Assembly (NCBI GenBank): GCA_965207415.1
Contig: CBDBMD010000003.1
Coordinates: 2,401,225 to 2,465,224, forward strand
Direction: 5' to 3'
Length of the DNA: 64,000 nt
Source of the DNA: Dehalococcoidia bacterium
GTDB lineage: Bacteria; Chloroflexota; Dehalococcoidia; UBA2979
Shown here: piece by piece, positions 1 through 64,000 of the stretch
Layout: every line of letters starts with the position of its first letter
Position numbering within the stretch: the first letter of the stretch is position 1
The notes under the pieces: generated by a model
The model's input: the letters and a program-made list of their open reading frames with translations, nothing else
Database searches by the model: none
What the model was told of the DNA's origin: nothing
Translations under genes and position numbers: made by a program

Positions 1-1
1 C

Positions 2-1825
2 CTCGAGGCCTCGAACCTCGCGATCTGGGGCCACGGCATCGCGCAGATCGTCTACCTCGGCTACCTCACGCCGGAGCGCAACGGCTTCCAGATCAGCGGC
101 GGCGTCTGGGGCGCGTGGCCGACGAAGGACGGGCACTTCGCGATCATGACGCAGGTGCCGCGGCACTGGCAGGACTTCATGATCGGCCTCGGCGACCCCG
201 AGTGGGCGCACCATCCGATCTTCTGGAAGCTCGGCCACGCCGGCATCCGGCGCGACATCACGCCCGAGGAGGGCGAGGAGATCCAGCAGCTCCTGCGCGG
301 CCCGTTCTCGAAGCTGCTGAAGCAATGGACCAACGCCGAGCTCTGGGAGCTGTGCCGTCGCGAGCGCATCGCCTGCCAGCCGGTGCTCACGATCCCCGAG
401 GTCTGCGAGGCCGATCACCCCAACGAGCGCGACTGGCTGACCGACGCGCCCGGACCGCACCCGCCGCTCCGCGTACCCGGCCGCCCCTACCACCTCTCGA
501 AGACGCCGTGGCGGGAGCCGGGCCCACCGCCGCGCCTCGACGAGCCATCGGCAGCCGCGTGGCAGGGCGAGCACCGGCCTCCGGCCCCGCTGCGCTCGCG
601 AGCGGACGCGGTGATCGAGCCACGCAACGAAGGCCAGCCGCTGGCCGGGCTGCGCATCCTCGACCTCGGCATCGTCTGGGCCGGGCCGCAGACCGTCCGC
701 TTCCTCGCCGACTTCGGCGCGGACGTGATCAAGCTCACGACCAACACGCGGCCCTGGATGTCCGGCGTGCGCGGCGGATCCGACCCCGCCGACCCGATGT
801 CGTGGGAGTGGATCCTGCGCAACCGCCGCTCCGTGAATATCGACCTGCGCCACCCGGAGGGCCCGGACCTGGTCCGCCGCCTCGCAAGCGTGTCCGACGT
901 GGTCCTCGAGAACTTCGGCTCCGGCACCGCCGAGCGGATCGGCATCGGCTACGAGGCGCTCTCGAGGGACAACCCCGGCCTCGTCATGATCTCGATGCCG
1001 CCCGCAGGCACGACCGGCCCGTGGTCGGACCTCGTCTCGTACGGCCCGACGCTGACCGGGCTCAACGGCATGAAGGCGATCAGCGGCTACCCCGAGGACG
1101 GCTCGATCTCCGAGGAAGCCGCCGAGCTGGACCCGATCGCCGCCGCCTACGGCGCGCTCGCGATCCTCGCGGCGGTGATGCACCACTGCCGCACGGGCGA
1201 GGGCCAGCACATCGAGCTGGGACAGGCGCAGGCCGGGTTTACCGGCCTCGCCGAGGGCGTGATGGAGTACACCTGGAACGGCCGCGACGTCGGCCCTGTC
1301 GGGAACACGCACCGCTTCCTCGCGCCGCACGGCATGTACCGCACGGTCGGCGAGGACGATTGGATCGCGATCGCCTGCGACGGCGACGAGCAGTGGCGCG
1401 CCCTCGCAGGCGCGGCCGGGCGGCCCGACTGGCTCGAGCGCGAGGACTTCGCCTCGCCCGAGGCGCGGCGCGCGGCGCGGCACGCGCTCGACGCCGAGCT
1501 CAACGCCTGGACGCGCGACCACGACAAGCGCGAGCTGGCGGAGCGGCTGCAGGCGGCGGGCGTACCCGCCTTCCCCGTCCTCGAGGGGATGGAGGTCATC
1601 GCCGACCCGATGCTGCGCGAGCGGCGGGCGGAGTTCGAGTTGCACCCCGACTTCACGGTGGACGAGCTGCTCAACGGTATCGCCTGGCACCTCTCGAAGA
1701 CGCGGCCCCGGCTACGCCGGCCCGCGCCCGCCTTCGGCGGGCACAACGCCGAGGTGCTCGGCGAGTACCTCGGCCTGACGGAGGCCGAGGTGCGGGCGAT
1801 GGAGGAGTCGGGCCTGCTCGCGTAG
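2..1825 (+). CDS. Family III (CaiB/BaiF-type) CoA-transferase, fused two-domain form; 5' end cut by window edge
   Basis: The frame is open from position 2, with no stop before the first Met at 146. It encodes the C-terminal part of one CoA-transferase domain, a Pro/Ala-rich linker, then a second full domain starting LAGLRILDLGIVWAGPQTVRFLADFGADVIKL. The layout matches 26633-29116. Confidence 0.8.
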   Translation, partial: LEASNLAIWGHGIAQIVYLGYLTPERNGFQISGGVWGAWPTKDGHFAIMTQVPRHWQDFMIGLGDPEWAHHPIFWKLGHAGIRRDITPEEGEEIQQLLRGPFSKLLKQWTNAELWELCRRERIACQPVLTIPEVCEADHPNERDWLTDAPGPHPPLRVPGRPYHLSKTPWREPGPPPRLDEPSAAAWQGEHRPPAPLRSRADAVIEPRNEGQPLAGLRILDLGIVWAGPQTVRFLADFGADVIKLTTNTRPWMSGVRGGSDPADPMSWEWILRNRRSVNIDLRHPEGPDLVRRLASVSDVVLENFGSGTAERIGIGYEALSRDNPGLVMISMPPAGTTGPWSDLVSYGPTLTGLNGMKAISGYPEDGSISEEAAELDPIAAAYGALAILAAVMHHCRTGEGQHIELGQAQAGFTGLAEGVMEYTWNGRDVGPVGNTHRFLAPHGMYRTVGEDDWIAIACDGDEQWRALAGAAGRPDWLEREDFASPEARRAARHALDAELNAWTRDHDKRELAERLQAAGVPAFPVLEGMEVIADPMLRERRAEFELHPDFTVDELLNGIAWHLSKTRPRLRRPAPAFGGHNAEVLGEYLGLTEAEVRAMEESGLLA

Positions 1826-1855
1826 GCACAACGAAACGACGAAGCGGAGGACGAG

Positions 1856-2647
1856 ATGAGCGACGACGGACAACTGATCATCGAGGAGCGCGACAGCATC
1901 GCGTTCGTGACCTTCAACCGGCCCGAGAAGCTCAACGCCTGGACGTTCGAGATGAGCAACGAGCTTCGCGACTACCTCTGGGGCCTCAACGAGGGCGAGT
2001 ACCGCATCCGCTGCGTCGTGATGACCGGCACGGGGCGCGCGTTCTGCTCGGGCGCGGACGTCGGCAACCTCGCGGCGCGGCAGGGCGGCGAACGGCCGCC
2101 GTGGCGGCCGCCGCACCCGGAGGCGCACATCACCGAGGCGCTGCGCCGCTGCAACGCACCGGTGATCGCCGCGATCAACGGCTACGCGCTGGGTATGGGC
2201 CTCGGCATCGCGATGTCGTGCGACATCCGGATCGCCGCCGACGACGCGCGCTTCCAGGTGGCGCAGATGAAGCGCGGCCTCACCGCCGACACGGCCCTCG
2301 CCCACTCCCTCCCCGCCGCGATCGGCGCCGAGCGGGCCATGGAGCTGATGTTCACGGCCCGCATGATCGAGGCGGAGGAGGCGGAGCGGATCGGCCTCGT
2401 GCTGAAGGTGGTGCCCGCCGACAGCCTGCTGGACGAGGCGGAGGCGCTGGCGCGCGAGATCGCGAAGAACGGCCCGCTCGGCGTCGCCGCCGCGAAGCGC
2501 ACCGTCTACCTGCGCGACGACGACGCCTTCCAGCGCGCGCACGACTTCCTCAGCCTCACGATGGACCGCCTCTTCCTCACCGAGGACGCGCGCGAGGGCA
2601 TCAGCTCCTTCGCCGAGCGCCGCGAGCCAGAGTTCCCCGGCCGCTAG
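1856..2647 (+). CDS. Enoyl-CoA hydratase/isomerase (crotonase fold)
   Basis: 263 aa with a GGAGGA RBS upstream. Crotonase signatures: VVMTGTGRAFCSGADV and AAINGYALGMGLGIAMSCDIRIA. Confidence 0.9.
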   Translation: MSDDGQLIIEERDSIAFVTFNRPEKLNAWTFEMSNELRDYLWGLNEGEYRIRCVVMTGTGRAFCSGADVGNLAARQGGERPPWRPPHPEAHITEALRRCNAPVIAAINGYALGMGLGIAMSCDIRIAADDARFQVAQMKRGLTADTALAHSLPAAIGAERAMELMFTARMIEAEEAERIGLVLKVVPADSLLDEAEALAREIAKNGPLGVAAAKRTVYLRDDDAFQRAHDFLSLTMDRLFLTEDAREGISSFAERREPEFPGR

Positions 2648-2649
2648 CA

Positions 2650-3265
2650 GCTGCCTTTCCCGTCCGGCCCCCTCCCCGTCCGGCCCCCTCTCCGTCCGGC
2701 CCCCTCTCCTGGGGGAGAGGGCGGGGGTGAGGGGGCTCGCCAGACTGACTGCCACCTCGATGGCTTGTTGCACCCCCAGGACGCTCCTGCCCGGCGGTCG
2801 TCGGACGAGCGCGCGCTACGCGCCGCTCGGCCCACCCACCCACCCCGGATTCTCTTTCATGTGGGGGGGCTTCGCCCCCCACGCCCCCCGTCGCCCCGGC
2901 GCTCATCCCGTACCGCCCGAGGGCGCTCCCTCCGGCCCCCTCTCCTGGGGGAGAGGGCGGGGGTGAGGGGCTCACCAGACTGATTGCGACCGCGATCGGG
3001 TTGTTGCGCCCCGGATTCTCTTTCATGTGGGGGGCTTCGCCCCCCACGCCCCCCGTCGCCCCGGCGCTCATCCCGTACCGCCCGAGGGCGCTCCCTCCGG
3101 CCCCCTCTCCTGAGGGAGAGGGTGGGGGTGAGGGGGCTCACCGGACTGACTGACACCTCGATCGGCTGTTACGCCCTCGAGCGCTCTTGCCCGACGGGCG
3201 TCGGAGCGGGGCTGCGCCCGCTCCCCCTCACCCCCCGCCCTCTCCCGCAAGGGGCGAGGGAGCCG
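2650..3265. repeat. Complex intergenic repeat array (REP/MITE-like hairpin elements)
   Basis: Three 16-bp tandem copies of cgtccggccccctc[ct]c lie at 2661-2708. A roughly 166-bp unit is directly repeated, with ggattctctttcatgtgggg starting at 2847 and again at 3013. The hairpin ccctctcc-N4-ggagaggg occurs at 2702-2721, 2938-2957 and 3103-3122. An inverted copy of gggagagggcgggggtgaggggg lies at about 3222-3246. A second hairpin, gtgggggg-cttc-ccccccac, occurs in both 166-bp units. The array sits between convergent genes. Confidence 0.85.
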
Positions 3266-3278
3266 CACCGGCCGCGCG

Positions 3279-4076
3279 CTAGTAGTGGATCGCGGTGCCG
3301 GAGCCGCCGCCCGTGGCGATCGCGTCGCCGTTGATTGAGATCGACTTGGGGGAGGCGAGGAAGGCGACGACGTAGGCGACCTCGCGCGCGTCGACGAGGT
3401 GGCGGATCGAGTTGCCCTCGGCGAGGCGGCGCTCGGTCTCCTCCTCCGGAACGCCCGCCTCGACACGCGAGGCGATCAGCTCGGCCGTGCGCTCGGTACG
3501 GGTGCCGCCGGGGTGGACGACGGTGACGTTGATGCCGTGCGGGCCGAGCTCGTCCGCCAGGTTCTTCGTCAGCGCGGCGACGCCGACGTTGCGGATGCTG
3601 CCCGAGGTGTTGCCGCTGCGGCGCGCGCCGAGGCCCGAGATGTTGACGATCCGCCCCCAGCCCTGCTCCCGCATGATCGGCGCCACCGCCCGCGCGCTGC
3701 GCAGGTAGCCCAGCACCTTCACCTCGATGTCCGCGCGCACGTGATCGTCGGTCAACTCGTCGAGCGGGACCGGCGGCAGCGCGCTGCCCGGCGAGGCGGC
3801 GTTGTTGACGAGGATGTCGACACGCCCGAAGGCCTCGTGCGCCGCCTGCACCATCGCCTGCACCGAGGCGTCGTCCGAGGTGTCGGCGGTCAGCGCCAGC
3901 ACTCGGCGGCCGCTCTCCGCGGCGATCTCGGCGGCGGCCGCCTCCAGCGCCTCGCGCCCGCGCGCGACGGCTGCGACGTCGGCGCCCTCGAGGGCCAGTT
4001 CGCGCGCCACCGCCTTGCCGATGCCGCGGCTCGCGCCGGTGACGATCGCGACCTTGCCCGTCAGCTCCAGGTCCAT
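3279..4076 (-). CDS. Short-chain dehydrogenase/reductase (SDR)
   Basis: The Met at 4076 is in frame inside the artefactually long 3279-6011 ORF. Starts MDLELTGKVAIVTGASRGIGKAV (TGxxxGIG) and contains NNAA. 265 aa. Confidence 0.9.
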   Translation of the reverse strand: MDLELTGKVAIVTGASRGIGKAVARELALEGADVAAVARGREALEAAAAEIAAESGRRVLALTADTSDDASVQAMVQAAHEAFGRVDILVNNAASPGSALPPVPLDELTDDHVRADIEVKVLGYLRSARAVAPIMREQGWGRIVNISGLGARRSGNTSGSIRNVGVAALTKNLADELGPHGINVTVVHPGGTRTERTAELIASRVEAGVPEEETERRLAEGNSIRHLVDAREVAYVVAFLASPKSISINGDAIATGGGSGTAIHY

Positions 4077-4199
4077 GCCGTGCCTCCCGCCTCGCGTACT
4101 CGCTCGCGCCGCCGCGCATCGTACGCCGCGCAGCGAGGGCCGGTGTATCCTCGCCGCGCGGCGGGCGGCGCGCCCGCGCAAGCGGGGAGGGCGAGGCGC

Positions 4200-5402
4200 A
4201 TGACGACGCAGACACGCGGGCGGGACGCCGTCTTCCTCTCGGGCGTGCGCAGCGGCTTCGGCAGCTTCGGCGGCTCGCTCAAGGACCTCAGCGCCACGCA
4301 GCTCGGCGCCACCATCGCGCGCGACGCGATCGCCGCCTCCGGCGCGTCCGCCGAGGACTTCGACCACGTCGTCTTCGGCAACGTGCAGCAGACCTCCTCG
4401 GACGCGATCTACCTCGCGCGCCACATCGGCCTCGAGGCGGGGCTGCCAATCGAGACGCCCGCGCTGACCGTGAACCGGCTCTGCGGCTCCGGTTTCGAGG
4501 CGATCACGCAAGGCGCACAGCAGATCATGCTCGGCCGCTCCGAGCTGGTGCTCGCCGGCGGGACCGAGTCGATGAGCCAGGCGCCGCACGTCGTGCGCGG
4601 CGCGCGCTGGGGCCTGCGCCTCGCCGCGCAGGCGGAGCTGGAGGACTCGCTCTGGGAGTGCCTCAGCGACCGCTACTGCGGCCTCTCGATGGGCGAGACG
4701 GCCGACAACCTCGCGCAGCGCTACGAGCTCGACCGCGACGAGGTAGACGAGGTCGCCCTCGGCTCGCAGCAGCGCGCCCGGCAGGCCTGGCACGACGGCG
4801 TCTTCGACGATGAGGTGACGCCGATCATGGTCGGCCGGCGCGGCCGCGAGACGGAGTTCCGCAGCGACGAGCACATCCGCGCCGACACCACCCTCGAGAC
4901 GCTCGGCGGGCTGCCGACGGTCTTCCGCGACGGCGGCGTGAGCACCGCCGGCAACTCCTCCGGCATCTGCGACGGCGCGGCGGCGCTCGTCGTGGCCAGC
5001 GAGGAGTACGCCGCGGCGAACGACCTCGAGCCAATCGGCCGGCTCCTCGGCTGGGCGGTGGCCGGTGTGGACCCGGCGCACATGGGCATCGGGCCCGCGC
5101 CCGCGATCCGCGACGTGCTGGAGCAGACCGGCCTGAGCCTCGACGACATGGACCTGATCGAGGTCAACGAGGCGTTCGCGGCGCAGTACCTCGCGGTCGA
5201 GCGAGAGCTGGGCCTCGACCGCGAGCGGACGAACGTGCACGGCGGCGCGATCGCGATCGGGCACCCGGTCGGCGCGAGCGGCGCGCGCATCACGGCGCAC
5301 CTGTTGCACGCCCTGCGCCGCGAGGGCAAGCGCTACGGCCTCGGCTCGGCCTGCATCGGCGGCGGGCAGGGCGCGGCGCTCATCGTCGAGGCGTTCAACT
5401 AG
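4200..5402 (+). CDS. Acetyl-CoA C-acyltransferase (classical thiolase)
   Basis: ATG at 4200, 400 aa. Motifs: NRLCGSG (active-site Cys), GGAIAIGHPVGASG and CIGGGQG. Confidence 0.92.
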   Translation: MTTQTRGRDAVFLSGVRSGFGSFGGSLKDLSATQLGATIARDAIAASGASAEDFDHVVFGNVQQTSSDAIYLARHIGLEAGLPIETPALTVNRLCGSGFEAITQGAQQIMLGRSELVLAGGTESMSQAPHVVRGARWGLRLAAQAELEDSLWECLSDRYCGLSMGETADNLAQRYELDRDEVDEVALGSQQRARQAWHDGVFDDEVTPIMVGRRGRETEFRSDEHIRADTTLETLGGLPTVFRDGGVSTAGNSSGICDGAAALVVASEEYAAANDLEPIGRLLGWAVAGVDPAHMGIGPAPAIRDVLEQTGLSLDDMDLIEVNEAFAAQYLAVERELGLDRERTNVHGGAIAIGHPVGASGARITAHLLHALRREGKRYGLGSACIGGGQGAALIVEAFN

Positions 5403-5439
5403 CGGCGCATCCGGCAGGTCACGTAGCAGGAGGAAGAAG

Positions 5440-6333
5440 ATGGCTGAGAGCGGCGTTCGCAGCGTCGGAGTGCTCGGCTGCGGGCAGATGGGTGGCGGCA
5501 TCGCCCAGGTCTGCGCCACGGCCGGCTTCGAGACCCATGTGCGCGAGGCCGGCGACGAGCCGCTGGAGCGCGGCATGGCCTCGATCCTTCGCGCGCTCGA
5601 CTCGGCCGCCGGGCGCGGCCGCCTGTCCGCCGAGGACCGCGCCGCCATCGAGGGGCGGCTCCACCCGACGACCGACCTCGCCGATCTCTCCGAGTGCGAC
5701 ATCGTGATCGAGGCGGTCACCGAGGACCTGGATCTCAAGTGCGCCGTCTGGCGCGAGGCGGACGCCGCCGTGCAGTCGGACGCCGTCTTCGCCTCGAACA
5801 CCTCGAGCCTGACGATCGCCGCGATGGCCGGGTCGACCGGGCGCCCGGACCGCTTCGTGGGGATGCACTTCTTCTTCCCGGTGCCGGCGATGCGGCTGGT
5901 CGAGGTGGTGCGTACCGTGACGACCTCGGACGCCGCGTTCGAGCGCGCGAAGGCGTTCGCGAGCGAGATCGGCAAGGAGCCGATCGCGGCGAAGGACCAG
6001 TCCGGCTTCACCGTGAACCTGCTGCTGGTGCCCTACCTGCTCGACGCGATCCGCGCGCTGGAGCGCGGCGTGGCGAGCACCGAGGACATCGACCGCGGGA
6101 TGCAGCTCGGCTGCGGCCACCCGATGGGGCCGCTCTCGCTCTGCGACCTCGTGGGGCTCGACGTGCTGCACCAGGTGGCCGAGTACATGTACGCGGAGCA
6201 CCGCGAGACGCGCTACGCGCCGCCGCCGCTGCTGACGCGGATGACGCTGGTGGGGCTGCAGGGCCGCAAGTCCGGCCGCGGCTTCTACGACTACTCGGCG
6301 GACCCGCCGGCGCCGCTCGGGCTGGGGGTGTAG
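5440..6333 (+). CDS. 3-hydroxyacyl/3-hydroxybutyryl-CoA dehydrogenase
   Basis: 297 aa with a GGAGGA RBS. NAD fold GVLGCGQMGGGIAQV, then FFFPVPAMRLVEVV and an HCDH C-terminal domain. Confidence 0.92.
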   Translation: MAESGVRSVGVLGCGQMGGGIAQVCATAGFETHVREAGDEPLERGMASILRALDSAAGRGRLSAEDRAAIEGRLHPTTDLADLSECDIVIEAVTEDLDLKCAVWREADAAVQSDAVFASNTSSLTIAAMAGSTGRPDRFVGMHFFFPVPAMRLVEVVRTVTTSDAAFERAKAFASEIGKEPIAAKDQSGFTVNLLLVPYLLDAIRALERGVASTEDIDRGMQLGCGHPMGPLSLCDLVGLDVLHQVAEYMYAEHRETRYAPPPLLTRMTLVGLQGRKSGRGFYDYSADPPAPLGLGV

Positions 6334-6354
6334 GGCTACGCACGCCCCGCGCCT

Positions 6355-7629
6355 TCAGCGGGCCTTGGGAGGCTCGAAGTTCAGTGGAGGCAGCCGCGAA
6401 AGGATGGCGAAGAGCAGGACGCTGAGTCCGAACGAGGAACTGAACATCACCAGCGCGAGGTCGTAGCTGCCCGTCACGTCGAAGATATAGCCGGCGACCA
6501 CCGGGCTGATGACCAGCCCCGCCTCCTCGACCACGATCATCGCGCCGAGCAGCGTGGCGAAATGGGCGAGACCGAACATCCTCGTCAATAGCATCGCTTC
6601 GATGATCGGGCCACCGCCCGTACCGCAGACCCAGAGCAACACGAACAACGTGATGCCGACCATGCCCGAGTCCAGCAGCAGGGCGATCAGCGCGCTCGCG
6701 AGACAGGCGCACATCGCGATCACCAGGTACTCGAAGCGTCGCACCCGGTCCGCGATGAGCCCGAAGGCCAGCCGCGAGCCGATCCCCAGCGCCGCCATGG
6801 CCGAGACGATCAACGCCGCATTCCCTCGCGGCACGCCGAGCGAGACGTAGAGCGGGATCTGATGCACCAGCATCCCGAACATGCCAAAGAACAGGAACGT
6901 GAACCCGATCGCGACCAGCCAGAAGTGCGGCGTTGCCAGCGCCGCCCGCAGCGTCAGCCCGCTGCGCCTCACGGCGGGCGTCTCCGTACCGGGGGGCACA
7001 GCCTCGCCGTCCGGCAGGGAGCCGACGTCCGAGGGATCATTGCGCACCAGCAGCACGCCGAGTGGCACGAACAGCGCCACGATCACGAGGCCCGAGACGA
7101 CGAACGAGACATCCCAGCCAAAAGAGTCGACTAGCACCCGCATCACCGGGACGACGACGACGCCACCGAGCGCGAATCCGGTCCCGAGGATGCTGAGCGC
7201 CATGCCGCGCCGGCGATCGAACCACCTCGACATGAGCGCCTGAAAGGGGATGAAGAACATCATCTGGCGGAACACGCCGTTGACCGCCGAGTAGGCGTAC
7301 CACTGCCACAGCTCGCTCGTCGTCGCGAGCAGGCCGTAGCTCAGCGCCGTGGTGACCGCGCCGAAGAGAATCACCTGGCGCGGCCCGCGCGCGTCGATCC
7401 AGCGCCCGGTCAGCGGACCGGACAGGCCACCTGTGAGCAGCCCCAGCGAGAGCCCGCCGGAGACCTCGCTCCGGGACCAGCCGAACTGCGACTCGAGCGG
7501 CTCGATGTAGAGGCCGAACGCCCAGAACGAGACGCCGCTGCCGAGCGCCATCGCGGCGATCGAGCCCGCCAGCAGCCACCAGCCGTAGTAGACCCGCCGC
7601 AGCCGCTGCAGCCGCCACGCGATGCTCAT
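6355..7629 (-). CDS. MFS transporter (oxalate/formate-antiporter-like)
   Basis: 424 aa, hydrophobic and multi-helix throughout, with an MFS-type N-terminus YYGWWLLAGSIAAMALGSG. Confidence 0.85.
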   Translation of the reverse strand: MSIAWRLQRLRRVYYGWWLLAGSIAAMALGSGVSFWAFGLYIEPLESQFGWSRSEVSGGLSLGLLTGGLSGPLTGRWIDARGPRQVILFGAVTTALSYGLLATTSELWQWYAYSAVNGVFRQMMFFIPFQALMSRWFDRRRGMALSILGTGFALGGVVVVPVMRVLVDSFGWDVSFVVSGLVIVALFVPLGVLLVRNDPSDVGSLPDGEAVPPGTETPAVRRSGLTLRAALATPHFWLVAIGFTFLFFGMFGMLVHQIPLYVSLGVPRGNAALIVSAMAALGIGSRLAFGLIADRVRRFEYLVIAMCACLASALIALLLDSGMVGITLFVLLWVCGTGGGPIIEAMLLTRMFGLAHFATLLGAMIVVEEAGLVISPVVAGYIFDVTGSYDLALVMFSSSFGLSVLLFAILSRLPPLNFEPPKAR

Positions 7630-7660
7630 CGCGCTCCCGTGGCGCGCCCGTGCGCGCCGG

Positions 7661-8755
7661 CTAGTCCAGTTCGAGGATCGCGCGCCCCGAGATCCCGCTC
7701 GCCTCGAGCACGTCCGTCGCCTCGCTGATGGCGTCGAGCGGGTAGCGCGCGGTCACGAGCGCGTCGAGGTCCAGTTCGCCCTCGTGGTACCAGCGCAGGA
7801 ACATCGGGAAGTCGCGGTCCGGCCGGCAGGAGCCGCCGATGCTGCCGATGTACTTCTTCTCGGCAATCAGCATGTCGCGCGCATCGAGCTCCACCGGCGT
7901 CTGCGGCACGCCGACGAGCACGGCCGTCCCGCCGCTGCTGCGGCCGATCACGCCGCCGCGCACCGCTGGCATGATCTGCTCCATCGTCTGGCGCACGCCG
8001 ATGCAGTCGAAGGCGTAGTCGACGCCCGTGACCGGCTCCCCGTTGAGCCTCAGCTGATCGGGCCGCGCCGTCAGCTCGTGGATGCGCGCGACGGGGTCGA
8101 CCTCGGAGGCGTTGACGCCGATCGTCGCGCCGAAACGCCTCGCGAAGTCCAGCTTCTCCTCGTTGAGATCGACGGCGATGATCGGGTCCGCGCCGACGAC
8201 CGCGGCGGCGGTGATCGCCGAGAGGCCGACGCCGCCGACGCCGAAGACGGCGACACTCTCGCCGCGCTTCACGCCGGCCGTGTGGTAGACGGCCCCGGCG
8301 CCGGTCATCACCGCGCAGCCGATGATCGCGGTCACGTCGGTGGGCGCGTCGTCGGGCATCGGGACGATGAACTGCTCGTCGGCGATGGTGTGGTCGGCCC
8401 AGGTGAACGTGTTCTGCGAGTAGGCGACGCTGCCGTCGCCGAGCGTGAGGCTGGCCATCTCCGGCAGCCGCGCCGCCTCGGGGTCGCGCACCACCCAGGT
8501 GACCATCACGCGGTCGCCCTCGCGGACGTGGCTCACCTCGGAGCCGACGGCGAGGACGACGCCCGTCGCCTCGTGGCCGAGCAGTTGCTGCCGCTCCCGA
8601 GGGCCATGCATCTGGTGCAGCTGGGAGTGGCAGACGCCGCTCGCGAGCTGCTTCACGACGACCTGGTGCGGCCCGGGGTCGGGCAGGTCGACCTCCTCGA
8701 TGCGCAGCGGGCCGGGGCCCTGCGGGCAGACGACGACTCGGGCTGGAGTGGGCAT
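7661..8755 (-). CDS. Zn-dependent alcohol dehydrogenase family oxidoreductase
   Basis: 364 aa. Motifs: GVCHSQLH, GHEATGVV and a GVGGVGLSAI nucleotide fold. Confidence 0.85.
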   Translation of the reverse strand: MPTPARVVVCPQGPGPLRIEEVDLPDPGPHQVVVKQLASGVCHSQLHQMHGPRERQQLLGHEATGVVLAVGSEVSHVREGDRVMVTWVVRDPEAARLPEMASLTLGDGSVAYSQNTFTWADHTIADEQFIVPMPDDAPTDVTAIIGCAVMTGAGAVYHTAGVKRGESVAVFGVGGVGLSAITAAAVVGADPIIAVDLNEEKLDFARRFGATIGVNASEVDPVARIHELTARPDQLRLNGEPVTGVDYAFDCIGVRQTMEQIMPAVRGGVIGRSSGGTAVLVGVPQTPVELDARDMLIAEKKYIGSIGGSCRPDRDFPMFLRWYHEGELDLDALVTARYPLDAISEATDVLEASGISGRAILELD

Positions 8756-8817
8756 GTCACGCCTCCGTGCTCTTCGCGTCGGTCATGGTAGCGGTTGGCT
8801 GCAGAACGGCGTGGAGC

Positions 8818-10065
8818 CTAGATCACTCCCTCGCGGCGCAGCGCCTCGAGCTCGTCCGCGGCGAGGCCGAGCGCGCCGTAGACCTCGGCGTTGTGTTCGC
8901 CGGTGAGCGGGGCGCGGCGGGTCGTGCCGAGCGGGGTCTCGGACCAGATGCCCCATGCGCCGGAGTAGCGGAAGCGCTCGCCCAGCTCGGGGTGCTCGAT
9001 CTCCTGCCAGTAGCCGCGATCCTCCCAGTGCGGATCGGGGAGGATCTCGTCGAGGCTCCGCACGGCGCCCCAGGCGTGCCCGCGCTCCTGCGCGCCCCGG
9101 TAGGCCTCCTCGGCGGGCACGTTCGGGAAGAAGTCGCGCAGCACGTCGCTGATGTGGTTCTGCTCCTCCACGATCTGCTGCTGCTCGGCGAAACGCTCGT
9201 CCAGCAGGTCGTCCGCGGCGCCGTACTGGTCCAGCCACTCGCCGATGCTCAGGAGCTGCTCGGGCGAGAGCCGCTGGTTGAACATCGCGTTCACGTACTT
9301 GCCGTCGGCGCACTGGAACTGCGTGCGCGGGCGCGGCAGCGACCATGCGGCGTGGCGGCCCGTCTGCCGGCGCAGCTCGCGCCCGGTGGCGAAGTAGATC
9401 GGCACCGCCATCTCCGTCGTCAGCGCGCAGGCGTCGTGGATCGAGACGTCGAGGAACTGCCCCTCGCCCGTGAACTCACGATCGAGCAGCGCGGTGGCGA
9501 TCGCCAGCAGCGCGTAGTGGCCGCCAATGTGCCAGGCGTTGCCGCCGCCCGGCGCTATCGGCGGGGCGTCCGGGGCCTCGTCCTCGTCGTAGCCGGAGGA
9601 GGCCATCTGCCCGCCGGCGGCCATGTGCACGAGGTCCGTCGCGATGTAGTCGCGCCAGGGCCCCTCTTGCCCGAACGGCGAGAGCGAGCAGTAGATCAGC
9701 TCCGGGTCCGCGCCTCGCAGCTCCTCCGGCCCGAGGCCCAGCGCCGGCAGGGTGCCGGGGCGCGTGGTCTCCAGCAGCACGTCGGCCCCGGCGACAAGCG
9801 AGCGGAACAGCTCGGCGCCGCGCGGGTCCTCGAGGTCCAGCGTGACGCCGCGCTTGCCGCAGTTGTAGTGCCAGAAGGAGAGCGAGCGCTCGCGGTGCGG
9901 CTCGTCGTGGTAGTAGGGGCCGACCTCGCGCTCGTCCGAGCCGCCCGGCGGCTCGACCTTGATGACGTCGGCGCCCAGCTCGGCGAGCAGGCGGCCGCAC
10001 CAGCGACTCGCCTCGCCTCCGAGCTCGACGACGCGCAGGTCGGCGAAGGGCAACTCTCCGCTCAT
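8818..10065 (-). CDS. Family III CoA-transferase (catalytic Asp retained)
   Basis: ATG at 10065 gives 415 aa starting MSGELPFADLRVVELGGEASRWCGRLLAELGADVIKVEPPGG. The Asp-motif region reads IATDLVHMAAGG. The start overlaps the upstream stop by 4 nt. Confidence 0.88.
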   Translation of the reverse strand: MSGELPFADLRVVELGGEASRWCGRLLAELGADVIKVEPPGGSDEREVGPYYHDEPHRERSLSFWHYNCGKRGVTLDLEDPRGAELFRSLVAGADVLLETTRPGTLPALGLGPEELRGADPELIYCSLSPFGQEGPWRDYIATDLVHMAAGGQMASSGYDEDEAPDAPPIAPGGGNAWHIGGHYALLAIATALLDREFTGEGQFLDVSIHDACALTTEMAVPIYFATGRELRRQTGRHAAWSLPRPRTQFQCADGKYVNAMFNQRLSPEQLLSIGEWLDQYGAADDLLDERFAEQQQIVEEQNHISDVLRDFFPNVPAEEAYRGAQERGHAWGAVRSLDEILPDPHWEDRGYWQEIEHPELGERFRYSGAWGIWSETPLGTTRRAPLTGEHNAEVYGALGLAADELEALRREGVI

Positions 10066-11423
10066 GACGCCTCCTCCGTCCCGGCCTCCGCGGCCTCGTC
10101 GAGCAGGTAGGGCTCGAGCGGCTCGCTCGGCGGCCAGAGCCAGCCATCCTCGTAGCCGCCGCGCAGCTCCTCCTCGCTCAGGCCGAGCATGCCGCACAGC
10201 ACCTCGCGGTTGTGCTGGCCGGCGAACGGCGCGACGCGCCGCGCCGTGGTCTCGTTCACGGCGGACTGCCACGGCAGGTTCTGGTAGCCCCGCTCGCCCA
10301 CTACGGGGTGATCGTGATGCGAGAAGAGGCCGCGCTGGCGGATCTGCGGGTCGTGCTCGACGCGGTTCTCGTTGCTCTGCACCGGCATCGCCGGCACGCC
10401 CGCCGCCTGGCAGCGCTCGGCCAGTTCGTACTTGCCGAGGGTCAGCGTCCACGCCTCGATCCGCTCGTCGAGCGCCTCCTGGTGCTCGAGCCGGCCCTCG
10501 AGGCCGTCGAAGCGCGCCTCGGCGGCCCACTCCGGCGAACCCATGACCTCTTGCAACGCCTGCCAGTCGGCGTCGTCGCGGCAGACGATGGCGCACCAGT
10601 CGTTGTAGCCGCCGCCTGCCGTGCGGTAGGCGTTGTGCGGGGCGGCGATCGCGCCGCGATAGTTGTGCAGCAGCGGCGTACCGGGCCAGTGCGCGCGGTT
10701 GCCGGGCGGGAAGCCCTCGCGGCGCGCGGGCCGCCCGTTCACCGTCGCGTCGAGGATCGCGGAGCCCGCGAGGCCGATCCCGAGCCCGGCCTGCGAGACG
10801 TCGATGTGCTGGCCGCGGCCGGTGCGCCTGCGCTGCCGCAGCGCGCTGAGGATCGCGATCGCTCCGAAAATGCCTCCCGTGTCGTCGAGGTAGGACCAGC
10901 CCCAGCCCGCGGGCGGCCGGTCCGGCAGCCCGGAGAGAAACGTCAGCCCGGAGAGCGCCTGCGCGCTGGGACCGAAGGTGCGGTAGGGATGATCGCGGCC
11001 GCTGTGGCCGAGGCCGGACATCGAGACGTAGACCAGGCCGGGGTTCAGCTCGCGCAGCTGCTCGTAGCCGAGCCCCCAGCGCTGCATCACGCGCGAGGTG
11101 AAGTTCTCCAGCACCGCGTCGGACTCGGCGAGCAGCCGCCTCAGCAGCTCTCGCGCGCGCTCGTCGCGCAGGTTCATCGTGACGCTGCGCTTGTCCATGT
11201 GCTTCTCGACGAACCAGTGATTGCCCTCCAGACTCGGTACGGCGTCCTCCGGCATCCCGACGGTGGTGAAGCGGTCCTGGTGGTGGACCGTCCCGCGCTG
11301 CGGCCACTCCACCTTGATCACGTCCGCCCCGAGCGTCGCGAGGATGCGCGTCGCCCATGGCCCCGCGCGCACCCAACTGAGGTCGACGATGCGCATGCCC
11401 TCGAGCGCGAGTCGCTTCGTCAT
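10062..11423 (-). CDS. Family III CoA-transferase-like subunit (Asp position is Gly)
   Basis: 453 aa with MRIVDLSWVRAGPWATRILATLGADVIKVE. The motif region reads RTFGPSAQALSGL where canonical members have G[FY]D. It has 4-nt overlaps with both neighbours. Confidence 0.85.
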   Translation of the reverse strand: MTKRLALEGMRIVDLSWVRAGPWATRILATLGADVIKVEWPQRGTVHHQDRFTTVGMPEDAVPSLEGNHWFVEKHMDKRSVTMNLRDERARELLRRLLAESDAVLENFTSRVMQRWGLGYEQLRELNPGLVYVSMSGLGHSGRDHPYRTFGPSAQALSGLTFLSGLPDRPPAGWGWSYLDDTGGIFGAIAILSALRQRRRTGRGQHIDVSQAGLGIGLAGSAILDATVNGRPARREGFPPGNRAHWPGTPLLHNYRGAIAAPHNAYRTAGGGYNDWCAIVCRDDADWQALQEVMGSPEWAAEARFDGLEGRLEHQEALDERIEAWTLTLGKYELAERCQAAGVPAMPVQSNENRVEHDPQIRQRGLFSHHDHPVVGERGYQNLPWQSAVNETTARRVAPFAGQHNREVLCGMLGLSEEELRGGYEDGWLWPPSEPLEPYLLDEAAEAGTEEAS

Positions 11424-11923
11424 GCCGGCGCCTCCGATCGCTCCAGCTCCGCGTCGAGCCGCCAGGCGGTCGTGCCGTCGGCTGCCCCGAGGGCGCGCCA
11501 GGCGGGCACGGTGTAGGCGCCGTCCGGCGCTTCCTCCCAGGCGACCTCGACCGCGACGCCCACGCCCGCCGCGTCCTCGCCGTCGAGCAGCAGCCCGGCC
11601 AGCCGCACGGGCTCGCCGTCCTCGTTCGCGCAGTCCGGCAGCTCGACGAGAGCGACGACGTAGGGAGCGGCGGGGCGGAAGGCGGGGAGCACCGAGTGCG
11701 CGACGACCACGTAGCTGGCGATCACGCCGCGGCCTTCGGCCTCGTGCCAGGTGAGGTCGAAGGAGCGGCAGCGCGGGCAGAGCGGCGCGGGTGGATACCA
11801 GCGCTGCCCGCAGTCGGCGCAGGCCCGCACGAGCAGCCGCTGCTCGCGCGCCGCCGCCCAGAACTCCTCCGAGTCCGGGTCCGGCTGCAGCGCGATCAGC
11901 GAGTAGTCGACGGCTCCCTGCAT
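11420..11923 (-). CDS. DUF35 OB-fold/Zn-ribbon acyl-CoA-associated protein
   Basis: ATG at 11923, 167 aa. Zn ribbon CADCGQRWYPPAPLCPRC followed by an OB-fold region. Confidence 0.85.
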   Translation of the reverse strand: MQGAVDYSLIALQPDPDSEEFWAAAREQRLLVRACADCGQRWYPPAPLCPRCRSFDLTWHEAEGRGVIASYVVVAHSVLPAFRPAAPYVVALVELPDCANEDGEPVRLAGLLLDGEDAAGVGVAVEVAWEEAPDGAYTVPAWRALGAADGTTAWRLDAELERSEAPA

Positions 11924-11951
11924 CTGCCTCCCCGTCCTGTCCCTGTCGTCC

Positions 11952-13253
11952 TCAACGCCGCAGCACCACGGTCCAGCCCTGCTGCGCGCCGCCGCCGCCC
12001 GCGCAGAAGGCGACGCTCGGCGGGCTCGGGTGCTCGACCGGCTCGCCGCGCGCGCGGCGGCGGCGATCCTCGCGCGCGAGGGCCTGCCGACAGCCCTGCG
12101 CGCGGTCGTGCGTGTGCTCGCCCTGCCGCCAGCCCTCGCACAGGTCATCGGTGCGGCCGCGCAGCTGGCGCGCGCTCTCGATCAGGTAGCCGATGCCGTG
12201 CGCGTAGCCCTCGGAGAGTTGGCCGCCGTTGGTGTTCTGCGGCAACTCGCCGTCGAGGTGGATGCGCCCGCCGCCGACGAAGTCGCCGCCCTCACCCTCG
12301 CCGCAGAAGCCGAAGGCCTCCAGGTACATCATCGGCGTGGTGGTGAAGTTGTCGTACATCGTCACGATGTCGACATCCTCGGGGCCGATGCCGGCGCTGC
12401 CGAAGGAGCGCTCGCGCACGAACTTGCCCCAGCCCTCGGTCATGTCGGGGCGGCCCCAGGTCCAGTTGGGGTTGTGGGTGGAGGCGCGCGCGCAACCGCC
12501 CATGATGTAGACCGGCGGCTGATCGAGGTCGGCGGCGCGCTCCGCCGAGGTCACGATTAGCGCCCCGGCAACGTCGTTCTCCTGGCAGCAGTCGAGCAAC
12601 CGGAACGGCTTGGCGATCCAGCGCGAGTTCTGGTGGTCGTCGATGCTGATCGCCTCGCGGCGCGTCGCCTTCGGGTTGAGTGTCGCCGCGAAGCGCTGCG
12701 TCACGGCGAGGTCGGCCATGTGCAGCGTGCTGTAGCCGTAGCGCTGGAGGTAGGCCATCGCCTCGAAGGCGTAGATCGTCGGCGCGCCGCGGATGCCGAA
12801 CGGAAGCTGGTACTGCGCGCGACCGCCGGCGGCGACCGGCTGCGGCCTCGGCGCCTCGCCGCCGCGCGTCGCCGCGCCGCCGCCCATGCGCAGGCCGGAG
12901 CGCCCGTTCATCGAGCGCCAGACCGCCACCGTCTCGCAGTAGCCGGCCTCGATCAGCGCGATCGACTGCGCGACGAGCTGCCCGATGCTGTTGCCGCCAC
13001 CGAGGATGTCGACGCCCATGTTGGTGCGGATGCCGAGCGCCGAGGCGACCTCGGCGTTGCCGCAGGAGTCGCCGGCCGTCGCCTGGTGGCTGGCCAGCCC
13101 GTCGATCTCATCGACAGCCATGCCGGCGTCGGCCGCGGCCGTGACGATCGCCTCGCAGGCCATGGAGAGCGTCGTGCGGCCGGACCAGCGGGAGTACTCC
13201 GTCTCGCCGACGCCGACGATGCAGTAGCGGTCGCGCAGGCCGGATCCCTCCAC
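11952..13253 (-). CDS. Thiolase-like protein, SCP-x/Ltp/BbsB type
   Basis: 433 aa with a thiolase-like N-terminus CIVGVGETEYSR and GGQLSEGYAHG near the C-terminus. It is paired with a DUF35 gene 28 nt downstream. Confidence 0.85.
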   Translation of the reverse strand: MEGSGLRDRYCIVGVGETEYSRWSGRTTLSMACEAIVTAAADAGMAVDEIDGLASHQATAGDSCGNAEVASALGIRTNMGVDILGGGNSIGQLVAQSIALIEAGYCETVAVWRSMNGRSGLRMGGGAATRGGEAPRPQPVAAGGRAQYQLPFGIRGAPTIYAFEAMAYLQRYGYSTLHMADLAVTQRFAATLNPKATRREAISIDDHQNSRWIAKPFRLLDCCQENDVAGALIVTSAERAADLDQPPVYIMGGCARASTHNPNWTWGRPDMTEGWGKFVRERSFGSAGIGPEDVDIVTMYDNFTTTPMMYLEAFGFCGEGEGGDFVGGGRIHLDGELPQNTNGGQLSEGYAHGIGYLIESARQLRGRTDDLCEGWRQGEHTHDRAQGCRQALAREDRRRRARGEPVEHPSPPSVAFCAGGGGAQQGWTVVLRR

Positions 13254-13284
13254 CGCCGCTGCCCTTCCCCGTGCCCCGAGGGCG

Positions 13285-14142
13285 CTACGGCGCGTCCGCG
13301 CTCCCGGCGACCGCGAGCGGGAGCACCTCGTTCATCGAGCCGGAGCGGAAGCCCTCGAGGTCCACGGCGACGTAGGCGAAGCCCGCGCTCTTCACGGCGG
13401 CGACGATCTGCACGCGCAGCGGCTCGGCGAGCGCGCGCGCCAGCTCCTCGGCGCCGAACTCGACGCGCGCGACACGGTCGTGGTGGCGCACCCGCAGCTC
13501 GCGCAGGCCGAGCACGCGGAGCGCCAGCTCCGCCTCGGCGATCTGGCGCAGCTTCTCCGGTGTGACCTCGCTGCCGTAGGGGATGCGCGAGGCGAGACAC
13601 GCCATCGCCGGCTTGTCCCAGGTGGGCACGCCGAGCCGCTTCGCCAGCGCGCGCACGTCGCCCTTCGTGAAACCGGCCTCGGCGAGCGGGCTGCGTACGC
13701 CGTGCGCCTTCGCGGCGCGGCGGCCGGGCCGGAAGTCGCCGCTGTCGTCGGCGTTCGCGCCATCGAGGACCACGGCGTCACCGAGGTCCTCGCGAGCCAG
13801 CGCGTCGAGCAGCGAGTAGAGCTCGTCCTTGCACTCGAAGCAGCGCTCCGGAGAGTTCTCGACGTAACCGGGCCGGTCGATCTCGTTGGTGTCGATCTCG
13901 CGGTGTGCGATGCCGATCGCGGCCGCGACGCGGCGTGCCTCCTCGCGCTCGCTCGGGGCAAGCGAGTGCGAGACGCCGGTCACGGCGAGCGCGCGATCGC
14001 CGAGCGCCTCGACGGCGGCGGCGGCGAGCAGGCTGGAGTCGACACCGCCGGAGAAGGCGACGACGGCGCGCGGTAGCGCGGACAGCAGGCGTCGCAGCTC
14101 GTCAGCCCGGGCATCGAGGTCGCGTGCGTCCTGATCGTCCAT
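13285..14142 (-). CDS. larE: LarE, ATP-dependent sacrificial sulfur transferase (PP-loop)
   Basis: 285 aa. PP-loop VVAFSGGVDSS, and ACLASRIPYG with a Cys at the LarE sacrificial-Cys position. Confidence 0.85.
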   Translation of the reverse strand: MDDQDARDLDARADELRRLLSALPRAVVAFSGGVDSSLLAAAAVEALGDRALAVTGVSHSLAPSEREEARRVAAAIGIAHREIDTNEIDRPGYVENSPERCFECKDELYSLLDALAREDLGDAVVLDGANADDSGDFRPGRRAAKAHGVRSPLAEAGFTKGDVRALAKRLGVPTWDKPAMACLASRIPYGSEVTPEKLRQIAEAELALRVLGLRELRVRHHDRVARVEFGAEELARALAEPLRVQIVAAVKSAGFAYVAVDLEGFRSGSMNEVLPLAVAGSADAP

Positions 14143-14173
14143 CGCTCATCCTCGTGCGGCGGCGGGGTCCGCC

Positions 14174-15085
14174 GTGGGCCGCCGCCGCTGTAGTCTATCG
14201 CAGCGGCGGCTGACCGCCTCGCGCCCGCGCGGGCGCGGGTGCGCGCGGTACGCCGCCGAGGGGTGGGGGTGCGACCTGGTCGAGCAGACGGCACAGTCGG
14301 GCGCACAGCCGGAGACGGAACTGGATGCGCTGCTGGAGCGGGTCGCGCGGGGTGAAGTGAGCCCGGGCGACGCCGCCGACCGGCTGCGCGCGCTGCCGGT
14401 CGAGGATCTCGGCTTCGCCCGCCTCGATCACCATCGCGCGATCCGCGACGTCCTCCCGGAGGTCGTGCTCGCCGAGGGCAAGACCGCGCAGCAGGCCGTC
14501 GCCGCGGGCTGCGCGATCCTCGAGCGCGCCGGCTGCCTGCTCGTCACCCGCGCCTCCGAGGAGACTGCGCAGGCCCTGCAGGCCGCGATCCCGGACCTGC
14601 GCCGCCACCCACCCTCGACGACGCTGAGCGTGGACCACAGGCCGCCGCGTACGCCGCGCAGTGGCGTCGTCATCGCCAGCGGCGGGACCGCCGACCTCGC
14701 CGTCGTCGAGGAGGCGGCGGCGACCTGCGCGCTGATGGGGCACGAGGTGGAGCGGATCGTCGACGTCGGCGTGGCGGGCATCCACCGCGTGCTCGCGGAG
14801 ACGGCGGCGCTGCGCGGGGCGAACGTGATCGTCGTCGTCGCGGGCATGGACGGTGCGCTGCCCAGCGTCGTCGCCGGCCTCACCGCCACGCCGGTGATCG
14901 CCGTGCCTACAAGCAACGGCTACGGCGCGGCCTTCGAGGGCCTCGCGCCGCTCCTGACGATGCTCAACGCCTGCGCGACGGGCGTCTCCGTGGTGAACAT
15001 CGACAACGGCTTCGGCGCGGGCTACATCGCTGCGCTGATCAACGAGCAGGCGTGGTCCGGGCCACCGGACCCCGCCAACGGATAG
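14174..15085 (+). CDS. larB: LarB, pyridinium-3,5-biscarboxylic acid mononucleotide synthase
   Basis: PurE-like core: VVIASGGTADLAVVEEA, VVVAGMDGALPSVVAGL and VIAVPTSNGYG. LarB-type N-terminal region LGFARLDHHR. GTG 14174 is the only canonical in-frame start upstream of the conserved N-terminus, so the start is uncertain. Confidence 0.82.
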   Translation: MGRRRCSLSQRRLTASRPRGRGCARYAAEGWGCDLVEQTAQSGAQPETELDALLERVARGEVSPGDAADRLRALPVEDLGFARLDHHRAIRDVLPEVVLAEGKTAQQAVAAGCAILERAGCLLVTRASEETAQALQAAIPDLRRHPPSTTLSVDHRPPRTPRSGVVIASGGTADLAVVEEAAATCALMGHEVERIVDVGVAGIHRVLAETAALRGANVIVVVAGMDGALPSVVAGLTATPVIAVPTSNGYGAAFEGLAPLLTMLNACATGVSVVNIDNGFGAGYIAALINEQAWSGPPDPANG

Positions 15086-15098
15086 CGAGCGACGAGCG

Positions 15099-16292
15099 AT
15101 GCGGGTCGCCTACGTCGATGCGCGCTTCGGGGCCGCGGGCGACATGCTGCTCGGCGCCGCCCTCGACGCGGGCGCGGACCTCGAGGCCGTGCGCGAGGCG
15201 CTGCACGCCCTGCCTGTCGAGGGCTGGTCGCTCGAGACGCACGCCGTGCGCCGCGCGGGCTTCGCCGCGACGAAGGCGGACGTCTCCGTCGAGACGCCGC
15301 AACCACCGAGGACGGCGAGCGAGATCGTCGCGATGATCGAGGCCGCCGCGCTGCCGCCGCGCGTGCGCGAGCGCGCCGTTGCCACCTTCGAGTTGCTGGG
15401 CAGCGCCGAGCGCGCCGTGCACGGCACGCCCGAGGGCGAGGACGCGCACCTCCACGAGGTCGGCGGCGTCGACGCGATCGTGGACATCGTCGGGACGTTC
15501 GCCGCCCTCGAGACGCTCGGTGTCGAGCGGATCTGCGCCAGCGGCCTGCCCGCGGGCGGCGGCACGGCGCGGGCCGCGCACGGCCGCCTGCCGGTCCCCG
15601 CACCCGCGGTGCTGGAGATCGCCGCGCGCAGCGGCGCAACACTGCTCGAGGCGCAGCCGAACGAACCGCCCTCGGAGCTGGTCACGCCGACGGCGATGGC
15701 GATCCTCGGCGCGGTCGCGGAGTTCGCGCGGCCCGCGCTGCGCCTTGAGCGCGTCGGCATCGGCGCCGGGACTCGCGACCCCGAGGGCTGGCCGAACGTG
15801 GTTCGCCTCTGGATCGGCGCGGCAGAGGCGAGCGCTACGGGCCGCGGCCTGCGCCCGATTGCGCTGCTGGAGACCAACGTCGACGACATGCCGGGCGAGC
15901 ACCTCCCCTTCCTCGAGGCGCGGCTGCGCGAGGCGGGCGCGCTCGACGTGTGGTGGACGGCGGTGCAGATGAAGAAGGGGCGGCCCGGCCTGCAGATCAC
16001 GGCGGTCGCCGCGCGCGAGGACGCGGACGCCGTCGCCGCCTCGCTGCTCGAGCACTCGCCGACGCTCGGGGTGCGCGCGACGGAGCTGCTGCGCTACGAG
16101 GCGGAGCGCGAGGTCTTCGAGTTCGAGAGCTCGCTCGGCCCGGCCGCGGTGAAGGTCAAGCGCCTGCCCGGCGCGCCGCCTCGCGCGGCCCCGGAGTACG
16201 AGAGCGCGCGCGCCCTCGCCGAGCGCAGCGGCCTCCCAATCGCCGAGGTCTACGCACTGCTGGAGGCGGAAGCCCTCGCTCGGCTGGAGTAG
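15099..16292 (+). CDS. larC: LarC, nickel insertion protein (DUF111), single full-length ORF
   Basis: 397 aa. Motifs: MRVAYVDARFGAAGDMLLGAALDAG and HLHEVGGVDAIVDIVG. Confidence 0.85.
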   Translation: MRVAYVDARFGAAGDMLLGAALDAGADLEAVREALHALPVEGWSLETHAVRRAGFAATKADVSVETPQPPRTASEIVAMIEAAALPPRVRERAVATFELLGSAERAVHGTPEGEDAHLHEVGGVDAIVDIVGTFAALETLGVERICASGLPAGGGTARAAHGRLPVPAPAVLEIAARSGATLLEAQPNEPPSELVTPTAMAILGAVAEFARPALRLERVGIGAGTRDPEGWPNVVRLWIGAAEASATGRGLRPIALLETNVDDMPGEHLPFLEARLREAGALDVWWTAVQMKKGRPGLQITAVAAREDADAVAASLLEHSPTLGVRATELLRYEAEREVFEFESSLGPAAVKVKRLPGAPPRAAPEYESARALAERSGLPIAEVYALLEAEALARLE

Positions 16293-16307
16293 GTGGGCGG
16301 CCTTGGG

Positions 16308-16811
16308 TCAGGACGCCCACTCGAGGACGAGGTCGTCCGCCGGCATGTTGAAATCGAGGCGCAACTCGCTCAGGAGGTCGCGGCCCAGCAGCGACGGGAC
16401 GGGCCGAGCCGAGCGCCCCAGCTCGATGTGGACGCGTACGCGCGCCAGGAGCCGTCCGCCTTCCTCGGTATCGAACACGAGCGCGGCGTCCTCACTACCG
16501 TACTCAACACGCGCGCCGGCGATCCCCGTTGCCTCAACATCGCCCTGAAACGACGCGTCTGCCGCGAGTGGGCGCCCGTCCGGTGCAAGAAGCCGTCGAC
16601 GATCGTTCCAGTGGATGATCGTGGTGTCCGCGCCCGTGTCCACGATGAACGGGACGCGCGCGTGGTCACGCCGAAGCGGGGCAGGACGATCTGCGCATCC
16701 ACGTACGGGCGTCGGGCAGCGCCCCTGAACGAGCCCCTTACGCTCGGCATCGGCTTCCTGCAGCCAGCAACCAGACGGGCTCCTCGACGCACGCCTGGTG
16801 CAGGACCGCAC
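16308..16811 (-). CDS. Retropepsin-like (clan AA) aspartic protease; start unresolved
   Basis: Contains VPFIVDTGADTT (DTGA motif) and a C-terminal LLGRDLLSELRLDF. There is no ATG near the expected start. The listed start is an in-frame GTG that overlaps the upstream ORF by 74 nt. Confidence 0.55.
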   Translation of the reverse strand: MRSCTRRASRSPSGCWLQEADAERKGLVQGRCPTPVRGCADRPAPLRRDHARVPFIVDTGADTTIIHWNDRRRLLAPDGRPLAADASFQGDVEATGIAGARVEYGSEDAALVFDTEEGGRLLARVRVHIELGRSARPVPSLLGRDLLSELRLDFNMPADDLVLEWAS

Positions 16812-17064
16812 TTCGCAGATCTTCGCCAGCCTCCTGGAGCACGTCCATGACCTCGTCCGGATCATCCCCATGAGCGACAAGCTGCTGGCGGAGAATGACC
16901 ACCCATTGATCGGGGAACTGCCGCTTCAGCTCTTCGTGATGGGTCTCAATGTATTCCTGGTTGGCTTTGAACTGACGCATGCTCTCGCGCATTGCGTCTT
17001 CCCCGCCAAACGGTTCGAGCAACTCACGCGCTTCGTCTTCGGAAAGGATCCTGGCCACGACCAC
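16738..17064 (-). CDS. Small DUF5678-like protein (hypothetical)
   Basis: GTG start, 108 aa. The core FKANQEYIETHHEELKRQFPDQWVVILRQQLVAHGDDPDEV resembles DUF5678 proteins. Local GC is lower; the line at 16921 counts 50%. Confidence 0.5.
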   Translation of the reverse strand: MVVARILSEDEARELLEPFGGEDAMRESMRQFKANQEYIETHHEELKRQFPDQWVVILRQQLVAHGDDPDEVMDVLQEAGEDLRSAVLHQACVEEPVWLLAAGSRCRA

Positions 17065-17197
17065 CCCTCGAGCTCAGACGACAGCATAGCAGCACCTTGT
17101 CAGGCAGCCTATCCAGGAGCCGCCGTCCCAAGTCGACTCCCGGCTAGAATGCGTACGCCGCACGTGATAGCGGCGGCGAGCCGCGGGAGGTACGCGC

Positions 17198-18346
17198 ATG
17201 AAGCTCGATCTGCTCTACGAGCTGTCCTGTCCGAAACCCTGGAACGAGGAGAAGGAGCGCAACGCCTACTACAACGCGCTCGAACAGATCGTGCTCGCCG
17301 ACCAGCTCGGCTTCGGCACCGTGTGGGAGGTGGAGCACCACTTCCTCTCGGAGTTCTCGCACTCCTCGGCGCCGGAGATCTTCCTCGCCTGCGTCTCGCA
17401 GCGGACCGAGCGGATCCGCATCGGGCACGGCGTGGTGCTGCTGCCCAACCCGTTCAACTACCCGATCCGCGTCGCCGAGCGGATCGCCGCCCTCGACATC
17501 ATGAGCCGCGGGCGCGTCGAGTTCGGGACGGGCCGCTCCACCTGGTACGAGCAGGCCGGCTTCAACGTCCGCCCCGACGAGACGCGCGCGATGTGGCAGG
17601 AGGCGCTGAGCATCATCCCGAAGATGTGGTCCAGCGAGCAGTTCTCGCACAAGGGCGAGCACTTCGAGATCCCCGAACGCAACGTCCTGCCCAAGCCGAT
17701 CCAGCGCCCGCACCCGCCCGTCTGGGTGGCTGGCACGCAGGACGAGTCGTTCGAGATCGCCGGCCGCCTCGGCATCGGCATGCTCGCGCTGACGATCATG
17801 GTCCCGGTCGAGGAGCTCGAGCGCCGCATCGCGATGTACCGCAAGGCCAGCGAGAACGTCGAGCCGATCACGGACGTCGTCAACGACCGCATCAACTGCC
17901 TCACGCTCGTCCACTGCGCCCGCACCACGCGCGAGGCGATCGAGAACGGCGCGCCGCAGGCGGTCGCCTGGTACCTGCGCACCGTCGCCGCCCTCTTCGC
18001 CCCGCCCGAGGGCGGCGAGATCGTCTCCGGCTTCGACTTCGCCGCGCACGGCCAGCGCAGCCTCGAGGATTCCGTCCCGCAGCTGCAGAACGAGGCGACG
18101 CGCGCCATCGACGAGTTCCACCAGGGCGAGATCGGCGTCGACGACCTCTACGACGCGCTGAACACCGACGAGATGGTGATCATCGGCGACCCGGAGCAGT
18201 GCCGGAAGAAGCTGGAGCGCTACGCCGACCTCGGCCTCAACAGCCTGATGTGCCAGGTCCAGATAGGCGACCTCTCGCACGAGGCCGTCATGCAGTCCGT
18301 CGGCCTGCTCGGCAGGGAAGTCCGACCGCTGATCGATCCGGACTGA
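17198..18346 (+). CDS. Luciferase-like (LLM) flavin/F420-dependent oxidoreductase
   Basis: 382 aa with a GGGAGG RBS. Motifs: FGTVWEVEHHF and RVEFGTGRS. Confidence 0.88.
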   Translation: MKLDLLYELSCPKPWNEEKERNAYYNALEQIVLADQLGFGTVWEVEHHFLSEFSHSSAPEIFLACVSQRTERIRIGHGVVLLPNPFNYPIRVAERIAALDIMSRGRVEFGTGRSTWYEQAGFNVRPDETRAMWQEALSIIPKMWSSEQFSHKGEHFEIPERNVLPKPIQRPHPPVWVAGTQDESFEIAGRLGIGMLALTIMVPVEELERRIAMYRKASENVEPITDVVNDRINCLTLVHCARTTREAIENGAPQAVAWYLRTVAALFAPPEGGEIVSGFDFAAHGQRSLEDSVPQLQNEATRAIDEFHQGEIGVDDLYDALNTDEMVIIGDPEQCRKKLERYADLGLNSLMCQVQIGDLSHEAVMQSVGLLGREVRPLIDPD

Positions 18347-18383
18347 GCCGCCGAGGACAGCCACGCCCGGAAGACCTCGGCGC

Positions 18384-19211
18384 TCAGTAGAGGCGCTGCG
18401 CCTCGGCCTCCAGCGCGCGCTGTTCGGCGGCGTCCATCGGCTCGTACGAGGTGGCCGTGGCTACGTTCTCCTCGATGCGCGAGGGGTAGCGCGCGCCGGG
18501 GATGGCAACCGAGACGCCGGGCTGCGAGAAGACGTAGCGCAGCAGGTTGCGCGGCGTCAGCGGGCCGGCGTAGCCCTCGGCGATGCGGCCGCGCATCACG
18601 CTCGTGCGGCCGGAGCCGCCGAGCGGGCGCATCACGATCACCCCTACGTCGTGCTCGCGCGCCAGCTCGATGAGCGGCGCGGTCTCCGTGAAGAACGCCG
18701 AGTACTCCAGCATCACCGCCGCGAACTCGTCGCTCTCGATCGCCAGCTTCAGCACCTCGAGGCTGTGCGAGGAGATCCCGATGTGCTCGACCAGCCCGCG
18801 GTACTGGGCGATTTGCAGGCCCTCGAGCGCGCCGTCCTCGCCGGTCGCCTCCTCCCACGCCTCCAGCGAGGAGATGTCGTGCAACTGGTAGAGGCTGATC
18901 CGCTCCACGCCGAGGGTGCTGAGCGAGCGGTCGATGTCGTGCTGGCTGCCGTTGATCGAGTGGCTGAACGTCTTGCTGGCGATGTGGAAGGCCGGCCGGC
19001 CGGCCTCGGCTCGCGCGCGCACCGCCTGCCCGATCATGAACTCGCTGCCCGCGTACTCCCGCGCCGTGTCGACGAAGTCGATGCCGAGGTCGAGCGCGCG
19101 CTCGAGCGTCTGCGGCCCCTCGCGCGCCGTCGGCGTGTCCATCGCGCCGAGGCCCAACTCGGTGACCATCAGCCCGGTCCGGCCCAGCCGCCGCCGCCCC
19201 AGCTCCGCCAT
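18384..19211 (-). CDS. Aldo/keto reductase
   Basis: 275 aa. Motifs: LGRTGLMVTELGLGAM and DTAREYAGSE. Confidence 0.9.
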   Translation of the reverse strand: MAELGRRRLGRTGLMVTELGLGAMDTPTAREGPQTLERALDLGIDFVDTAREYAGSEFMIGQAVRARAEAGRPAFHIASKTFSHSINGSQHDIDRSLSTLGVERISLYQLHDISSLEAWEEATGEDGALEGLQIAQYRGLVEHIGISSHSLEVLKLAIESDEFAAVMLEYSAFFTETAPLIELAREHDVGVIVMRPLGGSGRTSVMRGRIAEGYAGPLTPRNLLRYVFSQPGVSVAIPGARYPSRIEENVATATSYEPMDAAEQRALEAEAQRLY

Positions 19212-19244
19212 GCAACTCAGCCCCGCGCTGCGCGCCCGAGGCGG

Positions 19245-19631
19245 CTAGCCGCCCTCGCCGCGCAGTTGCTCGAAGTCGAAGTCCTCGGGCATGGGGACGA
19301 CGATGGAGCGCCGAGGTACCTCGACGGTGCGGGCGATGTGGCCCCGGCCGCTGGTGTCGTCGGCGAAGAAGACGTCGCCGACGCCGAAGGTGCGCTTCGA
19401 GCCGTCGGCGACCTCGATCTCGGCACTGCCGGAGACGGTGATCACCCACTGGCGGTGCGGCGCGGGGTGGTAGTCGGTCTCGAAGGCCTGCGTCGACTCG
19501 TGGAGGCTGATCTGCCCGGCGTCGAGCAGCGGCGTGCGCACGCCGCGCCCGACATCGAGGGCGAACGCGACCTCGATGTCCTCGAAGTGGGACTCCCCGT
19601 CGTCGCCGGTATAGATGCGGGTGATTCGCAT
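19245..19631 (-). CDS. Small cupin-like protein (paralog of 48150-48557)
   Basis: 128 aa starting MRITRIYTGDDGESHFEDIEV. The 48150 ORF starts nearly identically with MQVTRIYTGDDGQSHFEDIEV. Confidence 0.7.
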   Translation of the reverse strand: MRITRIYTGDDGESHFEDIEVAFALDVGRGVRTPLLDAGQISLHESTQAFETDYHPAPHRQWVITVSGSAEIEVADGSKRTFGVGDVFFADDTSGRGHIARTVEVPRRSIVVPMPEDFDFEQLRGEGG

Positions 19632-19737
19632 GAGTCGCTCCCTCGCGCGGCGGCGATGCTAGCAGGCGACCGCTGCGCCGGCCGCGCCGGAGTAAGGTAG
19701 CGGCGTGCAGCAGCGGGCGATCAGCGAGGAGGGCGCG

Positions 19738-20511
19738 ATGGGCTTCATGATGGACGGCATCCGCATGGACGGCCGCGTCGCCGTCGTGACCGGTGCGGGC
19801 AGCGGCATCGGCCGCGCAATCGCGATCGGCATGGCCGACGTCGGCGCGCGCGTCGCGATCGGCGAGATCAACCCAGAGACCGGCCAGGAGACCGCCGACA
19901 TCATCGCCGAGGCCGGCGGCGACGCACTCTCGATCCCCACCGACGTGCGCGACCCGGACTCGCTGCGCGCTCTCGTCAGCGGCGCGCGCGAGCACTTCGG
20001 ACGGCTCGACGCGATGTTCAACAACGCCGGCGGCAACTTCCAGGCGCCGACGCTCGATGTCTCCGAGCGCGGCTTCGACGCGGTCGCGCGCATGAACGTG
20101 CGCGCCGCCTTCATCGGCAGCCAGGCGGCGGCGCGCGTGATGATCGAGGACGGTCGCGGGGGCAGCATCGTCAGCACGGCGTCCAGCGCCGCCTACCACG
20201 CGACGGGGCAGGGCATCGCCGCCTACTCCGCGGCAAAGGCGGGAGTCCTCGGACTCACCCGCGAGCTGGCCGCCGAGTGGGGGACGCAGGGCATCCGCGT
20301 GAACGCGATCGCGCCCGGCGGCGTGGATAGCCCCGGCCGTCACAGGAACATCGCGCGCCGCGAGGACGACATCGCCGCGAACTACGGGCTGCTCAAGCGC
20401 CTCGGCTCGCCCGAGAACTTCGCGGCGGGGGCGATCTTCCTCGCCTCGGACCTCGCCGCGCACATCACCGGCCACACGATCCACATCGACGCCGGGACCG
20501 GCATCTCGTAG
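19738..20511 (+). CDS. Short-chain dehydrogenase/reductase (SDR)
   Basis: ATG 19738 is preceded by GAGGAGGG. Contains VAVVTGAGSGIGRAIA. Confidence 0.9.
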   Translation: MGFMMDGIRMDGRVAVVTGAGSGIGRAIAIGMADVGARVAIGEINPETGQETADIIAEAGGDALSIPTDVRDPDSLRALVSGAREHFGRLDAMFNNAGGNFQAPTLDVSERGFDAVARMNVRAAFIGSQAAARVMIEDGRGGSIVSTASSAAYHATGQGIAAYSAAKAGVLGLTRELAAEWGTQGIRVNAIAPGGVDSPGRHRNIARREDDIAANYGLLKRLGSPENFAAGAIFLASDLAAHITGHTIHIDAGTGIS

Positions 20512-20515
20512 CGGG

Positions 20516-21043
20516 CTACGCCTCCGCTTCGAGCCGTGCGAGGGCGATGCGGCGGGCGCTGTTGTCGGCGGGCTCGGCGCGCACCTCGATGCGCTCGGTC
20601 CACTTGATGCTCGTGAAGCACTCGCCGCCCGGCACGACCAGCCGCGCCGGGCCGCCGTGCTCGGCGGGCAGCGGCTCATCGTTCACCTCGAGGGCGAGCA
20701 GCGCAGTCCGCGCCTCCGCGATCGGCAGCGGGAGGCTGAAGTCATCGGCGCTGAGTTGCACCCACGCCGCCTCGGGCGGCGCGGCCGCCCGATCGAGCAG
20801 GTCGGCCACGGCGACACCGCGCCAGCGCAGGCCCGGCACCGTCCAGCCCTCGAGGCAACTGAAGTCGTCCACCATCAGCTGCTGCGGCATCGCCGCCAGG
20901 TCGCCGAGGTCGAGGTCGAGCGGCGTGTCGACGAGGCCGTCGATGCGCAGCCGCCAGGTCGCCGGGTCGGGGCCCTCGCCTGGGTGCACCGGCAGCGCGT
21001 CGAGGACGTGCTGTGCGGCGTCGGCGGTTCGCTGTTCGGTCAT
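20516..21043 (-). CDS. Molybdopterin-binding oxidoreductase domain protein (short form)
   Basis: 175 aa. Motifs: FSCLEGWTVPGLRWRGV, NDEPLPAEHGGPARLVVPG and ECFTSIKW. Confidence 0.75.
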   Translation of the reverse strand: MTEQRTADAAQHVLDALPVHPGEGPDPATWRLRIDGLVDTPLDLDLGDLAAMPQQLMVDDFSCLEGWTVPGLRWRGVAVADLLDRAAAPPEAAWVQLSADDFSLPLPIAEARTALLALEVNDEPLPAEHGGPARLVVPGGECFTSIKWTERIEVRAEPADNSARRIALARLEAEA

Positions 21044-21073
21044 CGCCGCTCCTCCGAGGTTCGGAACGTCACC

Positions 21074-22042
21074 TTAGTATCCAGCCTGCTTGTCGATCAG
21101 GCCCTCGATCGGCTCGCCGGTGCGCAGCCGCCGGAGGTTGCCGCAGAAGCGGTCGATGTTCCGAGGCGCGCGCAGCTGGCTGGCGCCGGCAGCGTGCGGG
21201 GTCATCACCACGTCGTCGCGCTGCCACAGCGGGTGGTCCTCAGGCAGCGGCTCGATCGGCACCACGTCGAGCCCGGCGCCGGCAAGCTGGCCGGAGTCGA
21301 GCGCCTCGATCAGCGCCTCGGCGTCGATGATCTCGCCGCGCGTGACGTTGACGATCATGGAGCCGCGCGGCATCCGCGCGAACGCCTCGCGGTCGAACAG
21401 ACCGTCGGTTTCCGGCGTCAGCGGGCAGCAGACCGCCACCACGTCCGAAGCCTCCAGTAGTTCGTTGAAGCGATCCATGGCCCAGACCGCCTCGACGTGG
21501 TCGTCGCCCTCGAGGGCGTCGCGGTCGACCGCGATGCTGCGCATCCCGAAGCCGGTGGCGCGCTGCGCGACCGCCCGGCCGGTGCCGCCGTAGCCGACGA
21601 TGCCCATCACCTTGCCGGTGAGCTCGGTCTCCTGCATGCGCAGCGCGCGTCGCTGGTCCCACGCCTCGGGGCCGAGCCGGATCGCCGCGGCGACCTTGCG
21701 CGTGAGGGCGAGCAGCAGCGCGAAGGCGTGGTCGGCCAGTTGCGGGCCGACCTGCCCCTTCTCGCTCGAGAGCATGACCTCGCCGTCGCGGAACGCGGGA
21801 TAGAGGTAGCGGTTCACCCCGGAGGCGATCGCGTGCACCCAGCGCAGGTTCGGCGCGGCCGCGTACAGCTGCGGCGTAACGAAGCCGAGGACCACGTCCG
21901 TCTCCGCAGCGAACTCCAGCGCCTCGCCGTCCGAGTCGACGACCGTGACTTCCGAGTCCGGCCCGGCCGCATCGAGGATCCGTTCGATGATGTCGTCCGG
22001 CACCTCGGGCAGCGCCGTGCCCGTGATGATGAGGATGTTCAT
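21074..22042 (-). CDS. D-isomer-specific 2-hydroxyacid dehydrogenase
   Basis: 322 aa with NAD fold GKVMGIVGYGGTGRAV and C-terminal PHAAG. Confidence 0.88.
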   Translation of the reverse strand: MNILIITGTALPEVPDDIIERILDAAGPDSEVTVVDSDGEALEFAAETDVVLGFVTPQLYAAAPNLRWVHAIASGVNRYLYPAFRDGEVMLSSEKGQVGPQLADHAFALLLALTRKVAAAIRLGPEAWDQRRALRMQETELTGKVMGIVGYGGTGRAVAQRATGFGMRSIAVDRDALEGDDHVEAVWAMDRFNELLEASDVVAVCCPLTPETDGLFDREAFARMPRGSMIVNVTRGEIIDAEALIEALDSGQLAGAGLDVVPIEPLPEDHPLWQRDDVVMTPHAAGASQLRAPRNIDRFCGNLRRLRTGEPIEGLIDKQAGY

Positions 22043-22101
22043 GGTCCGCCCCCAATCGGCAGGGCGGAGCCTACTCCCATCGAGGGCGGCGTGGCGCGGC
22101 C

Positions 22102-23184
22102 TCAGTCGAAGAGCAGGATCGTGCGGGCTCCGACGTGGGCGCGCTGGTCCTCGAAGGCCTGGTCCAGGTCCTCCAGCCGTCCGCGCCGGGTCACCAGCTC
22201 GTCGAGCTTGAGCTGGCCCTGGCGGTAGAGTTCGAGGTAGCGCGGGATGTCGACGCGCGCGCGGGTCCGGCCCATGAACACGCCCTGGATCCGGCGGTCC
22301 TGGATGAGCAGGTTGGGTGGCAACTCCAGCGGCGCGGTGATGCCCGCGCCGATGATCGAGGCGGTGCCGCCCGCGCGGGTGCAGGCGAAGGCCTGCTCCG
22401 CCGTCGCCTTCAGCCCGATCGCCTCGAACGAGTAGTGCACGCCGCGCCCCTCGGTCAGGTCGCGAATCGCCTCGACGGGATCGTCAACCTCGGAGGCGTT
22501 CACCGTGTCAGTCGCGCCGAGCAGCCGCGCGCGCTCCAGCTTCTCCTCTGTGAGGTCGACGGCGATGATGCGACTCGCGCCGGCGATGCGTGCGCCCTGC
22601 ACCGCCGAGAGTCCGACGCCGCCGAGGCCGAAGACGGCCGCCGTCGTCCCCGGCTTCAGCTCGGCGGAGCGGAAGACGGCGCCGAGCCCGGTGATCACCC
22701 CGCAGCTGACGAGGCAGGCCGTATCGAGCGGGACGTCGTCCGGCAGCTTCACCACCCCGGCGTCCGGCGCGAGCATGTACTCGGCGAAGCTGCCGACGTT
22801 CGTGAGCGCCAGCACGCCCTCGCCGTTGAGGGTGATGCGAGGACGCTCGTGCCGACGCCGCCGCGGACGGTCGAGACAGCGATGCGGGTTGTCGCTCAGG
22901 CACTCCTCGCACTGGCCGCAGAAGACGACGCCCGTGACGATCACGCGGTCGCCCGGCTGCACGTAGGTCACGTCCGACCCGACCGCCTCGACGACGCCCG
23001 AGCCCTCGTGGCCGAGGATGCCCGGCGTCGGCCACTGGCCGATGCCGTCGACGAACATGAGGTCGCTGTGGCAGACGCCGCTGGCGGCGGTGCGGACCAG
23101 CACCTCACGCGGCCACGGGTCGTCGACCTCGACCTCCTCGATCGGCATCGGCTGGTTGGCGCCGTAGTAGATCGCGGCCCTCAT
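22102..23184 (-). CDS. Zn-dependent alcohol dehydrogenase
   Basis: 360 aa. Motifs: GVCHSDL, GHEGSGVV, structural-Zn loop CGQCEEC, and GLGGVGLSAV. Confidence 0.88.
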   Translation of the reverse strand: MRAAIYYGANQPMPIEEVEVDDPWPREVLVRTAASGVCHSDLMFVDGIGQWPTPGILGHEGSGVVEAVGSDVTYVQPGDRVIVTGVVFCGQCEECLSDNPHRCLDRPRRRRHERPRITLNGEGVLALTNVGSFAEYMLAPDAGVVKLPDDVPLDTACLVSCGVITGLGAVFRSAELKPGTTAAVFGLGGVGLSAVQGARIAGASRIIAVDLTEEKLERARLLGATDTVNASEVDDPVEAIRDLTEGRGVHYSFEAIGLKATAEQAFACTRAGGTASIIGAGITAPLELPPNLLIQDRRIQGVFMGRTRARVDIPRYLELYRQGQLKLDELVTRRGRLEDLDQAFEDQRAHVGARTILLFD

Positions 23185-23251
23185 GGCTGACTCCCCTCAG
23201 CGCCGGGTTTCGCGCAGCATAGCCGTCGAGGCGAGGTTGAAGCTCGATGTA

Positions 23252-23274
23252 ATCACATGCGTGGCACATGTGAT
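23252..23274. promoter_or_regulatory. Perfect 8-bp inverted repeat upstream of vapB (candidate antitoxin operator)
   Basis: ATCACATG-N7-CATGTGAT at 23252-23274, ending 12 nt before the antitoxin ATG. Confidence 0.4.
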
Positions 23275-23286
23275 ACGCTCACACAC

Positions 23287-23517
23287 ATGTCGAAGATGAT
23301 TCAAATTCGGAACGTTCCCGACGAACTTCACCGCGAGGCGAAGGTGCGTGCCGCGCGTGCCGGGATGAGCCTCTCCGGCTACCTCCTGCGCGAACTGGAG
23401 CGGACCCTTGCGCAGCCGACGACGGAAGAACTGCTGGCGCGGATTGCCGCGCGGAAGCAGCCTCGGTTGTCCGAGACGTCGGCCGAGGCGGTGCGGGCGA
23501 TACGCGACGAGCGGTGA
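23287..23517 (+). CDS. vapB: Ribbon-helix-helix antitoxin (FitA/VapB-like)
   Basis: MSKMIQIRNVPDELHREAKVRAARAGMSLSGYLL. The stop overlaps the following PIN ORF by 4 nt. Confidence 0.75.
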   Translation: MSKMIQIRNVPDELHREAKVRAARAGMSLSGYLLRELERTLAQPTTEELLARIAARKQPRLSETSAEAVRAIRDER

Positions 23518-23931
23518 TCGTCGCCGACGCCTCGGTCATTGTGGACGTGCTGCTCTATCCCGACAGCGCTGCAGCACACTCGCTTGCCCGGCGATTCGCC
23601 CGCCGGGAGGCGATCTGTGCTCCTCACCTCATGGATGTCGAGGTTGGCCAGACCTTGCGCCGCTTCACGTTGAGGGGCGAAATCTCTGCCTGTCCGAGCC
23701 GTGGAATCCTTCGATGACCTGGCAGGACTGTCGATTCGCCGCTACGCACACACGGAACTCTTGCCCAGGGCCTTCGAGCTGCGATCGAACGTAACCGTGT
23801 ACGACGGCATCTACCTGGCGCTCGCCGAGATCCTCAATGTGCCGCTGCTCTCATGCGACGCCGCCCTGGCGGACGTGCCCGGCTGCGCCGCCACGGTCGA
23901 GATCCTCCCGGTCGGCGTCGCGACGGACTGA
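23514..23931 (+). pseudogene. vapC: PIN-domain toxin VapC, split by a frameshift
   Basis: 23514-23717 encodes the PIN N-terminal half (MIVADASVIVDVLL...HLMDVEV) and then stops. Another frame, 23701-23931, continues with the C-terminal half (YDGIYLALAEILNVPLLSCD). The frame break lies near 23685-23700. Confidence 0.7.
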
Positions 23932-23965
23932 ACGACACGACAGCGGGGCAGCTCCTCGCCAAGGT

Positions 23966-25105
23966 CTACGCGCCCGCCTCGATGCTGCGGTAGGCGGCCT
24001 CGCTGAGGCTACTGGCGCGCACGTCGCCCGGTCCGCGGATGCGGTTCATCACGTAGGCGAAGCCAAGCCCCGAGCCCGGGTCGGCGAAGGCCTGCGAGCC
24101 GCCGACGCCGGAGTGCCCGAAGGCCGTCTCCGGGCGCGGGTCGCCCAGCGCCGGCGAGGGCAGCTGGAAGCCGAGGGCGTAGCGGTTCTCGACGCCGATC
24201 GTCGCGTCCGTCCCCTCGCTCTGGAGCACGCGCGCCGCCTCGATCGCCTCGCTGCTGAGCAGGCGCACGCCGTCCAGCTCGCCGCCACCGGCGAGCGCGC
24301 CGTAGAAGCGGGCGAGCCCGCGAGCGTCGCTGTGTGCGTTACCGGCGGGGATCTCCCCTTCGCGCCACTCGGTCGTGTTCGCGGTCTCGAATGTCCACGG
24401 CGGGTTGTTGTGCGCCATCGCGATGATCGAGGTCACGTCCGGCTCCGGCAGCGGGCTGCGGCTGGGCGGGACGACGTCCGCAACGCGTGCCTGCTCGGAG
24501 GCGGAGAGCCCGATGTGGAAGTCGATGCCGAGCGGTTCCGCGATCTCCTCGCGGATGAAGGCGCCCACCCGGCGGCCGCTCACGCGGCGCACGATCTCGC
24601 CGATGATCCAGCCGTAGGTCCAGACGTGGTAGCCGTGTCGCGTGCCCGGCTCCCACCACGGCTCCGCCTCGGCGAGCGCCGTGGTCATCGTCTCCCAGTC
24701 GTACTTCGCCTCCTCGGGCAGCAGCCGCCGGGCGCCGACCACGCCGGAGCGGTGCCCCAGCACGTGGCGCACCGTGACGCCCTCCTTGCCGCCCTGCGCA
24801 AACTCCGGCCAGTAGCCGGCCACGGGCGCCTCGATGTCCACGAGCCCGCGGTCGGCGAGCATGTGCAGGGCAAGCGAGAGCACGCCCTTCCCGGTCGAGT
24901 AGAGGTTGACGATCGTGTCGCGCTCCCAGGCGCGCGTCCCGGCGGCGTCGGCACTGCCCGCCCAGAGATCGACGACCGGCTCGCCGTCGATCGTGACGGC
25001 GACGGCAGCGCCGATGTCGCCACGCTCGCTGAAGTTCTCCTCGAACGCCTCGCGCACGCCCGCGAAGCGCGAATCGCACTCGCCGTGGATCTCGAGCTCG
25101 GACAT
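23966..25105 (-). CDS. Serine hydrolase, beta-lactamase/esterase (class C-like) family
   Basis: ATG 25105, 379 aa. STGK (SxxK) motif in NLYSTGKGVLSLAL. In frame within the artefactual 23966-26197 ORF. Confidence 0.88.
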   Translation of the reverse strand: MSELEIHGECDSRFAGVREAFEENFSERGDIGAAVAVTIDGEPVVDLWAGSADAAGTRAWERDTIVNLYSTGKGVLSLALHMLADRGLVDIEAPVAGYWPEFAQGGKEGVTVRHVLGHRSGVVGARRLLPEEAKYDWETMTTALAEAEPWWEPGTRHGYHVWTYGWIIGEIVRRVSGRRVGAFIREEIAEPLGIDFHIGLSASEQARVADVVPPSRSPLPEPDVTSIIAMAHNNPPWTFETANTTEWREGEIPAGNAHSDARGLARFYGALAGGGELDGVRLLSSEAIEAARVLQSEGTDATIGVENRYALGFQLPSPALGDPRPETAFGHSGVGGSQAFADPGSGLGFAYVMNRIRGPGDVRASSLSEAAYRSIEAGA

Positions 25106-25246
25106 ACGCTGCCTCCCGACACGCCGGCGCAGCGTACGACAGCCCGCGCGAGGGTGCGCGCGGCCTTCGGGGGCGCGGCGGCATCCGCTACAGTGCCAGC
25201 AACAAGCGCCGCCGAGGCGCGATCTCGGCCAGAAGGGACCAGCGAG

Positions 25247-25978
25247 GTGCATGAGACGCTGAGCATCGAGCGCGAGGGCCGGGTCGCCACGCTGACCGTC
25301 ACCCGGCCGCCCGTGAACGCGCTCGGCCTCGACATGCTCGAGTCGATGGCCGAGGAGCTGCACCGCCTTGGCGACGACCCGGAGATCAGCGCGATCGTCT
25401 GGCGCAGCGGCGTGCCCGGCATCTTTAGCGGCGGCTTCGACCTCAACGACCCGCGCAGCGCCAGTGCTACGCCGATCCACACTCCACCCGGCGACCACCT
25501 GGTGCGCGTGCGCAACGCGCAGACCGCGCTGCTCGACGTGCCGGTGCCGATCATCGTCGCGATCAACGGCGCGGCGGTCGGCCTCGGGATGCTGATGCCG
25601 GCGCTCTGCGACATCGTGATCGCCGGAAGGAGCGCGCGCTTCGGGCTGCCCGAGATTCAGATCAACTCGATCGGCGGGGCCGGCCACGCGCGCCGCATCC
25701 TGCCGGAGCCGGTGCTGCGCTACCTGATGCTGACCGGCCGCCGCGTCACGCCCGAGTACCTCCAGCAGTGCGGCGCGATCGCGCTCGTCGTCGAGGACGA
25801 CCAGCTCGACGCCGAGGCGCAGGCGATCGCCTCCGAGATCGCCTCCTACGACCCCGTCGTCGTGCGCAACTCCAAGATCTCCCTCGAGGCGCTGCGCAAG
25901 ATCGACGACGTGGCGCTGGCCTACTCGCTCGAGCACAAGTGGGGCGCCGCGCTCCGCTGGTCGCGCCAGCAGGGCTAG
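25247..25978 (+). CDS. Enoyl-CoA hydratase/isomerase family protein
   Basis: GTG 25247, 243 aa, starting VHETLSIEREGRVATLTVTRPPVNAL and containing VAINGAAVGLGMLMPALCDIVIA. Confidence 0.85.
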   Translation: MHETLSIEREGRVATLTVTRPPVNALGLDMLESMAEELHRLGDDPEISAIVWRSGVPGIFSGGFDLNDPRSASATPIHTPPGDHLVRVRNAQTALLDVPVPIIVAINGAAVGLGMLMPALCDIVIAGRSARFGLPEIQINSIGGAGHARRILPEPVLRYLMLTGRRVTPEYLQQCGAIALVVEDDQLDAEAQAIASEIASYDPVVVRNSKISLEALRKIDDVALAYSLEHKWGAALRWSRQQG

Positions 25979-25980
25979 GG

Positions 25981-25998
25981 CGGCGCGCCGATGCCGCC
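25981..25998. repeat. Left copy of 18-bp perfect direct repeat flanking the Uma2 gene
   Basis: cggcgcgccgatgccgcc, identical to 26623-26640. It lies within a 7-bp-stem hairpin at 25978-25999. Confidence 0.8.
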
Positions 25999-26058
25999 CG
26001 GCACGCACGGGCCGCAATCGAAGCCGTGTAACATGATTGCGCACGGGAGCGAGCCGGG

Positions 26059-26616
26059 ATGACGACCACAGAGGCGAAGCTGCTGACCGCCGAGGATCTG
26101 CTGCGACTCGACAGCCGCGGCGTGCGCGGCGAACTGATCCGGGGGGTGCTCTGCGAAACCATGCCGACAGGACATGAGCACGGCAAGATCGTCGCAAACC
26201 TCGTGATTGCGTTGGGCGCCTTCGCGAAGCCCCGGCGATTGGGAACGTTGGTCGCCTCGGACTCGGGCGTCCTGCTTGAGCGTGATCCCGACACCGTGCG
26301 CGAGCCGGACATCGCGTTCACGTCGGTGGAGAAGATCCCGCTCGACGCGCAGATCGTGGGCTACGCCGAGGCCGTGCCCGACTTGGTCGTCGAGGTGCGG
26401 TCCCCAAGCGACAGCCGCCGCGAGGTCCACGACAAGGCGCGGATGTGGCTGAGCCACGGCGTGCGCATCGCCTGGGTCGTGCATCCGGACACGCGCACGG
26501 TGGACGTGCACCTGCCCGACCATCCCGCCGCCACCCTCGGCGCGAACGACAGCCTCGACGGCGCCGACGTGCTGCCCGGCTTCGCCCACCCCGTGAGCGC
26601 CATCTTCGAGGCGTAG
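26059..26616 (+). CDS. Uma2-family (DUF820) PD-(D/E)xK endonuclease
   Basis: 185 aa. Motifs: GELIRGVL, HEHGKIVANL and EPDIAFT...PDLVVEVRSPSD. Confidence 0.85.
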   Translation: MTTTEAKLLTAEDLLRLDSRGVRGELIRGVLCETMPTGHEHGKIVANLVIALGAFAKPRRLGTLVASDSGVLLERDPDTVREPDIAFTSVEKIPLDAQIVGYAEAVPDLVVEVRSPSDSRREVHDKARMWLSHGVRIAWVVHPDTRTVDVHLPDHPAATLGANDSLDGADVLPGFAHPVSAIFEA

Positions 26617-26639
26617 CGGCATCGGCGCGCCGATGCCGC
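26616..26639. promoter_or_regulatory. 24-bp perfect palindrome spanning the Uma2 stop and the CoA-transferase start codon; contains the right copy of the 18-bp repeat
   Basis: gcggcatcggcgcgccgatgccgc is its own reverse complement. The ATG of the 26633 CDS lies inside the right arm. Confidence 0.6.
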
Positions 26640-29116
26640 CAGCCGCCGCAGCGCCGCCGCTCTCCGGCATCCGCGTGCTGGACCTGACCACCGCGCGCTG
26701 CGAGATCGGCGGCCGGATCCTCGCCGACCTCGGCGCCGAGGTGCTGAAGATCGAGCCGCCCGAGGGCTGCGACGCGCGCCGCATGCCGCCCTTCGAGGAC
26801 GGCCGCGAGGGCGAGCCGGACGGCTCGCTCTACTGGGCCGCCTACGGCGCCAGCAAGCGCAGCGTCGTGCTCGACCTCGCCTCGGAGCAGGGCCGCGCGG
26901 GCCTGCGTGCGCTCGCCGAGGGCGCCGACGTGCTGCTGGAGTCGTTCGCGCCCGGTCAGCTCGCGGCGCTCGGGCTCGGCTACGAGGATCTGCGCGCGCT
27001 CAACCCCGCGCTCGTCTACGCCTCGATCACGCCGTTCGGGCAGAGCGGGCCGGACGCACAGTCGCCGGCGAACGAGCTGACCATCGAGGCGGCCGGGGGG
27101 CTGCTCTCGCTGCAGGGCGACGGCGACCGGCCGCCGATCCCGGTCGGCTACCCGCAGGCCGGGCTGCACGGCGGCGCGCAGGCCGCCGCCGACGCCGTGG
27201 TGGCGCTCGTCGAGCGGGACCGCTCCGGCCGCGGCCAGCACCTCGACGTCTCGATGCAGGCCTGCATGGTCTGGACGATGATGGACGCCAGCGGCTACCC
27301 GCCGAACGAGGGCGGCGACAAGCCCGGCTACGGGGACGACCGCGCCGAGCCCCGGCCTCCCCACCCCTCCGGCCTCCACCTGCCGCGCGTGGTCGCGGCC
27401 GCCGACGGCCACGTGATCACCACGATGGGCGTCAACCTCCCGCAGCGCATCGCCATCAACGAGACCATCGCCTGGATGAAGGAGGCCGGCGTCGAGCTCC
27501 CCGAGCGCCTGCAGGCGATCGACTGGGAGCACTGGCACGAGCAGTTCGCGGACCCGAGCGCCGTCCCGGCGGAGACGCTGGCGCTGATCGACGAGGCGGT
27601 CCGGCTCGCGGTCGAGTTCATCGGGACGAAGCCGAAGCGCGAACTGAACGAGCGCGCCGTCGCGAGCGGGGCGCTGATCGCGCCGATCATGACCGCCGCC
27701 GATCTCCTCGCGGACCCGCAGCTTGCCTCTCGCGACTACTGGAGGGAGGTCGAGGGCCGCCCGCACCCCGGACCGTTCGCCAGGCCGAGCCGCACGCCGC
27801 TGCGCAGCCCGCAGCCCGCGCCCGCCCTCGGCGAGGCGAACGCGCTGCTTGCCGAGCCACGCCGGCCGGCGCCGGCCGTGCGCCCCGACACGAGCGCCGC
27901 CCCGGCGCGCACGAGGGCGTTCGAGGGGCTCAAGGTGGCCGACTTCTCGTGGGTCGGCGTCGGTCCGCTGCTCGGCAAGGCGCTGGCAGACCACGGCGCG
28001 ACGGTGGTGCGCGTCGAGACGGCGAAGCGCATCGACACCCTGCGCGGGATGGGGCCGTTCAAGGACGGCATGCGGGACGTCAATCGGGCGCAGTTCTTCG
28101 CCAACTTCAACTCCTCGAAGCTGGGCATGACGCTCGACCTCTCGAGCGAGGGCGGCCGCTCCGCCGCGCACAGGCTCGCGGGCTGGGCGGACGTGGTCCT
28201 CGAGAGCTTCACGCCCGGCACGATGGAGCGGCACGGGCTGGGCTGGGAGGCGCTGAGCGAGGGCCGCGACGACCTGCTGATGGTGCGCACCTGCCTGCGA
28301 GGGCAGACCGGTCCGGAGGCGCCGCTCACCGGCTTCGGCAGCCAGGGCGCCGCGCTGGCCGGGCTGCACGGCGTGACCGGCTGGCCGGACCGCCCGCCCG
28401 ACGGGCCCTACGGCGCCTACACGGACTTCATCAACCCGCGCTTCGGCCTCGCGGTGATCGCGGCGGCGCTCCGTGAGCGCGCCCGCAGCGGACGGGGCCA
28501 GCTGCTCGACATCTCGCAGGTCGAGGTCGGCATCCACTTCCTCGCGCCGCTCGTCCTCGACTACGCGGTCAACGGCCGCGTCGCGCCGCCCGCCGGGCAC
28601 GACTCGCGCACCGCCTGCCCGCACGGCGTCTACGCCGTCGCCGGCGCCGAGCGCTACATCGCGATCGCCTGCGAGACGGCGGAGCAGTGGCATGCGCTGC
28701 GCGATCTCGCCCGCCTCGAGGGCTTCGACGGCGCCGAGTTCGAGCGCTACGAGGGCCGCCGCGCCGCCCGCGATCGCATCGACGAGGCGCTCCGCGCCTG
28801 GTGCGTGGCGCAGGACGGGCACGCCCTCGCCGCGCGGTTGAAGGCGGCGGGCGTCCCGGCCTCGGCGGTGCTGCGGGCGAGCGACCTCCACCGCGACGCG
28901 CAGCTCGCCCACCGCGGTTTCTTCGTCACGCTCGACCACCCGGAGATGGGTCCGACGCCCTATGACGGCCTCGCGACCAGCTACTCGGAGACGCCCGGCA
29001 CGCCCCGCAAGCCCGCGCCGCTGCTGGGCGAGGACACGCACTACGTGCTCACGGAGCTGCTCGGCCATTCCGCCGAGGAGGTGGCGATCCTCGCGGCGAG
29101 CGGGGCGCTCACCTAG
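26633..29116 (+). CDS. Fused two-domain family III CoA-transferase
   Basis: 827 aa. Domain 1 starts LSGIRVLDLTTARCEIGGRILADLGAEVLKIEPPEG. A Pro/Ala linker follows. Domain 2 starts FEGLKVADFSWVGVGPLLGKALADHGATVVRVE. Confidence 0.88.
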   Translation: MPPAAAAPPLSGIRVLDLTTARCEIGGRILADLGAEVLKIEPPEGCDARRMPPFEDGREGEPDGSLYWAAYGASKRSVVLDLASEQGRAGLRALAEGADVLLESFAPGQLAALGLGYEDLRALNPALVYASITPFGQSGPDAQSPANELTIEAAGGLLSLQGDGDRPPIPVGYPQAGLHGGAQAAADAVVALVERDRSGRGQHLDVSMQACMVWTMMDASGYPPNEGGDKPGYGDDRAEPRPPHPSGLHLPRVVAAADGHVITTMGVNLPQRIAINETIAWMKEAGVELPERLQAIDWEHWHEQFADPSAVPAETLALIDEAVRLAVEFIGTKPKRELNERAVASGALIAPIMTAADLLADPQLASRDYWREVEGRPHPGPFARPSRTPLRSPQPAPALGEANALLAEPRRPAPAVRPDTSAAPARTRAFEGLKVADFSWVGVGPLLGKALADHGATVVRVETAKRIDTLRGMGPFKDGMRDVNRAQFFANFNSSKLGMTLDLSSEGGRSAAHRLAGWADVVLESFTPGTMERHGLGWEALSEGRDDLLMVRTCLRGQTGPEAPLTGFGSQGAALAGLHGVTGWPDRPPDGPYGAYTDFINPRFGLAVIAAALRERARSGRGQLLDISQVEVGIHFLAPLVLDYAVNGRVAPPAGHDSRTACPHGVYAVAGAERYIAIACETAEQWHALRDLARLEGFDGAEFERYEGRRAARDRIDEALRAWCVAQDGHALAARLKAAGVPASAVLRASDLHRDAQLAHRGFFVTLDHPEMGPTPYDGLATSYSETPGTPRKPAPLLGEDTHYVLTELLGHSAEEVAILAASGALT

Positions 29117-29149
29117 AATCACGAACCACGTTGGGTGGCCGGGGGCGCG

Positions 29150-29692
29150 ATGACCAAGGTCGAGGGCGAGTACGACATCGAGGCCGTGCGCGCCGAGTGG
29201 ATCGGCAGGAGGACGCCGCTCTACCACGGCCGCTACCCGGTCGAGTACGACCCGATCCGCCGCTACTGCCACATGGTGGAGGACGACAACCCGCTGTTCC
29301 TCGATCCCGACTACGCGGCGACGACGAAGTGGGGCGGCGTCATCGTGCCGCCGGTGATGACCGACTACTTCGCCGGCAGCGGCGCCTGGCCCGAGGAAGA
29401 CGAGCCCGCGCTCATCCTCCAGGTGCCGACGCGCGGCGACCGCACGATCAATCTCAACATCAGCTGGGAGTTCGTCCAGCCCGCCCGCATCGGCGACCGG
29501 CTCTCGCGGCAGACGGAGATCGAGGAGATCTACCAGAAGCCGACGCGGCTTGACCCGAGGTCGATCTGGATCGCGGCGAAGACGACGATCTTCAACCAGG
29601 ACGGCGAGGTCGTGGCGATCGGCAGGAACACGATGGTCGCCCACCGCCGGCCCGAGGAGTTCGCGGCCGAACTCGAGGGGAACGGCGGATGA
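29150..29692 (+). CDS. MaoC_N / FAS1-like hotdog dehydratase subunit
   Basis: About 180 aa with an alternative GTG start at 29135. Contains RRYCHMVEDDNPLFLDPDYA. The stop overlaps the next start (ATGA). Confidence 0.75.
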   Translation: MTKVEGEYDIEAVRAEWIGRRTPLYHGRYPVEYDPIRRYCHMVEDDNPLFLDPDYAATTKWGGVIVPPVMTDYFAGSGAWPEEDEPALILQVPTRGDRTINLNISWEFVQPARIGDRLSRQTEIEEIYQKPTRLDPRSIWIAAKTTIFNQDGEVVAIGRNTMVAHRRPEEFAAELEGNGG

Positions 29693-30147
29693 GCGGCGAG
29701 CCGCGCGCGCAGCGCTACTGGGACGACGTCACCGCCGGCGAAGACCTCGAGGGCTTCACGTTCACGCTCGGCTGGACGGAAATGGCGAAGCAGGTCAGCG
29801 GCTCGCAGGACTTCCACAAGGTCCACCACGATTTCGAGTTCGCGCGCGAGGGCGGGCACGAGACGATCTTCTACAACACGGGATTCACGCGCGGCTGCCT
29901 CGGGCGCCTGCTCACGGACTGGATGGGCCCTGAGGGCTGGATCCGGACGTTCGGCTTCCAGATGCGGCGCATGAACACGCCCGGCGACGTGATGTCCGTC
30001 AGGGGCCGCGTCACCGGCACGTCCGAGGGCGACGACCCGGACACGGGCGTGGTGAACCTCGAGATCTGGATCGAGAACACGCGCGAGGGCGTGACGACAC
30101 CGGGAACGGCGACCGTGCTGCTGCCGCGGCGCGCTGAGGGGACATAG
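29689..30147 (+). CDS. MaoC-family (R)-hydratase hotdog subunit
   Basis: 152 aa. The region SGSQDFHKVHHDFEFAREGG resembles the MaoC hydratase motif. Confidence 0.8.
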   Translation: MSGEPRAQRYWDDVTAGEDLEGFTFTLGWTEMAKQVSGSQDFHKVHHDFEFAREGGHETIFYNTGFTRGCLGRLLTDWMGPEGWIRTFGFQMRRMNTPGDVMSVRGRVTGTSEGDDPDTGVVNLEIWIENTREGVTTPGTATVLLPRRAEGT

Positions 30148-30151
30148 CACG

Positions 30152-30631
30152 ATGGCCAACGCGACGAAGGCCGAGATCGAGGCGGGCGGCACCTACTTCC
30201 CGACGCCCGTGGCCTACCCGGCCACGATGAACGACGACCTCGACAAGCCGTTCATCGAGGGCACGCAACGCGGGGAGCTGTGGTTGCAGTTCTGCACCGC
30301 CTGCGAGCACTTCCAGTGGGGGCCGGAGTGGCTCTGCCACCGCTGCCTCAGCTCCGACTTCGAGTGGCGGCAGGTGGAGGGGCGCGGGCGGATCTACTCC
30401 TGGGAGCGGGTCTGGCACCCGGTGCACCCGGTGCTCCGGGAGGCCGTGCCCTACGTCGTGGTCGTCGTCGAGTTGCCGCATGCCGACGACATCCGCCTGG
30501 TCGGCAACCTGCTCGGCGATCCCGAGGAGGAGGTCGTGATCGGCAGCGCGGTCGAGGCCGTCTACGAGCACCACGCGGACGCCGACCCGCCCTTCACCCT
30601 CGTCCACTGGTCACGCCTCGAGAGCGAGTAG
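30152..30631 (+). CDS. DUF35 OB-fold/Zn-ribbon protein
   Basis: 159 aa. Zn ribbon CTACEHFQWGPEWLCHRC followed by an OB-fold. Confidence 0.85.
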   Translation: MANATKAEIEAGGTYFPTPVAYPATMNDDLDKPFIEGTQRGELWLQFCTACEHFQWGPEWLCHRCLSSDFEWRQVEGRGRIYSWERVWHPVHPVLREAVPYVVVVVELPHADDIRLVGNLLGDPEEEVVIGSAVEAVYEHHADADPPFTLVHWSRLESE

Positions 30632-30678
30632 CAGCCGGACGCGCGATTCGACCGAGGCGACAGCGAAAGGAGCGACGC

Positions 30679-31839
30679 ATGGACTTCCAGATGCCCGACG
30701 ACGTCGTTGAGTTCCGCGAGCAGATCCACGACTTCATCCGCCGGCACCGCACGCCGGAGCTGGAGGCGGAGATCGCCGGGCACCACCTGCACGGCTACGG
30801 CCCCGCCGCCGAGGCGTTTCTCCAGGCGCTCGCCGACGAGGGCCTGCCTTCGATCGCCTGGCCCGAGGAGTACGGCGGACGCGGCAAGGGCGCGCTCTAC
30901 CTCTGGATCCTCTCCGAGGAGCTCGCGCGCGAGGGCATGCCCTGGGACACGCTCACCTTCAACTCCGTCAGCCCGACGATCATGCGTCACGGCAGCGAGG
31001 AGCAGCGGCTCGAGTTGCTGCCGAAGGTCCTGACCGGCGAGGTCCGCTTCGCCCTCGGCTACACGGAGCCGAACGCCGGCACGGACCTCGCCTCGCTGCA
31101 GACGCGCGCCGTCCGCGACGGCGACGAGTGGGTGCTCAACGGACAGAAGATCTACACCTCCTCGGCGCACCTCGCGACGCACGTCTGGCTGGCCGCGCGC
31201 ACCGACCCGGACGCGCCGAAGCATCGCGGCATCTCCACCTTCGTGGTGCCGCTGAGCACGCCCGGCATCACCGTGCGCCCGCTCTGGGTGATGGGCGAAG
31301 GCCGCACCAACGAGACCTTCTACGAGAACGTGCGCATCCCCGCCGACGCGCTTGTCGGCGAGGAGAACCGCGGCTGGTACATCGTTACCGGCGCGCTCGA
31401 CCTCGAGCGCGTCGCGATCGGCACCTACCGCCCGCTGGAGCGCAGGGTGCAAAACATCATCTCCTACCTCGTGGCCGAGCGCGGCGATCTGCTGGACGAC
31501 CCGGCCACGCGCATGGCCGTCGCCGAGGCCTCGATGCGCGTCGAGGTGGGGCGTGCGCTGGCGACCAACAACGCGGCGATGGTGCACAACGACCTGGTGC
31601 CGACGATGGAAGCCGCAATGTCCAAGATCTGGAAGGGCGACTCCAGCGAGCGCATCCACGACGCCTTCATGGACATCCTCGGCCGCAGCGGCGGGCTTCA
31701 CGAGTCGAACGAGGACGCCCCGCTCGGCGGGATGCTCGAGGCGGGGTGGCGCAGCGACCCACCCGGCCGCTTCGCGGGAGGCACCAACGACATCCAGCGG
31801 CGCGTGATCGCCACGCGCGGCCTCCAGCTGCCGCGATAG
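30679..31839 (+). CDS. Acyl-CoA dehydrogenase (likely catalytic subunit)
   Basis: ATG 30679 with a GAAAGGAG RBS, 386 aa. Has an IVD-type base context, ALDLERVAIG. The C-terminal YEGT position reads AGGTNDIQ. Confidence 0.9.
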   Translation: MDFQMPDDVVEFREQIHDFIRRHRTPELEAEIAGHHLHGYGPAAEAFLQALADEGLPSIAWPEEYGGRGKGALYLWILSEELAREGMPWDTLTFNSVSPTIMRHGSEEQRLELLPKVLTGEVRFALGYTEPNAGTDLASLQTRAVRDGDEWVLNGQKIYTSSAHLATHVWLAARTDPDAPKHRGISTFVVPLSTPGITVRPLWVMGEGRTNETFYENVRIPADALVGEENRGWYIVTGALDLERVAIGTYRPLERRVQNIISYLVAERGDLLDDPATRMAVAEASMRVEVGRALATNNAAMVHNDLVPTMEAAMSKIWKGDSSERIHDAFMDILGRSGGLHESNEDAPLGGMLEAGWRSDPPGRFAGGTNDIQRRVIATRGLQLPR

Positions 31840-31849
31840 GAGGCGCACC

Positions 31850-32935
31850 ATGGACCTCCGACCGAGCGAACTGCAGGACATCCTTCGCACCAGCGCCGCC
31901 GACTTCTTCGAGCGCGAGGTCAGCTTCGAGCGGATCCGCGAGATCGAGGCGGCGAACCGCCCCGACGAGCAGCTGCAGGGCCAGATGACCGAACTGGGCT
32001 GGAACTCGCTGGCGATCTCCGAGGACTACGGCGGCCAGGGCGGCACCGTGCTCGACGCGGGCGTGTTGATCACCCAGATCTGCCGCGCCGCGCTGCCCTC
32101 GCCACTCGCCAGCACGCTCGTCGGCGCGGTCACGATCGAGCGCCACGGCGACGAGGAACTGAAGACCTCGCTGCTGCCGCAGCTCAACAGCGGACTCACG
32201 ATCTCGCCCGCGCTGCTCGAGGCGTCGGACTCGCTCTACGGCCCGGTCACGGCGGAGTACGCCGGCGGCGCGGTCACGGGCGAGAAGCGCTTCGTCGAGT
32301 TCGGCGAGACCAGCGACGTGCACCTCGTCGCTGCGATGCGTGACGGCGCGCCGGGCCTCGCCGTCGTGCGCCGCGACCAGCCGGGCGTCTCGGCCCGCGA
32401 CACGCGCACCATCGGCGCGCTGCCGCAGGCAGCGGTCGCGTACGACGGCGCGGCGGCCGAGGCCTGGATCGAGGGCGCGGACGCCGTCGAGACGATGCGC
32501 CGCCTCGGGGCGGCGGTCGCCGCGTTCGAGACCTACACCTACGCGCAGAAGGCGCTCGACCTGACGGTCGACTACGTGCAGATGCGGGTGCAGTTCGGGC
32601 AGCCGATCGGCGCGTTCCAGATGGTGCAGATGCGCTGCGCGGACATGGCGACGATCGTCGAGGGATCGCGCTTCCTCGTACACGAGCTCCTGTGGCAGAT
32701 CGACGAGGGCCTCGACACGCGCCGGCAGGTCGCGGTCGTGAAAGCGGTGACGGCGAAGATGGCCCCGCAGGTCCTGCAGGACTGCCACCTGCTGCACGGC
32801 GGCATCGGCTACATGCAGGAGTACGACCTGCACTTCTTCACCCGCCGCGGCCGGGACGCCGCGCTGCGCTGGGGCAGCGCCCGCGAGACGATGAACATCG
32901 TCACCGAGGAGGCCTTCGCCGCCGCCTCGGCGTAG
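31850..32935 (+). CDS. Acyl-CoA dehydrogenase family protein (likely non-catalytic partner)
   Basis: 361 aa with the ACAD C-terminal motif LHGGIGYMQEYDLHFFTRR. I see no Glu at either usual catalytic-base position. Confidence 0.82.
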   Translation: MDLRPSELQDILRTSAADFFEREVSFERIREIEAANRPDEQLQGQMTELGWNSLAISEDYGGQGGTVLDAGVLITQICRAALPSPLASTLVGAVTIERHGDEELKTSLLPQLNSGLTISPALLEASDSLYGPVTAEYAGGAVTGEKRFVEFGETSDVHLVAAMRDGAPGLAVVRRDQPGVSARDTRTIGALPQAAVAYDGAAAEAWIEGADAVETMRRLGAAVAAFETYTYAQKALDLTVDYVQMRVQFGQPIGAFQMVQMRCADMATIVEGSRFLVHELLWQIDEGLDTRRQVAVVKAVTAKMAPQVLQDCHLLHGGIGYMQEYDLHFFTRRGRDAALRWGSARETMNIVTEEAFAAASA

Positions 32936-32956
32936 CGGGGGCGGACTGCTCCGTGG

Positions 32957-34321
32957 CTATAGGCTCCGCTCGGCGAGCGCTGGTCCGTCGAGCCGATGCG
33001 ATTGCCCGGCGCGCCCGTGCGAGTCGAACTCGATGCCCTCAGCCGCGAGGACCTCAAGCGGATCTCGCGTGTCCGAATTGTCGCCCCAGTAGAATCCCCC
33101 GGAGACCCGACCATCGGCCGTCAGGACACGATAGCCCACTCGGCACGGGTTCTCCGGGCAGCGAGCTATGTGTCCGGCCACTGCCTGCGCGGAACTGCTG
33201 ATCGCTTCCGCGAGATCGCCGTAGGTAGTCCACTCGCCGGGTTCGATATGTCCCAACAACTGGTGCAAGTCCGACCAGTCCCGTGGCCGTCCCGCAGTCC
33301 CGAAGCCAGCCAGTTCCGCTAATGTCTCGCCGCTCACGGTCCTCCATACCCTCGGACCCCTGAGGACAGGTGGTCGATCGCCGGACACTTGCCCCACAAT
33401 CTCTTTCGCGAGCCCGGTTGGACTCCAATGCTGATCGTCGATCAACCAGGTGAGGGGCCGACTGCGGTGATTGCGCCACGTCGCCTGGCCGCGCTGCGGC
33501 TCCTCAGCAATCCACGCGGCTACCGCCTCACGCGCCTCGGGTGGGCGAAGACGGTCAACGTCGATCGTCAGGAGCGTGCCATCCTCAAGGACCCCGTCAT
33601 CGACGAGCTGCCCAACAGCATTCGCTTCACGACGCGTCCTGACGCGCTCGTGGGCTGCCCGCAACTCCGCCTGGCGCGGGGAGACCGTGAAGTCCTCGAC
33701 ATCCGGCACCGGCCAGATCTGCGAGACCGTCAGCACGGTCTCGCTCCCGGTGCGATATGCATTGAAGCTGACGAGCGAGACGTCCAAGCCCATCTCAGTA
33801 AGCCAGACCGCGCTCGCCGTCACCTGAGGGGGAAAGCTTGCGGCCATCAGTGCAATCCGTGGTTGCCGGAGAAGGTCAGGGTCAAGTTCCCCGCCCGCAT
33901 GCGCCTCAAGTCGCTCACGCGCCTCGTCTTCCGAGACCGGACCTCCCTCGACTCTGGTCAGGTAGGCAGCATGATGTTCGGCCAGCGTCTGCGGGGTGAA
34001 GCGGCTGGCGAATGCCGCGTACTTGACCGCCTGCATCTCCACGGTGTCCGGAGCGGGGCCGCGCTTCAGTTCCGCGACCACGAGCCGACCGTCGTCGTCC
34101 AGGCCCAGGAGATCGAGGCGATCGGCTGCACGCCCGTCGCGCGCGCGCCACGCGCCGAACTCGAAGGTCACGATGCGTACGGCTTCGCCGAGGATCTCCG
34201 GATTCTCGCGCACCCATTCCTGCAGATCGGCGCGCTCGCGGAAGCCCGCCTCCGCGAGGCTGATCTCCGTTGCGGGCGTGGCGGCCCCAGGCTTAACCGT
34301 GAACACCAACTCGCCGGGCAT
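32957..34321 (-). CDS. Fusion protein: NucS/DUF91-like PD-(D/E)xK nuclease + DUF4357-like region + Cys-less MGMT/ATL-like domain
   Basis: 454 aa. N-terminus: DRLDLLGLDDDGRLVVAELKRG. Middle: QHWSPTGLAKEIVG...GPRVWRT. C-terminus: TTYGDLAEAI...VGYRVLTADGRVSGGFYWG...VLAAEGIEF. GC is lower than in the neighbours; the line at 33361 counts 62%. Confidence 0.6.
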   Translation of the reverse strand: MPGELVFTVKPGAATPATEISLAEAGFRERADLQEWVRENPEILGEAVRIVTFEFGAWRARDGRAADRLDLLGLDDDGRLVVAELKRGPAPDTVEMQAVKYAAFASRFTPQTLAEHHAAYLTRVEGGPVSEDEARERLEAHAGGELDPDLLRQPRIALMAASFPPQVTASAVWLTEMGLDVSLVSFNAYRTGSETVLTVSQIWPVPDVEDFTVSPRQAELRAAHERVRTRREANAVGQLVDDGVLEDGTLLTIDVDRLRPPEAREAVAAWIAEEPQRGQATWRNHRSRPLTWLIDDQHWSPTGLAKEIVGQVSGDRPPVLRGPRVWRTVSGETLAELAGFGTAGRPRDWSDLHQLLGHIEPGEWTTYGDLAEAISSSAQAVAGHIARCPENPCRVGYRVLTADGRVSGGFYWGDNSDTRDPLEVLAAEGIEFDSHGRAGQSHRLDGPALAERSL

Positions 34322-34402
34322 ATGGTCTCCCCCTGCGCCCGGCGCAGGCTACGCAAGTGCCGAGGGGCTGTCACTGGCGCTCAGCGAGCACCCGCCCGGC
34401 CG

Positions 34403-35230
34403 TCAGCCGAGCTCGTCCGCCGTCCGATCGCCTGCGTCGTAGTCGGCGAACAGCTCGTCGTAGTGCTCCTGCAGCACGTCCCGGGCGTCGGGGTGGGTGA
34501 AGATGAAGCGGCGGTTCTCGCGGGCGCCTTGCAGCAGGCGAGGAATGAACGCCTCCGGGGGTGGGGCCTCGATGCGGGGCGGGGCGAAGTCGTCGTCGGG
34601 CCCGCCGTAGCGCTGCTGGCGGACGCGCACGGCCCTGCGGATCTGCGTGTCCATGCGGCTCGGGCACCAGCACGAGACGCCGATGCCCTCGGCCGCGAGC
34701 TCGTGTCGCAGCACGTTCGAGTAGCCGACGACGGCGTGCTTCGCGGCGGTGTAGACGCCGTTGACGTTCTGCCGCCCGACGAGCCCGGACATCGAGGAGG
34801 TGAGCACGATCTGCGCCGGCCCCTCCTGCTCGCGCAGCAGTGGCAGGAACGCCTGCACGCTGTGGATCACGCCCCAGAGGTTGACCCCGAGGATCCACTC
34901 CCAGTCCTCGCTGGTGGCCTCCGCCAGCGGTGTGTTCCTCATCACCCCGGCGTTCTGGAAGAGCACGAGCCCGTTGCGCTCCGCGCCGAACGCGGCGCGC
35001 GTGCGCTCGGCCAGCGCGTCGACCGAGGCGCGGTCGGCGATGTCCGTGCGCACGGCGATCGCCTCGCCGCCGCCCTCGCGGATCTCAGCCGCGACGGCCT
35101 CGCCGGCGCCGCCGTCGATGTCCGCGACGACGACGCGCATGCCGTCCGCGGCGCAGGCATGGGCGAGGGCGCGCCCCGCGCCGCCGCCCGCACCCGTCAC
35201 CACCGCCACGCTGCCCGTGAAGTCCTGCAT
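34403..35230 (-). CDS. Short-chain dehydrogenase/reductase (SDR)
   Basis: ATG 35230, with an alternative GTG at 35248. Contains VAVVTGAGGGAGRALA. Confidence 0.9.
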   Translation of the reverse strand: MQDFTGSVAVVTGAGGGAGRALAHACAADGMRVVVADIDGGAGEAVAAEIREGGGEAIAVRTDIADRASVDALAERTRAAFGAERNGLVLFQNAGVMRNTPLAEATSEDWEWILGVNLWGVIHSVQAFLPLLREQEGPAQIVLTSSMSGLVGRQNVNGVYTAAKHAVVGYSNVLRHELAAEGIGVSCWCPSRMDTQIRRAVRVRQQRYGGPDDDFAPPRIEAPPPEAFIPRLLQGARENRRFIFTHPDARDVLQEHYDELFADYDAGDRTADELG

Positions 35231-35316
35231 CACCCCACCCCCACTCACGTCGCTGAGCCTACGACCTCGCGAAACCGGGTGTCACGCTTCGGGCAGGGCC
35301 GGCTCGACGAGCCCCG

Positions 35317-36405
35317 CTACTCGCTGTTCGAGGGCGCCTCGGAGCCGCGCCTGCGCTGCACCAGCACGTAGCGAGCCCGCCCGCCGTGTCCGCGCACGCC
35401 GAACTGGAACCCGCCCCAGCCGCGCGTGAAGTCCACCTCGTCCTCGAAGCTTACGAGCTCGAGCCCCGCCGCCTCGCCCTGCTCGATCAGGCCTGTCCAG
35501 TCGACATCGCTAGTGATGTCGAAGGCGCCAACCTCATGGCGCGGCCCGAAGTAGCGGGCGGGGACGCCGCGCCCGGCGATCAGCGCGCGATTCGCGTAGC
35601 CGTAGTCGATCGTGATCACCACGCCTCGATCGAGCGCGCGCCCGAGATCCGCCATCCAGCGGCGCGCGAGCGGGCAGACGCTGAACTCGACGCCGTCGGG
35701 TGGCGTGACGCCAAGCGCCCGCACGTTGTCCTCGAGCGCCGCGTCCGAGGGCGCGAGCGCGGTCTCGAAGAACTCACCCTGCTGCCCGTCCCAGCCGACG
35801 TGGATCGCAAGCAGACGACCCTCGGAACGGAGCAGCCGGTGGAAGGGGAAGGCGTCGGGCAGTTCGACGGAGACGAAACAGCCGGTCAACCCGGCCAGCG
35901 GCAGGCTCCAGGCTGAGGCGAGCACGACCTGCGCGCCGAGGTCGGCGGTGCGCTCCGCCTGCCGTCGCGCCAGCGCCGGGCTGATCTCGAGCAGCACGTA
36001 GCGCAGCGCCTCGCCGAACCCCGATGCCGACTCCCGAGCGCCCTCGATGATGTCGCGCGCGAGCACCCCGCTGCCGCCGCCGCCCTCGACGACGGTGAAC
36101 GGCGCGGGGCGGCCGAGGTCGGCCCAGTGCCCCTCGATCACGCGCGCGAGGCCGCGCCCGTAGTCGGGGCTGTAGAGCTCGGTGGAGGTGAAGAAGTCGC
36201 CGCCGGGGCCGAAGCGGACCGTGCCGCCGCCGTAGTAGCCACCCTGCGCGCGCGAGGACGGCAGCGCGTAGAGCGCGATCTCCATGAACTCGGCGAACGG
36301 GATCGGGCCGCCGCGCTCCTCGATGCGGCGCGCGAGCCGCGCCTCGACCGTCAGCCAGACCGAGGGCGGGACGGAGGCGCGGGCGGGGGCGCCCTCGGAG
36401 GTCAC
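35317..36405 (-). CDS. Class I SAM-dependent methyltransferase, MidA/DUF185 (NDUFAF7-like)
   Basis: 362 aa. Motifs: FAEFMEIALY, GGDFFTS and FTVVEGGGGSGVLARDI. Confidence 0.75.
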   Translation of the reverse strand: MTSEGAPARASVPPSVWLTVEARLARRIEERGGPIPFAEFMEIALYALPSSRAQGGYYGGGTVRFGPGGDFFTSTELYSPDYGRGLARVIEGHWADLGRPAPFTVVEGGGGSGVLARDIIEGARESASGFGEALRYVLLEISPALARRQAERTADLGAQVVLASAWSLPLAGLTGCFVSVELPDAFPFHRLLRSEGRLLAIHVGWDGQQGEFFETALAPSDAALEDNVRALGVTPPDGVEFSVCPLARRWMADLGRALDRGVVITIDYGYANRALIAGRGVPARYFGPRHEVGAFDITSDVDWTGLIEQGEAAGLELVSFEDEVDFTRGWGGFQFGVRGHGGRARYVLVQRRRGSEAPSNSE

Positions 36406-36436
36406 GGGGCGGCTGTGGGCCGGCGGCGCGTGCCCG

Positions 36437-37249
36437 TCAGCGCAGCTTCCATTGCGGCGGGCGCTTCTCGGCGAAGGCGCGCGGGCCCTCGATCGCGTCC
36501 TCCATGGCGTTGACCTTGTCGAACATCGCCCGGCCCATGCGGCGCGCCCAGTAGTTGTCGTTGAACATGTAGCGGTACATGAACTCCTTGTGGGTCCAGA
36601 CGGAGACGGGCCCCATCTGGCAGACTTCCTCGGCCCACGCCTTCGCCTCGTCGAGCAGCTGCTCCTTCGGCACGATCTTGTTGACGAAGCCGATCTCGTA
36701 CATCCGCTGCGCGGTGTACTGGCGCGCGCCCCACATCGTCATCTCGAGGGCGATCGCCGGAGGGATGATGCGCGTTGCCTGCGCCATGAACGAGGCGGGG
36801 AGGTTCCAGCGCACCTCGGGCACGCCGAACATCGCGTGCTCGACCGCGATCCGCACATCGCAGATCTGGGCGAGGTACCAGCCGCCGGCGACGGCGAAGC
36901 CGTTGATCGCGCCGATCACCGGCTTCCAGAAGTCGTGGTCGAGCGGGGCGAAGTTGCCAAGCCCACCGTGGTCCTTGACGTACTGGTTGAAGCCGCCCTC
37001 GTACTCCCCGTCCAGCTCGGCGCGGTCCCTGAGGTCCTCGCCCGCGCAGTAGAAGCGCTCGCCCGCGGCGGTAAGGATGACGGCCCAGATCTCGTCGTCG
37101 TCCTTCAGTTCCTCCCAGGTGTCGTCGAGGCGCCGCCCGAGGTCGAAGTTGATCGAGTTGCCGCGCTCCTCGCGGTTGACCGTCAGGATCGCGTAGTGCT
37201 GTTCCGGGAAGCGCTCGACCAGCAGCACCTCGTCGCCTCGAATGGCCAC
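36437..37249 (-). CDS. Enoyl-CoA hydratase/isomerase family protein
   Basis: GTG start with an AAGGGGGAG RBS, 270 aa. Contains GAINGFAVAGGWYLAQICDVRIA. Confidence 0.88.
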   Translation of the reverse strand: MAIRGDEVLLVERFPEQHYAILTVNREERGNSINFDLGRRLDDTWEELKDDDEIWAVILTAAGERFYCAGEDLRDRAELDGEYEGGFNQYVKDHGGLGNFAPLDHDFWKPVIGAINGFAVAGGWYLAQICDVRIAVEHAMFGVPEVRWNLPASFMAQATRIIPPAIALEMTMWGARQYTAQRMYEIGFVNKIVPKEQLLDEAKAWAEEVCQMGPVSVWTHKEFMYRYMFNDNYWARRMGRAMFDKVNAMEDAIEGPRAFAEKRPPQWKLR

Positions 37250-37337
37250 TCGCTCCCCCTTCGCGTCCGTCGCGGGCCGTGCGGCCCGCGCGGCTCTAGT
37301 ATCCCCGCGCCGTACGCGCTCGCATACCGCTCTGCGG

Positions 37338-38165
37338 CTAGCGGCCCTCGAAGTGCGGGTCGCGGCGCTCGAGGAAGGAGCGGAAGCCCTCCTGCGCGTC
37401 TTCGCTGCCGAGCAGGCCGATCTGCGTGGTCCACTCGTACTCGAGGAAGTGGGACATCGGCAGCTCGCTCGCGCGCATCAGCATGCGGCGCACGCCGGTG
37501 TAGGCGAGCGGCGGCCCGGAGGCGATCTCGCCGGCGTAGCCGAGCGCGCGCTCCAGCAGCTCGCCGTCCGGGACGACCTCGTTGGCGAGGCCCAGTTCGA
37601 GGCAGCGCGCGGCGTCGACCAGGTCGCCGCTGTAGAGCAGCTCGATGGCGCGCGCGTGGCCGACGATGCGCGGCAGCCAGTAGGCCGCGCCGTAGTCCGC
37701 GGCGAGCCCGCGCTTGATGAAGACCGAACCCATGCGCGCCGATTCGCCGAGGAAGCGCACGTCGCAACAGAGCGCGAGACCGAAGCCCGCCCCAACGGCC
37801 GCGCCGTTGACCGCCGCGATGATCGGCACGTCGCAGCGCGCGAACGTCTCCGCCAGATCGCCGGAGAGTCCGCGGCGATCCATCCGGTGCTGGCGCGGGG
37901 CGTCCCCGCCCTCCTGCGCGGCGAGGTCGCCGAGGTCGGCGCCTGCGCAGAAGCCGCGGCCCTCGCCGGTAAGCACCAGCGCGTGCACCTCGTCGCTCTC
38001 GTTGGCCTCGGCGACGGTGTCGAGCAGCAGCTCGACGGCGTGCCCGCTGAGGGCGTTCATCGCCTGCGGGCGGTTGAGGCGAGCGAGCAGCACGCCATCC
38101 TCGATCGAGGTCAGCAGCGGCGCTTCCTCCGTGCCGTCGGGCGGTTCCGTACTCCGTGCCACCAT
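37338..38165 (-). CDS. Enoyl-CoA hydratase/isomerase family protein
   Basis: ATG 38165 preceded by AAGGAG. Motifs: LTGEGRGFCAGADL and AAVNGAAVGAGFGLALCCDVRF. Confidence 0.88.
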   Translation of the reverse strand: MVARSTEPPDGTEEAPLLTSIEDGVLLARLNRPQAMNALSGHAVELLLDTVAEANESDEVHALVLTGEGRGFCAGADLGDLAAQEGGDAPRQHRMDRRGLSGDLAETFARCDVPIIAAVNGAAVGAGFGLALCCDVRFLGESARMGSVFIKRGLAADYGAAYWLPRIVGHARAIELLYSGDLVDAARCLELGLANEVVPDGELLERALGYAGEIASGPPLAYTGVRRMLMRASELPMSHFLEYEWTTQIGLLGSEDAQEGFRSFLERRDPHFEGR

Positions 38166-38263
38166 CTCGCTACTCCTTGCCGGTCGTGTCGCCTCGCCGG
38201 AGTGTGCGCCACGCCGGGCCGCGACGCCATCCGCTATGCTCACGCCGCGCGAAGGGAGCCGGC

Positions 38264-39406
38264 ATGAAGATCGGCGTCCACCTGAACTTCCAGAACTACG
38301 GCGACTGGGAACGCTACGAGGCGCGGTCGGACGAGCCGCCAGCCGTGACCGACCAGCAGATCTACGAGGAAGACCTGCACCTCGCCTCGCTCGTCGAGCC
38401 GCTCGGCTACGACTCCTACTGGACGATCGACCACCACTTCTCGCCCTACATCATGACCGGCGGGGCGATGCAGCACCTGACCTACATGGCCGGAGCGACG
38501 GAGCGGATCGACTTCGGGACGATGGTGATCGTGCTGCCCTGGTACGACCCCGTGGTGGTCGCCGAGCAGATCTCGGTGCTCGACAACATGCTGCAGGGCC
38601 GCAAGCTGACGATCGGCCTCGGACGCGGCGCGGCGCAGCGCGAGTTCGACGCGTACCGCATCCCGATGGGCGAGTCTCGCGACCGCTTCATGGAGTCGCT
38701 CGCGATCCTGCGCAAGGCGCTGACGCGCGAGTGGTGGAGCCACGAGGGCGACTTCTACTCGATCCCGGAGACGACGATCCGCCCGCGCCCGCGCAACGGG
38801 CCCGAGATCGTCGAGAACCTCAAGGTCGCCTGGGTCAGCCCGGAAACACTGAAGATCGCGGCCGACGCCGGCCTCGGCGTGCTGATGACGAACCAGAAGA
38901 GCTGGGACGAGTACCGCGAGGAGCTCGGCCGGTTCAACACGATCCGCCGCGACAACGGCTGGGGTCCGGTGCAGCCGACGACGGTCGCCAACCTCGCATG
39001 CTTCGAGACGGAGGAGGAGGCCTGGAGCGTCATCCTGGAGGCCGTGACGCAGGCGCAGATCAGCAACAACAACCACTACCAGTTCGCGGACAGCTCGATC
39101 TTCAAGGCGGCCAAGGGCTACAGCTACTACGAGAACTTCGAGAAGACGTTCCAGCGCAAGACGATCGACGAGATCGGCGAGTTCAACGCGCGGCCGCAGG
39201 CCTGGGGCACGCCGGAGCAGGTGCTGCAGAAGCTGATCGACATCCGCGACAAGACAAGCGCCGAGGAGATCATCCTCAACGCCCGCTACGGCGGCATGTC
39301 CTTCGAGCACGCGGAGCGCAGCCTGAGCCTCTTCGCCAGGGAGGTGCTGCCGAAGCTGCAGGAGCTCGACGCCCCCCTCTCGCCCGAGGTGGCCGGGCTG
39401 GCGTAG
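38264..39406 (+). CDS. Luciferase-like (LLM) flavin/F420-dependent oxidoreductase
   Basis: ATG 38264 with a GAAGGGAG RBS, 380 aa. Contains YDSYWTIDHHF. Confidence 0.88.
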   Translation: MKIGVHLNFQNYGDWERYEARSDEPPAVTDQQIYEEDLHLASLVEPLGYDSYWTIDHHFSPYIMTGGAMQHLTYMAGATERIDFGTMVIVLPWYDPVVVAEQISVLDNMLQGRKLTIGLGRGAAQREFDAYRIPMGESRDRFMESLAILRKALTREWWSHEGDFYSIPETTIRPRPRNGPEIVENLKVAWVSPETLKIAADAGLGVLMTNQKSWDEYREELGRFNTIRRDNGWGPVQPTTVANLACFETEEEAWSVILEAVTQAQISNNNHYQFADSSIFKAAKGYSYYENFEKTFQRKTIDEIGEFNARPQAWGTPEQVLQKLIDIRDKTSAEEIILNARYGGMSFEHAERSLSLFAREVLPKLQELDAPLSPEVAGLA

Positions 39407-39422
39407 CCCTCGAGCGTGCCGC

Positions 39423-40241
39423 TCAGCTCGCGCACCCGACGCCGTCCCCGTCGCGGTCCAACTCGTGCGGGTCGGGGGGCAGCACGCGGATGTCGCGGTG
39501 CTCGATGTCCCCGCAGTTGAGGTTGGGCGGCGGGGGCGGGATGCAGACGTCGGGGTAGGCGCCGTCGCACTCGCCGCTCTCAGATGCGGCGTCGTCCTCC
39601 TCGGCGTCGCCCTCGGCCCCGTCTTCCGACTCGCAGGCCGTCCAGAGGCCCGCGCCCGCCTCGCGCGCTCGCGCCTCGGCGTCGCGCAGGCGCTGCTCAT
39701 GCTGCTCGTCGTCCCCTGATTCGTAGAGCGTCGCGTAGCCGCCCTCGATCAGCAGCTCGTTCAACATCCGACCGTCATCGAGATAGACGTAGCGCAGCAG
39801 GCGGCCGAACGAGTCCGTGTCCTTCACGTCGCGCTCCAGCCGCACCGCGGAGCCCTCCGGCAGCAGCGAGGACACGTAGTCGCTGGCCTCCCGCCCATAG
39901 CATTCCGAGGGGCGCACCTCGGGAGTGTCGACCAGCAGCAGCCGCACGCCGCGCGTCTCATCCCAGATCGTCACGTTGATCGTGTCGCCGTCGACGACCC
40001 GCGAGACGGGGACGGTCCCGGTCGTCGAGGGCGGTTCGATGACCCAGCGCTCGACGAAGCGCTCGTTTACGAAGTCGGGCGCGGCCGGGAAGTAGGAGTA
40101 CCACTCGCCGTCCTCGTCCTGCACCCAGACGGAGCGCGCGCCCTCGAGGTCGAGGATGAGCCCCGGCGCGGAGGCGCGCGCGTCGACGGCTGCGACAAAA
40201 AGACAGACCGCCGCGAGCAGCGCGAGCACAGCCTTCTTCAT
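39423..40241 (-). CDS. Secreted thermonuclease (SNase) with C-terminal Excalibur Ca-binding domain
   Basis: Signal peptide MKKAVLALLAAVCLFVAAVDARA. SNase core VVDGDTINV...LLLVDTPE...GRLLRYVY. C-terminal DRDGDGVGC. Confidence 0.85.
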   Translation of the reverse strand: MKKAVLALLAAVCLFVAAVDARASAPGLILDLEGARSVWVQDEDGEWYSYFPAAPDFVNERFVERWVIEPPSTTGTVPVSRVVDGDTINVTIWDETRGVRLLLVDTPEVRPSECYGREASDYVSSLLPEGSAVRLERDVKDTDSFGRLLRYVYLDDGRMLNELLIEGGYATLYESGDDEQHEQRLRDAEARAREAGAGLWTACESEDGAEGDAEEDDAASESGECDGAYPDVCIPPPPPNLNCGDIEHRDIRVLPPDPHELDRDGDGVGCAS

Positions 40242-40354
40242 CGCCCGTCTCCCGTCCTCCGTCGCCCCTCGCGCGCCTCGCAGGCAAGCCTAGCGCGCGG
40301 GGTGGCGAGCGACGTGGCGCAGTTGTGCGAAGATGGAGGCCGCCGGAGGCAATC

Positions 40355-40597
40355 ATGGTGACCAGGCACGTCCGCGCCAGATACTCGAACGGCGTCCTCG
40401 AACCCCTCGAGGCGATCGACCTCGATGAGGGGGCGGAGGTGTCCCTGTCCATCAAGGAGGCGCCCTCGCCGAAGCACGACCCGGAGGCGATGAGGGCCGG
40501 TGCCGGCGGCTGGGTCGGCCAGCATGATCCCGAGGAGCTCAAGCGAAGGATCTACGAGGCTCGCATCACAGGTTCGCGGGAACCGCCAACTCTCTAA
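40355..40597 (+). CDS. Antitoxin, DUF104/AF2212-like
   Basis: MVTRHVRARYSNGVLEPLEAIDLDEGAEVSLSI. It ends 13 nt before the PIN gene. Confidence 0.6.
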   Translation: MVTRHVRARYSNGVLEPLEAIDLDEGAEVSLSIKEAPSPKHDPEAMRAGAGGWVGQHDPEELKRRIYEARITGSREPPTL

Positions 40598-40610
40598 CGC
40601 TGTGCAGCAC

Positions 40611-40994
40611 ATGGTCGACACTGACTGGGTCATCGAGTACATGCACCGGGTGCCGCATGTCGTGGATCGTGTTGCAGAGTTGACCCCGGCCGGAATCGGC
40701 CTGAGCGTCATCTCGCTCGCTGAGCTCTACGAGGGCGTGCAGGGGGATGTGGACCCGCAGCGCAGCGAACGCGAGTTGGACGCCTTTCTTGAGCGCGTGT
40801 ATCTGCTAGATGTTGATGAGGGGACCTGCCGGATCTTCGGCAGAGAGCGCGCCCGCCTGAGAGCGGATGGCAGCCTGATCGGAGACATGGACCTGCTGAT
40901 CGGCGCGACCGCGTTGCGGCACGGGCTCACCCTGCTCACCAACAACCGACGTCATTTTGACCGGATCGAGGGGCTGGCGATCGAGTCGGTCTGA
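40611..40994 (+). CDS. vapC: PIN-domain toxin VapC
   Basis: 127 aa. Acidic PIN residues are present in MVDTDWVIEY, SLAELYEG, GDMDLLIGATAL and LLTNNRRHFDRI. Confidence 0.8.
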   Translation: MVDTDWVIEYMHRVPHVVDRVAELTPAGIGLSVISLAELYEGVQGDVDPQRSERELDAFLERVYLLDVDEGTCRIFGRERARLRADGSLIGDMDLLIGATALRHGLTLLTNNRRHFDRIEGLAIESV

Positions 40995-41015
40995 GGCCGG
41001 GCGTGCGCCAGGCCG

Positions 41016-41465
41016 TCAGCTCGGGCCGTCGGGCTTGTTCTCCTGGCCGGCCCAGACTGCGCCGAGTTCGCGGTGGGCGAAGCGCCAGGCGCCCTCGTGA
41101 CGCGCGTACTCGTCGCGGTAGTGGATGTACATCACGCGGTCGCGCGTACCCTCGTCCTCGGTCTCGATGAAGTGGTGGGCGATGCAGTAGGTCTCGCCGC
41201 GCACCACGCCGTCCTCGATCCAGTAGCGCGACTGGCCGACGAAATGGAAGGTGCGGTCGTAGCGCGTGAGGCCGGACACACCCTTCGCGATCTCCTCGCG
41301 ACCCTCGTAGCGGAAGCGCGAGGAGATCAGCACGCCGTCCGGCGTGAACAGCGCGGCGAAGCCGTCGAAGTCCCGCGCATCGGCGGCGAAGGCGTAGGCG
41401 TGGCCGAGCGCGACCAGCTCCTCGCGATCCTCGCGCGAGAGTTCCGCCGGGGTCGCGTCGCTCAC
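41016..41465 (-). CDS. SnoaL/NTF2-like fold protein
   Basis: GTG 41465 overlaps the upstream stop (GTGA). 149 aa with an alpha+beta NTF2-like pattern: LVALGHAYAFAADARDFDGFAALFTPDGVL. Confidence 0.65.
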   Translation of the reverse strand: MSDATPAELSREDREELVALGHAYAFAADARDFDGFAALFTPDGVLISSRFRYEGREEIAKGVSGLTRYDRTFHFVGQSRYWIEDGVVRGETYCIAHHFIETEDEGTRDRVMYIHYRDEYARHEGAWRFAHRELGAVWAGQENKPDGPS

Positions 41466-42391
41466 GAGGCGGCTTCGCGGAAGGCCTCGACGATCGCGCT
41501 GAACTGCTCCGTCGCGGCCTCGCGCTCCTCGGACACGGGGAAGCCGCCGCGCACGTCCGTGACGCCCGCGGCCACGAGGTCGGGCACCGCGGCCATCGTC
41601 GCCTCGATGTCCGTGCCACCAGCGTCGTCGCGTACGATCGGCAGCCGCCCGACGACCCCTAGCTCGGCGGGGTCGCGGCCGAAGCCGGCGACGGCCTCGC
41701 GCATCCGCTCGATGCCGCCCGCGATGTCGGCGGCGTCGGGGCCCCACGGGATCCAGCCGGAGCCATGGCGCGCGAGGCGGCGCATCGCCCTCGGATTGAC
41801 GGTGCCGCTCACCCAGATCGGGACGCCGCCAGGCTGCACCGGCTTGGGCATCTGGTGGACGTTGCTGAACGTCACGCCTTCGGCGTCGTAGGACGCGACG
41901 CGGTCGCGCCAGAGCGTCTGGCAGAGCTCGAGCGTGTGATCGAGCAGCCGCCCGCGGCGGTGGTAGGGGAGGCCCGCGGCCTGGTACTCAGCGAGCTGCC
42001 AGCCGATGCCGACGCCGATGTCGAGCCGCCCGCCGGAGAGCACGTCGATCGTGGCCCCCACCTTGGCGAGGACGAGCGGGCGGCGCAGCGCGGCGAGCAG
42101 GATGTTGGTCCCGAAGCGCACGCGCGTCGTCACCGAGGTGAGGTGCGCGATCACCGTCAACGGGTCCAGCCAGTAGCCGTCCGGGCTCGTCGGCTGGACG
42201 CCGCCGGCCTGGCCGCCCAGCTCCGGCCGGGCGTAGTCCTCGAGCTGCTCGCCGAAGGCGACGTGGTCGGAGACGCAGAGGCGGTCGACGCCGGCCTCGT
42301 CGGCAGCCCGGGCGACGTCGATCAGGTGTTGCCAGCTGCCGGGATCCTCCGGGGTGAACGAGCGGAGACCTGTCGAGAGTTGCGGCTGCAC
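41462..42391 (-). CDS. Luciferase-like (LLM) flavin/F420-dependent oxidoreductase
   Basis: GTG 42391 lies 7 nt after a GAAGGGAG RBS. 309 aa. Motifs: VSDHVAFGE and LSGGRLDIGVGIGW. Confidence 0.85.
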   Translation of the reverse strand: MQPQLSTGLRSFTPEDPGSWQHLIDVARAADEAGVDRLCVSDHVAFGEQLEDYARPELGGQAGGVQPTSPDGYWLDPLTVIAHLTSVTTRVRFGTNILLAALRRPLVLAKVGATIDVLSGGRLDIGVGIGWQLAEYQAAGLPYHRRGRLLDHTLELCQTLWRDRVASYDAEGVTFSNVHQMPKPVQPGGVPIWVSGTVNPRAMRRLARHGSGWIPWGPDAADIAGGIERMREAVAGFGRDPAELGVVGRLPIVRDDAGGTDIEATMAAVPDLVAAGVTDVRGGFPVSEEREAATEQFSAIVEAFREAAS

Positions 42392-42520
42392 GGCTGTCGC
42401 TCCCTTCCGGGCGCGCAGGGCCCGATGCGCGGCGTGAAGCGCGGCGATGATAGCGCCTCGCCGAGGGTCAGGCCGGGAGCGGGTGGCGACGGAGGGGCCA
42501 CGCGAACGGGTGCAGCCGGG

Positions 42521-42596
42521 ATTGTGACCACAATCGCAATGTTGACAGACAGGCGCGAGACCAGACAATGCCCGTGATATTCAACATGTGATATTC
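42521..42596 (+). promoter_or_regulatory. Candidate promoter/operator of the ABC importer operon
   Basis: An AT-rich patch in a GC-rich spacer. It contains the 14-bp palindrome attgtgaccacaat (42521-42534), TTGACA (42542-42547), GACAAT 16 nt later, and then a direct repeat of gtgatattc at 42574-42582 and 42588-42596. Confidence 0.3.
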
Positions 42597-42611
42597 GGGA
42601 GGGGGTGCGCC

Positions 42612-44498
42612 ATGACCGCATCAGACACGGCAGCCCGGTACGAGGAAACGTCGGGCGCGGAGGAGAGCGGCGGCCTCATGCTGCGCCATCGCGCGAGCCG
42701 GCGCGCCGTGATGCGCGGAGCGCTGCTCGGGGGCGCCGGCCTCACCGCCGCGGCGCTCGTCGGCTGCGGCGACGACGACGATGACGACGACGGCGCCGCT
42801 CCGGCAGCGACGGCTGCCCCCACGACTGCCCCGACGGCTGCGGCGACGGCGACCGCTGCACCGACGGAGGCGCCGCTCTCCGAGGCGGCACAGGGCGTTC
42901 GCGCGCTGAACGCACAGGCCGAGAAGGACGGCGCGCCGTTCCCCTACGACTTCGAGGAGCCGGACAAGCCCCCGAAGGCCGGCGGCGTGCTCAAGATGGC
43001 CTACCGTTTCGACATCGGCAGTTGGGACCAGGGCAAGGTCGGCGTCGTCGGCACGACGCTCTACAACCAGGCCGCGTACAACCGGCTGGTCGGGTTCAGG
43101 CACGGCCCCGGCGTCTCGAAGTTCCTCAATGAGATCGAGCCCGAACTGGCGCAGACCTGGGAACTTTCGGGCGACGGCCTGACCTACACCTTCAACATCG
43201 CCCCTGGGATCAAGTATCCGAACGTAGCGCCGGTGAACGGGCGCGACTTCACCTCCGCAGACATCAAGTTCGTCTACGAGCGCCACGGCCAGGAGGAGAC
43301 CAGCGTCCATAAGCAGTACTTCTCGCTGGTCTCAGCGATCGAGACGCCGAATGACAACACGCTGGTGGTCCGGCTCACGGAGCCGAGCCCGGACTTTCTT
43401 GTCGGGCTCGCCCTGCGCTGGAACGTGATCTACCCGCGGGAGCCGGTGGACGACGGCACGATCGACACCCAGCTGGCGGTCGGCACCGGCCCACTGATCA
43501 CCACGGAGGCCGTGCCGAGCAGCCACGTCAAGATGGAATCCAACCCGGACTACTGGGAGGGCAAGCCCCTGCTCGACGGCTTCGAGGTACAGATCATGCC
43601 GGACGAGCAGGCGCAGCTGGCGGCGTTCCGCGCCGGGCAGGTGGACCTGGCCGCAATGCCGACCGATCTGGAGACGCTGCGGAGCGTCCACGAGGAGACC
43701 AACAACCAGCAGGTGAACGACCCGATTCTGATGGCCTCGAACTCCGTCGGCTTCCAGTTGAAGAATCCGAAGTTCGCCGATGTTCGCGTACGGCGGGCGC
43801 TCGGACTCGCGCTGAGGCGGGATCAGTTCATTGACATCCTCTTTGGAGGCTACGCGCTCTACGTTCCCGTCACGGCCTGGCCGTTCGTGCTGGACGCGAT
43901 CCCGGACAACAAGGAGTTCGGGGCCTACTGGCACTACGACGCCGACGAGGCGAAGAAGCTGCTCTCGGCCGCCGGCCAGGAAGACCTCGAGTTCCCGCTG
44001 CTCGCCAGCGACAGGCTGCTGAGAGGCATCGGCACCCGCGAGATGGAGATTCTCCAGCAGCAGTGGGCGGAAGTCGGCGTATCGATGGAGCTGCAGGTGG
44101 TCGACTACTCCGAGTACAACCGGCAGTGGTGGGGAAACAACTTCGAGGAGGTCGCTTCCGGCACCGCAACGGTCGCGCCGACCGCGGACGGATTCTTCTT
44201 CGACCAGGTGCACCCCTCGGTCGTGACGAATCGCTGGGGAATCGACGACCCGGAGATCACGGACTGGGCGGAGCGGCAGAAGGTGGAGCTCGACGCGGAC
44301 GCACGCAAGGAGTTGCACACGCGGATCTTCAATAAGGTGCTCGACGAGGTCTACCGGATCGAGCGCATCTCCCCGTTCCCCAACAACACGCAGCAGAACT
44401 GGGTGCGGAACTTCCGGTTCAGCTACCCCTTCATCAGCCACCACTGGGTGTACGAGTGGGGCGACCAGTTCCACACCGGCTGGCTCGACAGGGACTAG
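42612..44498 (+). CDS. ABC transporter substrate-binding lipoprotein, family 5 (peptide/nickel/opine type), Tat-type signal
   Basis: ATG 42612 after GGGAGGGGG. Signal and lipobox SRRAVMRGALLGGAGLTAAALVGC, then a poly-Asp and Ala/Thr/Pro linker, then an SBP_bac_5-like body. Confidence 0.9.
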   Translation: MTASDTAARYEETSGAEESGGLMLRHRASRRAVMRGALLGGAGLTAAALVGCGDDDDDDDGAAPAATAAPTTAPTAAATATAAPTEAPLSEAAQGVRALNAQAEKDGAPFPYDFEEPDKPPKAGGVLKMAYRFDIGSWDQGKVGVVGTTLYNQAAYNRLVGFRHGPGVSKFLNEIEPELAQTWELSGDGLTYTFNIAPGIKYPNVAPVNGRDFTSADIKFVYERHGQEETSVHKQYFSLVSAIETPNDNTLVVRLTEPSPDFLVGLALRWNVIYPREPVDDGTIDTQLAVGTGPLITTEAVPSSHVKMESNPDYWEGKPLLDGFEVQIMPDEQAQLAAFRAGQVDLAAMPTDLETLRSVHEETNNQQVNDPILMASNSVGFQLKNPKFADVRVRRALGLALRRDQFIDILFGGYALYVPVTAWPFVLDAIPDNKEFGAYWHYDADEAKKLLSAAGQEDLEFPLLASDRLLRGIGTREMEILQQQWAEVGVSMELQVVDYSEYNRQWWGNNFEEVASGTATVAPTADGFFFDQVHPSVVTNRWGIDDPEITDWAERQKVELDADARKELHTRIFNKVLDEVYRIERISPFPNNTQQNWVRNFRFSYPFISHHWVYEWGDQFHTGWLDRD

Positions 44499-44597
44499 GG
44501 CGGCGCCGATACTGCCGCCCACGACGCGGCGGCGGGAGGCGTGCCTCCGCCCTGAGCGCGGACGCCGCCTCCCGCCACCCGGAGCTGCCGGGATTGC

Positions 44598-45566
44598 GTG
44601 ATGGGTCAATACGTCCTCCGCCGAATCCTCGCCTCCATCCCTACGCTCGTGCTGTTCTCGCTGCTCATCGCCGGGCTGATCCGGCTCGTCCCCGGCGACG
44701 TGGTGGAGGCGCGGCTGGCCGGCGGCGGCGGCATGGACGGCGGCTCACTCAACGAGGAGACGATCGAGGCGCTGCGTGAGGACCTGGGCCTCGATCGCTC
44801 GTTCCCGGAACAGTACGTCGACTGGGTGACGCACGCGGTCCGTGGCGACCTCGGGGTCTCGATGTGGACCTACCAGGCGGTCACGACCGCAATCTTCCAG
44901 CGCGCGAGGCTCTCCGTTCAGCTCGCGCTGATGGCGATGGGCATCGCCCTCCTGATTGCCGTCCCGCTCGGCGTTCTCTCGGCAATCAAGCAGGACAGCC
45001 TGCTGGACTACGGCGCGAGGCTGTTCGCGATCGCGGGGCTCTCCATCCCCGACTTCTGGATCGCCACCATGGTCTTGCTTGCGCTCTCGCTCTACATCGG
45101 CTGGCTGCCGGAGTTCGGCTACTTCCCGCCCTGGGAGCAGCCCTGGAAGAACTTCCAGGCGCTGATCTTCCCGGCGCTCATCATCGGCTACCGCTACTCG
45201 GCGATCAGCGCGCGGATGACGCGCTCCGCCATGCTCGAGGTTCTTCGCCAGGACTACGTGCGGACCGCACGCGCGAAGGGCCTCACGGGCCGCGCCGTGA
45301 TCACCAAGCACGCGCTGCGCAACGCCCTGATTCCCGTGGTCACGATCATGGCCAGCCAGCTCAGCCATCTGATCGGCGGGCTCGTGGTGGTCGAAACAAT
45401 CTTCTCCCTCCCAGGGATGGGTCGGCTCGTCCTCGATTCGGTGATCTCGAGGGATTACCCGGTCGTGCAGGGCGCGGTCATGATGATTGCAGTGGTGTTC
45501 GTCCTCGCGAATCTGCTCGTCGATCTCTCGTACGCGGTGATCGACCCGCGGATCCGCTACTCCTAG
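44598..45566 (+). CDS. ABC transporter permease (DppB/OppB-like)
   Basis: 322 aa starting MGQYVLRRILASIPTLVLFSLL, with an EAA-type loop YVRTARAKGL. Confidence 0.92.
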   Translation: MMGQYVLRRILASIPTLVLFSLLIAGLIRLVPGDVVEARLAGGGGMDGGSLNEETIEALREDLGLDRSFPEQYVDWVTHAVRGDLGVSMWTYQAVTTAIFQRARLSVQLALMAMGIALLIAVPLGVLSAIKQDSLLDYGARLFAIAGLSIPDFWIATMVLLALSLYIGWLPEFGYFPPWEQPWKNFQALIFPALIIGYRYSAISARMTRSAMLEVLRQDYVRTARAKGLTGRAVITKHALRNALIPVVTIMASQLSHLIGGLVVVETIFSLPGMGRLVLDSVISRDYPVVQGAVMMIAVVFVLANLLVDLSYAVIDPRIRYS

Positions 45567-45592
45567 GCCCCACGACCGCACGGAGGATGCGC

Positions 45593-46492
45593 ATGAGCAA
45601 CGCCGCCGCGACCCGGCCCTCCGTTCATGGACTGCACCGCGAGCCGCGTTCTCCCATGTCCGAGGCGGCGCGGAGGCTGGTCCGCACGCCGGTCGGCGCC
45701 GTCTCGCTCGCGGCGATCCTGCTGCTTGTGGTCGCTGCGGCGCTCTCCCCCGTGGTCACGCCCCACGACCCCTTCCTGATCGCCGACAAGCCGTTCCTCA
45801 GACCAAACTTCACCTACTGGATGGGAACCGACTCGATCGGCCGCGACCTGTTCAGTCGCGTGCTGATTGGAGCGCGCATCTCGCTCTACGTCGGGGTGGT
45901 GGCCGTCATGGCGGGGACGCTCACGGGCAGCTTTGTCGGCCTGATCAGCGGGTTCGCCGGCGGGAAGCTGGACCTCGTCGTGCAGCGCGTGGTTGACTCG
46001 ATGGTCGCGATTCCGGCGCTGGTGCTCGCCCTCGTGATCGTCTCCGTGTTCGGGCCGGGCACCACCAACGGGCTGCTGGCGATTGCGCTCGTGATCGCCC
46101 CCAACAACTCGCGCGTCATCCGGGGCGCCGTCCTCTCCGTCAAGGAGAACGTCTATGTCGAGGCGGCGGCGGCCACGGGCGCCAGTCCCTGGCGCGTGAT
46201 GCTGCGGCACGTCCTCCCAAACGTGACGGCGCCGATCCTCATCCTCGTGTCGGCCTCGCTCGGCGCCGCAATCCTGATCGAGGCGGCGCTGTCCTTCTTC
46301 CAGCTCGGGACTCAGCCGCCCAATCCGTCATGGGGCTACATGCTGAGCAAGGACGGGCGGGCCTTCATGGAGCACGCCCCCTGGCTGGCGATCTTCCCGG
46401 GACTGGCGATCAGCATCACCGTGCTCGCCTTCAACCTGCTCGGCGACGTGATCCGCGACGTCCTCGACCCGCGGCTGCGGGGCACTCGCTAA
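45593..46492 (+). CDS. ABC transporter permease (DppC/OppC-like)
   Basis: ATG 45593 lies 7 nt after GGAGG. 299 aa. Contains WMGTDSIGRDLFSRVL. Confidence 0.92.
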   Translation: MSNAAATRPSVHGLHREPRSPMSEAARRLVRTPVGAVSLAAILLLVVAAALSPVVTPHDPFLIADKPFLRPNFTYWMGTDSIGRDLFSRVLIGARISLYVGVVAVMAGTLTGSFVGLISGFAGGKLDLVVQRVVDSMVAIPALVLALVIVSVFGPGTTNGLLAIALVIAPNNSRVIRGAVLSVKENVYVEAAAATGASPWRVMLRHVLPNVTAPILILVSASLGAAILIEAALSFFQLGTQPPNPSWGYMLSKDGRAFMEHAPWLAIFPGLAISITVLAFNLLGDVIRDVLDPRLRGTR

Positions 46493-46497
46493 GCCGG

Positions 46498-47955
46498 TCA
46501 GGCAGGAGCCTCGGCGGCGGCGGCGCGGCCGGCGACGCGGCCGAAGGCGAGCGCGTCGGCGATGTGGAAGCCGCCGTCCTTGCACCAGCTGTAGGTGGAG
46601 CTGACCGTACCCGCGGCGTAGAGACCGGGGATCACGCGCCCGAACGGGTCGAGCACCTGCGAGTGCTCATTGCGCCTCGGGCCGCCGTTGGTCCAGCCCA
46701 GCAGCGGCGCCGAGGTGAAGCCGTAGTACGGCGGCTCGTCGATCGGCGCGAGCGTCGCGGGGTGGCGATGGAACTGGTCGTCCACGCCCGCCGCGCAGGC
46801 CGCGTTGTAGCGCCGCACCGTCTCCTCGAGGGTGCCGCCGTCCATATCGAGCAGCGCCGCCAGCTCGCGGGGGCTGTCCGCGCGCTTGATCCAGCCGCGC
46901 TCGATCTCGGCGCTGTTGTCCTCGCTCCACTCGTAGCCCTCGACGAGCATGTTCCAGCCGACCGGGAGTAGCGATGGCGGCGGGCTGATCGGGCCGGCGA
47001 GGCGCGTGCGCTCGTCGAAGATCACATGCATCGGCTGCGCCGGGTAGAGCTCGTAGCTGCCGTTGATCTTCCCGTGGCCGTGGCCGCCACGCGGAAACTC
47101 GTCGATCAGCCGCCGGCCGTCCATTCCGGTGAAGATGAAGCCGCGCGCGAAGACGAAGGAGACGTAGAAGCCGCTCTCGAAGCCCTCCGCGCGGAAGCCG
47201 AAGGCCGTCGCCATGTTGTCCATGTGCCAGAGGTCCGCGCCGACCTGCTGCGCCATGCGGATGCCGTCGCCGGTCCCGGCGGGCGACCCCCAGACGGGCG
47301 AGTCCGGCAGCTGCAGATAGTCGCGCACCATCTGCGGGTTGTTCTCGAACCCCCCGGTGGCCAGCACGACACCGGCATGGGCGCGCACGCGCAGCGGCGT
47401 CCCGCCCTCGCTCGCCCCGCTGAGCGCCTCGACGCCCGTCACGGCGCCCGAGGCGTCCCGCACCAGCTCGCGCCCCGGCGTATCGAGCAGCACCTCGATC
47501 TCGCGGGAGCGGACGGCCTCGGAGAGCGTCTCGAAGAGCCGACTGTTCCCCAGCTCGCCGTCGACGCCGATGTAGCCGCCGTAGGCCTCGCTGCCGGGCA
47601 GCTCCGGGAACTCGGGGCGGTAGTCGCCGTGCGTGGCGACGCGCGCGCCGAGGCTCTCGACCCACGCCGAGTTCTCGGCGGTCTCGCGCGCCCAGACCTG
47701 GATGACCTCATCGGGGACGGGGAAGTCGCCGCAGAGGGCGCGCAGGTAGGTGGCGATGCCCTCCGGGTCGCTGTTGTCGAACCAGACGCCGCCGGAAACG
47801 CGCGTGTTTCCGCCCTCGCGGCCCGCGGGCATCTTCTCCAGGACGACGACGTCCGCCCCGGCGTCGTGCGCCTCGATGGCGGCGGCGCAGCCTGCCGCGC
47901 CGAGCCCGAGCACGACGACATCCGCCTCGCGATCCCACGCCGCTTCGGTCATCAC
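46498..47955 (-). CDS. FAD-dependent oxidoreductase, fumarate-reductase/KstD-like flavoprotein
   Basis: 485 aa. FAD fold DVVVLGLGAAGCAAAIEA, and C-terminal GLYAAG. Confidence 0.85.
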   Translation of the reverse strand: MMTEAAWDREADVVVLGLGAAGCAAAIEAHDAGADVVVLEKMPAGREGGNTRVSGGVWFDNSDPEGIATYLRALCGDFPVPDEVIQVWARETAENSAWVESLGARVATHGDYRPEFPELPGSEAYGGYIGVDGELGNSRLFETLSEAVRSREIEVLLDTPGRELVRDASGAVTGVEALSGASEGGTPLRVRAHAGVVLATGGFENNPQMVRDYLQLPDSPVWGSPAGTGDGIRMAQQVGADLWHMDNMATAFGFRAEGFESGFYVSFVFARGFIFTGMDGRRLIDEFPRGGHGHGKINGSYELYPAQPMHVIFDERTRLAGPISPPPSLLPVGWNMLVEGYEWSEDNSAEIERGWIKRADSPRELAALLDMDGGTLEETVRRYNAACAAGVDDQFHRHPATLAPIDEPPYYGFTSAPLLGWTNGGPRRNEHSQVLDPFGRVIPGLYAAGTVSSTYSWCKDGGFHIADALAFGRVAGRAAAAEAPA

Positions 47956-47989
47956 GCACTCCTCGATGCTGCGCTGGTGTTGGTGGGGA

Positions 47990-48065
47990 TGGCGCGCCGG
48001 GAAGGATTCGAACCCTCGACCATCAGATCCGAAGTCTGACGCTCTGTCCCCTGAGCTACCGGCGC
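47990..48065 (-). tRNA. tRNA-Arg, anticodon UCG, CCA encoded
   Basis: The reverse complement folds as GCGCCGG TA GCTC AGGGGACA GAGC G TCAGA CTTCGGA TCTGA TGGTC GAGGG TTCGAAT CCTTC CCGGCGC G CCA. All four stems pair, and the total is 76 nt. Confidence 0.93.
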
Positions 48066-48149
48066 ACGAGCAATCAGGACGGTTATGAGTGTACCCGCGG
48101 GCGCGCTAGGATCGCGCCGGACGCGGCGCCTGCGAGAGAGGACGCGAGC

Positions 48150-48557
48150 ATGCAAGTCACGAGGATCTACACCGGCGACGACGGGCAGTCGCACTTCGAG
48201 GACATCGAGGTCGGCACCGGCGCGGGGGACACGCAGCGTTCCCCGGACTTCCCCGCGACCGCCGTCGGGCTCCGCGAGTCCGACGGCGCACGCAACCTGG
48301 ACTTCCACCCCGCGCCGCGCCGACAGCTGGTGGCCATCCTCGCGGGGCGGCTGGAGATCGAGATCGGCGACGGCACGAAGCGAGAGTTCGGGCCGGGCGA
48401 GCTGTTCCTCGCCGACGACACGAGCGGACAGGGCCACATCCTGCGCGACATCGGCGGCCCACACCGCGGCGTCGTCGTCCCGCTTGCGCCGGAGTTCGAC
48501 CTCGAGGCGTTCCGGGGCGGCCAGGTTGGCGGGGCGGCCAGGTCGCCCTCGCCCTAG
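48150..48557 (+). CDS. Small cupin-like protein (paralog of 19245-19631)
   Basis: 135 aa starting MQVTRIYTGDDGQSHFEDIEV. The stop shares a CTAG with the convergent gene. Confidence 0.7.
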   Translation: MQVTRIYTGDDGQSHFEDIEVGTGAGDTQRSPDFPATAVGLRESDGARNLDFHPAPRRQLVAILAGRLEIEIGDGTKREFGPGELFLADDTSGQGHILRDIGGPHRGVVVPLAPEFDLEAFRGGQVGGAARSPSP

Positions 48558-50290
48558 GACGTTCTCTCGACCAGCACCGTGATGATGTCGACCCCGTAGT
48601 ACTTCTGATGGCGGACCGACGATGCCTGATGGCGAAGCAGGCGCAACGAGATCTCGTTGGCTTCCGGCAACCTGATCTCTTCGTTCAGGTAGGCCAGCTG
48701 GTCCTCCAGGTTCTCGTGGATCGTCGAGGCGACGAACTCCAGCTCCACCGAGGCTCCGCCGGGACGCGCACTGATCACCAGGCGTGGCGTGCGCTCGGCA
48801 GCCTCCGCCTCGTCCCACTGCAGGAGGCTGAGCAGCGTCTCCTCGCCGGCGGCCCGCAGCCGTAGCGTGGAGAGCGCATCCCAGTCGAGTTCCTCCGCGA
48901 TCTCGCCGAGGAACTCGTCGACGGCGGGCAGCTCCGCCAGATCGAGTTCAGTCTCCAGGCGGCGGGCTCGCGGGCCCGTGGACTCGAGGAACAGGGTCAG
49001 CCCGACGGCGACGATCGCGCCGTACATGACCCCGCTGCTGAAGACAGTGCCCAGCGTGTCCCCCAGCACGAACGCGATCACCTCGTGCCTGTCGAGGCCC
49101 AGGCCGATCGCCAGCGAGAGTCCCACGATCAGGGACTTCTGCGGGTCGAGGCCATCCCGCAGTACGGTCTGCATGCCGCTCACGAGAATGATGCCGAGGG
49201 CCATCAGCAGGTAGGCGCCCATGACGGGGCTGGGGATCGTCAGCAGAACCGCACCAAACTTGGGGAACAGCGCGACTGCCAGGAAGATCAGCGCGACCGC
49301 GTATCCGACCCGGCGCGAGGCGATTCCCGTCAGGCTGATCAGCGACGTGCTGAACGAGGCAAGGCTCTGGACCGGCGGAGTGCCGGCGATTCCGGCCAGC
49401 AGCATCCCCACGCCGTTCGTGCTGACCATTGCCTGGATGTGCCGGAAATCGATCGCGCGCGCCTCACGCTGCGAGACCCGCTCGATGATTGCGCCGTCGC
49501 TGACGACCTTCGTGCCGAGGACGAGCGTGAGCACGAGGAACGTCGGCAGTAGCGCCCAGAACTCGACGCCGGGCGTGAGATCCACGCCGGGGAAGCGGGC
49601 CTCGGGGAAGCCCAGCCAGGGCGCGTCGACCACCCGTTGCAGCTCGTACTGGCCGAGCGCCGCGGCCACTACGCAGCCGGCTGCGATGCTGATCAGGGTG
49701 GACCAGAGTCGCCACGTGGCCGACGCACGCAGCGCGAGCACGACTCCCACGGCAAGCGTGGCCAGCCCGACGGCCGGGCCGGCAGTCGCCGGGGCTCCGG
49801 CAGGCAGCTCATTCAGCCGGTCGACCGCCACGGGCAGCAGCGAGGCCGCCACCAGCATCAGGACCGTGCCGGTGACGACGGGCGTGAGCAGGCGCCGCAG
49901 CGCCGGCAGCCACAGCGCCATCGCGAACTGCGCGAGCGAGCTGACGACCATGAGGCTCGCCAGTGTCGCCGGACCGCCCTCCGATAGCGCCACGACGCTG
50001 ATCGCCACGAACTGGACGGTGGGCGCGGCAATCACGATGTGCCCGGACCCCAGGTACCGCGCGCGAGTCGCGTGCAACCCGATGATCACGGCGTTGACGA
50101 TCAGGGCCGCGAAGACGGCCCAGTTCAGGTACGCGTCGTCCTGCCCGGCCGCTCGCACGGTGACGGCCACAACGAGAATCGTCGGGGCCAGGGCGAGCGC
50201 GACGCCTTGCAATCCGACACCGGCGGCGACGAGGGGCGAGCAGCCCTCGTCGGGCTCGTACCGAAGCTCCTCGATGTTCTGAGCCGCCAT
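48554..50290 (-). CDS. Multi-pass permease (nucleobase/NCS2-like) with soluble C-terminal domain
   Basis: ATG 50290 after GGAGCG, with an alternative ATG at 50308. About 440 aa of hydrophobic helices are followed by a roughly 130-aa soluble tail. The family assignment is tentative. Confidence 0.65.
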   Translation of the reverse strand: MAAQNIEELRYEPDEGCSPLVAAGVGLQGVALALAPTILVVAVTVRAAGQDDAYLNWAVFAALIVNAVIIGLHATRARYLGSGHIVIAAPTVQFVAISVVALSEGGPATLASLMVVSSLAQFAMALWLPALRRLLTPVVTGTVLMLVAASLLPVAVDRLNELPAGAPATAGPAVGLATLAVGVVLALRASATWRLWSTLISIAAGCVVAAALGQYELQRVVDAPWLGFPEARFPGVDLTPGVEFWALLPTFLVLTLVLGTKVVSDGAIIERVSQREARAIDFRHIQAMVSTNGVGMLLAGIAGTPPVQSLASFSTSLISLTGIASRRVGYAVALIFLAVALFPKFGAVLLTIPSPVMGAYLLMALGIILVSGMQTVLRDGLDPQKSLIVGLSLAIGLGLDRHEVIAFVLGDTLGTVFSSGVMYGAIVAVGLTLFLESTGPRARRLETELDLAELPAVDEFLGEIAEELDWDALSTLRLRAAGEETLLSLLQWDEAEAAERTPRLVISARPGGASVELEFVASTIHENLEDQLAYLNEEIRLPEANEISLRLLRHQASSVRHQKYYGVDIITVLVERTS

Positions 50291-50792
50291 CGTGCGCGCT
50301 CCTGCCATCGGCCCGTCTGACGAACCAGTGAATTGCGGAGGATATCGGGAAATGAGTGCCAGCTGGACCTCGCGCGGCACGTATCCGCCCGCCTCCCGCT
50401 GGCTAGCATAGCGGCGAATAGTCGGTCGGCATGAAGATGACGGAGCGGATGCGTGTGACGACGCTGCTGCTAGGAGCTGCGAGAGGATTCGAGGTTCCAC
50501 GAGTCCCAGATCCTCAAGGCGGCGATGCGGCTCCCGGATCACTCCCGGGAACGGGCCGAGGTCGGGCACGCGATGATCGGTGCGGCGCGTTTCTTGGCGG
50601 CGTACTCGCCGGCGGCGCGTTCGGCAGAGTAGACCTACGACACGGCCTACCGCCTGCATCGCGGGGACATGACCTCCGAATAGGTGCCGCCGTAACGGTG
50701 TAAGCAAGTGATCATACGCGCGCGCTCCGGTTGCAGATCCTGTGCCCATCGTTCAAGATTGGCTTGTGGCGGGCTCTCCCCGAAGGGCCGCA

Positions 50793-52364
50793 ATGGGAAA
50801 GCTGACGCTGGTCACCGGGGTTCCAGGTACTCGAATCCAGAGGTCGCTCACGAGCTTCGTCGCCTTCGCGTCGACGAACTTTGGGCGCAGTGTCGTAGTG
50901 CACTCGCTCGAGGCCGATTTTCAGGCCCGAGCTCGGCCGCAAGTCGCTGAATTCCACCCCGAAGTCGGTGCAAGTCCGACTGTCATACACACGTTCCTTC
51001 TGCCTGGCCCACTTATAAGAGACCTTTGGCGAGAAGCGTTCGAATCCGTGACGCAACGCGCCGAGGAGAGTCGGCTGACTGGTGACGTAATCGTAACCCT
51101 ACACTTGTCGTTCTTCCTCCATTCGACACGCGAGTACTTTTTTCCTGCGGATCTGTCGGTAATGATTGGATGGATCAAACAGAATGTAGACGAGATCGTG
51201 ACATTTGTTGATGATATCTACGATGTGCATCATTCGCTCATTGGCGGAACCGATGACGTCGGTATGTTGGATCCGCCGTCGACACTCGAGTCAACGGTTC
51301 ATGATTTGATGCAGATTCTGGACTGGCGTTCAATCGAAGGGATGTTGGCATCCAGCTTGTCAGCATCGGCGGAAAAGCCACATTATCAGTTCGCCGTGAA
51401 GCACCCGGCAGGAACTTTCCACGATCTCATCTACACGGATAAGCAGGTTGTATATCTCTCACATCCGATCTCAGAACCACGGCGGCTTTTTTCAGCAGGC
51501 GAGAGAAGCGAAACAGTCGAGTTCGTCCGCAACATGCAAAACCATGTCTCTCGGCTCCGCAGCTCCGCGACGGTCATCGAACCGACGGCAATAGACGAAT
51601 GGAGGTTTGCTGGTGGTAGCGCAAACCTCTCAGCTCGATGGCCGTTCGGTCCCGACGAGAGAGAGCTGCTGTACGTACCGCCTGACCCTCCTCCACCGGC
51701 AGCACTGCGCTTCGTGTTTCCTGCGGGATGGGCCGCGGACGAGCGAGAAGCGCTCGAAGCGAGCGATGCGGTCACGCTTCTACAGAAGGCGATCGAGCGG
51801 CAGATCAATGCCCGCGATCACAGTCTAGTCGAGGAGACGGACCGCATCGCTTGTTATCGTCCACTTTTTCGTGGGAATGCGTCGCGCGGAGTTGAAGAAG
51901 AACTCCGTCACTTCGCTGGACTCGTGAAGCTAGGGATGCGAACTGGCCAGACGTCGGTCGTCCTTATGCGGGACGAGGATCGGAAGGCTTTCGCACAACG
52001 GACGGTGATTGAGAGGCTGCTGCCAGGTTGGCGTAAGAACGGCCTGCTCCAAGGGCAAGACACCAACTTCAATAAGTTCATCCAGTGTGTCGAGGCGGGG
52101 GATTCACGTTCGGAGGCCGTAGCGCGAGGAGAGCTCGATACACTGCGGAGCCTCCTCCGAGAGTGCGAACTCTCCGCGAACCCTGACTCGATACCTGGTG
52201 GGGGCACCCTCGGAGCGACCGAGGCGACTCGGCGCCAGACCGCTGAAGGGGATCTCGCGCTCCAAATCCAGAGCGCTGTTGCGGCGTTCGATAGACTCGC
52301 CCAAGGCGATGAAGTGAAGATTGTCTCTGACGAACAGGCGTTCTATAATGCGTTCGAAGCATAG
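50793..52364 (+). CDS. Hypothetical 523-aa protein: degenerate P-loop (archaeal AdkA-like) domain + NDT/SLOG-like Rossmannoid domain + helical tail
   Basis: ATG 50793 lies 5 nt after GAAGGG, with an alternative GTG at 50742. Motifs: MGKLTLVTGVPGTRIQ, DEIVTFVDDIYDV, KQVVYLSHPISEP and RDHSLVEETDRIACYRPLFRGNASRGVEEELRHF. GC in sampled lines is 40-58%. Confidence 0.6.
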   Translation: MGKLTLVTGVPGTRIQRSLTSFVAFASTNFGRSVVVHSLEADFQARARPQVAEFHPEVGASPTVIHTFLLPGPLIRDLWREAFESVTQRAEESRLTGDVIVTLHLSFFLHSTREYFFPADLSVMIGWIKQNVDEIVTFVDDIYDVHHSLIGGTDDVGMLDPPSTLESTVHDLMQILDWRSIEGMLASSLSASAEKPHYQFAVKHPAGTFHDLIYTDKQVVYLSHPISEPRRLFSAGERSETVEFVRNMQNHVSRLRSSATVIEPTAIDEWRFAGGSANLSARWPFGPDERELLYVPPDPPPPAALRFVFPAGWAADEREALEASDAVTLLQKAIERQINARDHSLVEETDRIACYRPLFRGNASRGVEEELRHFAGLVKLGMRTGQTSVVLMRDEDRKAFAQRTVIERLLPGWRKNGLLQGQDTNFNKFIQCVEAGDSRSEAVARGELDTLRSLLRECELSANPDSIPGGGTLGATEATRRQTAEGDLALQIQSAVAAFDRLAQGDEVKIVSDEQAFYNAFEA

Positions 52365-52377
52365 GAAGGGACACAGG

Positions 52378-52593
52378 ATGCACGACAGGACTACGCAGTT
52401 TACCCTTTTTGTTTCGGACCTGGAGGAGGCGCGGGCGCTCAGAGAGACGATCGAGTCGGCAGGGTACGAGCCCTACGTGGTGGTGTGTGCCCAAGATCGG
52501 GATACTCCGTATCTCTGTAGCGCTCTTGTGAAGATCACGGGCCACAGCAACATCAGGCGGTTCCTAGCCTCTGGGGCCCCAGCGCCGGGCTAG
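52378..52593 (+). CDS. Hypothetical 71-aa protein, partner of the 523-aa ORF
   Basis: ATG 52378 after AGGAAGGG, 13 nt downstream of the large ORF's stop. Sequence MHDRTTQFTLFVSDLEEARALRETIESAGYEPYVVVCAQDRD... I recognise no family. Confidence 0.5.
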   Translation: MHDRTTQFTLFVSDLEEARALRETIESAGYEPYVVVCAQDRDTPYLCSALVKITGHSNIRRFLASGAPAPG

Positions 52594-52603
52594 CTGTACC
52601 TGC

Positions 52604-52930
52604 CTACGGCAGTGGCGAGTAGTCCGTCGGCGCAAGGATGTCCGAGCGAATGCGAGTCACGATCGCGCCGTCGCGCTCCGAATCGGCGCGGACCTGCCGC
52701 CACTCCTCGTCGGCCCGGAACGCGGCCCACTTGCGGTCGCGCTCGGCCATGTCCTCGAACTTCATCAGGTAGACGAGCTGGTCGCTCCAGCCGCCGTGGG
52801 CGTAGGTCCAGAAGCCAACCACGTCCAGGCCGTGATTCGCGAAGATGCGCAGCGTGTGGTCGCGGAAGCGGCGATGGAGCGCGCCAAGCTTGCCCGGAGC
52901 CGCCTCGTAGATTCGCAGTTCGTAGATCAT
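52604..52930 (-). CDS. NIPSNAP family protein (copy 1)
   Basis: 108 aa starting MIYELRIYEAAPGKL, with a GGAAGGAG RBS. Confidence 0.85.
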   Translation of the reverse strand: MIYELRIYEAAPGKLGALHRRFRDHTLRIFANHGLDVVGFWTYAHGGWSDQLVYLMKFEDMAERDRKWAAFRADEEWRQVRADSERDGAIVTRIRSDILAPTDYSPLP

Positions 52931-52955
52931 CGCTGCTCCTTCCGTGAGCGCGCCG

Positions 52956-53282
52956 CTAGGGCAGCGGCGAGTAGTCCGTCGGCGCGAGGATGTCCGAGCG
53001 GATGCGCGTGGTGAGCGAGCCCTCGCTGTGCGACTCGGCGAGCACACGTCGCCACTCGTCGTCGGCCATGAAGCTGGCCCACTTGCGGTCGCGATCGGCC
53101 ATGTCGTCGAACTTCATGAGGTAGACGAGCTGGTTGCTCCAGCCGCCGTGGGCGTAGGTCCAGAAGCCGACCACGTCGAGGCCGTGACGCGCGAAGATGC
53201 GCAGTGTGTGGTCGCGGAAGCGCGCGTTGAGCGCGGGCAGCTTTCCCGGAGCCGCCTCGTAGGTGCGCAGTTCGTAGATCAT
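52956..53282 (-). CDS. NIPSNAP family protein (copy 2)
   Basis: 108 aa starting MIYELRTYEAAPGKL. A tandem paralog of copy 1 at a 352-bp offset. Confidence 0.85.
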   Translation of the reverse strand: MIYELRTYEAAPGKLPALNARFRDHTLRIFARHGLDVVGFWTYAHGGWSNQLVYLMKFDDMADRDRKWASFMADDEWRRVLAESHSEGSLTTRIRSDILAPTDYSPLP

Positions 53283-53361
53283 CGCTACTCCTTCCGCGTG
53301 GCGCCGACGATACCCGGTCGCGAGTCGCGCCGCGAGACTACGCCGCGGGCCGGCGCCCTCG

Positions 53362-54255
53362 CTACGCCTGGAGTGCGGGGAGGTACTGCGCGCCGAACTC
53401 CGCGAGGAGCTCGGGCGTGCGGTCGATCTGCTCGGGATCGGCGCGGACGGTCGTGTGTTCCACGCCGCCCTCGCGCAGCCGGTCCAGCTCCTCCGCGAGG
53501 CGGTCCAGCTCCCCGGCGACGAGGAAGCCCGCGCCCCCGGCGTGCAACGTAATCGAGGCCGGATCGCGCCCCTCGCGCTCGGCGATCTCGCGCACGCGCG
53601 CCCAGTCCCGCAGCGTCTTCTCGAGCGGGCTGCGCGGCGCGGCCATCCAGCCGTCACCGAAGCGCACGGTCCGCTCCATCTGCGGCCGCGTGTCGCCGCC
53701 GAACCAGAAGGGGACCGGCCCCGCCGGCCGGGGCCGGCTGGTCCAGCCGTCGACCGTGTAGAACTCGCCCTCGAAGTCGACCCAGTCCTGCGACCAGAAC
53801 GCGCGCAGCAGTTGCAGCGCCTCGTCGGTTCGTCGCCCGCGCCGGTCGTAGGGGGCGTCCAGCACCTCGAACTCCTCCTCGCACCAGCCGACGCCGACTC
53901 CGAGGATCAGCCGGCCGCCGCTGAGATGATCGAGCGTCGCGAGCACCTTCGCGAGCAGCACCGGCTGCCGCATCGGCAGCACGAGCACCGAGGTGCCGAG
54001 CCGGACGCGCTCGGTGGCTCCGGCCACGAAGGTCAGCAGCGAGAGCGCCTCGAGCATGATGTCCGGCGGGTAGATGGTGCTGTTGATGCCGTCCGCCGCG
54101 TACGGGTACGGCGACCGGAACTCCCGAGGGATCACCACGTGGTCGGCGGCCCACAGCGAGTCGAACCCCGCGGCGTCGGCGGCCTGCGCGCAGCGCAGCA
54201 CGTGCTCCCTCGTCGCCGTCGGTCCGAACTGCGGGAGCGAGAGCCCAACCTGCAT
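53362..54255 (-). CDS. Luciferase-like (LLM) flavin/F420-dependent oxidoreductase
   Basis: ATG 54255, 297 aa. Motifs: MQVGLSLPQFG, FDSLWAADHV and LSGGRLILGVGVGW. Confidence 0.88.
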   Translation of the reverse strand: MQVGLSLPQFGPTATREHVLRCAQAADAAGFDSLWAADHVVIPREFRSPYPYAADGINSTIYPPDIMLEALSLLTFVAGATERVRLGTSVLVLPMRQPVLLAKVLATLDHLSGGRLILGVGVGWCEEEFEVLDAPYDRRGRRTDEALQLLRAFWSQDWVDFEGEFYTVDGWTSRPRPAGPVPFWFGGDTRPQMERTVRFGDGWMAAPRSPLEKTLRDWARVREIAEREGRDPASITLHAGGAGFLVAGELDRLAEELDRLREGGVEHTTVRADPEQIDRTPELLAEFGAQYLPALQA

Positions 54256-54387
54256 GATCGTCGTGGCTCCAATCGGCGCCGACGCCGACGATACGCGCTC
54301 CCGAGGCGGGCGACGAGACGCCGCCTGGACGCCGCGACCGCGCGGCTCGCGGCCTGCTACCCTCGCCTCGCAACGAAGGAGGTTGCC

Positions 54388-55590
54388 ATGGGCGCCGGAC
54401 CGGCGGCGGGTATGCCGCTCTCCGATCTGCTGGTGATCGACCTCACGCGGGCGCGCTCGGGGCCGACCTGCGTGCGCCAGCTCGCCGACTGGGGCGCCGA
54501 CGTGATCAAGATCGAGCCGCCGCCCGCCTCGGGCGTGCAGGCGACGATCACCGGCGGCCGGCACGGCTTCGACTTCCAGAACCTGCACCGCAACAAGCGC
54601 AGCCTCACGCTCGACCTCAAGGCGCCCGAGGGCCGCCAGGTGCTGCTCGACCTCGCGAAGACCGCCGACGTGGTCGTCGAGAACTTCCGCCCGCTGGTCA
54701 AGCAGCGGCTCGGCATCGACTACGAGACGCTGCGCGAGGTCAACCCCCGGATCATCTACGGCAGCATCTCCGGATTCGGGCAGAGCGGCCCCTACCGCGA
54801 CCGGCCGGGCTTCGACCAGATCGCGCAGGGCCTCGGCGGCATCATGTCGGTCACCGGCCTGCCGGGGCAGGGGCCGGTGCGCGCCGGGGTGCCGATCGCG
54901 GACCTCAGCGCGGGGCACTTCCTCGCGCAGGGCATCCTGCTGGCGCTGCTGGAGCGCGCGCGATCCGGCGAGGGCCAGTGGGTGCACACCTCGCTGCTCG
55001 AGGCGCAGATCGCGATGATGGATTTCCAGGCCGCGCGCTGGCTGATCGAGCAGGATCTGCCGGGCCAGGCCGGGAACGACCACCCGACCTCGATCCCCAC
55101 GGGCGTCTTCCCCACCGCCGACGGCCACATCAACATCGCCGCCTCCGGCCAGCCGATCTACGAGCGCTTCTGCAAGGCGATCGGCGCGCCCGAGCTGATC
55201 GAGCACCCGGACTATGCCGACGGCGAAGCGCGCTCGGCGAACCGCAAGGCGCTCAACGCCAGACTCTCCGAGATCACGAGCACGCGCAGCAGCGCCGAGT
55301 GGATCGAGGACCTCAACGCGGCCGGCGTGCCCTGCGGCCCGATCTACCGCGTCGACGAGATGGCCGAGGACGAGCAGGTGCGCCACCTCGGCATCGCCCG
55401 GCCGGCGGGGCACCCGGAACTGGGCGAGATCGAGCTCGTCGGACAGCCGATGCAGCTCGAACGCACCTCGCAGCCGCCGCAGATGCGCAGCGCCGCGCCG
55501 GCGCTCGGCGAGCACAGCAACGAGGTGCTGACAAACCTCGGCTACGACGACGAGGCGATCGCCGCGCTGCGCGAGCGCGGCGTCGTCTGA
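54388..55590 (+). CDS. Family III CoA-transferase (canonical)
   Basis: ATG 54388 after GAAGGAGG, 400 aa. Contains LSDLLVIDLTRARSGPTCVRQLADWGADVIKIEPP and the canonical Asp motif RPGFDQIAQGLGG. Confidence 0.9.
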   Translation: MGAGPAAGMPLSDLLVIDLTRARSGPTCVRQLADWGADVIKIEPPPASGVQATITGGRHGFDFQNLHRNKRSLTLDLKAPEGRQVLLDLAKTADVVVENFRPLVKQRLGIDYETLREVNPRIIYGSISGFGQSGPYRDRPGFDQIAQGLGGIMSVTGLPGQGPVRAGVPIADLSAGHFLAQGILLALLERARSGEGQWVHTSLLEAQIAMMDFQAARWLIEQDLPGQAGNDHPTSIPTGVFPTADGHINIAASGQPIYERFCKAIGAPELIEHPDYADGEARSANRKALNARLSEITSTRSSAEWIEDLNAAGVPCGPIYRVDEMAEDEQVRHLGIARPAGHPELGEIELVGQPMQLERTSQPPQMRSAAPALGEHSNEVLTNLGYDDEAIAALRERGVV

Positions 55591-55645
55591 GCAGGCGGAC
55601 CAGCGAGCGACCAACCGACCCCGGATGGGGAGCCCCGGAGGAGCG

Positions 55646-56440
55646 ATGGAGACCACGACCGAGCAGCTGATCGCAGAGGTCGAGGACGGCATCGGCTGGC
55701 TGACCTTCAACCACGCGGAGCGGCGCAACGCGCTGACCGTCGCGATGACGGCGGCGCTGCCCGGCGTCCTCGAGCAGTTCGCCGCCGACGACTCGGCGCG
55801 CGTGCTGGTGATGAAGGGCGCGGGCGATCGCGCCTTCGTCTCGGGCGCCGACATCTCCGAGTTCGAGCAGCGCCGCGCCTCGCCCGAGGCGATCGCGAAG
55901 TTCGACGCGGCGGGCGCGCGCATGGCGAAGGCGTTCCAGGACTTCCCGAAGCCGATCGTGGCGATGATCCGCGGCTTCGCGATGGGCGGCGGGCTGATGA
56001 TGGCGATGCGCGCCGACATCCGCATCGCCGCCGAGGACTCGCAGTTCGGCATCCCCGCCGCGCGCCTCGGGCTCGGCTACGCCTACCAGGGCGTCGAGAA
56101 CCTCGTGAACCTCGTCGGGCCCGCCCATGCGAACGAGATCCTGCTGACCGGCGGGCGCTTCGACGCCGAGACGGCGCTGCGCTGGGGCCTCGTCAACCGC
56201 GTCGTCCCCGTCGAGCAGCTCGAGGCGGAGACGCGGGAGGTGGCCGGCGCGATCGCGGAGAACGCGCCGCTCACGGTCGCCGCGCTGCGCGCCTCGATCC
56301 GCGAGACGCTGCGGGATCCGGCGCGGCGCGACCTCGAGACGATCTCGGAGCTGGTCGCCGCCTGCTTCGCGAGCGAGGACTACATCGAGGGCCGCCGCGC
56401 CTTCATGGAGAAGCGCCGGCCCGAGTTCAAGGGCCGCTGA
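55646..56440 (+). CDS. Enoyl-CoA hydratase/isomerase
   Basis: ATG 55646 after GGAGGAG. Motifs: MKGAGDRAFVSGADI and AMIRGFAMGGGLMMAMRADIRIA. Confidence 0.9.
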   Translation: METTTEQLIAEVEDGIGWLTFNHAERRNALTVAMTAALPGVLEQFAADDSARVLVMKGAGDRAFVSGADISEFEQRRASPEAIAKFDAAGARMAKAFQDFPKPIVAMIRGFAMGGGLMMAMRADIRIAAEDSQFGIPAARLGLGYAYQGVENLVNLVGPAHANEILLTGGRFDAETALRWGLVNRVVPVEQLEAETREVAGAIAENAPLTVAALRASIRETLRDPARRDLETISELVAACFASEDYIEGRRAFMEKRRPEFKGR

Positions 56441-56447
56441 GCCCCGC

Positions 56448-56816
56448 ATGCACCTCGTGCTGATCGCTGCCGGTGGCGCGGCTGGCGCGCTGCTGCGCTA
56501 CGGCGTCAGCGAGTGGGTGCCGGCGCCGCGCGGCGGCTTCCCGCTGGCGACGCTGCTGGCGAACATCAGCGGCGCCTTCCTGCTCGGCGTCGCCTCAATC
56601 CTCCTCGTGCGCCTCGAGGTCTCCGCCGCCGTGCGGCTCGGCCTGACGGTCGGCGTGCTCGGCGCCTACACCACCTTCTCGACCTTCTCCGTGGAGACGC
56701 TCGACCTCGTCAGCGACGGCGAGTGGCGGAGGGCCGCGCTCTACGTCGTCGCCAGCGTCGCGGGCGCCCTCGCGGCGGCGTGGGCCGGGCAGAGCCTCGC
56801 GCGGGCGACGGGGTAG
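56448..56816 (+). CDS. crcB: Fluoride efflux channel CrcB/FluC
   Basis: 122 aa with four hydrophobic helices. Motifs: GGAAGALLRY and LGAYTTFSTFS. Confidence 0.9.
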   Translation: MHLVLIAAGGAAGALLRYGVSEWVPAPRGGFPLATLLANISGAFLLGVASILLVRLEVSAAVRLGLTVGVLGAYTTFSTFSVETLDLVSDGEWRRAALYVVASVAGALAAAWAGQSLARATG

Positions 56817-56969
56817 GGGGGCGGACTACTCGCCCTAGCGCAGCTCCGCCGGCACCTCGAGGCCTCCCCAGCACTCAGTGTCGCGGCCCTCGGCGATGAT
56901 GAAGCAAGAGTGCCCATCCCGCCCGGCGCTGGGCACTCAGTGATCGACATAGGGCTCTAACATGGAAGC

Positions 56970-57755
56970 ATGACACGCGAGGGCACTCGGGACAGCACTA
57001 CGCCTCAAGGAGGCGGCATTGACCCCGCTATGGCGGTGCTGGTGGCAGTGGTTGCGGCCATCCTCCTTTACCTGTGGGCCTTGCTCGCGTTAGGCGCGGG
57101 TCTCATATTCAAGACCGTCGTTCGTGAGCACGACGGACCAGTCGAGTTGGTGTTGATTCCGCCGGCAGTGCTCGCCGGCGTCATCCTCCGACCCCGCCTC
57201 AGCCGGTTCATTGCACTCCAGAGGAGCAAGTGGCGCCCAATCGTACCGCTTGTCGTGGCGTGCGCATTGGTGGCTCTCGCCGTGTATCTCGGGTGGACCT
57301 CGGCGGGGCCGGCGGGGCTGCTCTCAGTTGAGCGGATCGTTGGGGGATTGCTGACCGCGGCCGTTGCACTCACCGCGACTGCTCTCCATCCACGGCTCAT
57401 GGCTGCCTTGGCCGGGGCGATAGCCGCGCCCGCCCTCTTTGGGCTTGTGGCCTTCCTCGTCCCAGACACACTGATCACAGCCATTGGGGCAGATGCCTTC
57501 GAGAGGAGCACCGGCCGGAGTCTCGGCATCTGGACCAATTGGTCCCACACGGAGCTGGGCGAAACGTTCTGGGGAGCGCCGCTCTACCATCTCATGCGGT
57601 GGGCAGGATATTGGGGCCCCGTCACGCTCCTCGGCACCTGGTTCTTGTTGCGCAGGCATGCTCTCAGCCATGCGTGCTGGGCCGGCGCCATCGCACTATT
57701 CCTCGGCACGGGTCAGTTCTACTTGCAGATGGTGGGAGAGGGGTTCGGTCGCTGA
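56970..57755 (+). CDS. Hypothetical multi-pass membrane protein
   Basis: 261 aa with at least six hydrophobic segments and no recognisable motif. GC is visibly lower than in the flanks. Confidence 0.55.
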   Translation: MTREGTRDSTTPQGGGIDPAMAVLVAVVAAILLYLWALLALGAGLIFKTVVREHDGPVELVLIPPAVLAGVILRPRLSRFIALQRSKWRPIVPLVVACALVALAVYLGWTSAGPAGLLSVERIVGGLLTAAVALTATALHPRLMAALAGAIAAPALFGLVAFLVPDTLITAIGADAFERSTGRSLGIWTNWSHTELGETFWGAPLYHLMRWAGYWGPVTLLGTWFLLRRHALSHACWAGAIALFLGTGQFYLQMVGEGFGR

Positions 57756-58085
57756 CCACGGAGCAGGAGAGGGCGTCCTGCCTGCGCGCAGGCACCTGGT
57801 CCAGAACGGCGTCGCGGCCCGCGTCTCGATGAACTGACGGAGCTTCGGGGTACTACCAGCGCTACGTAGACGTTGCTTCGCATCTCGGATCGACAGCGAA
57901 GAAGGTGGGGCTGCCCACATTGGGCGTGCGGTTCCCGGCGCGCTACCTGAGACCTAGCCTGCTCAATCTCAGAAGGCTACGCCGCGATTTCCCTACCCGG
58001 CCCGCCCGCCGGGCCACGTTGCGCCAACGGGGCCTGCTGCGCCATCGGCGCTCTCGGGGGCTCGACGATGGGTGGGCGTGCCTGG

Positions 58086-58171
58086 ATTCCGGCTTTCGCC
58101 GGAATGACGGGTGGGGCGAGCCGCAGTGACGGGAGGGGCGAGCCGGAGTGACGGGAGGGGCGAGCCGGAAT
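58086..58171. repeat. Hairpin plus 3 x 22-bp tandem repeat
   Basis: attccggc-tttc-gccggaat at 58086-58105, followed by gacggg[ta]ggggcgagccg[cg]a[ga]t repeated at 58106, 58128 and 58150. Confidence 0.8.
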
Positions 58172-58231
58172 GGCGGTTCTGCAAGGGTCTTTCGGGGCGA
58201 GGGGGCCGGAAGGGAAGTGGGGCCGCCAGAC

Positions 58232-59098
58232 CTAACCCCGCGCGGCCGCCAGCGCGTAGAGCAGCCCCTCCACCTCCCGAACCGGCAGCGCCGGGCCGGG
58301 GGCGAGCAGGCAGTGCGTGACACCCGCGTCACCGAGGGCGGAGGCGGCTTCGAGGATGGCGGCCGGCTCCTGCTGCGCGGCGATGGGGAGCGGGGCGCAG
58401 ACATCGATCGCGGCGAAGTCGCGGGCGGCGGCCTCGCAGGCCTCGCGCGCCGCAGCGACCGCCTCGGAGGGGTCTGAGGCGGCGTCGAGGATCAGGCCGT
58501 CGCCACCGGCGGCGAGGCGGGCGAGGGCACTCGGGCCCTCGTCGCGGACATAGATCGGCGGGTGGGGCTTGCGGATCGGCTTGGGGTAGGCGCCGATGTA
58601 GCCGAAGCGGATGTAGGCGCCCTCGAAGGTGCTCGGGTCGTCGCTCTCGCGCCACATTTCGCGGCAGATCGCGATCCACTCGTCGGTCACCACGGCGCGC
58701 GGCTCGTAGTAGTCCTCGACGCCGAGCGCGGCGAACTCGCCGCGCGGCGCGTCCTGCGAGACACCGAAGAGCAGCCGGCCCTGCGCGATGCAGTCGAGCG
58801 TGCTCACCGCCTTCGCGAGGAAGACCGGGTTGCGCAGCGCCAGCACGCAGTCGAGCGTCCCCACCTCGATACGCTCGGTCCGCGCGGCGATGCCGGTGAG
58901 CAACGAGATCGGCTCCAGCACCTCCTCGCGCCAGGCGTTCGCCCCGCCCTCGCCGCGCAGCGGCGTGGCGAGTCGGTCGGAGGCCCAGACGGAGTCGAGG
59001 CCGAAGCGCTCGGCCGCCTCGCCGAGGGCGACGAGCGCCGAGGCGTCGAGGGCGCGCGCGGGGCCGGCGGCGTTGGGCAGCAGCAGTCCGAAGCGCAT
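58232..59098 (-). CDS. Luciferase-like (LLM) flavin/F420-dependent oxidoreductase
   Basis: ATG 59098 (MRFGLLLP) after GAGGTGA, with an alternative GTG at 59107. 288 aa. Confidence 0.88.
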   Translation of the reverse strand: MRFGLLLPNAAGPARALDASALVALGEAAERFGLDSVWASDRLATPLRGEGGANAWREEVLEPISLLTGIAARTERIEVGTLDCVLALRNPVFLAKAVSTLDCIAQGRLLFGVSQDAPRGEFAALGVEDYYEPRAVVTDEWIAICREMWRESDDPSTFEGAYIRFGYIGAYPKPIRKPHPPIYVRDEGPSALARLAAGGDGLILDAASDPSEAVAAAREACEAAARDFAAIDVCAPLPIAAQQEPAAILEAASALGDAGVTHCLLAPGPALPVREVEGLLYALAAARG

Positions 59099-59117
59099 CG
59101 GCGTCACCTCGCTCTGC

Positions 59118-60098
59118 TCACTCGAAGGCCGGGAGAATCTCGTCGGCCATGAGCTGGATGCCGCGCATGATCCGCTCGAAGGCGGGTTCGCGGCCCTCGA
59201 CGCGCGGCAGCGTCATGAAGTGGCGCACGCCGGCCTTCGCGAACTGGCGCAGGTCGGAGACGATCTCGTCGGGCGTGCCGCTGCAGAGGTGCCGCTCGCC
59301 GTCGCGGCGGCCGTTCAGCTGGAAGCGCATGCCATGCGCGCCGCTCGCGCTGAGCAGCCAGTTCTTCGAGATCTCGATCTCGTCGGGGTCGCGGCCCTCG
59401 GCGAGGCAGATGCGGCGGAACTCGGCGATACGCTCGGTCAGCTCCTCGATGGTGTCGCCGGTGCAATCGAAGCCCTGGCCGATGCGGACGGCGCGGCGCA
59501 TGGCGGCGCGGCTGTGGCCGCCGATCACGATCGGCGGGTGCGGCTTCTGCAGCGGCTTGGGGTAGGCGCCGACGTTGTCGAAGTTGACGAACTCGCCGTG
59601 GAAGCTGGAGGGGCCGCTGCTGGTCCACAGCTCCTTGATCGCGCGCAGGTACTCGTTGGTGACGGCGCCGCGCCGGGGGAAGTACTCCGGCGGCAGGTTG
59701 AGCGCCGTGAACTCCTCCTCCATCCAGCCCAACCCCGCCCCGAGGGCGAGCCGGCCGTTCGAGAGGTGGTCGACCGCCGCCAGCATCTTCGCGAGCACCA
59801 CGGGGTGGCGCAGCGGGATGATCAGCACGCCCTGGTTGAGGATCACGTGCTTCGTGCGCACCGCGAGCGCGCTCAGCAGCGTGACCGGCTCGTAGACCGG
59901 GTACTGCCAGCGCGTCGCGCCCCGGCGATCGCGGTGCGCATCGTCGTAGCCGATCTGCGCCGGCAGCACGACGTGATCGCCCATCCAGAGCGAGTGGAAG
60001 CCGAGCCCGTCGGCGACCTCGCCGATCTCGATGCAGCCCTGGACGCCCACGCTCTGGCCGAGGTTGCCGACGTTGGAGACGGAGATGCCGAACTTCAC
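59118..60098 (-). CDS. Luciferase-like (LLM) flavin/F420-dependent oxidoreductase
   Basis: GTG 60098 after GAGGAA, 326 aa. Motifs: FHSLWMGDHV and LSNGRLALGAGLGW. Confidence 0.88.
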   Translation of the reverse strand: MKFGISVSNVGNLGQSVGVQGCIEIGEVADGLGFHSLWMGDHVVLPAQIGYDDAHRDRRGATRWQYPVYEPVTLLSALAVRTKHVILNQGVLIIPLRHPVVLAKMLAAVDHLSNGRLALGAGLGWMEEEFTALNLPPEYFPRRGAVTNEYLRAIKELWTSSGPSSFHGEFVNFDNVGAYPKPLQKPHPPIVIGGHSRAAMRRAVRIGQGFDCTGDTIEELTERIAEFRRICLAEGRDPDEIEISKNWLLSASGAHGMRFQLNGRRDGERHLCSGTPDEIVSDLRQFAKAGVRHFMTLPRVEGREPAFERIMRGIQLMADEILPAFE

Positions 60099-60134
60099 GG
60101 GCTGTTCCTCGAGCGCTGCGTCGCTGCCCGCACC

Positions 60135-60980
60135 TTACACGCCGATCTCGCCGCGCTGGAACGCCTCGATGGTGGCGCGCAGGCCGTCGCGCGTGATGCG
60201 GCGGTTCATCTCGTTCACGGCGTCCGAGTGGTGCGCCGTGACGTTGACGTCGACGGACTGGAGCATCGCCTCGCGGAAGCCGCGCAGGTCCTGCGTGCGG
60301 TTTATCGCCCGCTTCTGCAGCGTCAGGATGTCGCGAGGCGTCCTCGCGAGCCTCCGCACGTACTCCTCGACGCCCTCGTCGAGTTGGTCGGCGGGGAAGG
60401 CGCGGTTGAAGAGGCCTATGCGCACCGCCTCCGTGCCGTTGATGATCGAGCCGGTGTTGAAGAACAGCTCCTTCGTCTTCTTCGGCCCGATCAGCCAGGC
60501 CCAGTAGACGGAGTTGAAGCCCGCGCCGAGCGGCAGCTGCGGCGCGCCCACCCGCGCGTCCTCGGCGACGAAGGTGATGTCGCAGACGGCGGCGAGCTGC
60601 ACGGCGCGCCCGAGGCAGTAGCCATGCACCTTGGCGATCACCGGCAGCGGCGAGTCCCAGATGCGGAAGTAGCGTTGCAGGTTCAGCTCGCGCCCGGCGC
60701 GGTCGTCGACCGTCGAGGTCGGGACCGGGTGCCCGGAGGCCTCGTCGCGCTTGGTGTCGGCGCCGGTGGAGAAGGCGCGCCCGGCCCCGGCGATGACGGC
60801 GGCGTGGACGCCCTCGTCGGCCTCGGCGCGATTGAGGAGCGCCAGCAACTCGTCGTCGAGCGCCGGGCTGATCGCGTTGAGGCGATCCTGACGGTCGATC
60901 GTCAGGGTGGCGACGCGGCCTGCGACCTCGTAGCGGACGAAGCCCTCGAGCGGCGTGTGGCCGGAAGTCTCAGCGCTCAA
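60135..60980 (-). CDS. Enoyl-CoA hydratase/isomerase
   Basis: TTG start after GGAGAGGGG, 281 aa. Motifs: AGAGRAFSTGAD and AKVHGYCLGRAVQLAAVCDITF. Confidence 0.85.
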   Translation of the reverse strand: MSAETSGHTPLEGFVRYEVAGRVATLTIDRQDRLNAISPALDDELLALLNRAEADEGVHAAVIAGAGRAFSTGADTKRDEASGHPVPTSTVDDRAGRELNLQRYFRIWDSPLPVIAKVHGYCLGRAVQLAAVCDITFVAEDARVGAPQLPLGAGFNSVYWAWLIGPKKTKELFFNTGSIINGTEAVRIGLFNRAFPADQLDEGVEEYVRRLARTPRDILTLQKRAINRTQDLRGFREAMLQSVDVNVTAHHSDAVNEMNRRITRDGLRATIEAFQRGEIGV

Positions 60981-61027
60981 GCGCGGGCCCCTCTCCAGGA
61001 TGCGTCCGGGTCTGCGATGATAGCGAG

Positions 61028-61582
61028 GTGAGCGAGAACCTGGTCGGCAAGCTACTGGTCGCGACGCCGCTGCTGCAGGATCCGAACTTCGTGCGCACGG
61101 TGGTGCTGATCTGCCAGGAGAACGACGACGGCTACCTCGGCGTGATCCTCAACCGGCCGCTGGAGGCGACCGTCGCCGAGCACCTGCCGGAGTGGGAGCA
61201 CCTCGTGTCCGCGCCCGCGCAGATCTTCGAGGGCGGCCCCGTGCAACGCGAGGTCGCGCTCGCCCTCGGCCGCCGCACGGACGGCGCAGAGGACGGAGCC
61301 TGGACGCCGATCGCCGAGCAACTGGGGCTGCTGGATCTGCGTGGAACGCCCTCGGAGCTGTGGGGCGTGGTCGAGGAGCTGCGCATCTTCAGCGGCTACT
61401 CCGGCTGGGGCGCCGGGCAGCTGCAGGGGGAGCTGCGCGAGCAGGCCTGGTTCGTCGTCGACGCCGAGCCGGGCGACCCGTTCGCCGAGGACAGCGAGGG
61501 CATGTGGCGGCAGGTGCTGCGCCGCCAGCCCGGCAACCTCGCGATGTTCGCCAACTTCCCGCCGGACCCGGCGCTGAACTGA
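61028..61582 (+). CDS. YqgE/AlgH family protein (UPF0301)
   Basis: 184 aa. Contains GKLLVATPLLQDPNFVRTVVLICQENDDGYLGVILNRP. Confidence 0.85.
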   Translation: MSENLVGKLLVATPLLQDPNFVRTVVLICQENDDGYLGVILNRPLEATVAEHLPEWEHLVSAPAQIFEGGPVQREVALALGRRTDGAEDGAWTPIAEQLGLLDLRGTPSELWGVVEELRIFSGYSGWGAGQLQGELREQAWFVVDAEPGDPFAEDSEGMWRQVLRRQPGNLAMFANFPPDPALN

Positions 61583-61588
61583 CTGCCG

Positions 61589-62797
61589 CTACGAGGCGAG
61601 CAGCAGCGGGATGCGTAGCTCCTCCGGCCGCAGCCCGGAGTGGTGCGAGGCGTGGCGCAGCAGCTCGCGCGCCCCGTTCGCGGGGTGGTAGCCGAGGACC
61701 TGCGCGCCTCGCGAGATCGCGACGAAGTCGCCGAGGCGCTCGGCGGTGAGCGGGCTGAGCGGCTCCGGCCCGAGCAGCCGCAGCTCGTCCACCTCCTGCG
61801 TCGTCAGCAGCAGGAACGCCTCGCCGAAGAGCTCGCGGAAGCGAGCGGCGAACGCCTCGTGAGCGCCGGGCCGCACGTGGAAGTGCAGCACGCGCGAGTC
61901 GCCGGCGGGCTCGGCGGCGAGCAGCTCCGGTAGCCCGTCGTCCTCGCGAATCAGCAGCACCTCGTCCCCGGTGACGCCGAGGTGCCCGTGATCGGCGCTC
62001 AGCGCGACCACCGCCTGACCATGCAGCTCCCGGGCGAGCAGGCCGAACACCTGGTTGATGGCGTGCAGCGCCTGCGTCGCCTCGGCGCTCCACGGGCCGT
62101 GCTCGTGCGCGGCGTGGTCGAGGTGCGGGATGTAGAGGTAGACGAAGCTCGGCCCGTCGGCCCCGAGGACGGCCCCGATGGTCTGCTCCACGCCCTCGGC
62201 GAGCGTCTCGTAGCCGGTCGCCGGCTCGCCGCCCGTGCCGTAGCGCGAGTAGACGCTGCCGGCGATCGCCTGAGGCACGAGGACCAGCGTGTCGCGTGTC
62301 ATCCTCGGCGTGAGCGCGGGCAGCGGGAACAGGTCCTCGGGCCGCACGCCGAGCTCGCCGAGCGACCGATCGTCGCGGCGGCGCACGTAGGGGAGGACCG
62401 TCGCCGGACCGCCGATCGCCTCCACGTGCGTCCACCAGCCGGTGACGGCGTGCTGCGCCGGCCACTCGCCGGTCATCAGCGTGGTGAGGGCGACCACCGT
62501 CGAGGCGGGAAAGATCGCCCGCAACTCCATCGCAAGGTGCGCGCGGAGCACGCTCGCGCCTTCGCCGCCCTGCTCGATCATGTCGAGCCCGAGGCCGTCG
62601 GCGAGCACGAACACGGTGTGCTCGCGCTGCTCGAGGCGATCGGCGATGGCTTGCGCCTGCTCGCTCAGCGCGAGACCGCGGACGCCGCAGGCCGAGCCGA
62701 TGGCGCGCGCGAGGTCGAGGAAGTTCGGGACGTCCGCAGCGGGGCGCAGCAGCTCGCCTGCCTCGAACGCCGCGAGCAGTGCCTCGACATCGCTCAT
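61589..62797 (-). CDS. Alkaline-phosphatase superfamily protein (type I phosphodiesterase/nucleotide pyrophosphatase-like)
   Basis: ATG 62797, with an alternative start at 62884. Motifs: VFVLADGLG, PASTVVALTTLMTG, HLDHAAHEHG and SADHGH. Confidence 0.8.
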   Translation of the reverse strand: MSDVEALLAAFEAGELLRPAADVPNFLDLARAIGSACGVRGLALSEQAQAIADRLEQREHTVFVLADGLGLDMIEQGGEGASVLRAHLAMELRAIFPASTVVALTTLMTGEWPAQHAVTGWWTHVEAIGGPATVLPYVRRRDDRSLGELGVRPEDLFPLPALTPRMTRDTLVLVPQAIAGSVYSRYGTGGEPATGYETLAEGVEQTIGAVLGADGPSFVYLYIPHLDHAAHEHGPWSAEATQALHAINQVFGLLARELHGQAVVALSADHGHLGVTGDEVLLIREDDGLPELLAAEPAGDSRVLHFHVRPGAHEAFAARFRELFGEAFLLLTTQEVDELRLLGPEPLSPLTAERLGDFVAISRGAQVLGYHPANGARELLRHASHHSGLRPEELRIPLLLAS

Positions 62798-62940
62798 CGG
62801 CGTCCCCCCGTCACCGCCATCATGGCTTGCGGCGAGGGCATTGAACAGACGCGGCCGCGGGAGGCGGCGGCGCGCCGCGCTCAAGGCGCGCTGCGGCTAT
62901 GCTGGCGGTCGCAATTCCGGGCAGCGACGAGGAGGGCGAC

Positions 62941-64000
62941 ATGCTGAAACTGGCGATCTCGTGCGGAGGCGCGACCTACGCAATCCAGGACTTCGACGAG
63001 ACGACGGTCTACGCGCAGGAGGCGGAGAAGATCGGCGTTGACACGATCTGGACCGCCGAGGCCTGGATCCACGACGCGATCACGCCGCTCGCCTACCTCG
63101 CGGGCAAGACGGAGAAGGTGCGGCTGGGCACGGGCATCATGCAGGTCGGCGCGCGCACGCCGGCGATGGCCGCGATGACCGCGATGACGATGACGCGGCT
63201 GACCGGCGGGCGTTTCATCATGGGCTTCGGCACCTCCGGGCCGCAGGTGATCGAGGGCTGGCACGGCATCTCCTTCGACCGCCCGGTCGCGCGCACGCGC
63301 GAGTACATCGAGGTGGTCCGCCGCGCCGTCAGCGGTGAGCCGCTGACCTACGAGGGCGAGTTCTACACGCTCCCGCTGCCCGGCGGAGACGGCAAGGCGC
63401 TGCGCCCGACCGGCGCCGCGACGCCCGACGTGCCGATCTGGATCGCCTCGATCGGCCCTCGCAACCTGGAGCTGACCGGCGAGCTGGCGGACGGCTGGCT
63501 GGGCACGGTCTTCATCCCGGAGGAGGCTGAGCTGTTCTTCTCCCACATCCGCACGGGCGCCGAGCGCGCGGGGCGCGACTTCGACGCGATCGAGAAGCAG
63601 ACGGGCGCAGGCGTGTGGTTCGCCGACGACGATGAGGAGCTAAACCGGGCGCTGGATGCGCTGAGCGTCGGCGTCGCGTTCAGCCTCGGCGGGATGGGCT
63701 CGCGCCGCTACAACTTCTACAACCGCGCCTACGCGCGCCAGGGCTACGCCGACGAGGCGAAGCTGGTGCAGAACCTCTGGCTCGACGGCAAGCGCGACGA
63801 GGCGCGCGCGGCGGTGCCGCGGGAGCTGGCAGCCAAGGTCAACCTCGTGGGCGACGACGCGATGGTGAAGGAGCGGCTGCGCCTCTACCACGACATCGGG
63901 ATGGACATGATCTTCGTCTCGCCGCACGGCGACACGATCGAGGAGCGCCTCGAGACGCTGGGGCGGACGATGGACCTCGTGAACGCGGTCAACGCGGAGG
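62941..64000 (+). CDS. Luciferase-like (LLM) flavin/F420-dependent oxidoreductase; 3' end cut by window edge
   Basis: ATG 62941 after GAGGAGGG, open to the window end, so it is absent from the ORF track. Motifs: VDTIWTAEAW and RFIMGFGTSGPQVIEGWHG. Confidence 0.85.
   Translation, partial: MLKLAISCGGATYAIQDFDETTVYAQEAEKIGVDTIWTAEAWIHDAITPLAYLAGKTEKVRLGTGIMQVGARTPAMAAMTAMTMTRLTGGRFIMGFGTSGPQVIEGWHGISFDRPVARTREYIEVVRRAVSGEPLTYEGEFYTLPLPGGDGKALRPTGAATPDVPIWIASIGPRNLELTGELADGWLGTVFIPEEAELFFSHIRTGAERAGRDFDAIEKQTGAGVWFADDDEELNRALDALSVGVAFSLGGMGSRRYNFYNRAYARQGYADEAKLVQNLWLDGKRDEARAAVPRELAAKVNLVGDDAMVKERLRLYHDIGMDMIFVSPHGDTIEERLETLGRTMDLVNAVNAE

What the first reader, a model, noticed from the sequence alone, without database searches (positions are those of the whole stretch)
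32957..34321. Single-gene nuclease fused to a Cys-less alkyltransferase-like (ATL) domain: possible modified-DNA sensing restriction factor
Seen: a 454-aa ORF on the opposite strand is inserted between the ACAD pair and an SDR. Its GC is about 60% (line 33361 counts 62%). The N-terminus has a NucS/DUF91-style PD-(D/E)xK signature (DRLDLLGLDDDGRLVVAELKRG). A middle segment resembles DUF4357 (QHWSPTGLAKEIVG...GPRVWRT). The C-terminus aligns by eye to the MGMT/Ada DNA-binding domain. Compared with PCHRVV..DG.L.GY.WG it reads VGYRVLTADGRVSGGFYWG, so the acceptor Cys and the His are absent, as in ATL proteins.

Established: ATL proteins bind and flip O6-alkylguanine without repairing it.

Inference: a damage- or modification-recognition module coupled to a nuclease could act as a type IV-like restriction or defence protein against DNA with modified guanines. 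It could alternatively be a dedicated repair endonuclease.
Basis: partly seen in the sequence, partly recalled or inferred. Interest (0 to 1): 0.7.

Follow-up and report, generated by a model that had tools for sequence, protein, structure and literature searches.

The report
Nuclease fused to Cys-less alkyltransferase-like sensor
This gene encodes a DNA-cutting enzyme joined to two DNA-reading modules, one of them a disabled copy of a DNA-repair protein, and it most likely destroys chemically modified virus DNA, using a type of reader not yet studied in that role.

Summary

**Domains**
- Residues 1-230 are a NucS-like PD-(D/E)xK nuclease with D70, E84 and K86 invariant. They match the PADLOC defence candidate PDC-S11 (E=2e-48).
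- Residues 231-346, the "DUF4357-like" segment, form a RAMA-like fold.
- Residues 347-454 are a Cys-less MGMT fold closest to S. pombe Atl1.

**Family.** Relatives keep the nuclease and RAMA-like core but swap the C-terminal module (ATL-like, DUF4268, DUF5655 or none). Canonical PDC-S11 (nuclease plus DUF4268) carries the same E77 motif as MdgA, which is experimentally a modification-dependent anti-phage nuclease. The same ATL-like subtype is also fused to GmrSD Type IV nuclease domains.

**Context.** Homologs lie next to Azaca, McrBC/TIR/NERD, SoFic and Type III R-M genes. None lies in a repair operon.

**This locus.** Flanking genes are 92-99% identical to those of a sister genome, yet this gene is only 67% identical. 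Its dS is about 1.1 against 0.12-0.17 for the flanks, dN/dS is below 0.4, and its GC3 is 0.75 against 0.91-0.97.

**Verdict.** It is probably a single-chain Type IV-like restriction nuclease, a new variant of a known kind. Its target modification is unknown, and its GC is 66.5%, not about 60%.

The parts
32957..34321 (-). Complete ORF of 454 aa plus stop codon: a three-module single-chain nuclease
   Evidence: ORF listing. Full-length homologs of 56-75% identity start at the same Met.
33632..34321 (-). aa 1-230: NucS-like PD-(D/E)xK nuclease module, the PDC-S11 chassis
   Evidence: PADLOC PDC-S11 matches aa 6-232 with E=2.4e-48. Foldseek matches EndoMS/NucS 5gke at E=2.4e-4, with weaker hits to Shedu SduA and Hachiman HamA. 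NucS_C matches at E=0.025.
34058..34123 (-). Catalytic motif DRLDLLGLDDDGRLVVAELKRG (aa 67-88), holding D70, E84 and K86
   Evidence: Translation. D70, E84 and K86 are invariant in 47 homologs and in all 44 members outside the Acidimicrobiaceae clade. The motif aligns to NucS ...VDVMGVDKDGNIVVLELKR and to E. coli PDC-S11 ...LVIIE77NKLDD.
   Evidence: The domain-only AF2 model has pLDDT 92.7. Its best PDB matches are the MPND RAMA-DNA complex 7ydw_B (TM 0.54/0.65, rmsd 3.1 A, prob 0.94, E=0.12) and CcrM 6pbd. P0128, which is Pfam RAMA (E=7.5e-19) plus an ATL-like domain, aligns to aa 238-451. Direct sequence support is sub-threshold. W270, R277, W282, W292 and W326 are near-invariant.
32960..33283 (-). 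aa 347-454: Cys-less alkyltransferase-like (ATL-like) domain
   Evidence: PF01035 scores above its gathering cut-off. The family profile hits S. pombe Atl1 3gva best (E=1.6e-5), then MGMT 1mgt and vpAtl 2kif. Foldseek matches 1mgt and 3gva.
33122..33139 (-). VGYRVL, the counterpart of MGMT PCHRVV and Atl1 PWHRVI. The acceptor Cys is replaced by Gly396 and His by Tyr397, while Arg398 is kept.
   Evidence: Translation. Column counts. Alignments to 1mgt and Atl1.
33143..33265 (-). Stretch holding H353, H384, C388 and C393. These are invariant in the nuclease-fused ATL-like domains, absent from MGMT and Atl1, and may form a metal site (inferred).
   Evidence: All four are invariant in 39 of 39 full-length homologs. 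They are kept in most but not all ATL-like domains found in other architectures. The geometry was not measured.
32936..32956 (.). 3' boundary of the divergent allele: a 21-bp spacer between the convergent stop codons of ACAD2 and this gene
   Evidence: Nucleotide identity to L001 is 92-100% up to about 32921 and collapses at the stop codon.

Best explanation
The gene most likely encodes a single-polypeptide, modification-dependent (Type IV-like) restriction endonuclease used in defence against phages or other foreign DNA.

Shown:
- It has an N-terminal NucS-like PD-(D/E)xK nuclease with an intact D70/E84/K86 site.
- A RAMA-like domain follows the nuclease.
- The C-terminus is an MGMT-fold domain that has lost the acceptor cysteine. 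It keeps the DNA-binding Tyr367, Arg398 and an aromatic pocket residue (F410).
- All three parts are under purifying selection.

Inferred:
- The two C-terminal modules bind DNA and read a base modification. The ATL-like domain probably does this by flipping the base into its now non-catalytic pocket, as ATL proteins do.
- Recognition then positions or licenses the nuclease to cut the modified DNA. The nuclease is probably dimeric, like NucS.
- Host DNA lacks the mark and is spared, so no partner methyltransferase is needed.
- The strongly diverged alleles found at the same chromosomal site in sister genomes, most diverged in the RAMA-like and ATL-like parts, probably differ in specificity.

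The chemical identity of the target base is unknown.
For: 1. Domain identities.
2. The catalytic triad, plus Y101 and R68, is conserved in every ATL-type homolog.
3. The same nuclease and RAMA-like core carries interchangeable C-terminal modules: ATL-like, DUF5655, DUF4268, DUF6416 or none. This is the pattern of effector-plus-variable-sensor defence nucleases.
4. PDC-S11 consists of this nuclease plus DUF4268.
   - An E. coli plasmid PDC-S11 protein (E=2.7e-182) sits inside a Type I R-M operon.
   - It has LVIIE77NKLDD, matching the MdgA E77A primer VIV-E-NKLDD.
   - MdgA is described as 'NucS and DUF4268 domains'. It is sufficient for defence against T4 but not T4-GT7 and degrades modified T4 DNA in vitro (bioRxiv 10.1101/2025.02.28.640651).
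5. The same ATL-like subtype is fused to GmrSD_C (a Type IV nuclease) and to RAMA. PF01035, DUF4268 and DUF4357 were noted as the accessory domains of GmrSD enzymes (PMC4619093).
6. Homologs lie next to several defence systems.
   - A complete Azaca system plus an integrase.
   - An McrB-McrC-DUF6308-[gene] operon with TIR and NERD genes.
   - A Type III methyltransferase, ResIII, T5orf172 and a transposase.
   - SoFic, in five Chloroflexota loci.
7. The chassis occurs on 349 plasmids.
8. This gene shows compositional and population-genetic anomalies.
   - GC3 is 0.754 against 0.91-0.97 for its neighbours, and the same holds for ATL-type homologs generally.
   - Flanks are 92-99% identical to L001/L010, but the gene is 66.6% identical.
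   - dS is 1.09 against 0.12-0.17 for the flanks, and dN/dS is 0.13-0.38 in every domain.
   - Sharp identity breakpoints sit at the gene ends.
Against: - No experiment exists for any ATL-type member.
- The link to MdgA rests on a domain description and a mutagenesis primer, not on the MdgA sequence, which I could not retrieve.
- In this window and its closest relatives the immediate neighbours are lipid or steroid-like catabolic genes, not a classical defence island.
- Two actinobacterial homologs are in unremarkable contexts.
- The position of the ATL/MGMT arginine finger is Gln here and variable across the family, so base flipping may not work as in Atl1.
- The RAMA assignment has only weak statistics (E=0.12 by fold, 0.012 by hhalign, below cut-off in Pfam).
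- To my knowledge, no phage modification at the O6 position of guanine is known.
Confidence: 0.6

Rival explanations
1. It is a lesion-directed repair endonuclease. The ATL-like domain finds O6-alkylguanine or a similar lesion in the cell's own DNA, and the fused nuclease incises next to it, replacing the hand-off to nucleotide excision repair that free-standing ATL proteins perform.
For: The C-terminal domain is closest to bona fide ATL proteins (Atl1 E=1.6e-5). It keeps Tyr367 and Arg398 and lacks the Cys. NucS, the nearest solved nuclease, is a repair enzyme. The gene holds a stable chromosomal position in several Chloroflexota. An AlkD-like 'DNA_alkylation' gene lies three genes away in one island.
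Against: No homolog examined sits with uvr, ada, ogt or alkA genes. The C-terminal module is swapped for DUF4268, DUF5655 or nothing on the same chassis, which a dedicated O6-alkylG enzyme would not tolerate. The same ATL-like subtype is fused to GmrSD Type IV nucleases. Alleles at one locus have dS 6-10 times that of their flanks, with atypical GC3, unlike a housekeeping repair gene. The arginine-finger position is not conserved.
Confidence: 0.12
2. It is a defence nuclease, but the RAMA-like and ATL-like modules are general DNA-binding or regulatory domains, not readers of a base modification. Activation would depend on something else, such as free DNA ends, replication intermediates or a phage protein, as in Shedu or Hachiman-type nucleases.
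For: Foldseek also finds the Shedu SduA and Hachiman HamA nuclease domains, weakly (8ps5 E=0.08, 8vxy E=0.15). About 340-aa forms with no C-terminal module exist, including one on a conjugative Rhodococcus plasmid. The arginine finger is not conserved. MGMT-fold domains bind DNA through a helix-turn-helix whatever the lesion (established knowledge of MGMT structures).
Against: The pocket-lining and DNA-contact residues (Y367, R398, F410, W412, D414) are nearly invariant even when the domain sits in other architectures. RAMA, DUF4268 and PF01035 recur specifically with modification-dependent or R-M nucleases (PMC4738411; PMC4619093). The relative with DUF4268 (MdgA) discriminates modified from unmodified T4 DNA in vitro.
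Confidence: 0.18
3. It is a domesticated, non-cleaving DNA-binding protein, for example a regulator or chromatin-like factor, that merely retains a nuclease fold.
For: A related clade of 32 syntenic Acidimicrobiaceae proteins of about 502 aa, with native codon usage, has replaced the catalytic Asp (D70 to S/T/H/W/Y/N/P). So loss of the nuclease site does occur in this family.
Against: The window protein and all ATL-type homologs keep D70, E84 and K86. Their composition and allele dynamics are those of an accessory gene.
Confidence: 0.05

Closest known systems
PDC-S11 (PADLOC phage-defence candidate) / MdgA (modification defence gene A; bioRxiv 10.1101/2025.02.28.640651, Cell Host Microbe 2025)
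   Same: The N-terminal NucS-like PD-(D/E)xK nuclease is homologous (E=2.4e-48), with the same D...ExK motif. E84 here corresponds to E77 in E. coli PDC-S11 and in the MdgA primer. Both are single-gene systems. Both pair the nuclease with a C-terminal putative substrate-recognition module.
   Different: Canonical PDC-S11/MdgA is about 350-390 aa, with DUF4268 directly after the nuclease. The window protein has an extra RAMA-like domain of about 115 aa and an ATL-like domain in place of DUF4268. Only the DUF4268 form has been tested experimentally.
GmrSD-family Type IV restriction enzymes carrying PF01035 (Machnicka et al. 2015, PMC4619093)
   Same: They use the same ATL-like domain subtype as a C-terminal accessory module (GmrSD_C plus PF01035 fragments with E down to 7e-34 against the family profile). 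The same trio of accessory domains recurs: DUF4268, DUF4357/RAMA and PF01035.
   Different: The effector there is the DUF262/DUF1524 (ParB-like NTPase plus HNH-like) pair, not a PD-(D/E)xK nuclease. The PF01035 fusion was only listed in that paper and never characterised.
Alkyltransferase-like proteins (S. pombe Atl1, E. coli YbaZ/eAtl, T. thermophilus TTHA1564, V. parahaemolyticus vpAtl)
   Same: They share the MGMT C-terminal fold without the acceptor cysteine, the conserved Tyr (Atl1 Y25 = Y367), the Arg of the HRV motif (R398) and the C-terminal LE.EGV motif. Atl1 is the best PDB match.
   Different: ATLs are free-standing proteins of about 110 aa that hand lesions to excision repair. Here the domain is fused to a nuclease. 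The arginine finger (Atl1 R39) is Gln379 and variable. Trp56 is Gly/Ala. An invariant H353/H384/C388/C393 set is added.
NucS/EndoMS mismatch endonuclease
   Same: Its nuclease domain is the closest solved structure (5gke E=2.4e-4, 2vld), and the catalytic motif aligns.
   Different: There is no NucS N-terminal mismatch-binding domain. Pfam NucS_C scores below its cut-off (15 bits against 24). The NCBIfam NucS equivalog scores 24.6 bits against a cut-off of 216.
RAMA domain (Iyer, Zhang & Aravind 2015, PMC4738411; MPND)
   Same: The middle domain's best structural matches are the MPND RAMA-DNA complex and the CcrM C-terminal domain. It aligns with a Pfam-verified RAMA next to the same ATL-like domain. 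RAMA is typically fused to restriction nucleases.
   Different: The sequence is too diverged to pass the Pfam RAMA or DUF4357 thresholds, and it contains an insertion relative to P0128.

Membership tests
PDC-S11 / MdgA-type single-gene defence nucleases | N-terminal nuclease module homologous to the PDC-S11 profiles | tested here: met
   Five PDC-S11 HMMs match aa 6-232, with E from 2.4e-48 to 3e-23.
PDC-S11 / MdgA-type single-gene defence nucleases | C-terminal DUF4268 domain | tested here: not met
   There is no DUF4268 hit. The C-terminal part of the PDC-S11 models matches DUF4268-type relatives but not this protein.
PDC-S11 / MdgA-type single-gene defence nucleases | Intact D...ExK site, including the Glu mutated in MdgA (E77A) | tested here: met
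   D70, E84 and K86 are invariant. E84 aligns with E77 of E. coli PDC-S11.
PDC-S11 / MdgA-type single-gene defence nucleases | Confers phage resistance and cleaves modified DNA preferentially | not testable with these tools
   This needs plaque assays and in-vitro cleavage.
ATL (alkyltransferase-like) proteins | MGMT C-terminal (PF01035) fold | tested here: met
   PF01035 scores 34 bits against a cut-off of 27. Foldseek matches 1mgt and 3gva. The family profile hits Atl1 at E=1.6e-5.
ATL (alkyltransferase-like) proteins | Acceptor cysteine replaced by a non-nucleophile | tested here: met
   The residue is Gly396 here, and Ala 30, Gly 6, Val 2 across 39 homologs.
ATL (alkyltransferase-like) proteins | Conserved Tyr that promotes base flipping (Atl1 Y25, hAGT Y114) | tested here: met
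   Y367 is present in 38 of 39 homologs and aligns to the TYGEIA Tyr of Atl1.
ATL (alkyltransferase-like) proteins | Arginine finger that fills the gap left by the flipped base (Atl1 R39, hAGT R128) | tested here: not met
   The residue is Gln379 here. The column reads Q 19, R 13, M 4 in full-length homologs, and Q 71, R 13 in other architectures.
ATL (alkyltransferase-like) proteins | Free-standing small protein acting through excision repair, with O6-alkylguanine binding | tested here: not met
   The domain is fused to a nuclease and a RAMA-like domain. Lesion binding itself cannot be tested here.
MGMT/Ogt/Ada alkyltransferases | PCHRV active site with acceptor Cys and His | tested here: not met
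   The site reads VGYRVL. NCBIfam ogt scores 18 bits against a cut-off of 46.
NucS/EndoMS | N-terminal mismatch-binding domain plus C-terminal RecB-like nuclease | tested here: not met
   Only the nuclease half is present. The NucS equivalog models score 24.6 against 216 bits and 14.2 against 252 bits.
RAMA domain | Match to Pfam PF18755 above its cut-off | tested here: not met
   There is no hit for the window protein. Of 10 diverse middle domains, only one gave a DUF4357 hit, at E=0.016.
RAMA domain | RAMA fold | tested here: inconclusive
   The best PDB matches are MPND RAMA 7ydw_B (TM 0.54/0.65, prob 0.94, E=0.12) and CcrM. hhalign against the RAMA-containing P0128 gives E=0.012.
Type IV (modification-dependent) restriction enzymes, a functional class | Nuclease joined to a modified-DNA reader, with no cognate methyltransferase required | tested here: inconclusive
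   The architecture fits, and no partner gene is conserved across 80 loci. That the reader modules recognise a modification is inferred, not shown.
Type IV (modification-dependent) restriction enzymes, a functional class | Cleavage dependent on a DNA modification | not testable with these tools
   This needs biochemistry.

The most novel reading that the evidence does not exclude
The Cys-less MGMT-fold domain has been recruited as a base-flipping reader for a phage purine hypermodification that no characterised Type IV enzyme is known to read this way. Candidates are 7-deazaguanine derivatives or 2-aminoadenine, both common in phages of high-GC Gram-positive hosts. The anciently diverged alleles kept at one chromosomal site would then encode different modification specificities maintained by balancing selection. 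That would define a new sensor class for restriction enzymes and a second, immune career for the alkyltransferase fold.
Probability: 0.3. Interest if true: 0.78.

Novelty: new variant of a known kind. Interest (0 to 1): 0.6.

Why it matters
Type IV restriction enzymes are built from a nuclease and a reader of modified bases. The known readers (SRA, EVE/PUA-like, winged helix, DUF4268 and others) mostly deal with modified cytosine or adenine.

An alkyltransferase-like domain is a ready-made pocket for alkylated or otherwise altered guanine. If it works as the sensor here, it would extend restriction to a different chemical class of phage DNA modifications. It would also show how a suicide repair protein was converted first into a damage sensor (ATL) and then into an immune sensor.

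The family is widespread, with hundreds of homologs in Chloroflexota and Actinomycetota. It is single-gene and therefore easy to test. The naturally diverged alleles at one locus offer a built-in specificity-swap experiment. Enzymes of this kind are also useful reagents for mapping DNA modifications.

Tried and rejected
- I looked up the window protein by exact sequence in the assembly index and found no record.
- I tried to recover the MdgA sequence. A primer-derived 27-mer scan of metagenome contigs found nothing. The published version of the paper holds no supplementary text. The stored preprint tables are truncated. The MdgA link therefore rests on its domain description and the E77 primer motif.
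- A 406-aa gene directly downstream of the homolog in two unrelated loci looked like a conserved partner. The two proteins are unrelated. One of them is ZacA.
- My first GC3-based gene caller picked a spurious 660-aa antisense ORF (33389-35371, +) over the real gene. I replaced it with a codon-usage log-odds caller.
- Clustering the neighbours of 80 loci found no partner gene conserved outside lineage-specific synteny.
- A search for an 'empty site' (ACAD pair next to the SDR without the gene) in metagenomes returned only 4 loci, none empty.
- Pfam scans of ten isolated middle domains gave no significant RAMA or DUF4357 hit. I therefore used the structural route.
- The phage collection holds only one weak, unverified hit, so there is no evidence that phages carry this gene.
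- PHROGs gave nothing informative.
The metal-site idea remains an inference.
Full report
**Observation.** The ORF at 32957-34321 on the minus strand (454 aa, ATG start) is present as described. It lies between the second of two acyl-CoA dehydrogenase genes (31850-32935, plus strand; the stop codons converge 21 bp apart) and a short-chain dehydrogenase gene (34403-35248, minus strand, 81 bp upstream). The quoted peptide motifs are there. It is still below the 70-75% of its flanks. The deficit is at third codon positions, where GC3 is 0.754 against 0.91-0.97 for the real neighbouring genes.

**Nuclease module (residues 1-230).**
- This is a PD-(D/E)xK nuclease of the NucS type.
- Pfam NucS_C is only a weak hit (E=0.025).
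- An AlphaFold model built on 47 homologs (mean pLDDT 88) finds EndoMS/NucS as the best solved structure (5gke, E=2.4e-4). Weaker matches are the nuclease domains of Shedu SduA, Hachiman HamA and Card1.
- The strongest sequence match of all is to PADLOC's phage-defence candidate PDC-S11 (E=2.4e-48 over residues 6-232).
- D70, E84 and K86, together with R68, Q97 and Y101, are invariant in the 47-sequence alignment.

**Middle module (residues 231-346).**
It gives no significant Pfam hit.
- A domain-only model is very confident (pLDDT 92.7, pTM 0.85).
- Its two best PDB matches are the RAMA domain of MPND bound to DNA (7ydw_B: TM 0.54/0.65, rmsd 3.1 A, probability 0.94, E=0.12) and the adenine methyltransferase CcrM (6pbd, E=0.52). 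Nothing else is close.
- Independently, protein P0128 consists of a Pfam-verified RAMA domain (E=7.5e-19) followed by the same ATL-like domain. It aligns with residues 238-451 (E=2e-25).
- In P0128 the DUF4357 model overlaps the C-terminal half of RAMA. I treat this assignment as probable, not proven.

**C-terminal module (residues 347-454).**
- PF01035 scores above Pfam's cut-off (34 bits against 27).
- A profile of 30 family members finds S. pombe Atl1 as the best solved relative (E=1.6e-5, aligned almost end to end). It ranks ahead of catalytic MGMTs and of the Vibrio ATL.
- The acceptor Cys position is Gly396 here (Ala 30, Gly 6, Val 2 of 39). The His position is Tyr397 (Y 22, H 10, Q 3).
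- Tyr367, Arg398, Gly404, Phe410, Trp412 and Asp414 are invariant or nearly so.
- Two departures from ATL proteins stand out.
  - The arginine-finger position is Gln379 and varies (Q/R/M).
  - H353, H384, C388 and C393 are invariant in the nuclease-fused proteins but absent from MGMT and Atl1. I read them as a possible metal site, an inference I could not check geometrically.

**The family is modular.**
- About 570 homologs were detected. 186 loci were found in reference genomes, with the closest in Dehalococcoidia and Tepidiformaceae (Chloroflexota) and many more in Actinomycetota.
- The nuclease and RAMA-like core is constant. The C-terminal module is ATL-like, DUF5655, DUF4268, DUF6416 or missing.
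- PDC-S11 itself is this nuclease followed directly by DUF4268. DUF4268-type relatives match the PDC-S11 models in two pieces separated by the extra middle domain.
- An E. coli plasmid protein matches PDC-S11 end to end (E=2.7e-182).
- The chassis occurs on 349 plasmids. In E. coli pSTEC388_1 it is wedged between hsdS and hsdR of a Type I R-M operon.

**Link to experiment.**
  - It is necessary and sufficient for defence against T4 but not against unmodified T4-GT7.
  - Purified MdgA degrades T4 DNA far better than GT7 DNA, and E77A abolishes the activity.
- The E77A primer encodes V-I-V-(E)-N-K-L-D-D. The E. coli PDC-S11 protein reads LVIIE77NKLDD, with the Glu at the same residue number.
- I infer that MdgA is a canonical PDC-S11 protein and that E84 of the window protein is its counterpart. 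The MdgA sequence itself could not be retrieved.
- Separately, a 2015 survey of GmrSD Type IV enzymes listed exactly DUF4268, DUF4357 and PF01035 as their accessory domains (PMC4619093).
- The ATL-like profile from this family does retrieve GmrSD_C-plus-PF01035 proteins.
- RAMA was defined by its fusion to restriction nucleases and proposed as a reader of methylated adenine (PMC4738411).

**Genomic context.** No partner gene is conserved across loci.

In Actinomycetota the ATL-type gene is repeatedly in defence or mobile islands:
- directly upstream of a complete Azaca system (ZacA, ZacB, ZacC; E from 1e-129 to 0) and an integrase;
- in an McrB-McrC-DUF6308-[gene] operon with TIR, NERD and NERD-helicase genes, seen on four contigs;
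- beside a Type III methyltransferase, ResIII, T5orf172 and a transposase.

Two other actinobacterial contexts are unremarkable.

In Chloroflexota the neighbours are mostly catabolic genes. There are at least three synteny groups, and in one of them (five loci) the adjacent gene is SoFic (E=4.5e-114). No repair operon was seen.

**Signature at this locus.** Two genomes (L001, L010) carry the same gene order.

| Comparison with L001 | Flanking genes | This gene |
|---|---|---|
| Protein identity | 92-99% | 66.6% |
| Synonymous divergence (dS) | 0.12-0.17 | 1.09 |
| dN/dS | 0.04-0.26 | 0.13-0.38 in every domain |

- Nucleotide identity runs at 92-100% through the ACAD genes and collapses at the stop codon.
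- It stays at 55-67% over the ATL-like and RAMA-like parts and rises to 85-88% at the 5' end.
- It returns to 94-99% in the SDR gene.
- Per domain, protein identity to L001 is 87% (residues 1-105), 72% (106-230), 51% (RAMA-like) and 57% (ATL-like).
- The locus therefore holds old, functional, strongly diverged alleles. That means allele replacement by recombination or long-term balancing selection, concentrated on the putative sensor half.
- Low GC3 relative to every neighbour is general for ATL-type homologs.

This behaviour is expected for a defence specificity gene, not for a housekeeping repair enzyme.

**Mechanism proposed.** The protein is a single-chain, modification-dependent nuclease. 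The RAMA-like and ATL-like modules bind DNA and read a base mark. The ATL-like domain probably flips the base into a pocket that can no longer accept an alkyl group. The PD-(D/E)xK module then cuts.
- Shown: the domain identities, the intact catalytic site, the loss of the Cys, purifying selection on all parts, module swapping and the defence-island neighbourhoods.
- Inferred: base flipping, coupling of recognition to cleavage, dimerisation, and any statement about the target base.

I put this explanation at about 0.6.

**Rivals.**
- A lesion-directed repair nuclease (0.12). It fits the ATL similarity but not the module swapping, the GmrSD fusions, the contexts or the allele dynamics.
- A defence nuclease whose C-terminal modules are generic DNA binders and which is triggered by something other than a modification (0.18). 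It fits the variable arginine finger and the module-less forms.
- A non-cleaving domesticated protein (0.05). The conserved triad here contradicts it, but this does seem to have happened in a sister clade (see below).

**Novelty.** The nuclease chassis is a known defence candidate (PDC-S11), apparently validated as MdgA. PF01035 fused to a Type IV enzyme was noted once, in one sentence, in 2015. I found no paper that connects alkyltransferase-like domains with restriction or anti-phage defence. The nuclease plus RAMA-like plus ATL-like architecture, its conserved H/H/C/C set and its allele dynamics appear undescribed. I rate it a new variant of a known kind, with interest 0.6.

**Limits.**
- Everything here is computational.
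- The survey of contexts covers about a dozen annotated neighbourhoods plus ORF-level clustering of 80 loci, not the whole family.
- The RAMA call and the MdgA link are both indirect.

Noticed in passing
L048-L084 (32 Acidimicrobiaceae loci), homolog at about 10001-11512 in each: A clade of about 502-aa relatives (nuclease, RAMA-like, DUF4268) has replaced the catalytic Asp equivalent to D70 with S, T, H, W, Y, N or P, and has also lost Q97. It keeps E84 and K86, has native GC3 and sits in conserved synteny. It looks like a domesticated, probably nuclease-altered lineage of a defence gene.
   Followed up: partly
window 35317-37249: Two genes are present in the window between the SDR gene and the next enoyl-CoA hydratase gene: a Methyltransf_28/MidA-like gene (35317-36405) and an enoyl-CoA hydratase gene (36437-37249). 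Both are absent from the otherwise 92-99% identical loci L001 and L010. This is a second indel right next to the gene.
   Followed up: partly
window 26633-32935: The genes here resemble a steroid side-chain degradation cluster: a fused double family-III CoA-transferase (827 aa), FAS1-like and MaoC-like hydratase subunits, a ChsH2-type OB-fold protein and an ACAD pair. The genome looks like Dehalococcoidia or Tepidiformaceae (Chloroflexota).
   Followed up: no
L015, L019, L030, L042, L049 (homolog starting at 10001): In five reference genomes the homolog's reading frame ends early (35-290 aa) although similarity continues beyond. These are either pseudogenes or frameshift errors in long-read MAG assemblies.
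   Followed up: no
L090-L093, e.g. L090 6068-9362 and 12056-12811: In an Acidimicrobiales island the homolog overlaps by 4 nt the end of a DUF6308 gene that follows McrB-McrC, which suggests one operon. An AlkD-like 'DNA_alkylation' gene lies three genes downstream, beside TIR and NERD genes.
   Followed up: partly
L095 (E. coli plasmid pSTEC388_1, NZ_CP041426.1) 2234-10196: A canonical PDC-S11 gene (WP_106735854.1, 387 aa) is inserted between hsdS and hsdR of a Type I R-M operon. 218 Klebsiella and 41 E. coli plasmids carry relatives of the chassis.
   Followed up: partly
L096 (Rhodococcus aetherivorans conjugative plasmid NZ_CP154794.1) 5983-7065: A 360-aa form with only the nuclease and RAMA-like domains, and no C-terminal module, is carried on a MOBF conjugative plasmid and annotated merely as 'DNA-binding protein'.
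   Followed up: no
window 33389-35371 (+): A 660-aa ORF runs antisense across this gene and the SDR gene. It is a high-GC artefact: its codon-position GC pattern and codon-usage score are poor. It fooled a simple gene caller.
   Followed up: yes
window 47990-48065 (-): A tRNA-Arg (TCG) gene is the only tRNA gene in the window. I did not examine it as a possible integration site.
   Followed up: no
P0158, P0180, P0208 and other proteins of about 100-130 aa: Many free-standing 'MGMT family' proteins in Actinomycetota belong to the same ATL-like subtype as the nuclease-fused domain. Whether they are split partners of nearby nucleases or ordinary ATL proteins was not examined.
   Followed up: no

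What the first reader, a model, noticed from the sequence alone, without database searches (positions are those of the whole stretch)
50700..52600. Low-GC two-gene cassette: degenerate P-loop kinase + NDT/SLOG-like fusion protein with a 71-aa partner (best candidate for an undescribed system)
Seen: this is the sharpest compositional break in the window. Hand counts of five 60-nt lines inside it give 40, 47, 57, 58 and 58% G+C; a flanking line at 54361 gives 73%. The segment holds exactly two same-strand ORFs 13 nt apart, each with a GAAGGG-type RBS. They are a 523-aa protein (ATG 50793) and a 71-aa protein (ATG 52378). They are wedged between a permease gene and a NIPSNAP gene that run the other way. 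No integrase, transposase or flanking repeat is visible.

Motifs read by eye in the large protein fall into three parts:
- The N-terminal ~190 aa is laid out like an archaeal-type adenylate or NMP kinase (MGKLTLVTGVPGT, VIVTLHLSFF, DEIVTFVDDIYDV, LDWRSIE). However, the Walker-A GK[ST] is replaced by TRIQ.
- The central ~200 aa resembles nucleoside 2-deoxyribosyltransferase/LOG (SLOG) Rossmannoid domains (KQVVYLSHPISEP ... INARDHSLVEETDRIACYRPLFRGNASRGVEEELRHF).
- The last ~100 aa looks helical.

Inference: this is a nucleotide-sensing or N-glycosidase-type effector with a small modulator or antitoxin. That would make it a horizontally acquired conflict, defence or TA-like module that I cannot assign to any named system.
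Basis: partly seen in the sequence, partly recalled or inferred. Interest (0 to 1): 0.85.

Follow-up and report, generated by a model that had tools for sequence, protein, structure and literature searches.

The report
Mobile N-glycosidase gene pair, glutaredoxin-like partner
A 1.9-kb block of foreign DNA carries two genes that always travel together across at least ten bacterial phyla: a three-domain enzyme predicted to cut bases off (deoxy)nucleotides, and a small glutaredoxin-like protein without its redox cysteines. It looks like an undescribed toxin-antidote or anti-phage module, but its function has not been tested.

Summary
Window 50727-52593 has 57.6% G+C against 71.0% elsewhere (z about -6.6). 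Its genes have GC3 of 0.61 and 0.74, against 0.81-0.97 for host genes. It is the only DNA shared with the closest relative's chromosome, where it sits between unrelated genes.

The 523-aa protein has three parts:
- an archaeal-adenylate-kinase-like domain with no Walker-A lysine (0 of 173 relatives have one);
- a DNPH1/nucleoside-2-deoxyribosyltransferase-like domain whose catalytic Asp and Glu, and a presumed Tyr, are invariant in 173 of 173;
- a variable helical tail.

The 71-aa ORF is a real gene (dN/dS 0.07-0.17). It belongs to a fast-evolving family with a probable glutaredoxin fold and no CxxC. Partner-model hits occur only next to the big gene: 78 adjacent hits and none elsewhere among about 14,600 ORFs. 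Loci that truly lack a partner, bar one, have a broken big gene. The two genes co-diverge (Mantel r = 0.77).

Pfam, NCBIfam, PADLOC, PHROGs and the literature searches do not describe this pair. It is absent from sequenced plasmids, phages and viral contigs.

The best reading is a mobile nucleotide-N-glycosidase toxin/effector with a protein antidote. The enzyme activity, toxicity and defence role are inferred. SLOG similarity is not supported.

The parts
50727..52593 (+). Horizontally acquired two-gene cassette (the mobile unit)
   Evidence: It is the only DNA shared with the Tepidiformaceae chromosome L003 (79.6% over 1867 nt, unrelated flanks). GC is 0.576 against 0.710. The left edge of homology is at about 50727.
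50727..50792 (+). Conserved 5' leader of the cassette, with RBS GAAGGG at 50782-50787; presumed to hold the promoter
   Evidence: Conserved between the window, L003 and L029, while the sequence further upstream is unrelated. No strong sigma-70 match was found here.
50793..52364 (+). Gene A: 523-aa three-domain protein (adenylate-kinase-like, NDT/DNPH1-like, helical)
   Evidence: ORF. AF2 model pLDDT 94, pTM 0.90. 1589 family clusters. dN/dS 0.105-0.122.
50793..51437 (+). Gene A, aa 1 to about 215: archaeal-adenylate-kinase-like P-loop-fold domain with a degenerate Walker A (GVPGTRIQ); invariant D140, D141, W178, K203
   Evidence: PDB profile hit to 6ln3 at E = 0.001. Foldseek hits to 6pjw, 6ln3, 1kht and 1nks at E 5e-7 to 2e-5, TM 0.65-0.74. 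None of 173 members has a Walker A Lys.
51438..51968 (+). Gene A, aa about 216-392: NDT/DNPH1-like N-glycosidase domain with an insert of about 60 aa; invariant D342 and E370 (and Y221, presumed catalytic), near-invariant R341, R356, S364
   Evidence: Foldseek on the domain model: DNPH1, three NDTs and YtoQ on top (probability 0.75-0.98). hhalign maps D342 to D80, S364 to S98 and E370 to E104. Conservation.
51969..52361 (+). Gene A, aa about 393-523: variable, mostly helical C-terminal domain (absent or shorter in some Planctomycetota members)
   Evidence: Secondary structure. Sub-threshold DUF7085 hit only. Short variants L018 and L019 (429 and 455 aa) still have partners.
52321..52349 (+). 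Sigma-70-like promoter match (TTGTCT-17 nt-TATAAT) inside the 3' end of gene A, upstream of gene B; a possible separate promoter for the partner
   Evidence: 10 of 12 matches; 0.5 sites expected per region. Conserved in L003, L028 and L029, including synonymous positions, but it overlaps conserved F-Y-N codons.
52378..52593 (+). Gene B: 71-aa partner, probably glutaredoxin/thioredoxin-fold without CxxC; RBS GGAAGGG at 52364-52370
   Evidence: An HMM trained on partners from other phyla ranks it first of 761 window ORFs (E = 3e-4). dN/dS 0.07-0.17. Glutaredoxin hits: 4tr1 at E = 8e-4 and 7c12 at E = 0.01.
50409..50471 (-). Remnant of a NIPSNAP gene 3' end (21 codons, SSSVVTRIRSVIFMPTDYSPL), marking the insertion site in a tandem NIPSNAP array
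   Evidence: tblastn of NIPSNAP against 50200-50900 gives E = 4e-7. The 56-nt direct repeat is 50402-50457 / 52603-52658 / 52955-53010.
52604..53282 (-). Two intact tandem NIPSNAP genes (52604-52930 and 52956-53282): host genes bordering the cassette, not part of the system
   Evidence: PF07978, E about 1e-24 each. 81% identical to each other. GC3 0.89-0.93.

Best explanation
Window 50727-52593 is a self-contained, horizontally mobile two-gene module. It belongs to a large, unnamed family of gene pairs.

Gene A is predicted to be an N-glycosidase. Its central domain is a DNPH1/nucleoside-2-deoxyribosyltransferase-type domain with an intact Asp/Glu catalytic motif and a presumed catalytic Tyr. 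I expect it to cleave the base from a phosphorylated nucleotide, probably a 2'-deoxy one. The N-terminal domain is derived from an archaeal-type adenylate kinase but has lost the P-loop Lys/Thr and the Walker-B Asp. It keeps its own invariant cluster of residues, so it most likely acts as a nucleotide-binding regulatory, sensor or oligomerisation module rather than as a kinase.

Gene B is a small glutaredoxin-fold protein without redox cysteines. It is an obligate partner, probably translated in step with A and possibly also from its own promoter. I propose that B binds A and keeps it inactive. When B is lost, titrated or displaced, for example during phage infection or after loss of the element, A depletes (deoxy)nucleotides and stops DNA replication. 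That would make the pair a toxin-antidote or abortive-infection-type module.

Shown: foreign origin and mobility, the domain folds, conservation of the catalytic residues, obligate pairing, co-divergence, and purifying selection on both genes.

Inferred: the enzyme activity and substrate, toxicity of A, neutralisation by B, and any role in phage defence.
For: Foreign and mobile:
- GC z = -6.7 and GC3 0.61/0.74 against 0.81 or more.
- Only 50727-52593 is shared with the closest relative, whose flanks differ. A third related genome has the pair beside IS elements.
- Gene GC is below flank GC in about 20 of 23 loci across about 10 phyla.
- Neighbours recur only as integrases, transposases, a TrwB-like ATPase and ArdC.

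Folds and catalytic residues:
- Adenylate-kinase-like domain. NDT/DNPH1-like domain.
- DNPH1 D80, S98 and E104 align to D342, S364 and E370.
- Y221, D342 and E370 are invariant in 173 of 173 members. No member has a Walker A.

Obligate pair:
- 26 + 52 partner-HMM hits are all within 200 nt of gene A. None lies elsewhere in 7108 + 7545 ORFs.
- In the independent set, loci truly lacking a partner have a disrupted gene A.
- Mantel r = 0.766, with 0 of 2000 permutations reaching it.
- Start/stop overlaps or gaps of a few nt are common.
- dN/dS is 0.07-0.17.

Precedent: NDT-superfamily domains serve as defence effectors in type VIII Thoeris ThsI (bioRxiv 10.64898/2025.12.03.692087) and in retron Ec86 (bioRxiv 10.1101/2023.08.16.553469).
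Against: - There are no functional data of any kind.
- No PADLOC hit.
- The neighbourhood is not clearly a defence island. Many loci sit among housekeeping genes, and only a few neighbours hit defence models.
- The pair is absent from sequenced plasmids, phages and IMG/VR contigs.
- The partner has no DNA-binding domain typical of type II antitoxins. It could equally be an activating or structural subunit.
- The fold evidence for the central domain (E 0.04-0.15) and for the partner (E 8e-4 to 0.01) is weak in E-value terms.
- The Y221 to Tyr24 mapping is by topology only.
- One intact gene A (L009) has no visible partner.
Confidence: 0.5

Rival explanations
1. An accessory nucleotide-pool 'sanitising' or salvage enzyme. 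Like mammalian DNPH1, which removes 5-hydroxymethyl-dUMP, gene A would hydrolyse non-canonical or surplus (d)NMPs. Gene B would be a structural or activating subunit. No toxicity or conflict role would be involved.
For: The catalytic motif is DNPH1-like. Many loci lie among housekeeping genes. In the window the neighbour is a nucleobase permease. The pair is absent from phages and plasmids.
Against: The pair is extremely patchy: 23 loci found among 185,579 species representatives, a pattern-limited scan. Its composition is foreign and it sits at different loci even in close relatives. No metabolic gene is a conserved neighbour. Mobile-element genes recur next to it. Broken gene A copies keep their partner, while partner-less loci have a broken gene A.
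Confidence: 0.2
2. An obligate heteromeric enzyme or sensor-effector defence system in which B is not an antidote. Instead B is the trigger-sensing or activating subunit, for example one that recognises a phage protein through the glutaredoxin peptide-binding groove.
For: The obligate pairing and co-divergence fit this as well as they fit an antidote. The partner evolves fast, with mean pairwise identity 0.21 against 0.27 for gene A. It has no DNA-binding domain.
Against: The pattern 'broken gene A keeps B, and no intact gene A lacks B' is more typical of a toxin-antidote pair. A possible separate promoter for B also fits an antidote. Neither point is decisive.
Confidence: 0.17
3. A bifunctional salvage or biosynthetic enzyme with an active kinase plus a (deoxy)ribosyltransferase or CMP-hydrolase, as in MilB/BlsM-type nucleoside-antibiotic pathways.
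For: Kinase-like and NDT-like folds are joined in one chain.
Against: No member has a Walker A Lys or Ser/Thr (0 of 173), and the Walker-B Asp is replaced. No biosynthetic-cluster neighbours are conserved.
Confidence: 0.05
4. Not a real feature: the GC dip is ordinary gene-to-gene variation and the 71-aa ORF is spurious.
For: None found.
Against: z = -6.7. Homology with the relative is limited exactly to the cassette. The partner is found next to gene A in over 90% of loci with enough flank, and nowhere else. dN/dS is 0.07-0.17.
Confidence: 0.01

Closest known systems
DNPH1/Rcl (2'-deoxynucleoside 5'-phosphate N-hydrolase) and the wider nucleoside 2-deoxyribosyltransferase superfamily (NDT, MilB/BlsM CMP hydrolases, YtoQ)
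   Same: These are the best structural matches of the central domain. The motif '(Q/R)D...D...S-x-G-V-x-x-E' aligns with D80, S98 and E104 of human DNPH1. A Tyr on strand 1 and the Asp and Glu are invariant. The phosphate-binding Ser is mostly kept, which suggests a nucleotide rather than a nucleoside substrate.
   Different: No Pfam NDT-clan model reaches threshold; one member hits DUF1937 at E = 0.046. There is an insert of about 60 aa with its own invariant residues (P264, D268, E269, R271, R282, W283). The domain is fused to two other domains and is always paired with a small partner gene. It is mobile and sporadic rather than housekeeping.
Archaeal-type adenylate kinase (AdkA; PDB 6ln3, 6pjw, 1kht, 1ki9, 1nks)
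   Same: The N-terminal roughly 200 aa have the same fold (TM 0.65-0.74 on the target). Sequence similarity is detectable around the P-loop and the next two elements. The His of the 'DTH' motif is kept (H104).
   Different: The P-loop Lys is V, I or L in all members and the Thr is lost. The Walker-B-type Asp is hydrophobic. New invariant residues appear (D140, D141, W178, R179, K203, H204). The domain occurs in bacteria as part of a larger protein. It is therefore unlikely to be a kinase.
Defence effectors with NDT-superfamily domains: type VIII Thoeris ThsI (CMP-hydrolase + TPR) and the retron Ec86/Eco1 NDT-like effector
   Same: An NDT-superfamily N-glycosidase domain used as the presumed killing or depleting module of a mobile multi-gene system. 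One family member even carries a TPR-like N-terminal extension.
   Different: No TIR protein, reverse transcriptase or ncRNA lies nearby. No PADLOC hit. The accessory domains and the partner are different.
ShosTA and similar toxin-antitoxin defence modules with nucleotide-metabolism toxins (for example AvcID)
   Same: A two-gene, mobile module in which the large protein is a nucleotide-metabolising enzyme and the second component is a dedicated neutraliser (abstracts seen). This is the logic proposed here.
   Different: The protein families are unrelated: ShosT is a phosphoribosyltransferase/pyrophosphatase and AvcD a deaminase with an RNA antitoxin. Toxicity and neutralisation are untested here.
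Glutaredoxin / NrdH (thioredoxin fold)
   Same: The partner profile aligns over its whole length with glutaredoxins, including the cis-Pro strand and the Gly of the GG motif. Grx, NrdH, Spx and the GST N-domain dominate the weak PDB hits.
   Different: The CxxC/CPYC site is replaced by an acidic 'D-(D/x)-S-x-(E/x)-S'-type segment. Helix 2 appears to be missing, since there is a gap of about 13 aa against Grx. No Pfam glutaredoxin hit. It cannot be a thiol-disulfide oxidoreductase.

Membership tests
Archaeal-type adenylate kinase / P-loop NMP kinases | P-loop NMP-kinase fold of the AdkA type | tested here: met
   Foldseek top 15 hits are all archaeal adenylate kinases (E 5e-7 to 2e-5, TM on target 0.56-0.74, mostly 0.64 or above). 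Profile vs PDB: 6ln3 at E = 0.001.
Archaeal-type adenylate kinase / P-loop NMP kinases | Walker A GxxGxGK[ST] with the catalytic Lys | tested here: not met
   The window has GVPGTRIQ. None of 173 members has a canonical Walker A, and the Lys position is V, I or L.
Archaeal-type adenylate kinase / P-loop NMP kinases | Acidic residue of the 'D-T-H' element after strand 3 | tested here: not met
   HMMER alignment to 6ln3: 'IIDTHA' aligns with 'iltlHl'. The Asp is replaced and the His (H104) is kept in 167 of 173.
Archaeal-type adenylate kinase / P-loop NMP kinases | Passes a curated family model (Pfam or NCBIfam) | tested here: not met
   No kinase family hit at E up to 1.
Nucleoside 2-deoxyribosyltransferase superfamily (NDT / DNPH1 / MilB) | NDT-type Rossmannoid fold | tested here: met
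   Domain model pLDDT 85.7. The top meaningful Foldseek hits are DNPH1, the T. brucei, Chroococcidiopsis and Leishmania NDTs, and YtoQ (probability 0.75-0.98, TM up to 0.51). E-values are weak at 0.04-0.15.
Nucleoside 2-deoxyribosyltransferase superfamily (NDT / DNPH1 / MilB) | Catalytic Glu nucleophile in the G-V-x-x-E element, and the Asp at the start of the preceding helix | tested here: met
   hhalign maps E370 to E104 and D342 to D80 of human DNPH1 (sequence identity verified). Both are 173 of 173. The pairwise E-value is only 0.066.
Nucleoside 2-deoxyribosyltransferase superfamily (NDT / DNPH1 / MilB) | Tyr on strand 1 that hydrogen-bonds the Glu (linked to 2'-deoxy specificity; PMC11204291) | tested here: inconclusive
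   An invariant Y221 sits on the first strand of the domain ('VVYLSHPIS' against 'ALYFCGSIRGG'). Profile alignment could not place strand 1.
Nucleoside 2-deoxyribosyltransferase superfamily (NDT / DNPH1 / MilB) | Passes a curated Pfam model of the clan | tested here: not met
   No hit for the window protein. One of 47 members hits DUF1937 at E = 0.046.
Nucleoside 2-deoxyribosyltransferase superfamily (NDT / DNPH1 / MilB) | N-glycosidic bond cleavage or transfer activity | not testable with these tools
   Needs biochemistry.
SLOG / LOG | SLOG fold or LOG-type motif | tested here: not met
   No LOG or SLOG structure appears among the listed top-50 domain hits. ThsA reached only probability 0.23 with rmsd 22 A in the whole-chain search. 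No Pfam hit.
Glutaredoxin / NrdH (partner) | Thioredoxin/glutaredoxin fold | tested here: inconclusive
   Profile vs PDB: Grx3 4tr1 at E = 8e-4 with the 18-sequence profile and Grx 7c12 at E = 0.01 with the 60-sequence profile. Many Grx, NrdH, Spx and GST N-domain proteins appear among the weak hits.
Glutaredoxin / NrdH (partner) | CxxC (CPYC) redox motif | tested here: not met
   The aligned position holds D/S/E residues, and no Cys pair is conserved.
Toxin-antitoxin modules (protein antidote) | Tightly linked two-gene operon with a small cognate partner that co-occurs with the large gene | tested here: met
   All 78 partner hits are adjacent to gene A and none lies elsewhere. Gaps range from -16 to +84 nt. 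Co-divergence r = 0.77.
Toxin-antitoxin modules (protein antidote) | An intact toxin gene is not found without the antidote | tested here: met
   After manual inspection, the metagenome loci without a partner have a fragmented or frameshifted gene A. The one exception in the genome set is L009, with limited flank.
Toxin-antitoxin modules (protein antidote) | Toxicity of the large protein and neutralisation by the small one | not testable with these tools
   Needs expression experiments.
Named anti-phage defence systems (PADLOC-DB v2.0; Thoeris VIII; retron Ec86) | Match to a system model, or presence of the system's signature partner (TIR protein; reverse transcriptase plus ncRNA) | tested here: not met
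   No PADLOC hit for either protein. No TIR or reverse transcriptase appears among recurring neighbours. No Rfam hit.
Named anti-phage defence systems (PADLOC-DB v2.0; Thoeris VIII; retron Ec86) | Enrichment next to known defence genes | tested here: inconclusive
   Of 134 neighbour ORFs from 19 loci, only a few hit defence models: a type II R-M pair, PD-T4-6, HerA, GajB and a PNP effector in L006. No background rate was computed.

The most novel reading that the evidence does not exclude
This would be a new family of nucleotide-depleting immune or addiction modules. A dead adenylate-kinase domain senses a nucleotide signal, for example phage-made or modified dNMPs. That switches on a DNPH1-like domain which strips bases from deoxynucleotides. 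A redox-dead glutaredoxin-fold protein is the antidote or trigger sensor. It would be the first glutaredoxin-fold antitoxin and the first stand-alone dNMP/dNTP N-glycosidase defence. The family is widespread in uncultivated phyla and absent from model organisms.
Probability: 0.3. Interest if true: 0.8.

Novelty: new variant of a known kind. Interest (0 to 1): 0.62.

Why it matters
If the proposed function holds, the pair adds a new way to attack the nucleotide pool, by removing bases from (deoxy)nucleotides. The known routes are dNTP deamination, dNTP triphosphohydrolysis and NAD/ATP cleavage. It would also add a new type of protein antidote, a glutaredoxin fold without cysteines, and an example of an adenylate kinase turned into a pseudo-kinase regulatory domain.

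The family is large (about 1,600 clusters at 50% identity) but invisible to current annotation and defence-finding tools. It lives almost entirely in uncultivated lineages: Chloroflexota, Planctomycetota, Acidobacteriota, Armatimonadota, Dormiibacterota and others. It therefore marks a blind spot of screens based on model organisms.

The residues to mutate are already defined (E370, D342, Y221; D140/D141, K203/H204). That makes the hypothesis directly testable.

Tried and rejected
- Single-sequence searches for gene A against Pfam, NCBIfam, PADLOC, PHROGs and PDB gave nothing usable: only sub-threshold DUF7085 at E = 0.013.
- The central-domain sequence profile against PDB gave nothing. Only the fold comparison of a separately modelled domain worked.
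- The whole-chain Foldseek search was swamped by the kinase-like domain. The viral library gave only generic P-loop kinases.
- BLAST clustering of neighbours missed the partner because it evolves too fast. It was found by eye and then confirmed with HMMs.
- hhalign in global or relaxed mode could not place strand 1 / Tyr24.
- The larger 60-sequence partner profile did not improve the glutaredoxin E-value.
- SLOG/LOG: rejected, with no supporting hit.
- Integron cassette: rejected. Only 10 nt separate the stop of gene B from the NIPSNAP stop, leaving no room for an attC.
- MADS association of the recurring large ATPase neighbour: rejected as unconvincing, since it is a partial mad8/HerA-type ATPase match only.
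- Plasmid, phage or IMG/VR carriage: none found.
- Six literature searches found no description of this architecture.
- Rfam: no RNA element in or next to the cassette.


Full report

Yes. The + strand holds an ORF from ATG 50793 to stop 52364 (523 aa). Thirteen nucleotides later there is an ORF from ATG 52378 to stop 52593 (71 aa). Each is preceded by a GAAGGG-type Shine-Dalgarno sequence, at 50782-50787 and 52364-52370.

The composition break is the strongest in the window. For 500-nt windows outside the cassette the mean GC is 0.711 (sd 0.030), and the minimum inside is 0.506 (z = -6.7). With 1800-nt windows z = -6.5. The effect is concentrated at third codon positions. GC3 is 0.61 for the big gene and 0.74 for the small one. 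The five neighbouring genes checked have 0.89-0.97. All 49 likely genes of the window have 0.81 or more, median 0.94.

The flanking genes are a xanthine/uracil-family permease (PF00860) and two tandem NIPSNAP genes (PF07978), all on the other strand.

A 56-nt segment at 50402-50457 is repeated at 52603-52658 and 52955-53010. These are 3' ends of NIPSNAP genes. A 21-codon NIPSNAP C-terminal remnant lies at about 50409-50471 on the minus strand. The cassette therefore sits inside what was a tandem NIPSNAP array.

**2. The cassette is a discrete mobile unit.**

The closest relative found is a complete Tepidiformaceae chromosome (locus L003; protein 83% identical). It shares DNA with the window only over 50727-52593, at 79.6% over 1867 nt. 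That span runs from 66 nt upstream of the first ATG to the stop of the small ORF. Nothing in the 8 kb on either side is homologous.

A third related genome carries the pair next to IS transposases and a PIN toxin-antitoxin pair.

In about 20 of 23 loci from species-representative genomes, the gene has lower GC than its flanks. Those genomes span Chloroflexota, Gemmatimonadota, Armatimonadota, Desulfobacterota, Bacteroidota, Dormiibacterota, Actinomycetota, Planctomycetota, Acidobacteriota and Zixiibacteriota.

**3. The large protein.**

Single-sequence searches found no family in Pfam, NCBIfam, PADLOC or PHROGs, and nothing in PDB. The family is nevertheless large. There were 54 word-index hits. 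A profile search returned 1589 clusters at E up to 1e-3 among 1.84 billion representatives, 818 of them at E up to 1e-30. Every hit for which a source gives a name is called 'hypothetical protein'.

An AlphaFold2 model built on 47 homologs is very confident (pLDDT 94, pTM 0.90).

(a) Residues 1 to about 215. The family profile hits archaeal adenylate kinases by sequence (6ln3, E = 0.001). The model matches them by fold (6pjw, 6ln3, 7owe, 1kht, 1nks; E 5e-7 to 2e-5, TM 0.65-0.74 on the target). However, the P-loop Lys position is V, I or L, and none of 173 diverse members has a canonical Walker A. The Asp of the 'DTH' element is also replaced. The domain does have its own invariant set: D140, D141, W178 and K203 in 173 of 173, R179 in 172 and H204 in 171. 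I read it as a pseudo-kinase that still binds something, not as a kinase. That reading is an inference.

(b) Residues about 216-392. A sequence profile of this domain found nothing in PDB. A separate model of the domain (pLDDT 85.7) puts nucleoside 2-deoxyribosyltransferase superfamily members on top. These are human DNPH1, the T. brucei, Chroococcidiopsis and Leishmania NDTs, and YtoQ. Probabilities are 0.75-0.98 and TM reaches 0.51, but E-values are only 0.04-0.15. Generic flavodoxin-like proteins score probabilities near 0.2.

At residue level, a profile alignment to human DNPH1 aligns R341-D342 with Q79-D80, S364 with the phosphate-binding S98, G366-V367 with G100-V101, and E370 with the nucleophile E104. 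I wrote the DNPH1 sequence from memory and verified it against PDB. D342 and E370 are invariant in 173 of 173 members, as is Y221 on the first strand. Y221 probably corresponds to DNPH1 Tyr24, but that rests on topology alone because the alignment could not place that strand.

According to PMC11204291, a Tyr hydrogen-bonded to the catalytic Glu goes with 2'-deoxy specificity in NDT and DNPH1. Together with the retained phosphate-binding Ser, this suggests a 2'-deoxynucleotide substrate. That is an inference.

The domain carries an insert of about 60 residues with further invariant residues (P264, D268, E269, R271, R282, W283). Nothing supports a SLOG or LOG relationship.

(c) Residues about 393-523 are mostly helical and variable. 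They are missing or shorter in some Planctomycetota members that still have the partner.

**4. The small protein is a conserved, obligate partner.**

A single-sequence search found only two close homologs, and BLAST clustering of neighbours missed it. By eye, however, nearly every locus has an adjacent ORF of 65-90 aa with the same pattern. Four tests followed.

- Leave-out test. An HMM trained only on partners from other phyla ranks the window ORF first among 761 window ORFs (E = 3e-4; next best 0.96).
- First locus set. In 30 loci plus the window, all 26 hits at E below 1e-4 lie within 84 nt of the big gene. None lies elsewhere in 7108 ORFs. These include loci not used for training, and one ORF that gene callers had missed.
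- Independent set. In 80 metagenome loci, all 52 hits are adjacent and none lies elsewhere in 7545 ORFs. Of these, 44 are downstream on the same strand, 6 upstream and 2 convergent.
- Loci with no HMM hit. Seven loci had enough flank but no hit. Five of them have divergent partner-like ORFs on inspection. The other two have a fragmented or frameshifted big gene.

Conversely, truncated or frameshifted big genes keep an intact partner. The only intact big gene without a visible partner is L009, where just 294 nt of upstream sequence are available.

The two genes co-diverge (Mantel r = 0.766 over 56 non-redundant loci, with 0 of 2000 permutations reaching it). Both are under purifying selection: dN/dS is 0.105-0.122 for the big gene and 0.070-0.170 for the small one.

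The partner profile aligns end to end with glutaredoxins (4tr1, E = 8e-4; 7c12, E = 0.01). Many Grx, NrdH, Spx and GST N-domain proteins appear among the weak hits. The conserved acidic D-x-S-x-E-S segment lies where the CPYC motif would be. The cis-Pro and the Gly of the GG motif are the only nearly invariant positions. A cysteine-less glutaredoxin-like fold is therefore probable, not proven.

**5. Context.**

No third gene is conserved. The only neighbours that recur are tyrosine recombinases (6 loci) and a TrwB/DUF87-type ATPase of about 1000 aa (5 loci). Individual loci show ArdC, DDE and IS110 transposases, resolvases and a PIN toxin-antitoxin pair.

A few neighbours hit defence models: a type II restriction-modification pair, PD-T4-6, HerA, GajB, and a PNP-type effector right after the pair in L006. 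Many loci, however, lie among housekeeping genes. I computed no background rate, so defence-island enrichment is unproven.

The pair was not found in 72,556 plasmids, 50,697 phage genomes or IMG/VR viral contigs. No Rfam family matches in or near the cassette.

The only strong sigma-70-like match in the region is TTGTCT-17 nt-TATAAT at 52321-52349. It lies inside the 3' end of the big gene, just upstream of the partner's RBS. It is conserved in three relatives, but it overlaps conserved codons. It could be a separate promoter for the partner.

**6. How it most likely works.**

What is shown is a foreign, mobile, self-contained pair. It comprises a large protein with an intact NDT/DNPH1-type catalytic centre, a degenerate kinase-like domain, and an obligate, fast-evolving small partner.

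What is inferred is the following. The large protein removes bases from (deoxy)nucleotides. The kinase-like domain binds a nucleotide as regulator or sensor, or drives oligomerisation; archaeal adenylate kinases are trimers and NDTs are dimers or hexamers, from my own knowledge. The partner holds the enzyme in check until it is lost or displaced.

This is the logic of toxin-antidote and abortive-infection modules built on nucleotide metabolism. ShosTA and AvcID are examples. NDT-superfamily effectors are already known in type VIII Thoeris (ThsI) and retron Ec86. I give this reading about 0.5.

The main rivals are a non-toxic nucleotide-sanitising enzyme with a structural subunit (0.2) and a sensor-effector system in which the partner activates rather than inhibits (0.17).

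**7. Novelty.**

Six full-text searches found no description of this architecture. The effector type is known. The pseudo-kinase fusion, the cysteine-less glutaredoxin-like partner and the family itself appear to be undescribed. I rate it a new variant of a known kind.

Interest is moderate to high. The pairing evidence is unusually clean and the hypothesis is directly testable, but function remains entirely inferred.

Noticed in passing
window 52604-53282 (-) and 50409-50471 (-): Two intact tandem NIPSNAP paralogs (81% identical), plus a 21-codon remnant of a third copy on the far side of the cassette. The cassette seems to have replaced most of one copy of a tandem array.
   Followed up: partly
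window 47990-48065 (-): tRNA-Arg (anticodon TCG), the only tRNA in the window. It lies 2.7 kb upstream of the cassette, beyond the permease gene. No link to the insertion was seen.
   Followed up: no
window 48554-50284 (-): The gene divergent from the cassette is a xanthine/uracil-family nucleobase permease. That is a suggestive neighbour for a base-releasing enzyme, but the neighbourhood is not conserved in any other locus, so it is probably coincidence. The mechanical ORF extends to 50749, but the real start is likely near 50284.
   Followed up: partly
window 16501-17500, 33001-34000, 40501-41000, 43001-44500, 57001-58000: Milder GC dips (0.63-0.65 against about 0.71) elsewhere in the window. 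None comes near the cassette's 0.51, and none was examined.
   Followed up: no
L002:1455-6613, L011:498-5078, L030 (=L015):2639-7881, L039: A recurring module lies next to the pair in several phyla. It has a TrwB/DUF87-type ATPase of about 1000 aa (partial mad8/HerA-like hit), proteins of about 212-244 aa and about 470-510 aa, and often tyrosine recombinases. It may be a mobile element backbone or another unnamed system.
   Followed up: partly
L006:9727-11400 (+): Directly downstream of the pair in a Desulfobacterales MAG is a 558-aa protein that matches the PADLOC PNP-type 'Effector' model (E = 5e-28) and PDC-M60C. This is a defence-type neighbour.
   Followed up: partly
L023:7472-8708 (+): In a Zixiibacteriota MAG the big gene is split into two overlapping ORFs (218 + 198 aa). 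Its N-terminal part reads 'GPTGVDKK', a P-loop that still has lysines. It may be a less degenerate or ancestral form, or a frameshift.
   Followed up: no
protein P0063 (703 aa), residues 1-178: One family member has an N-terminal extension that looks like TPR repeats. This recalls the TPR + CMP-hydrolase architecture of Thoeris ThsI.
   Followed up: no
L028:8001-9317 and L029:2177-3749; L020/L104; L055: Several copies of the big gene are truncated (next to an IS), frameshifted or fragmented. The truncated and frameshifted copies in L028 and L029 keep an intact partner. The partner-less loci are the ones with a broken big gene.
   Followed up: yes
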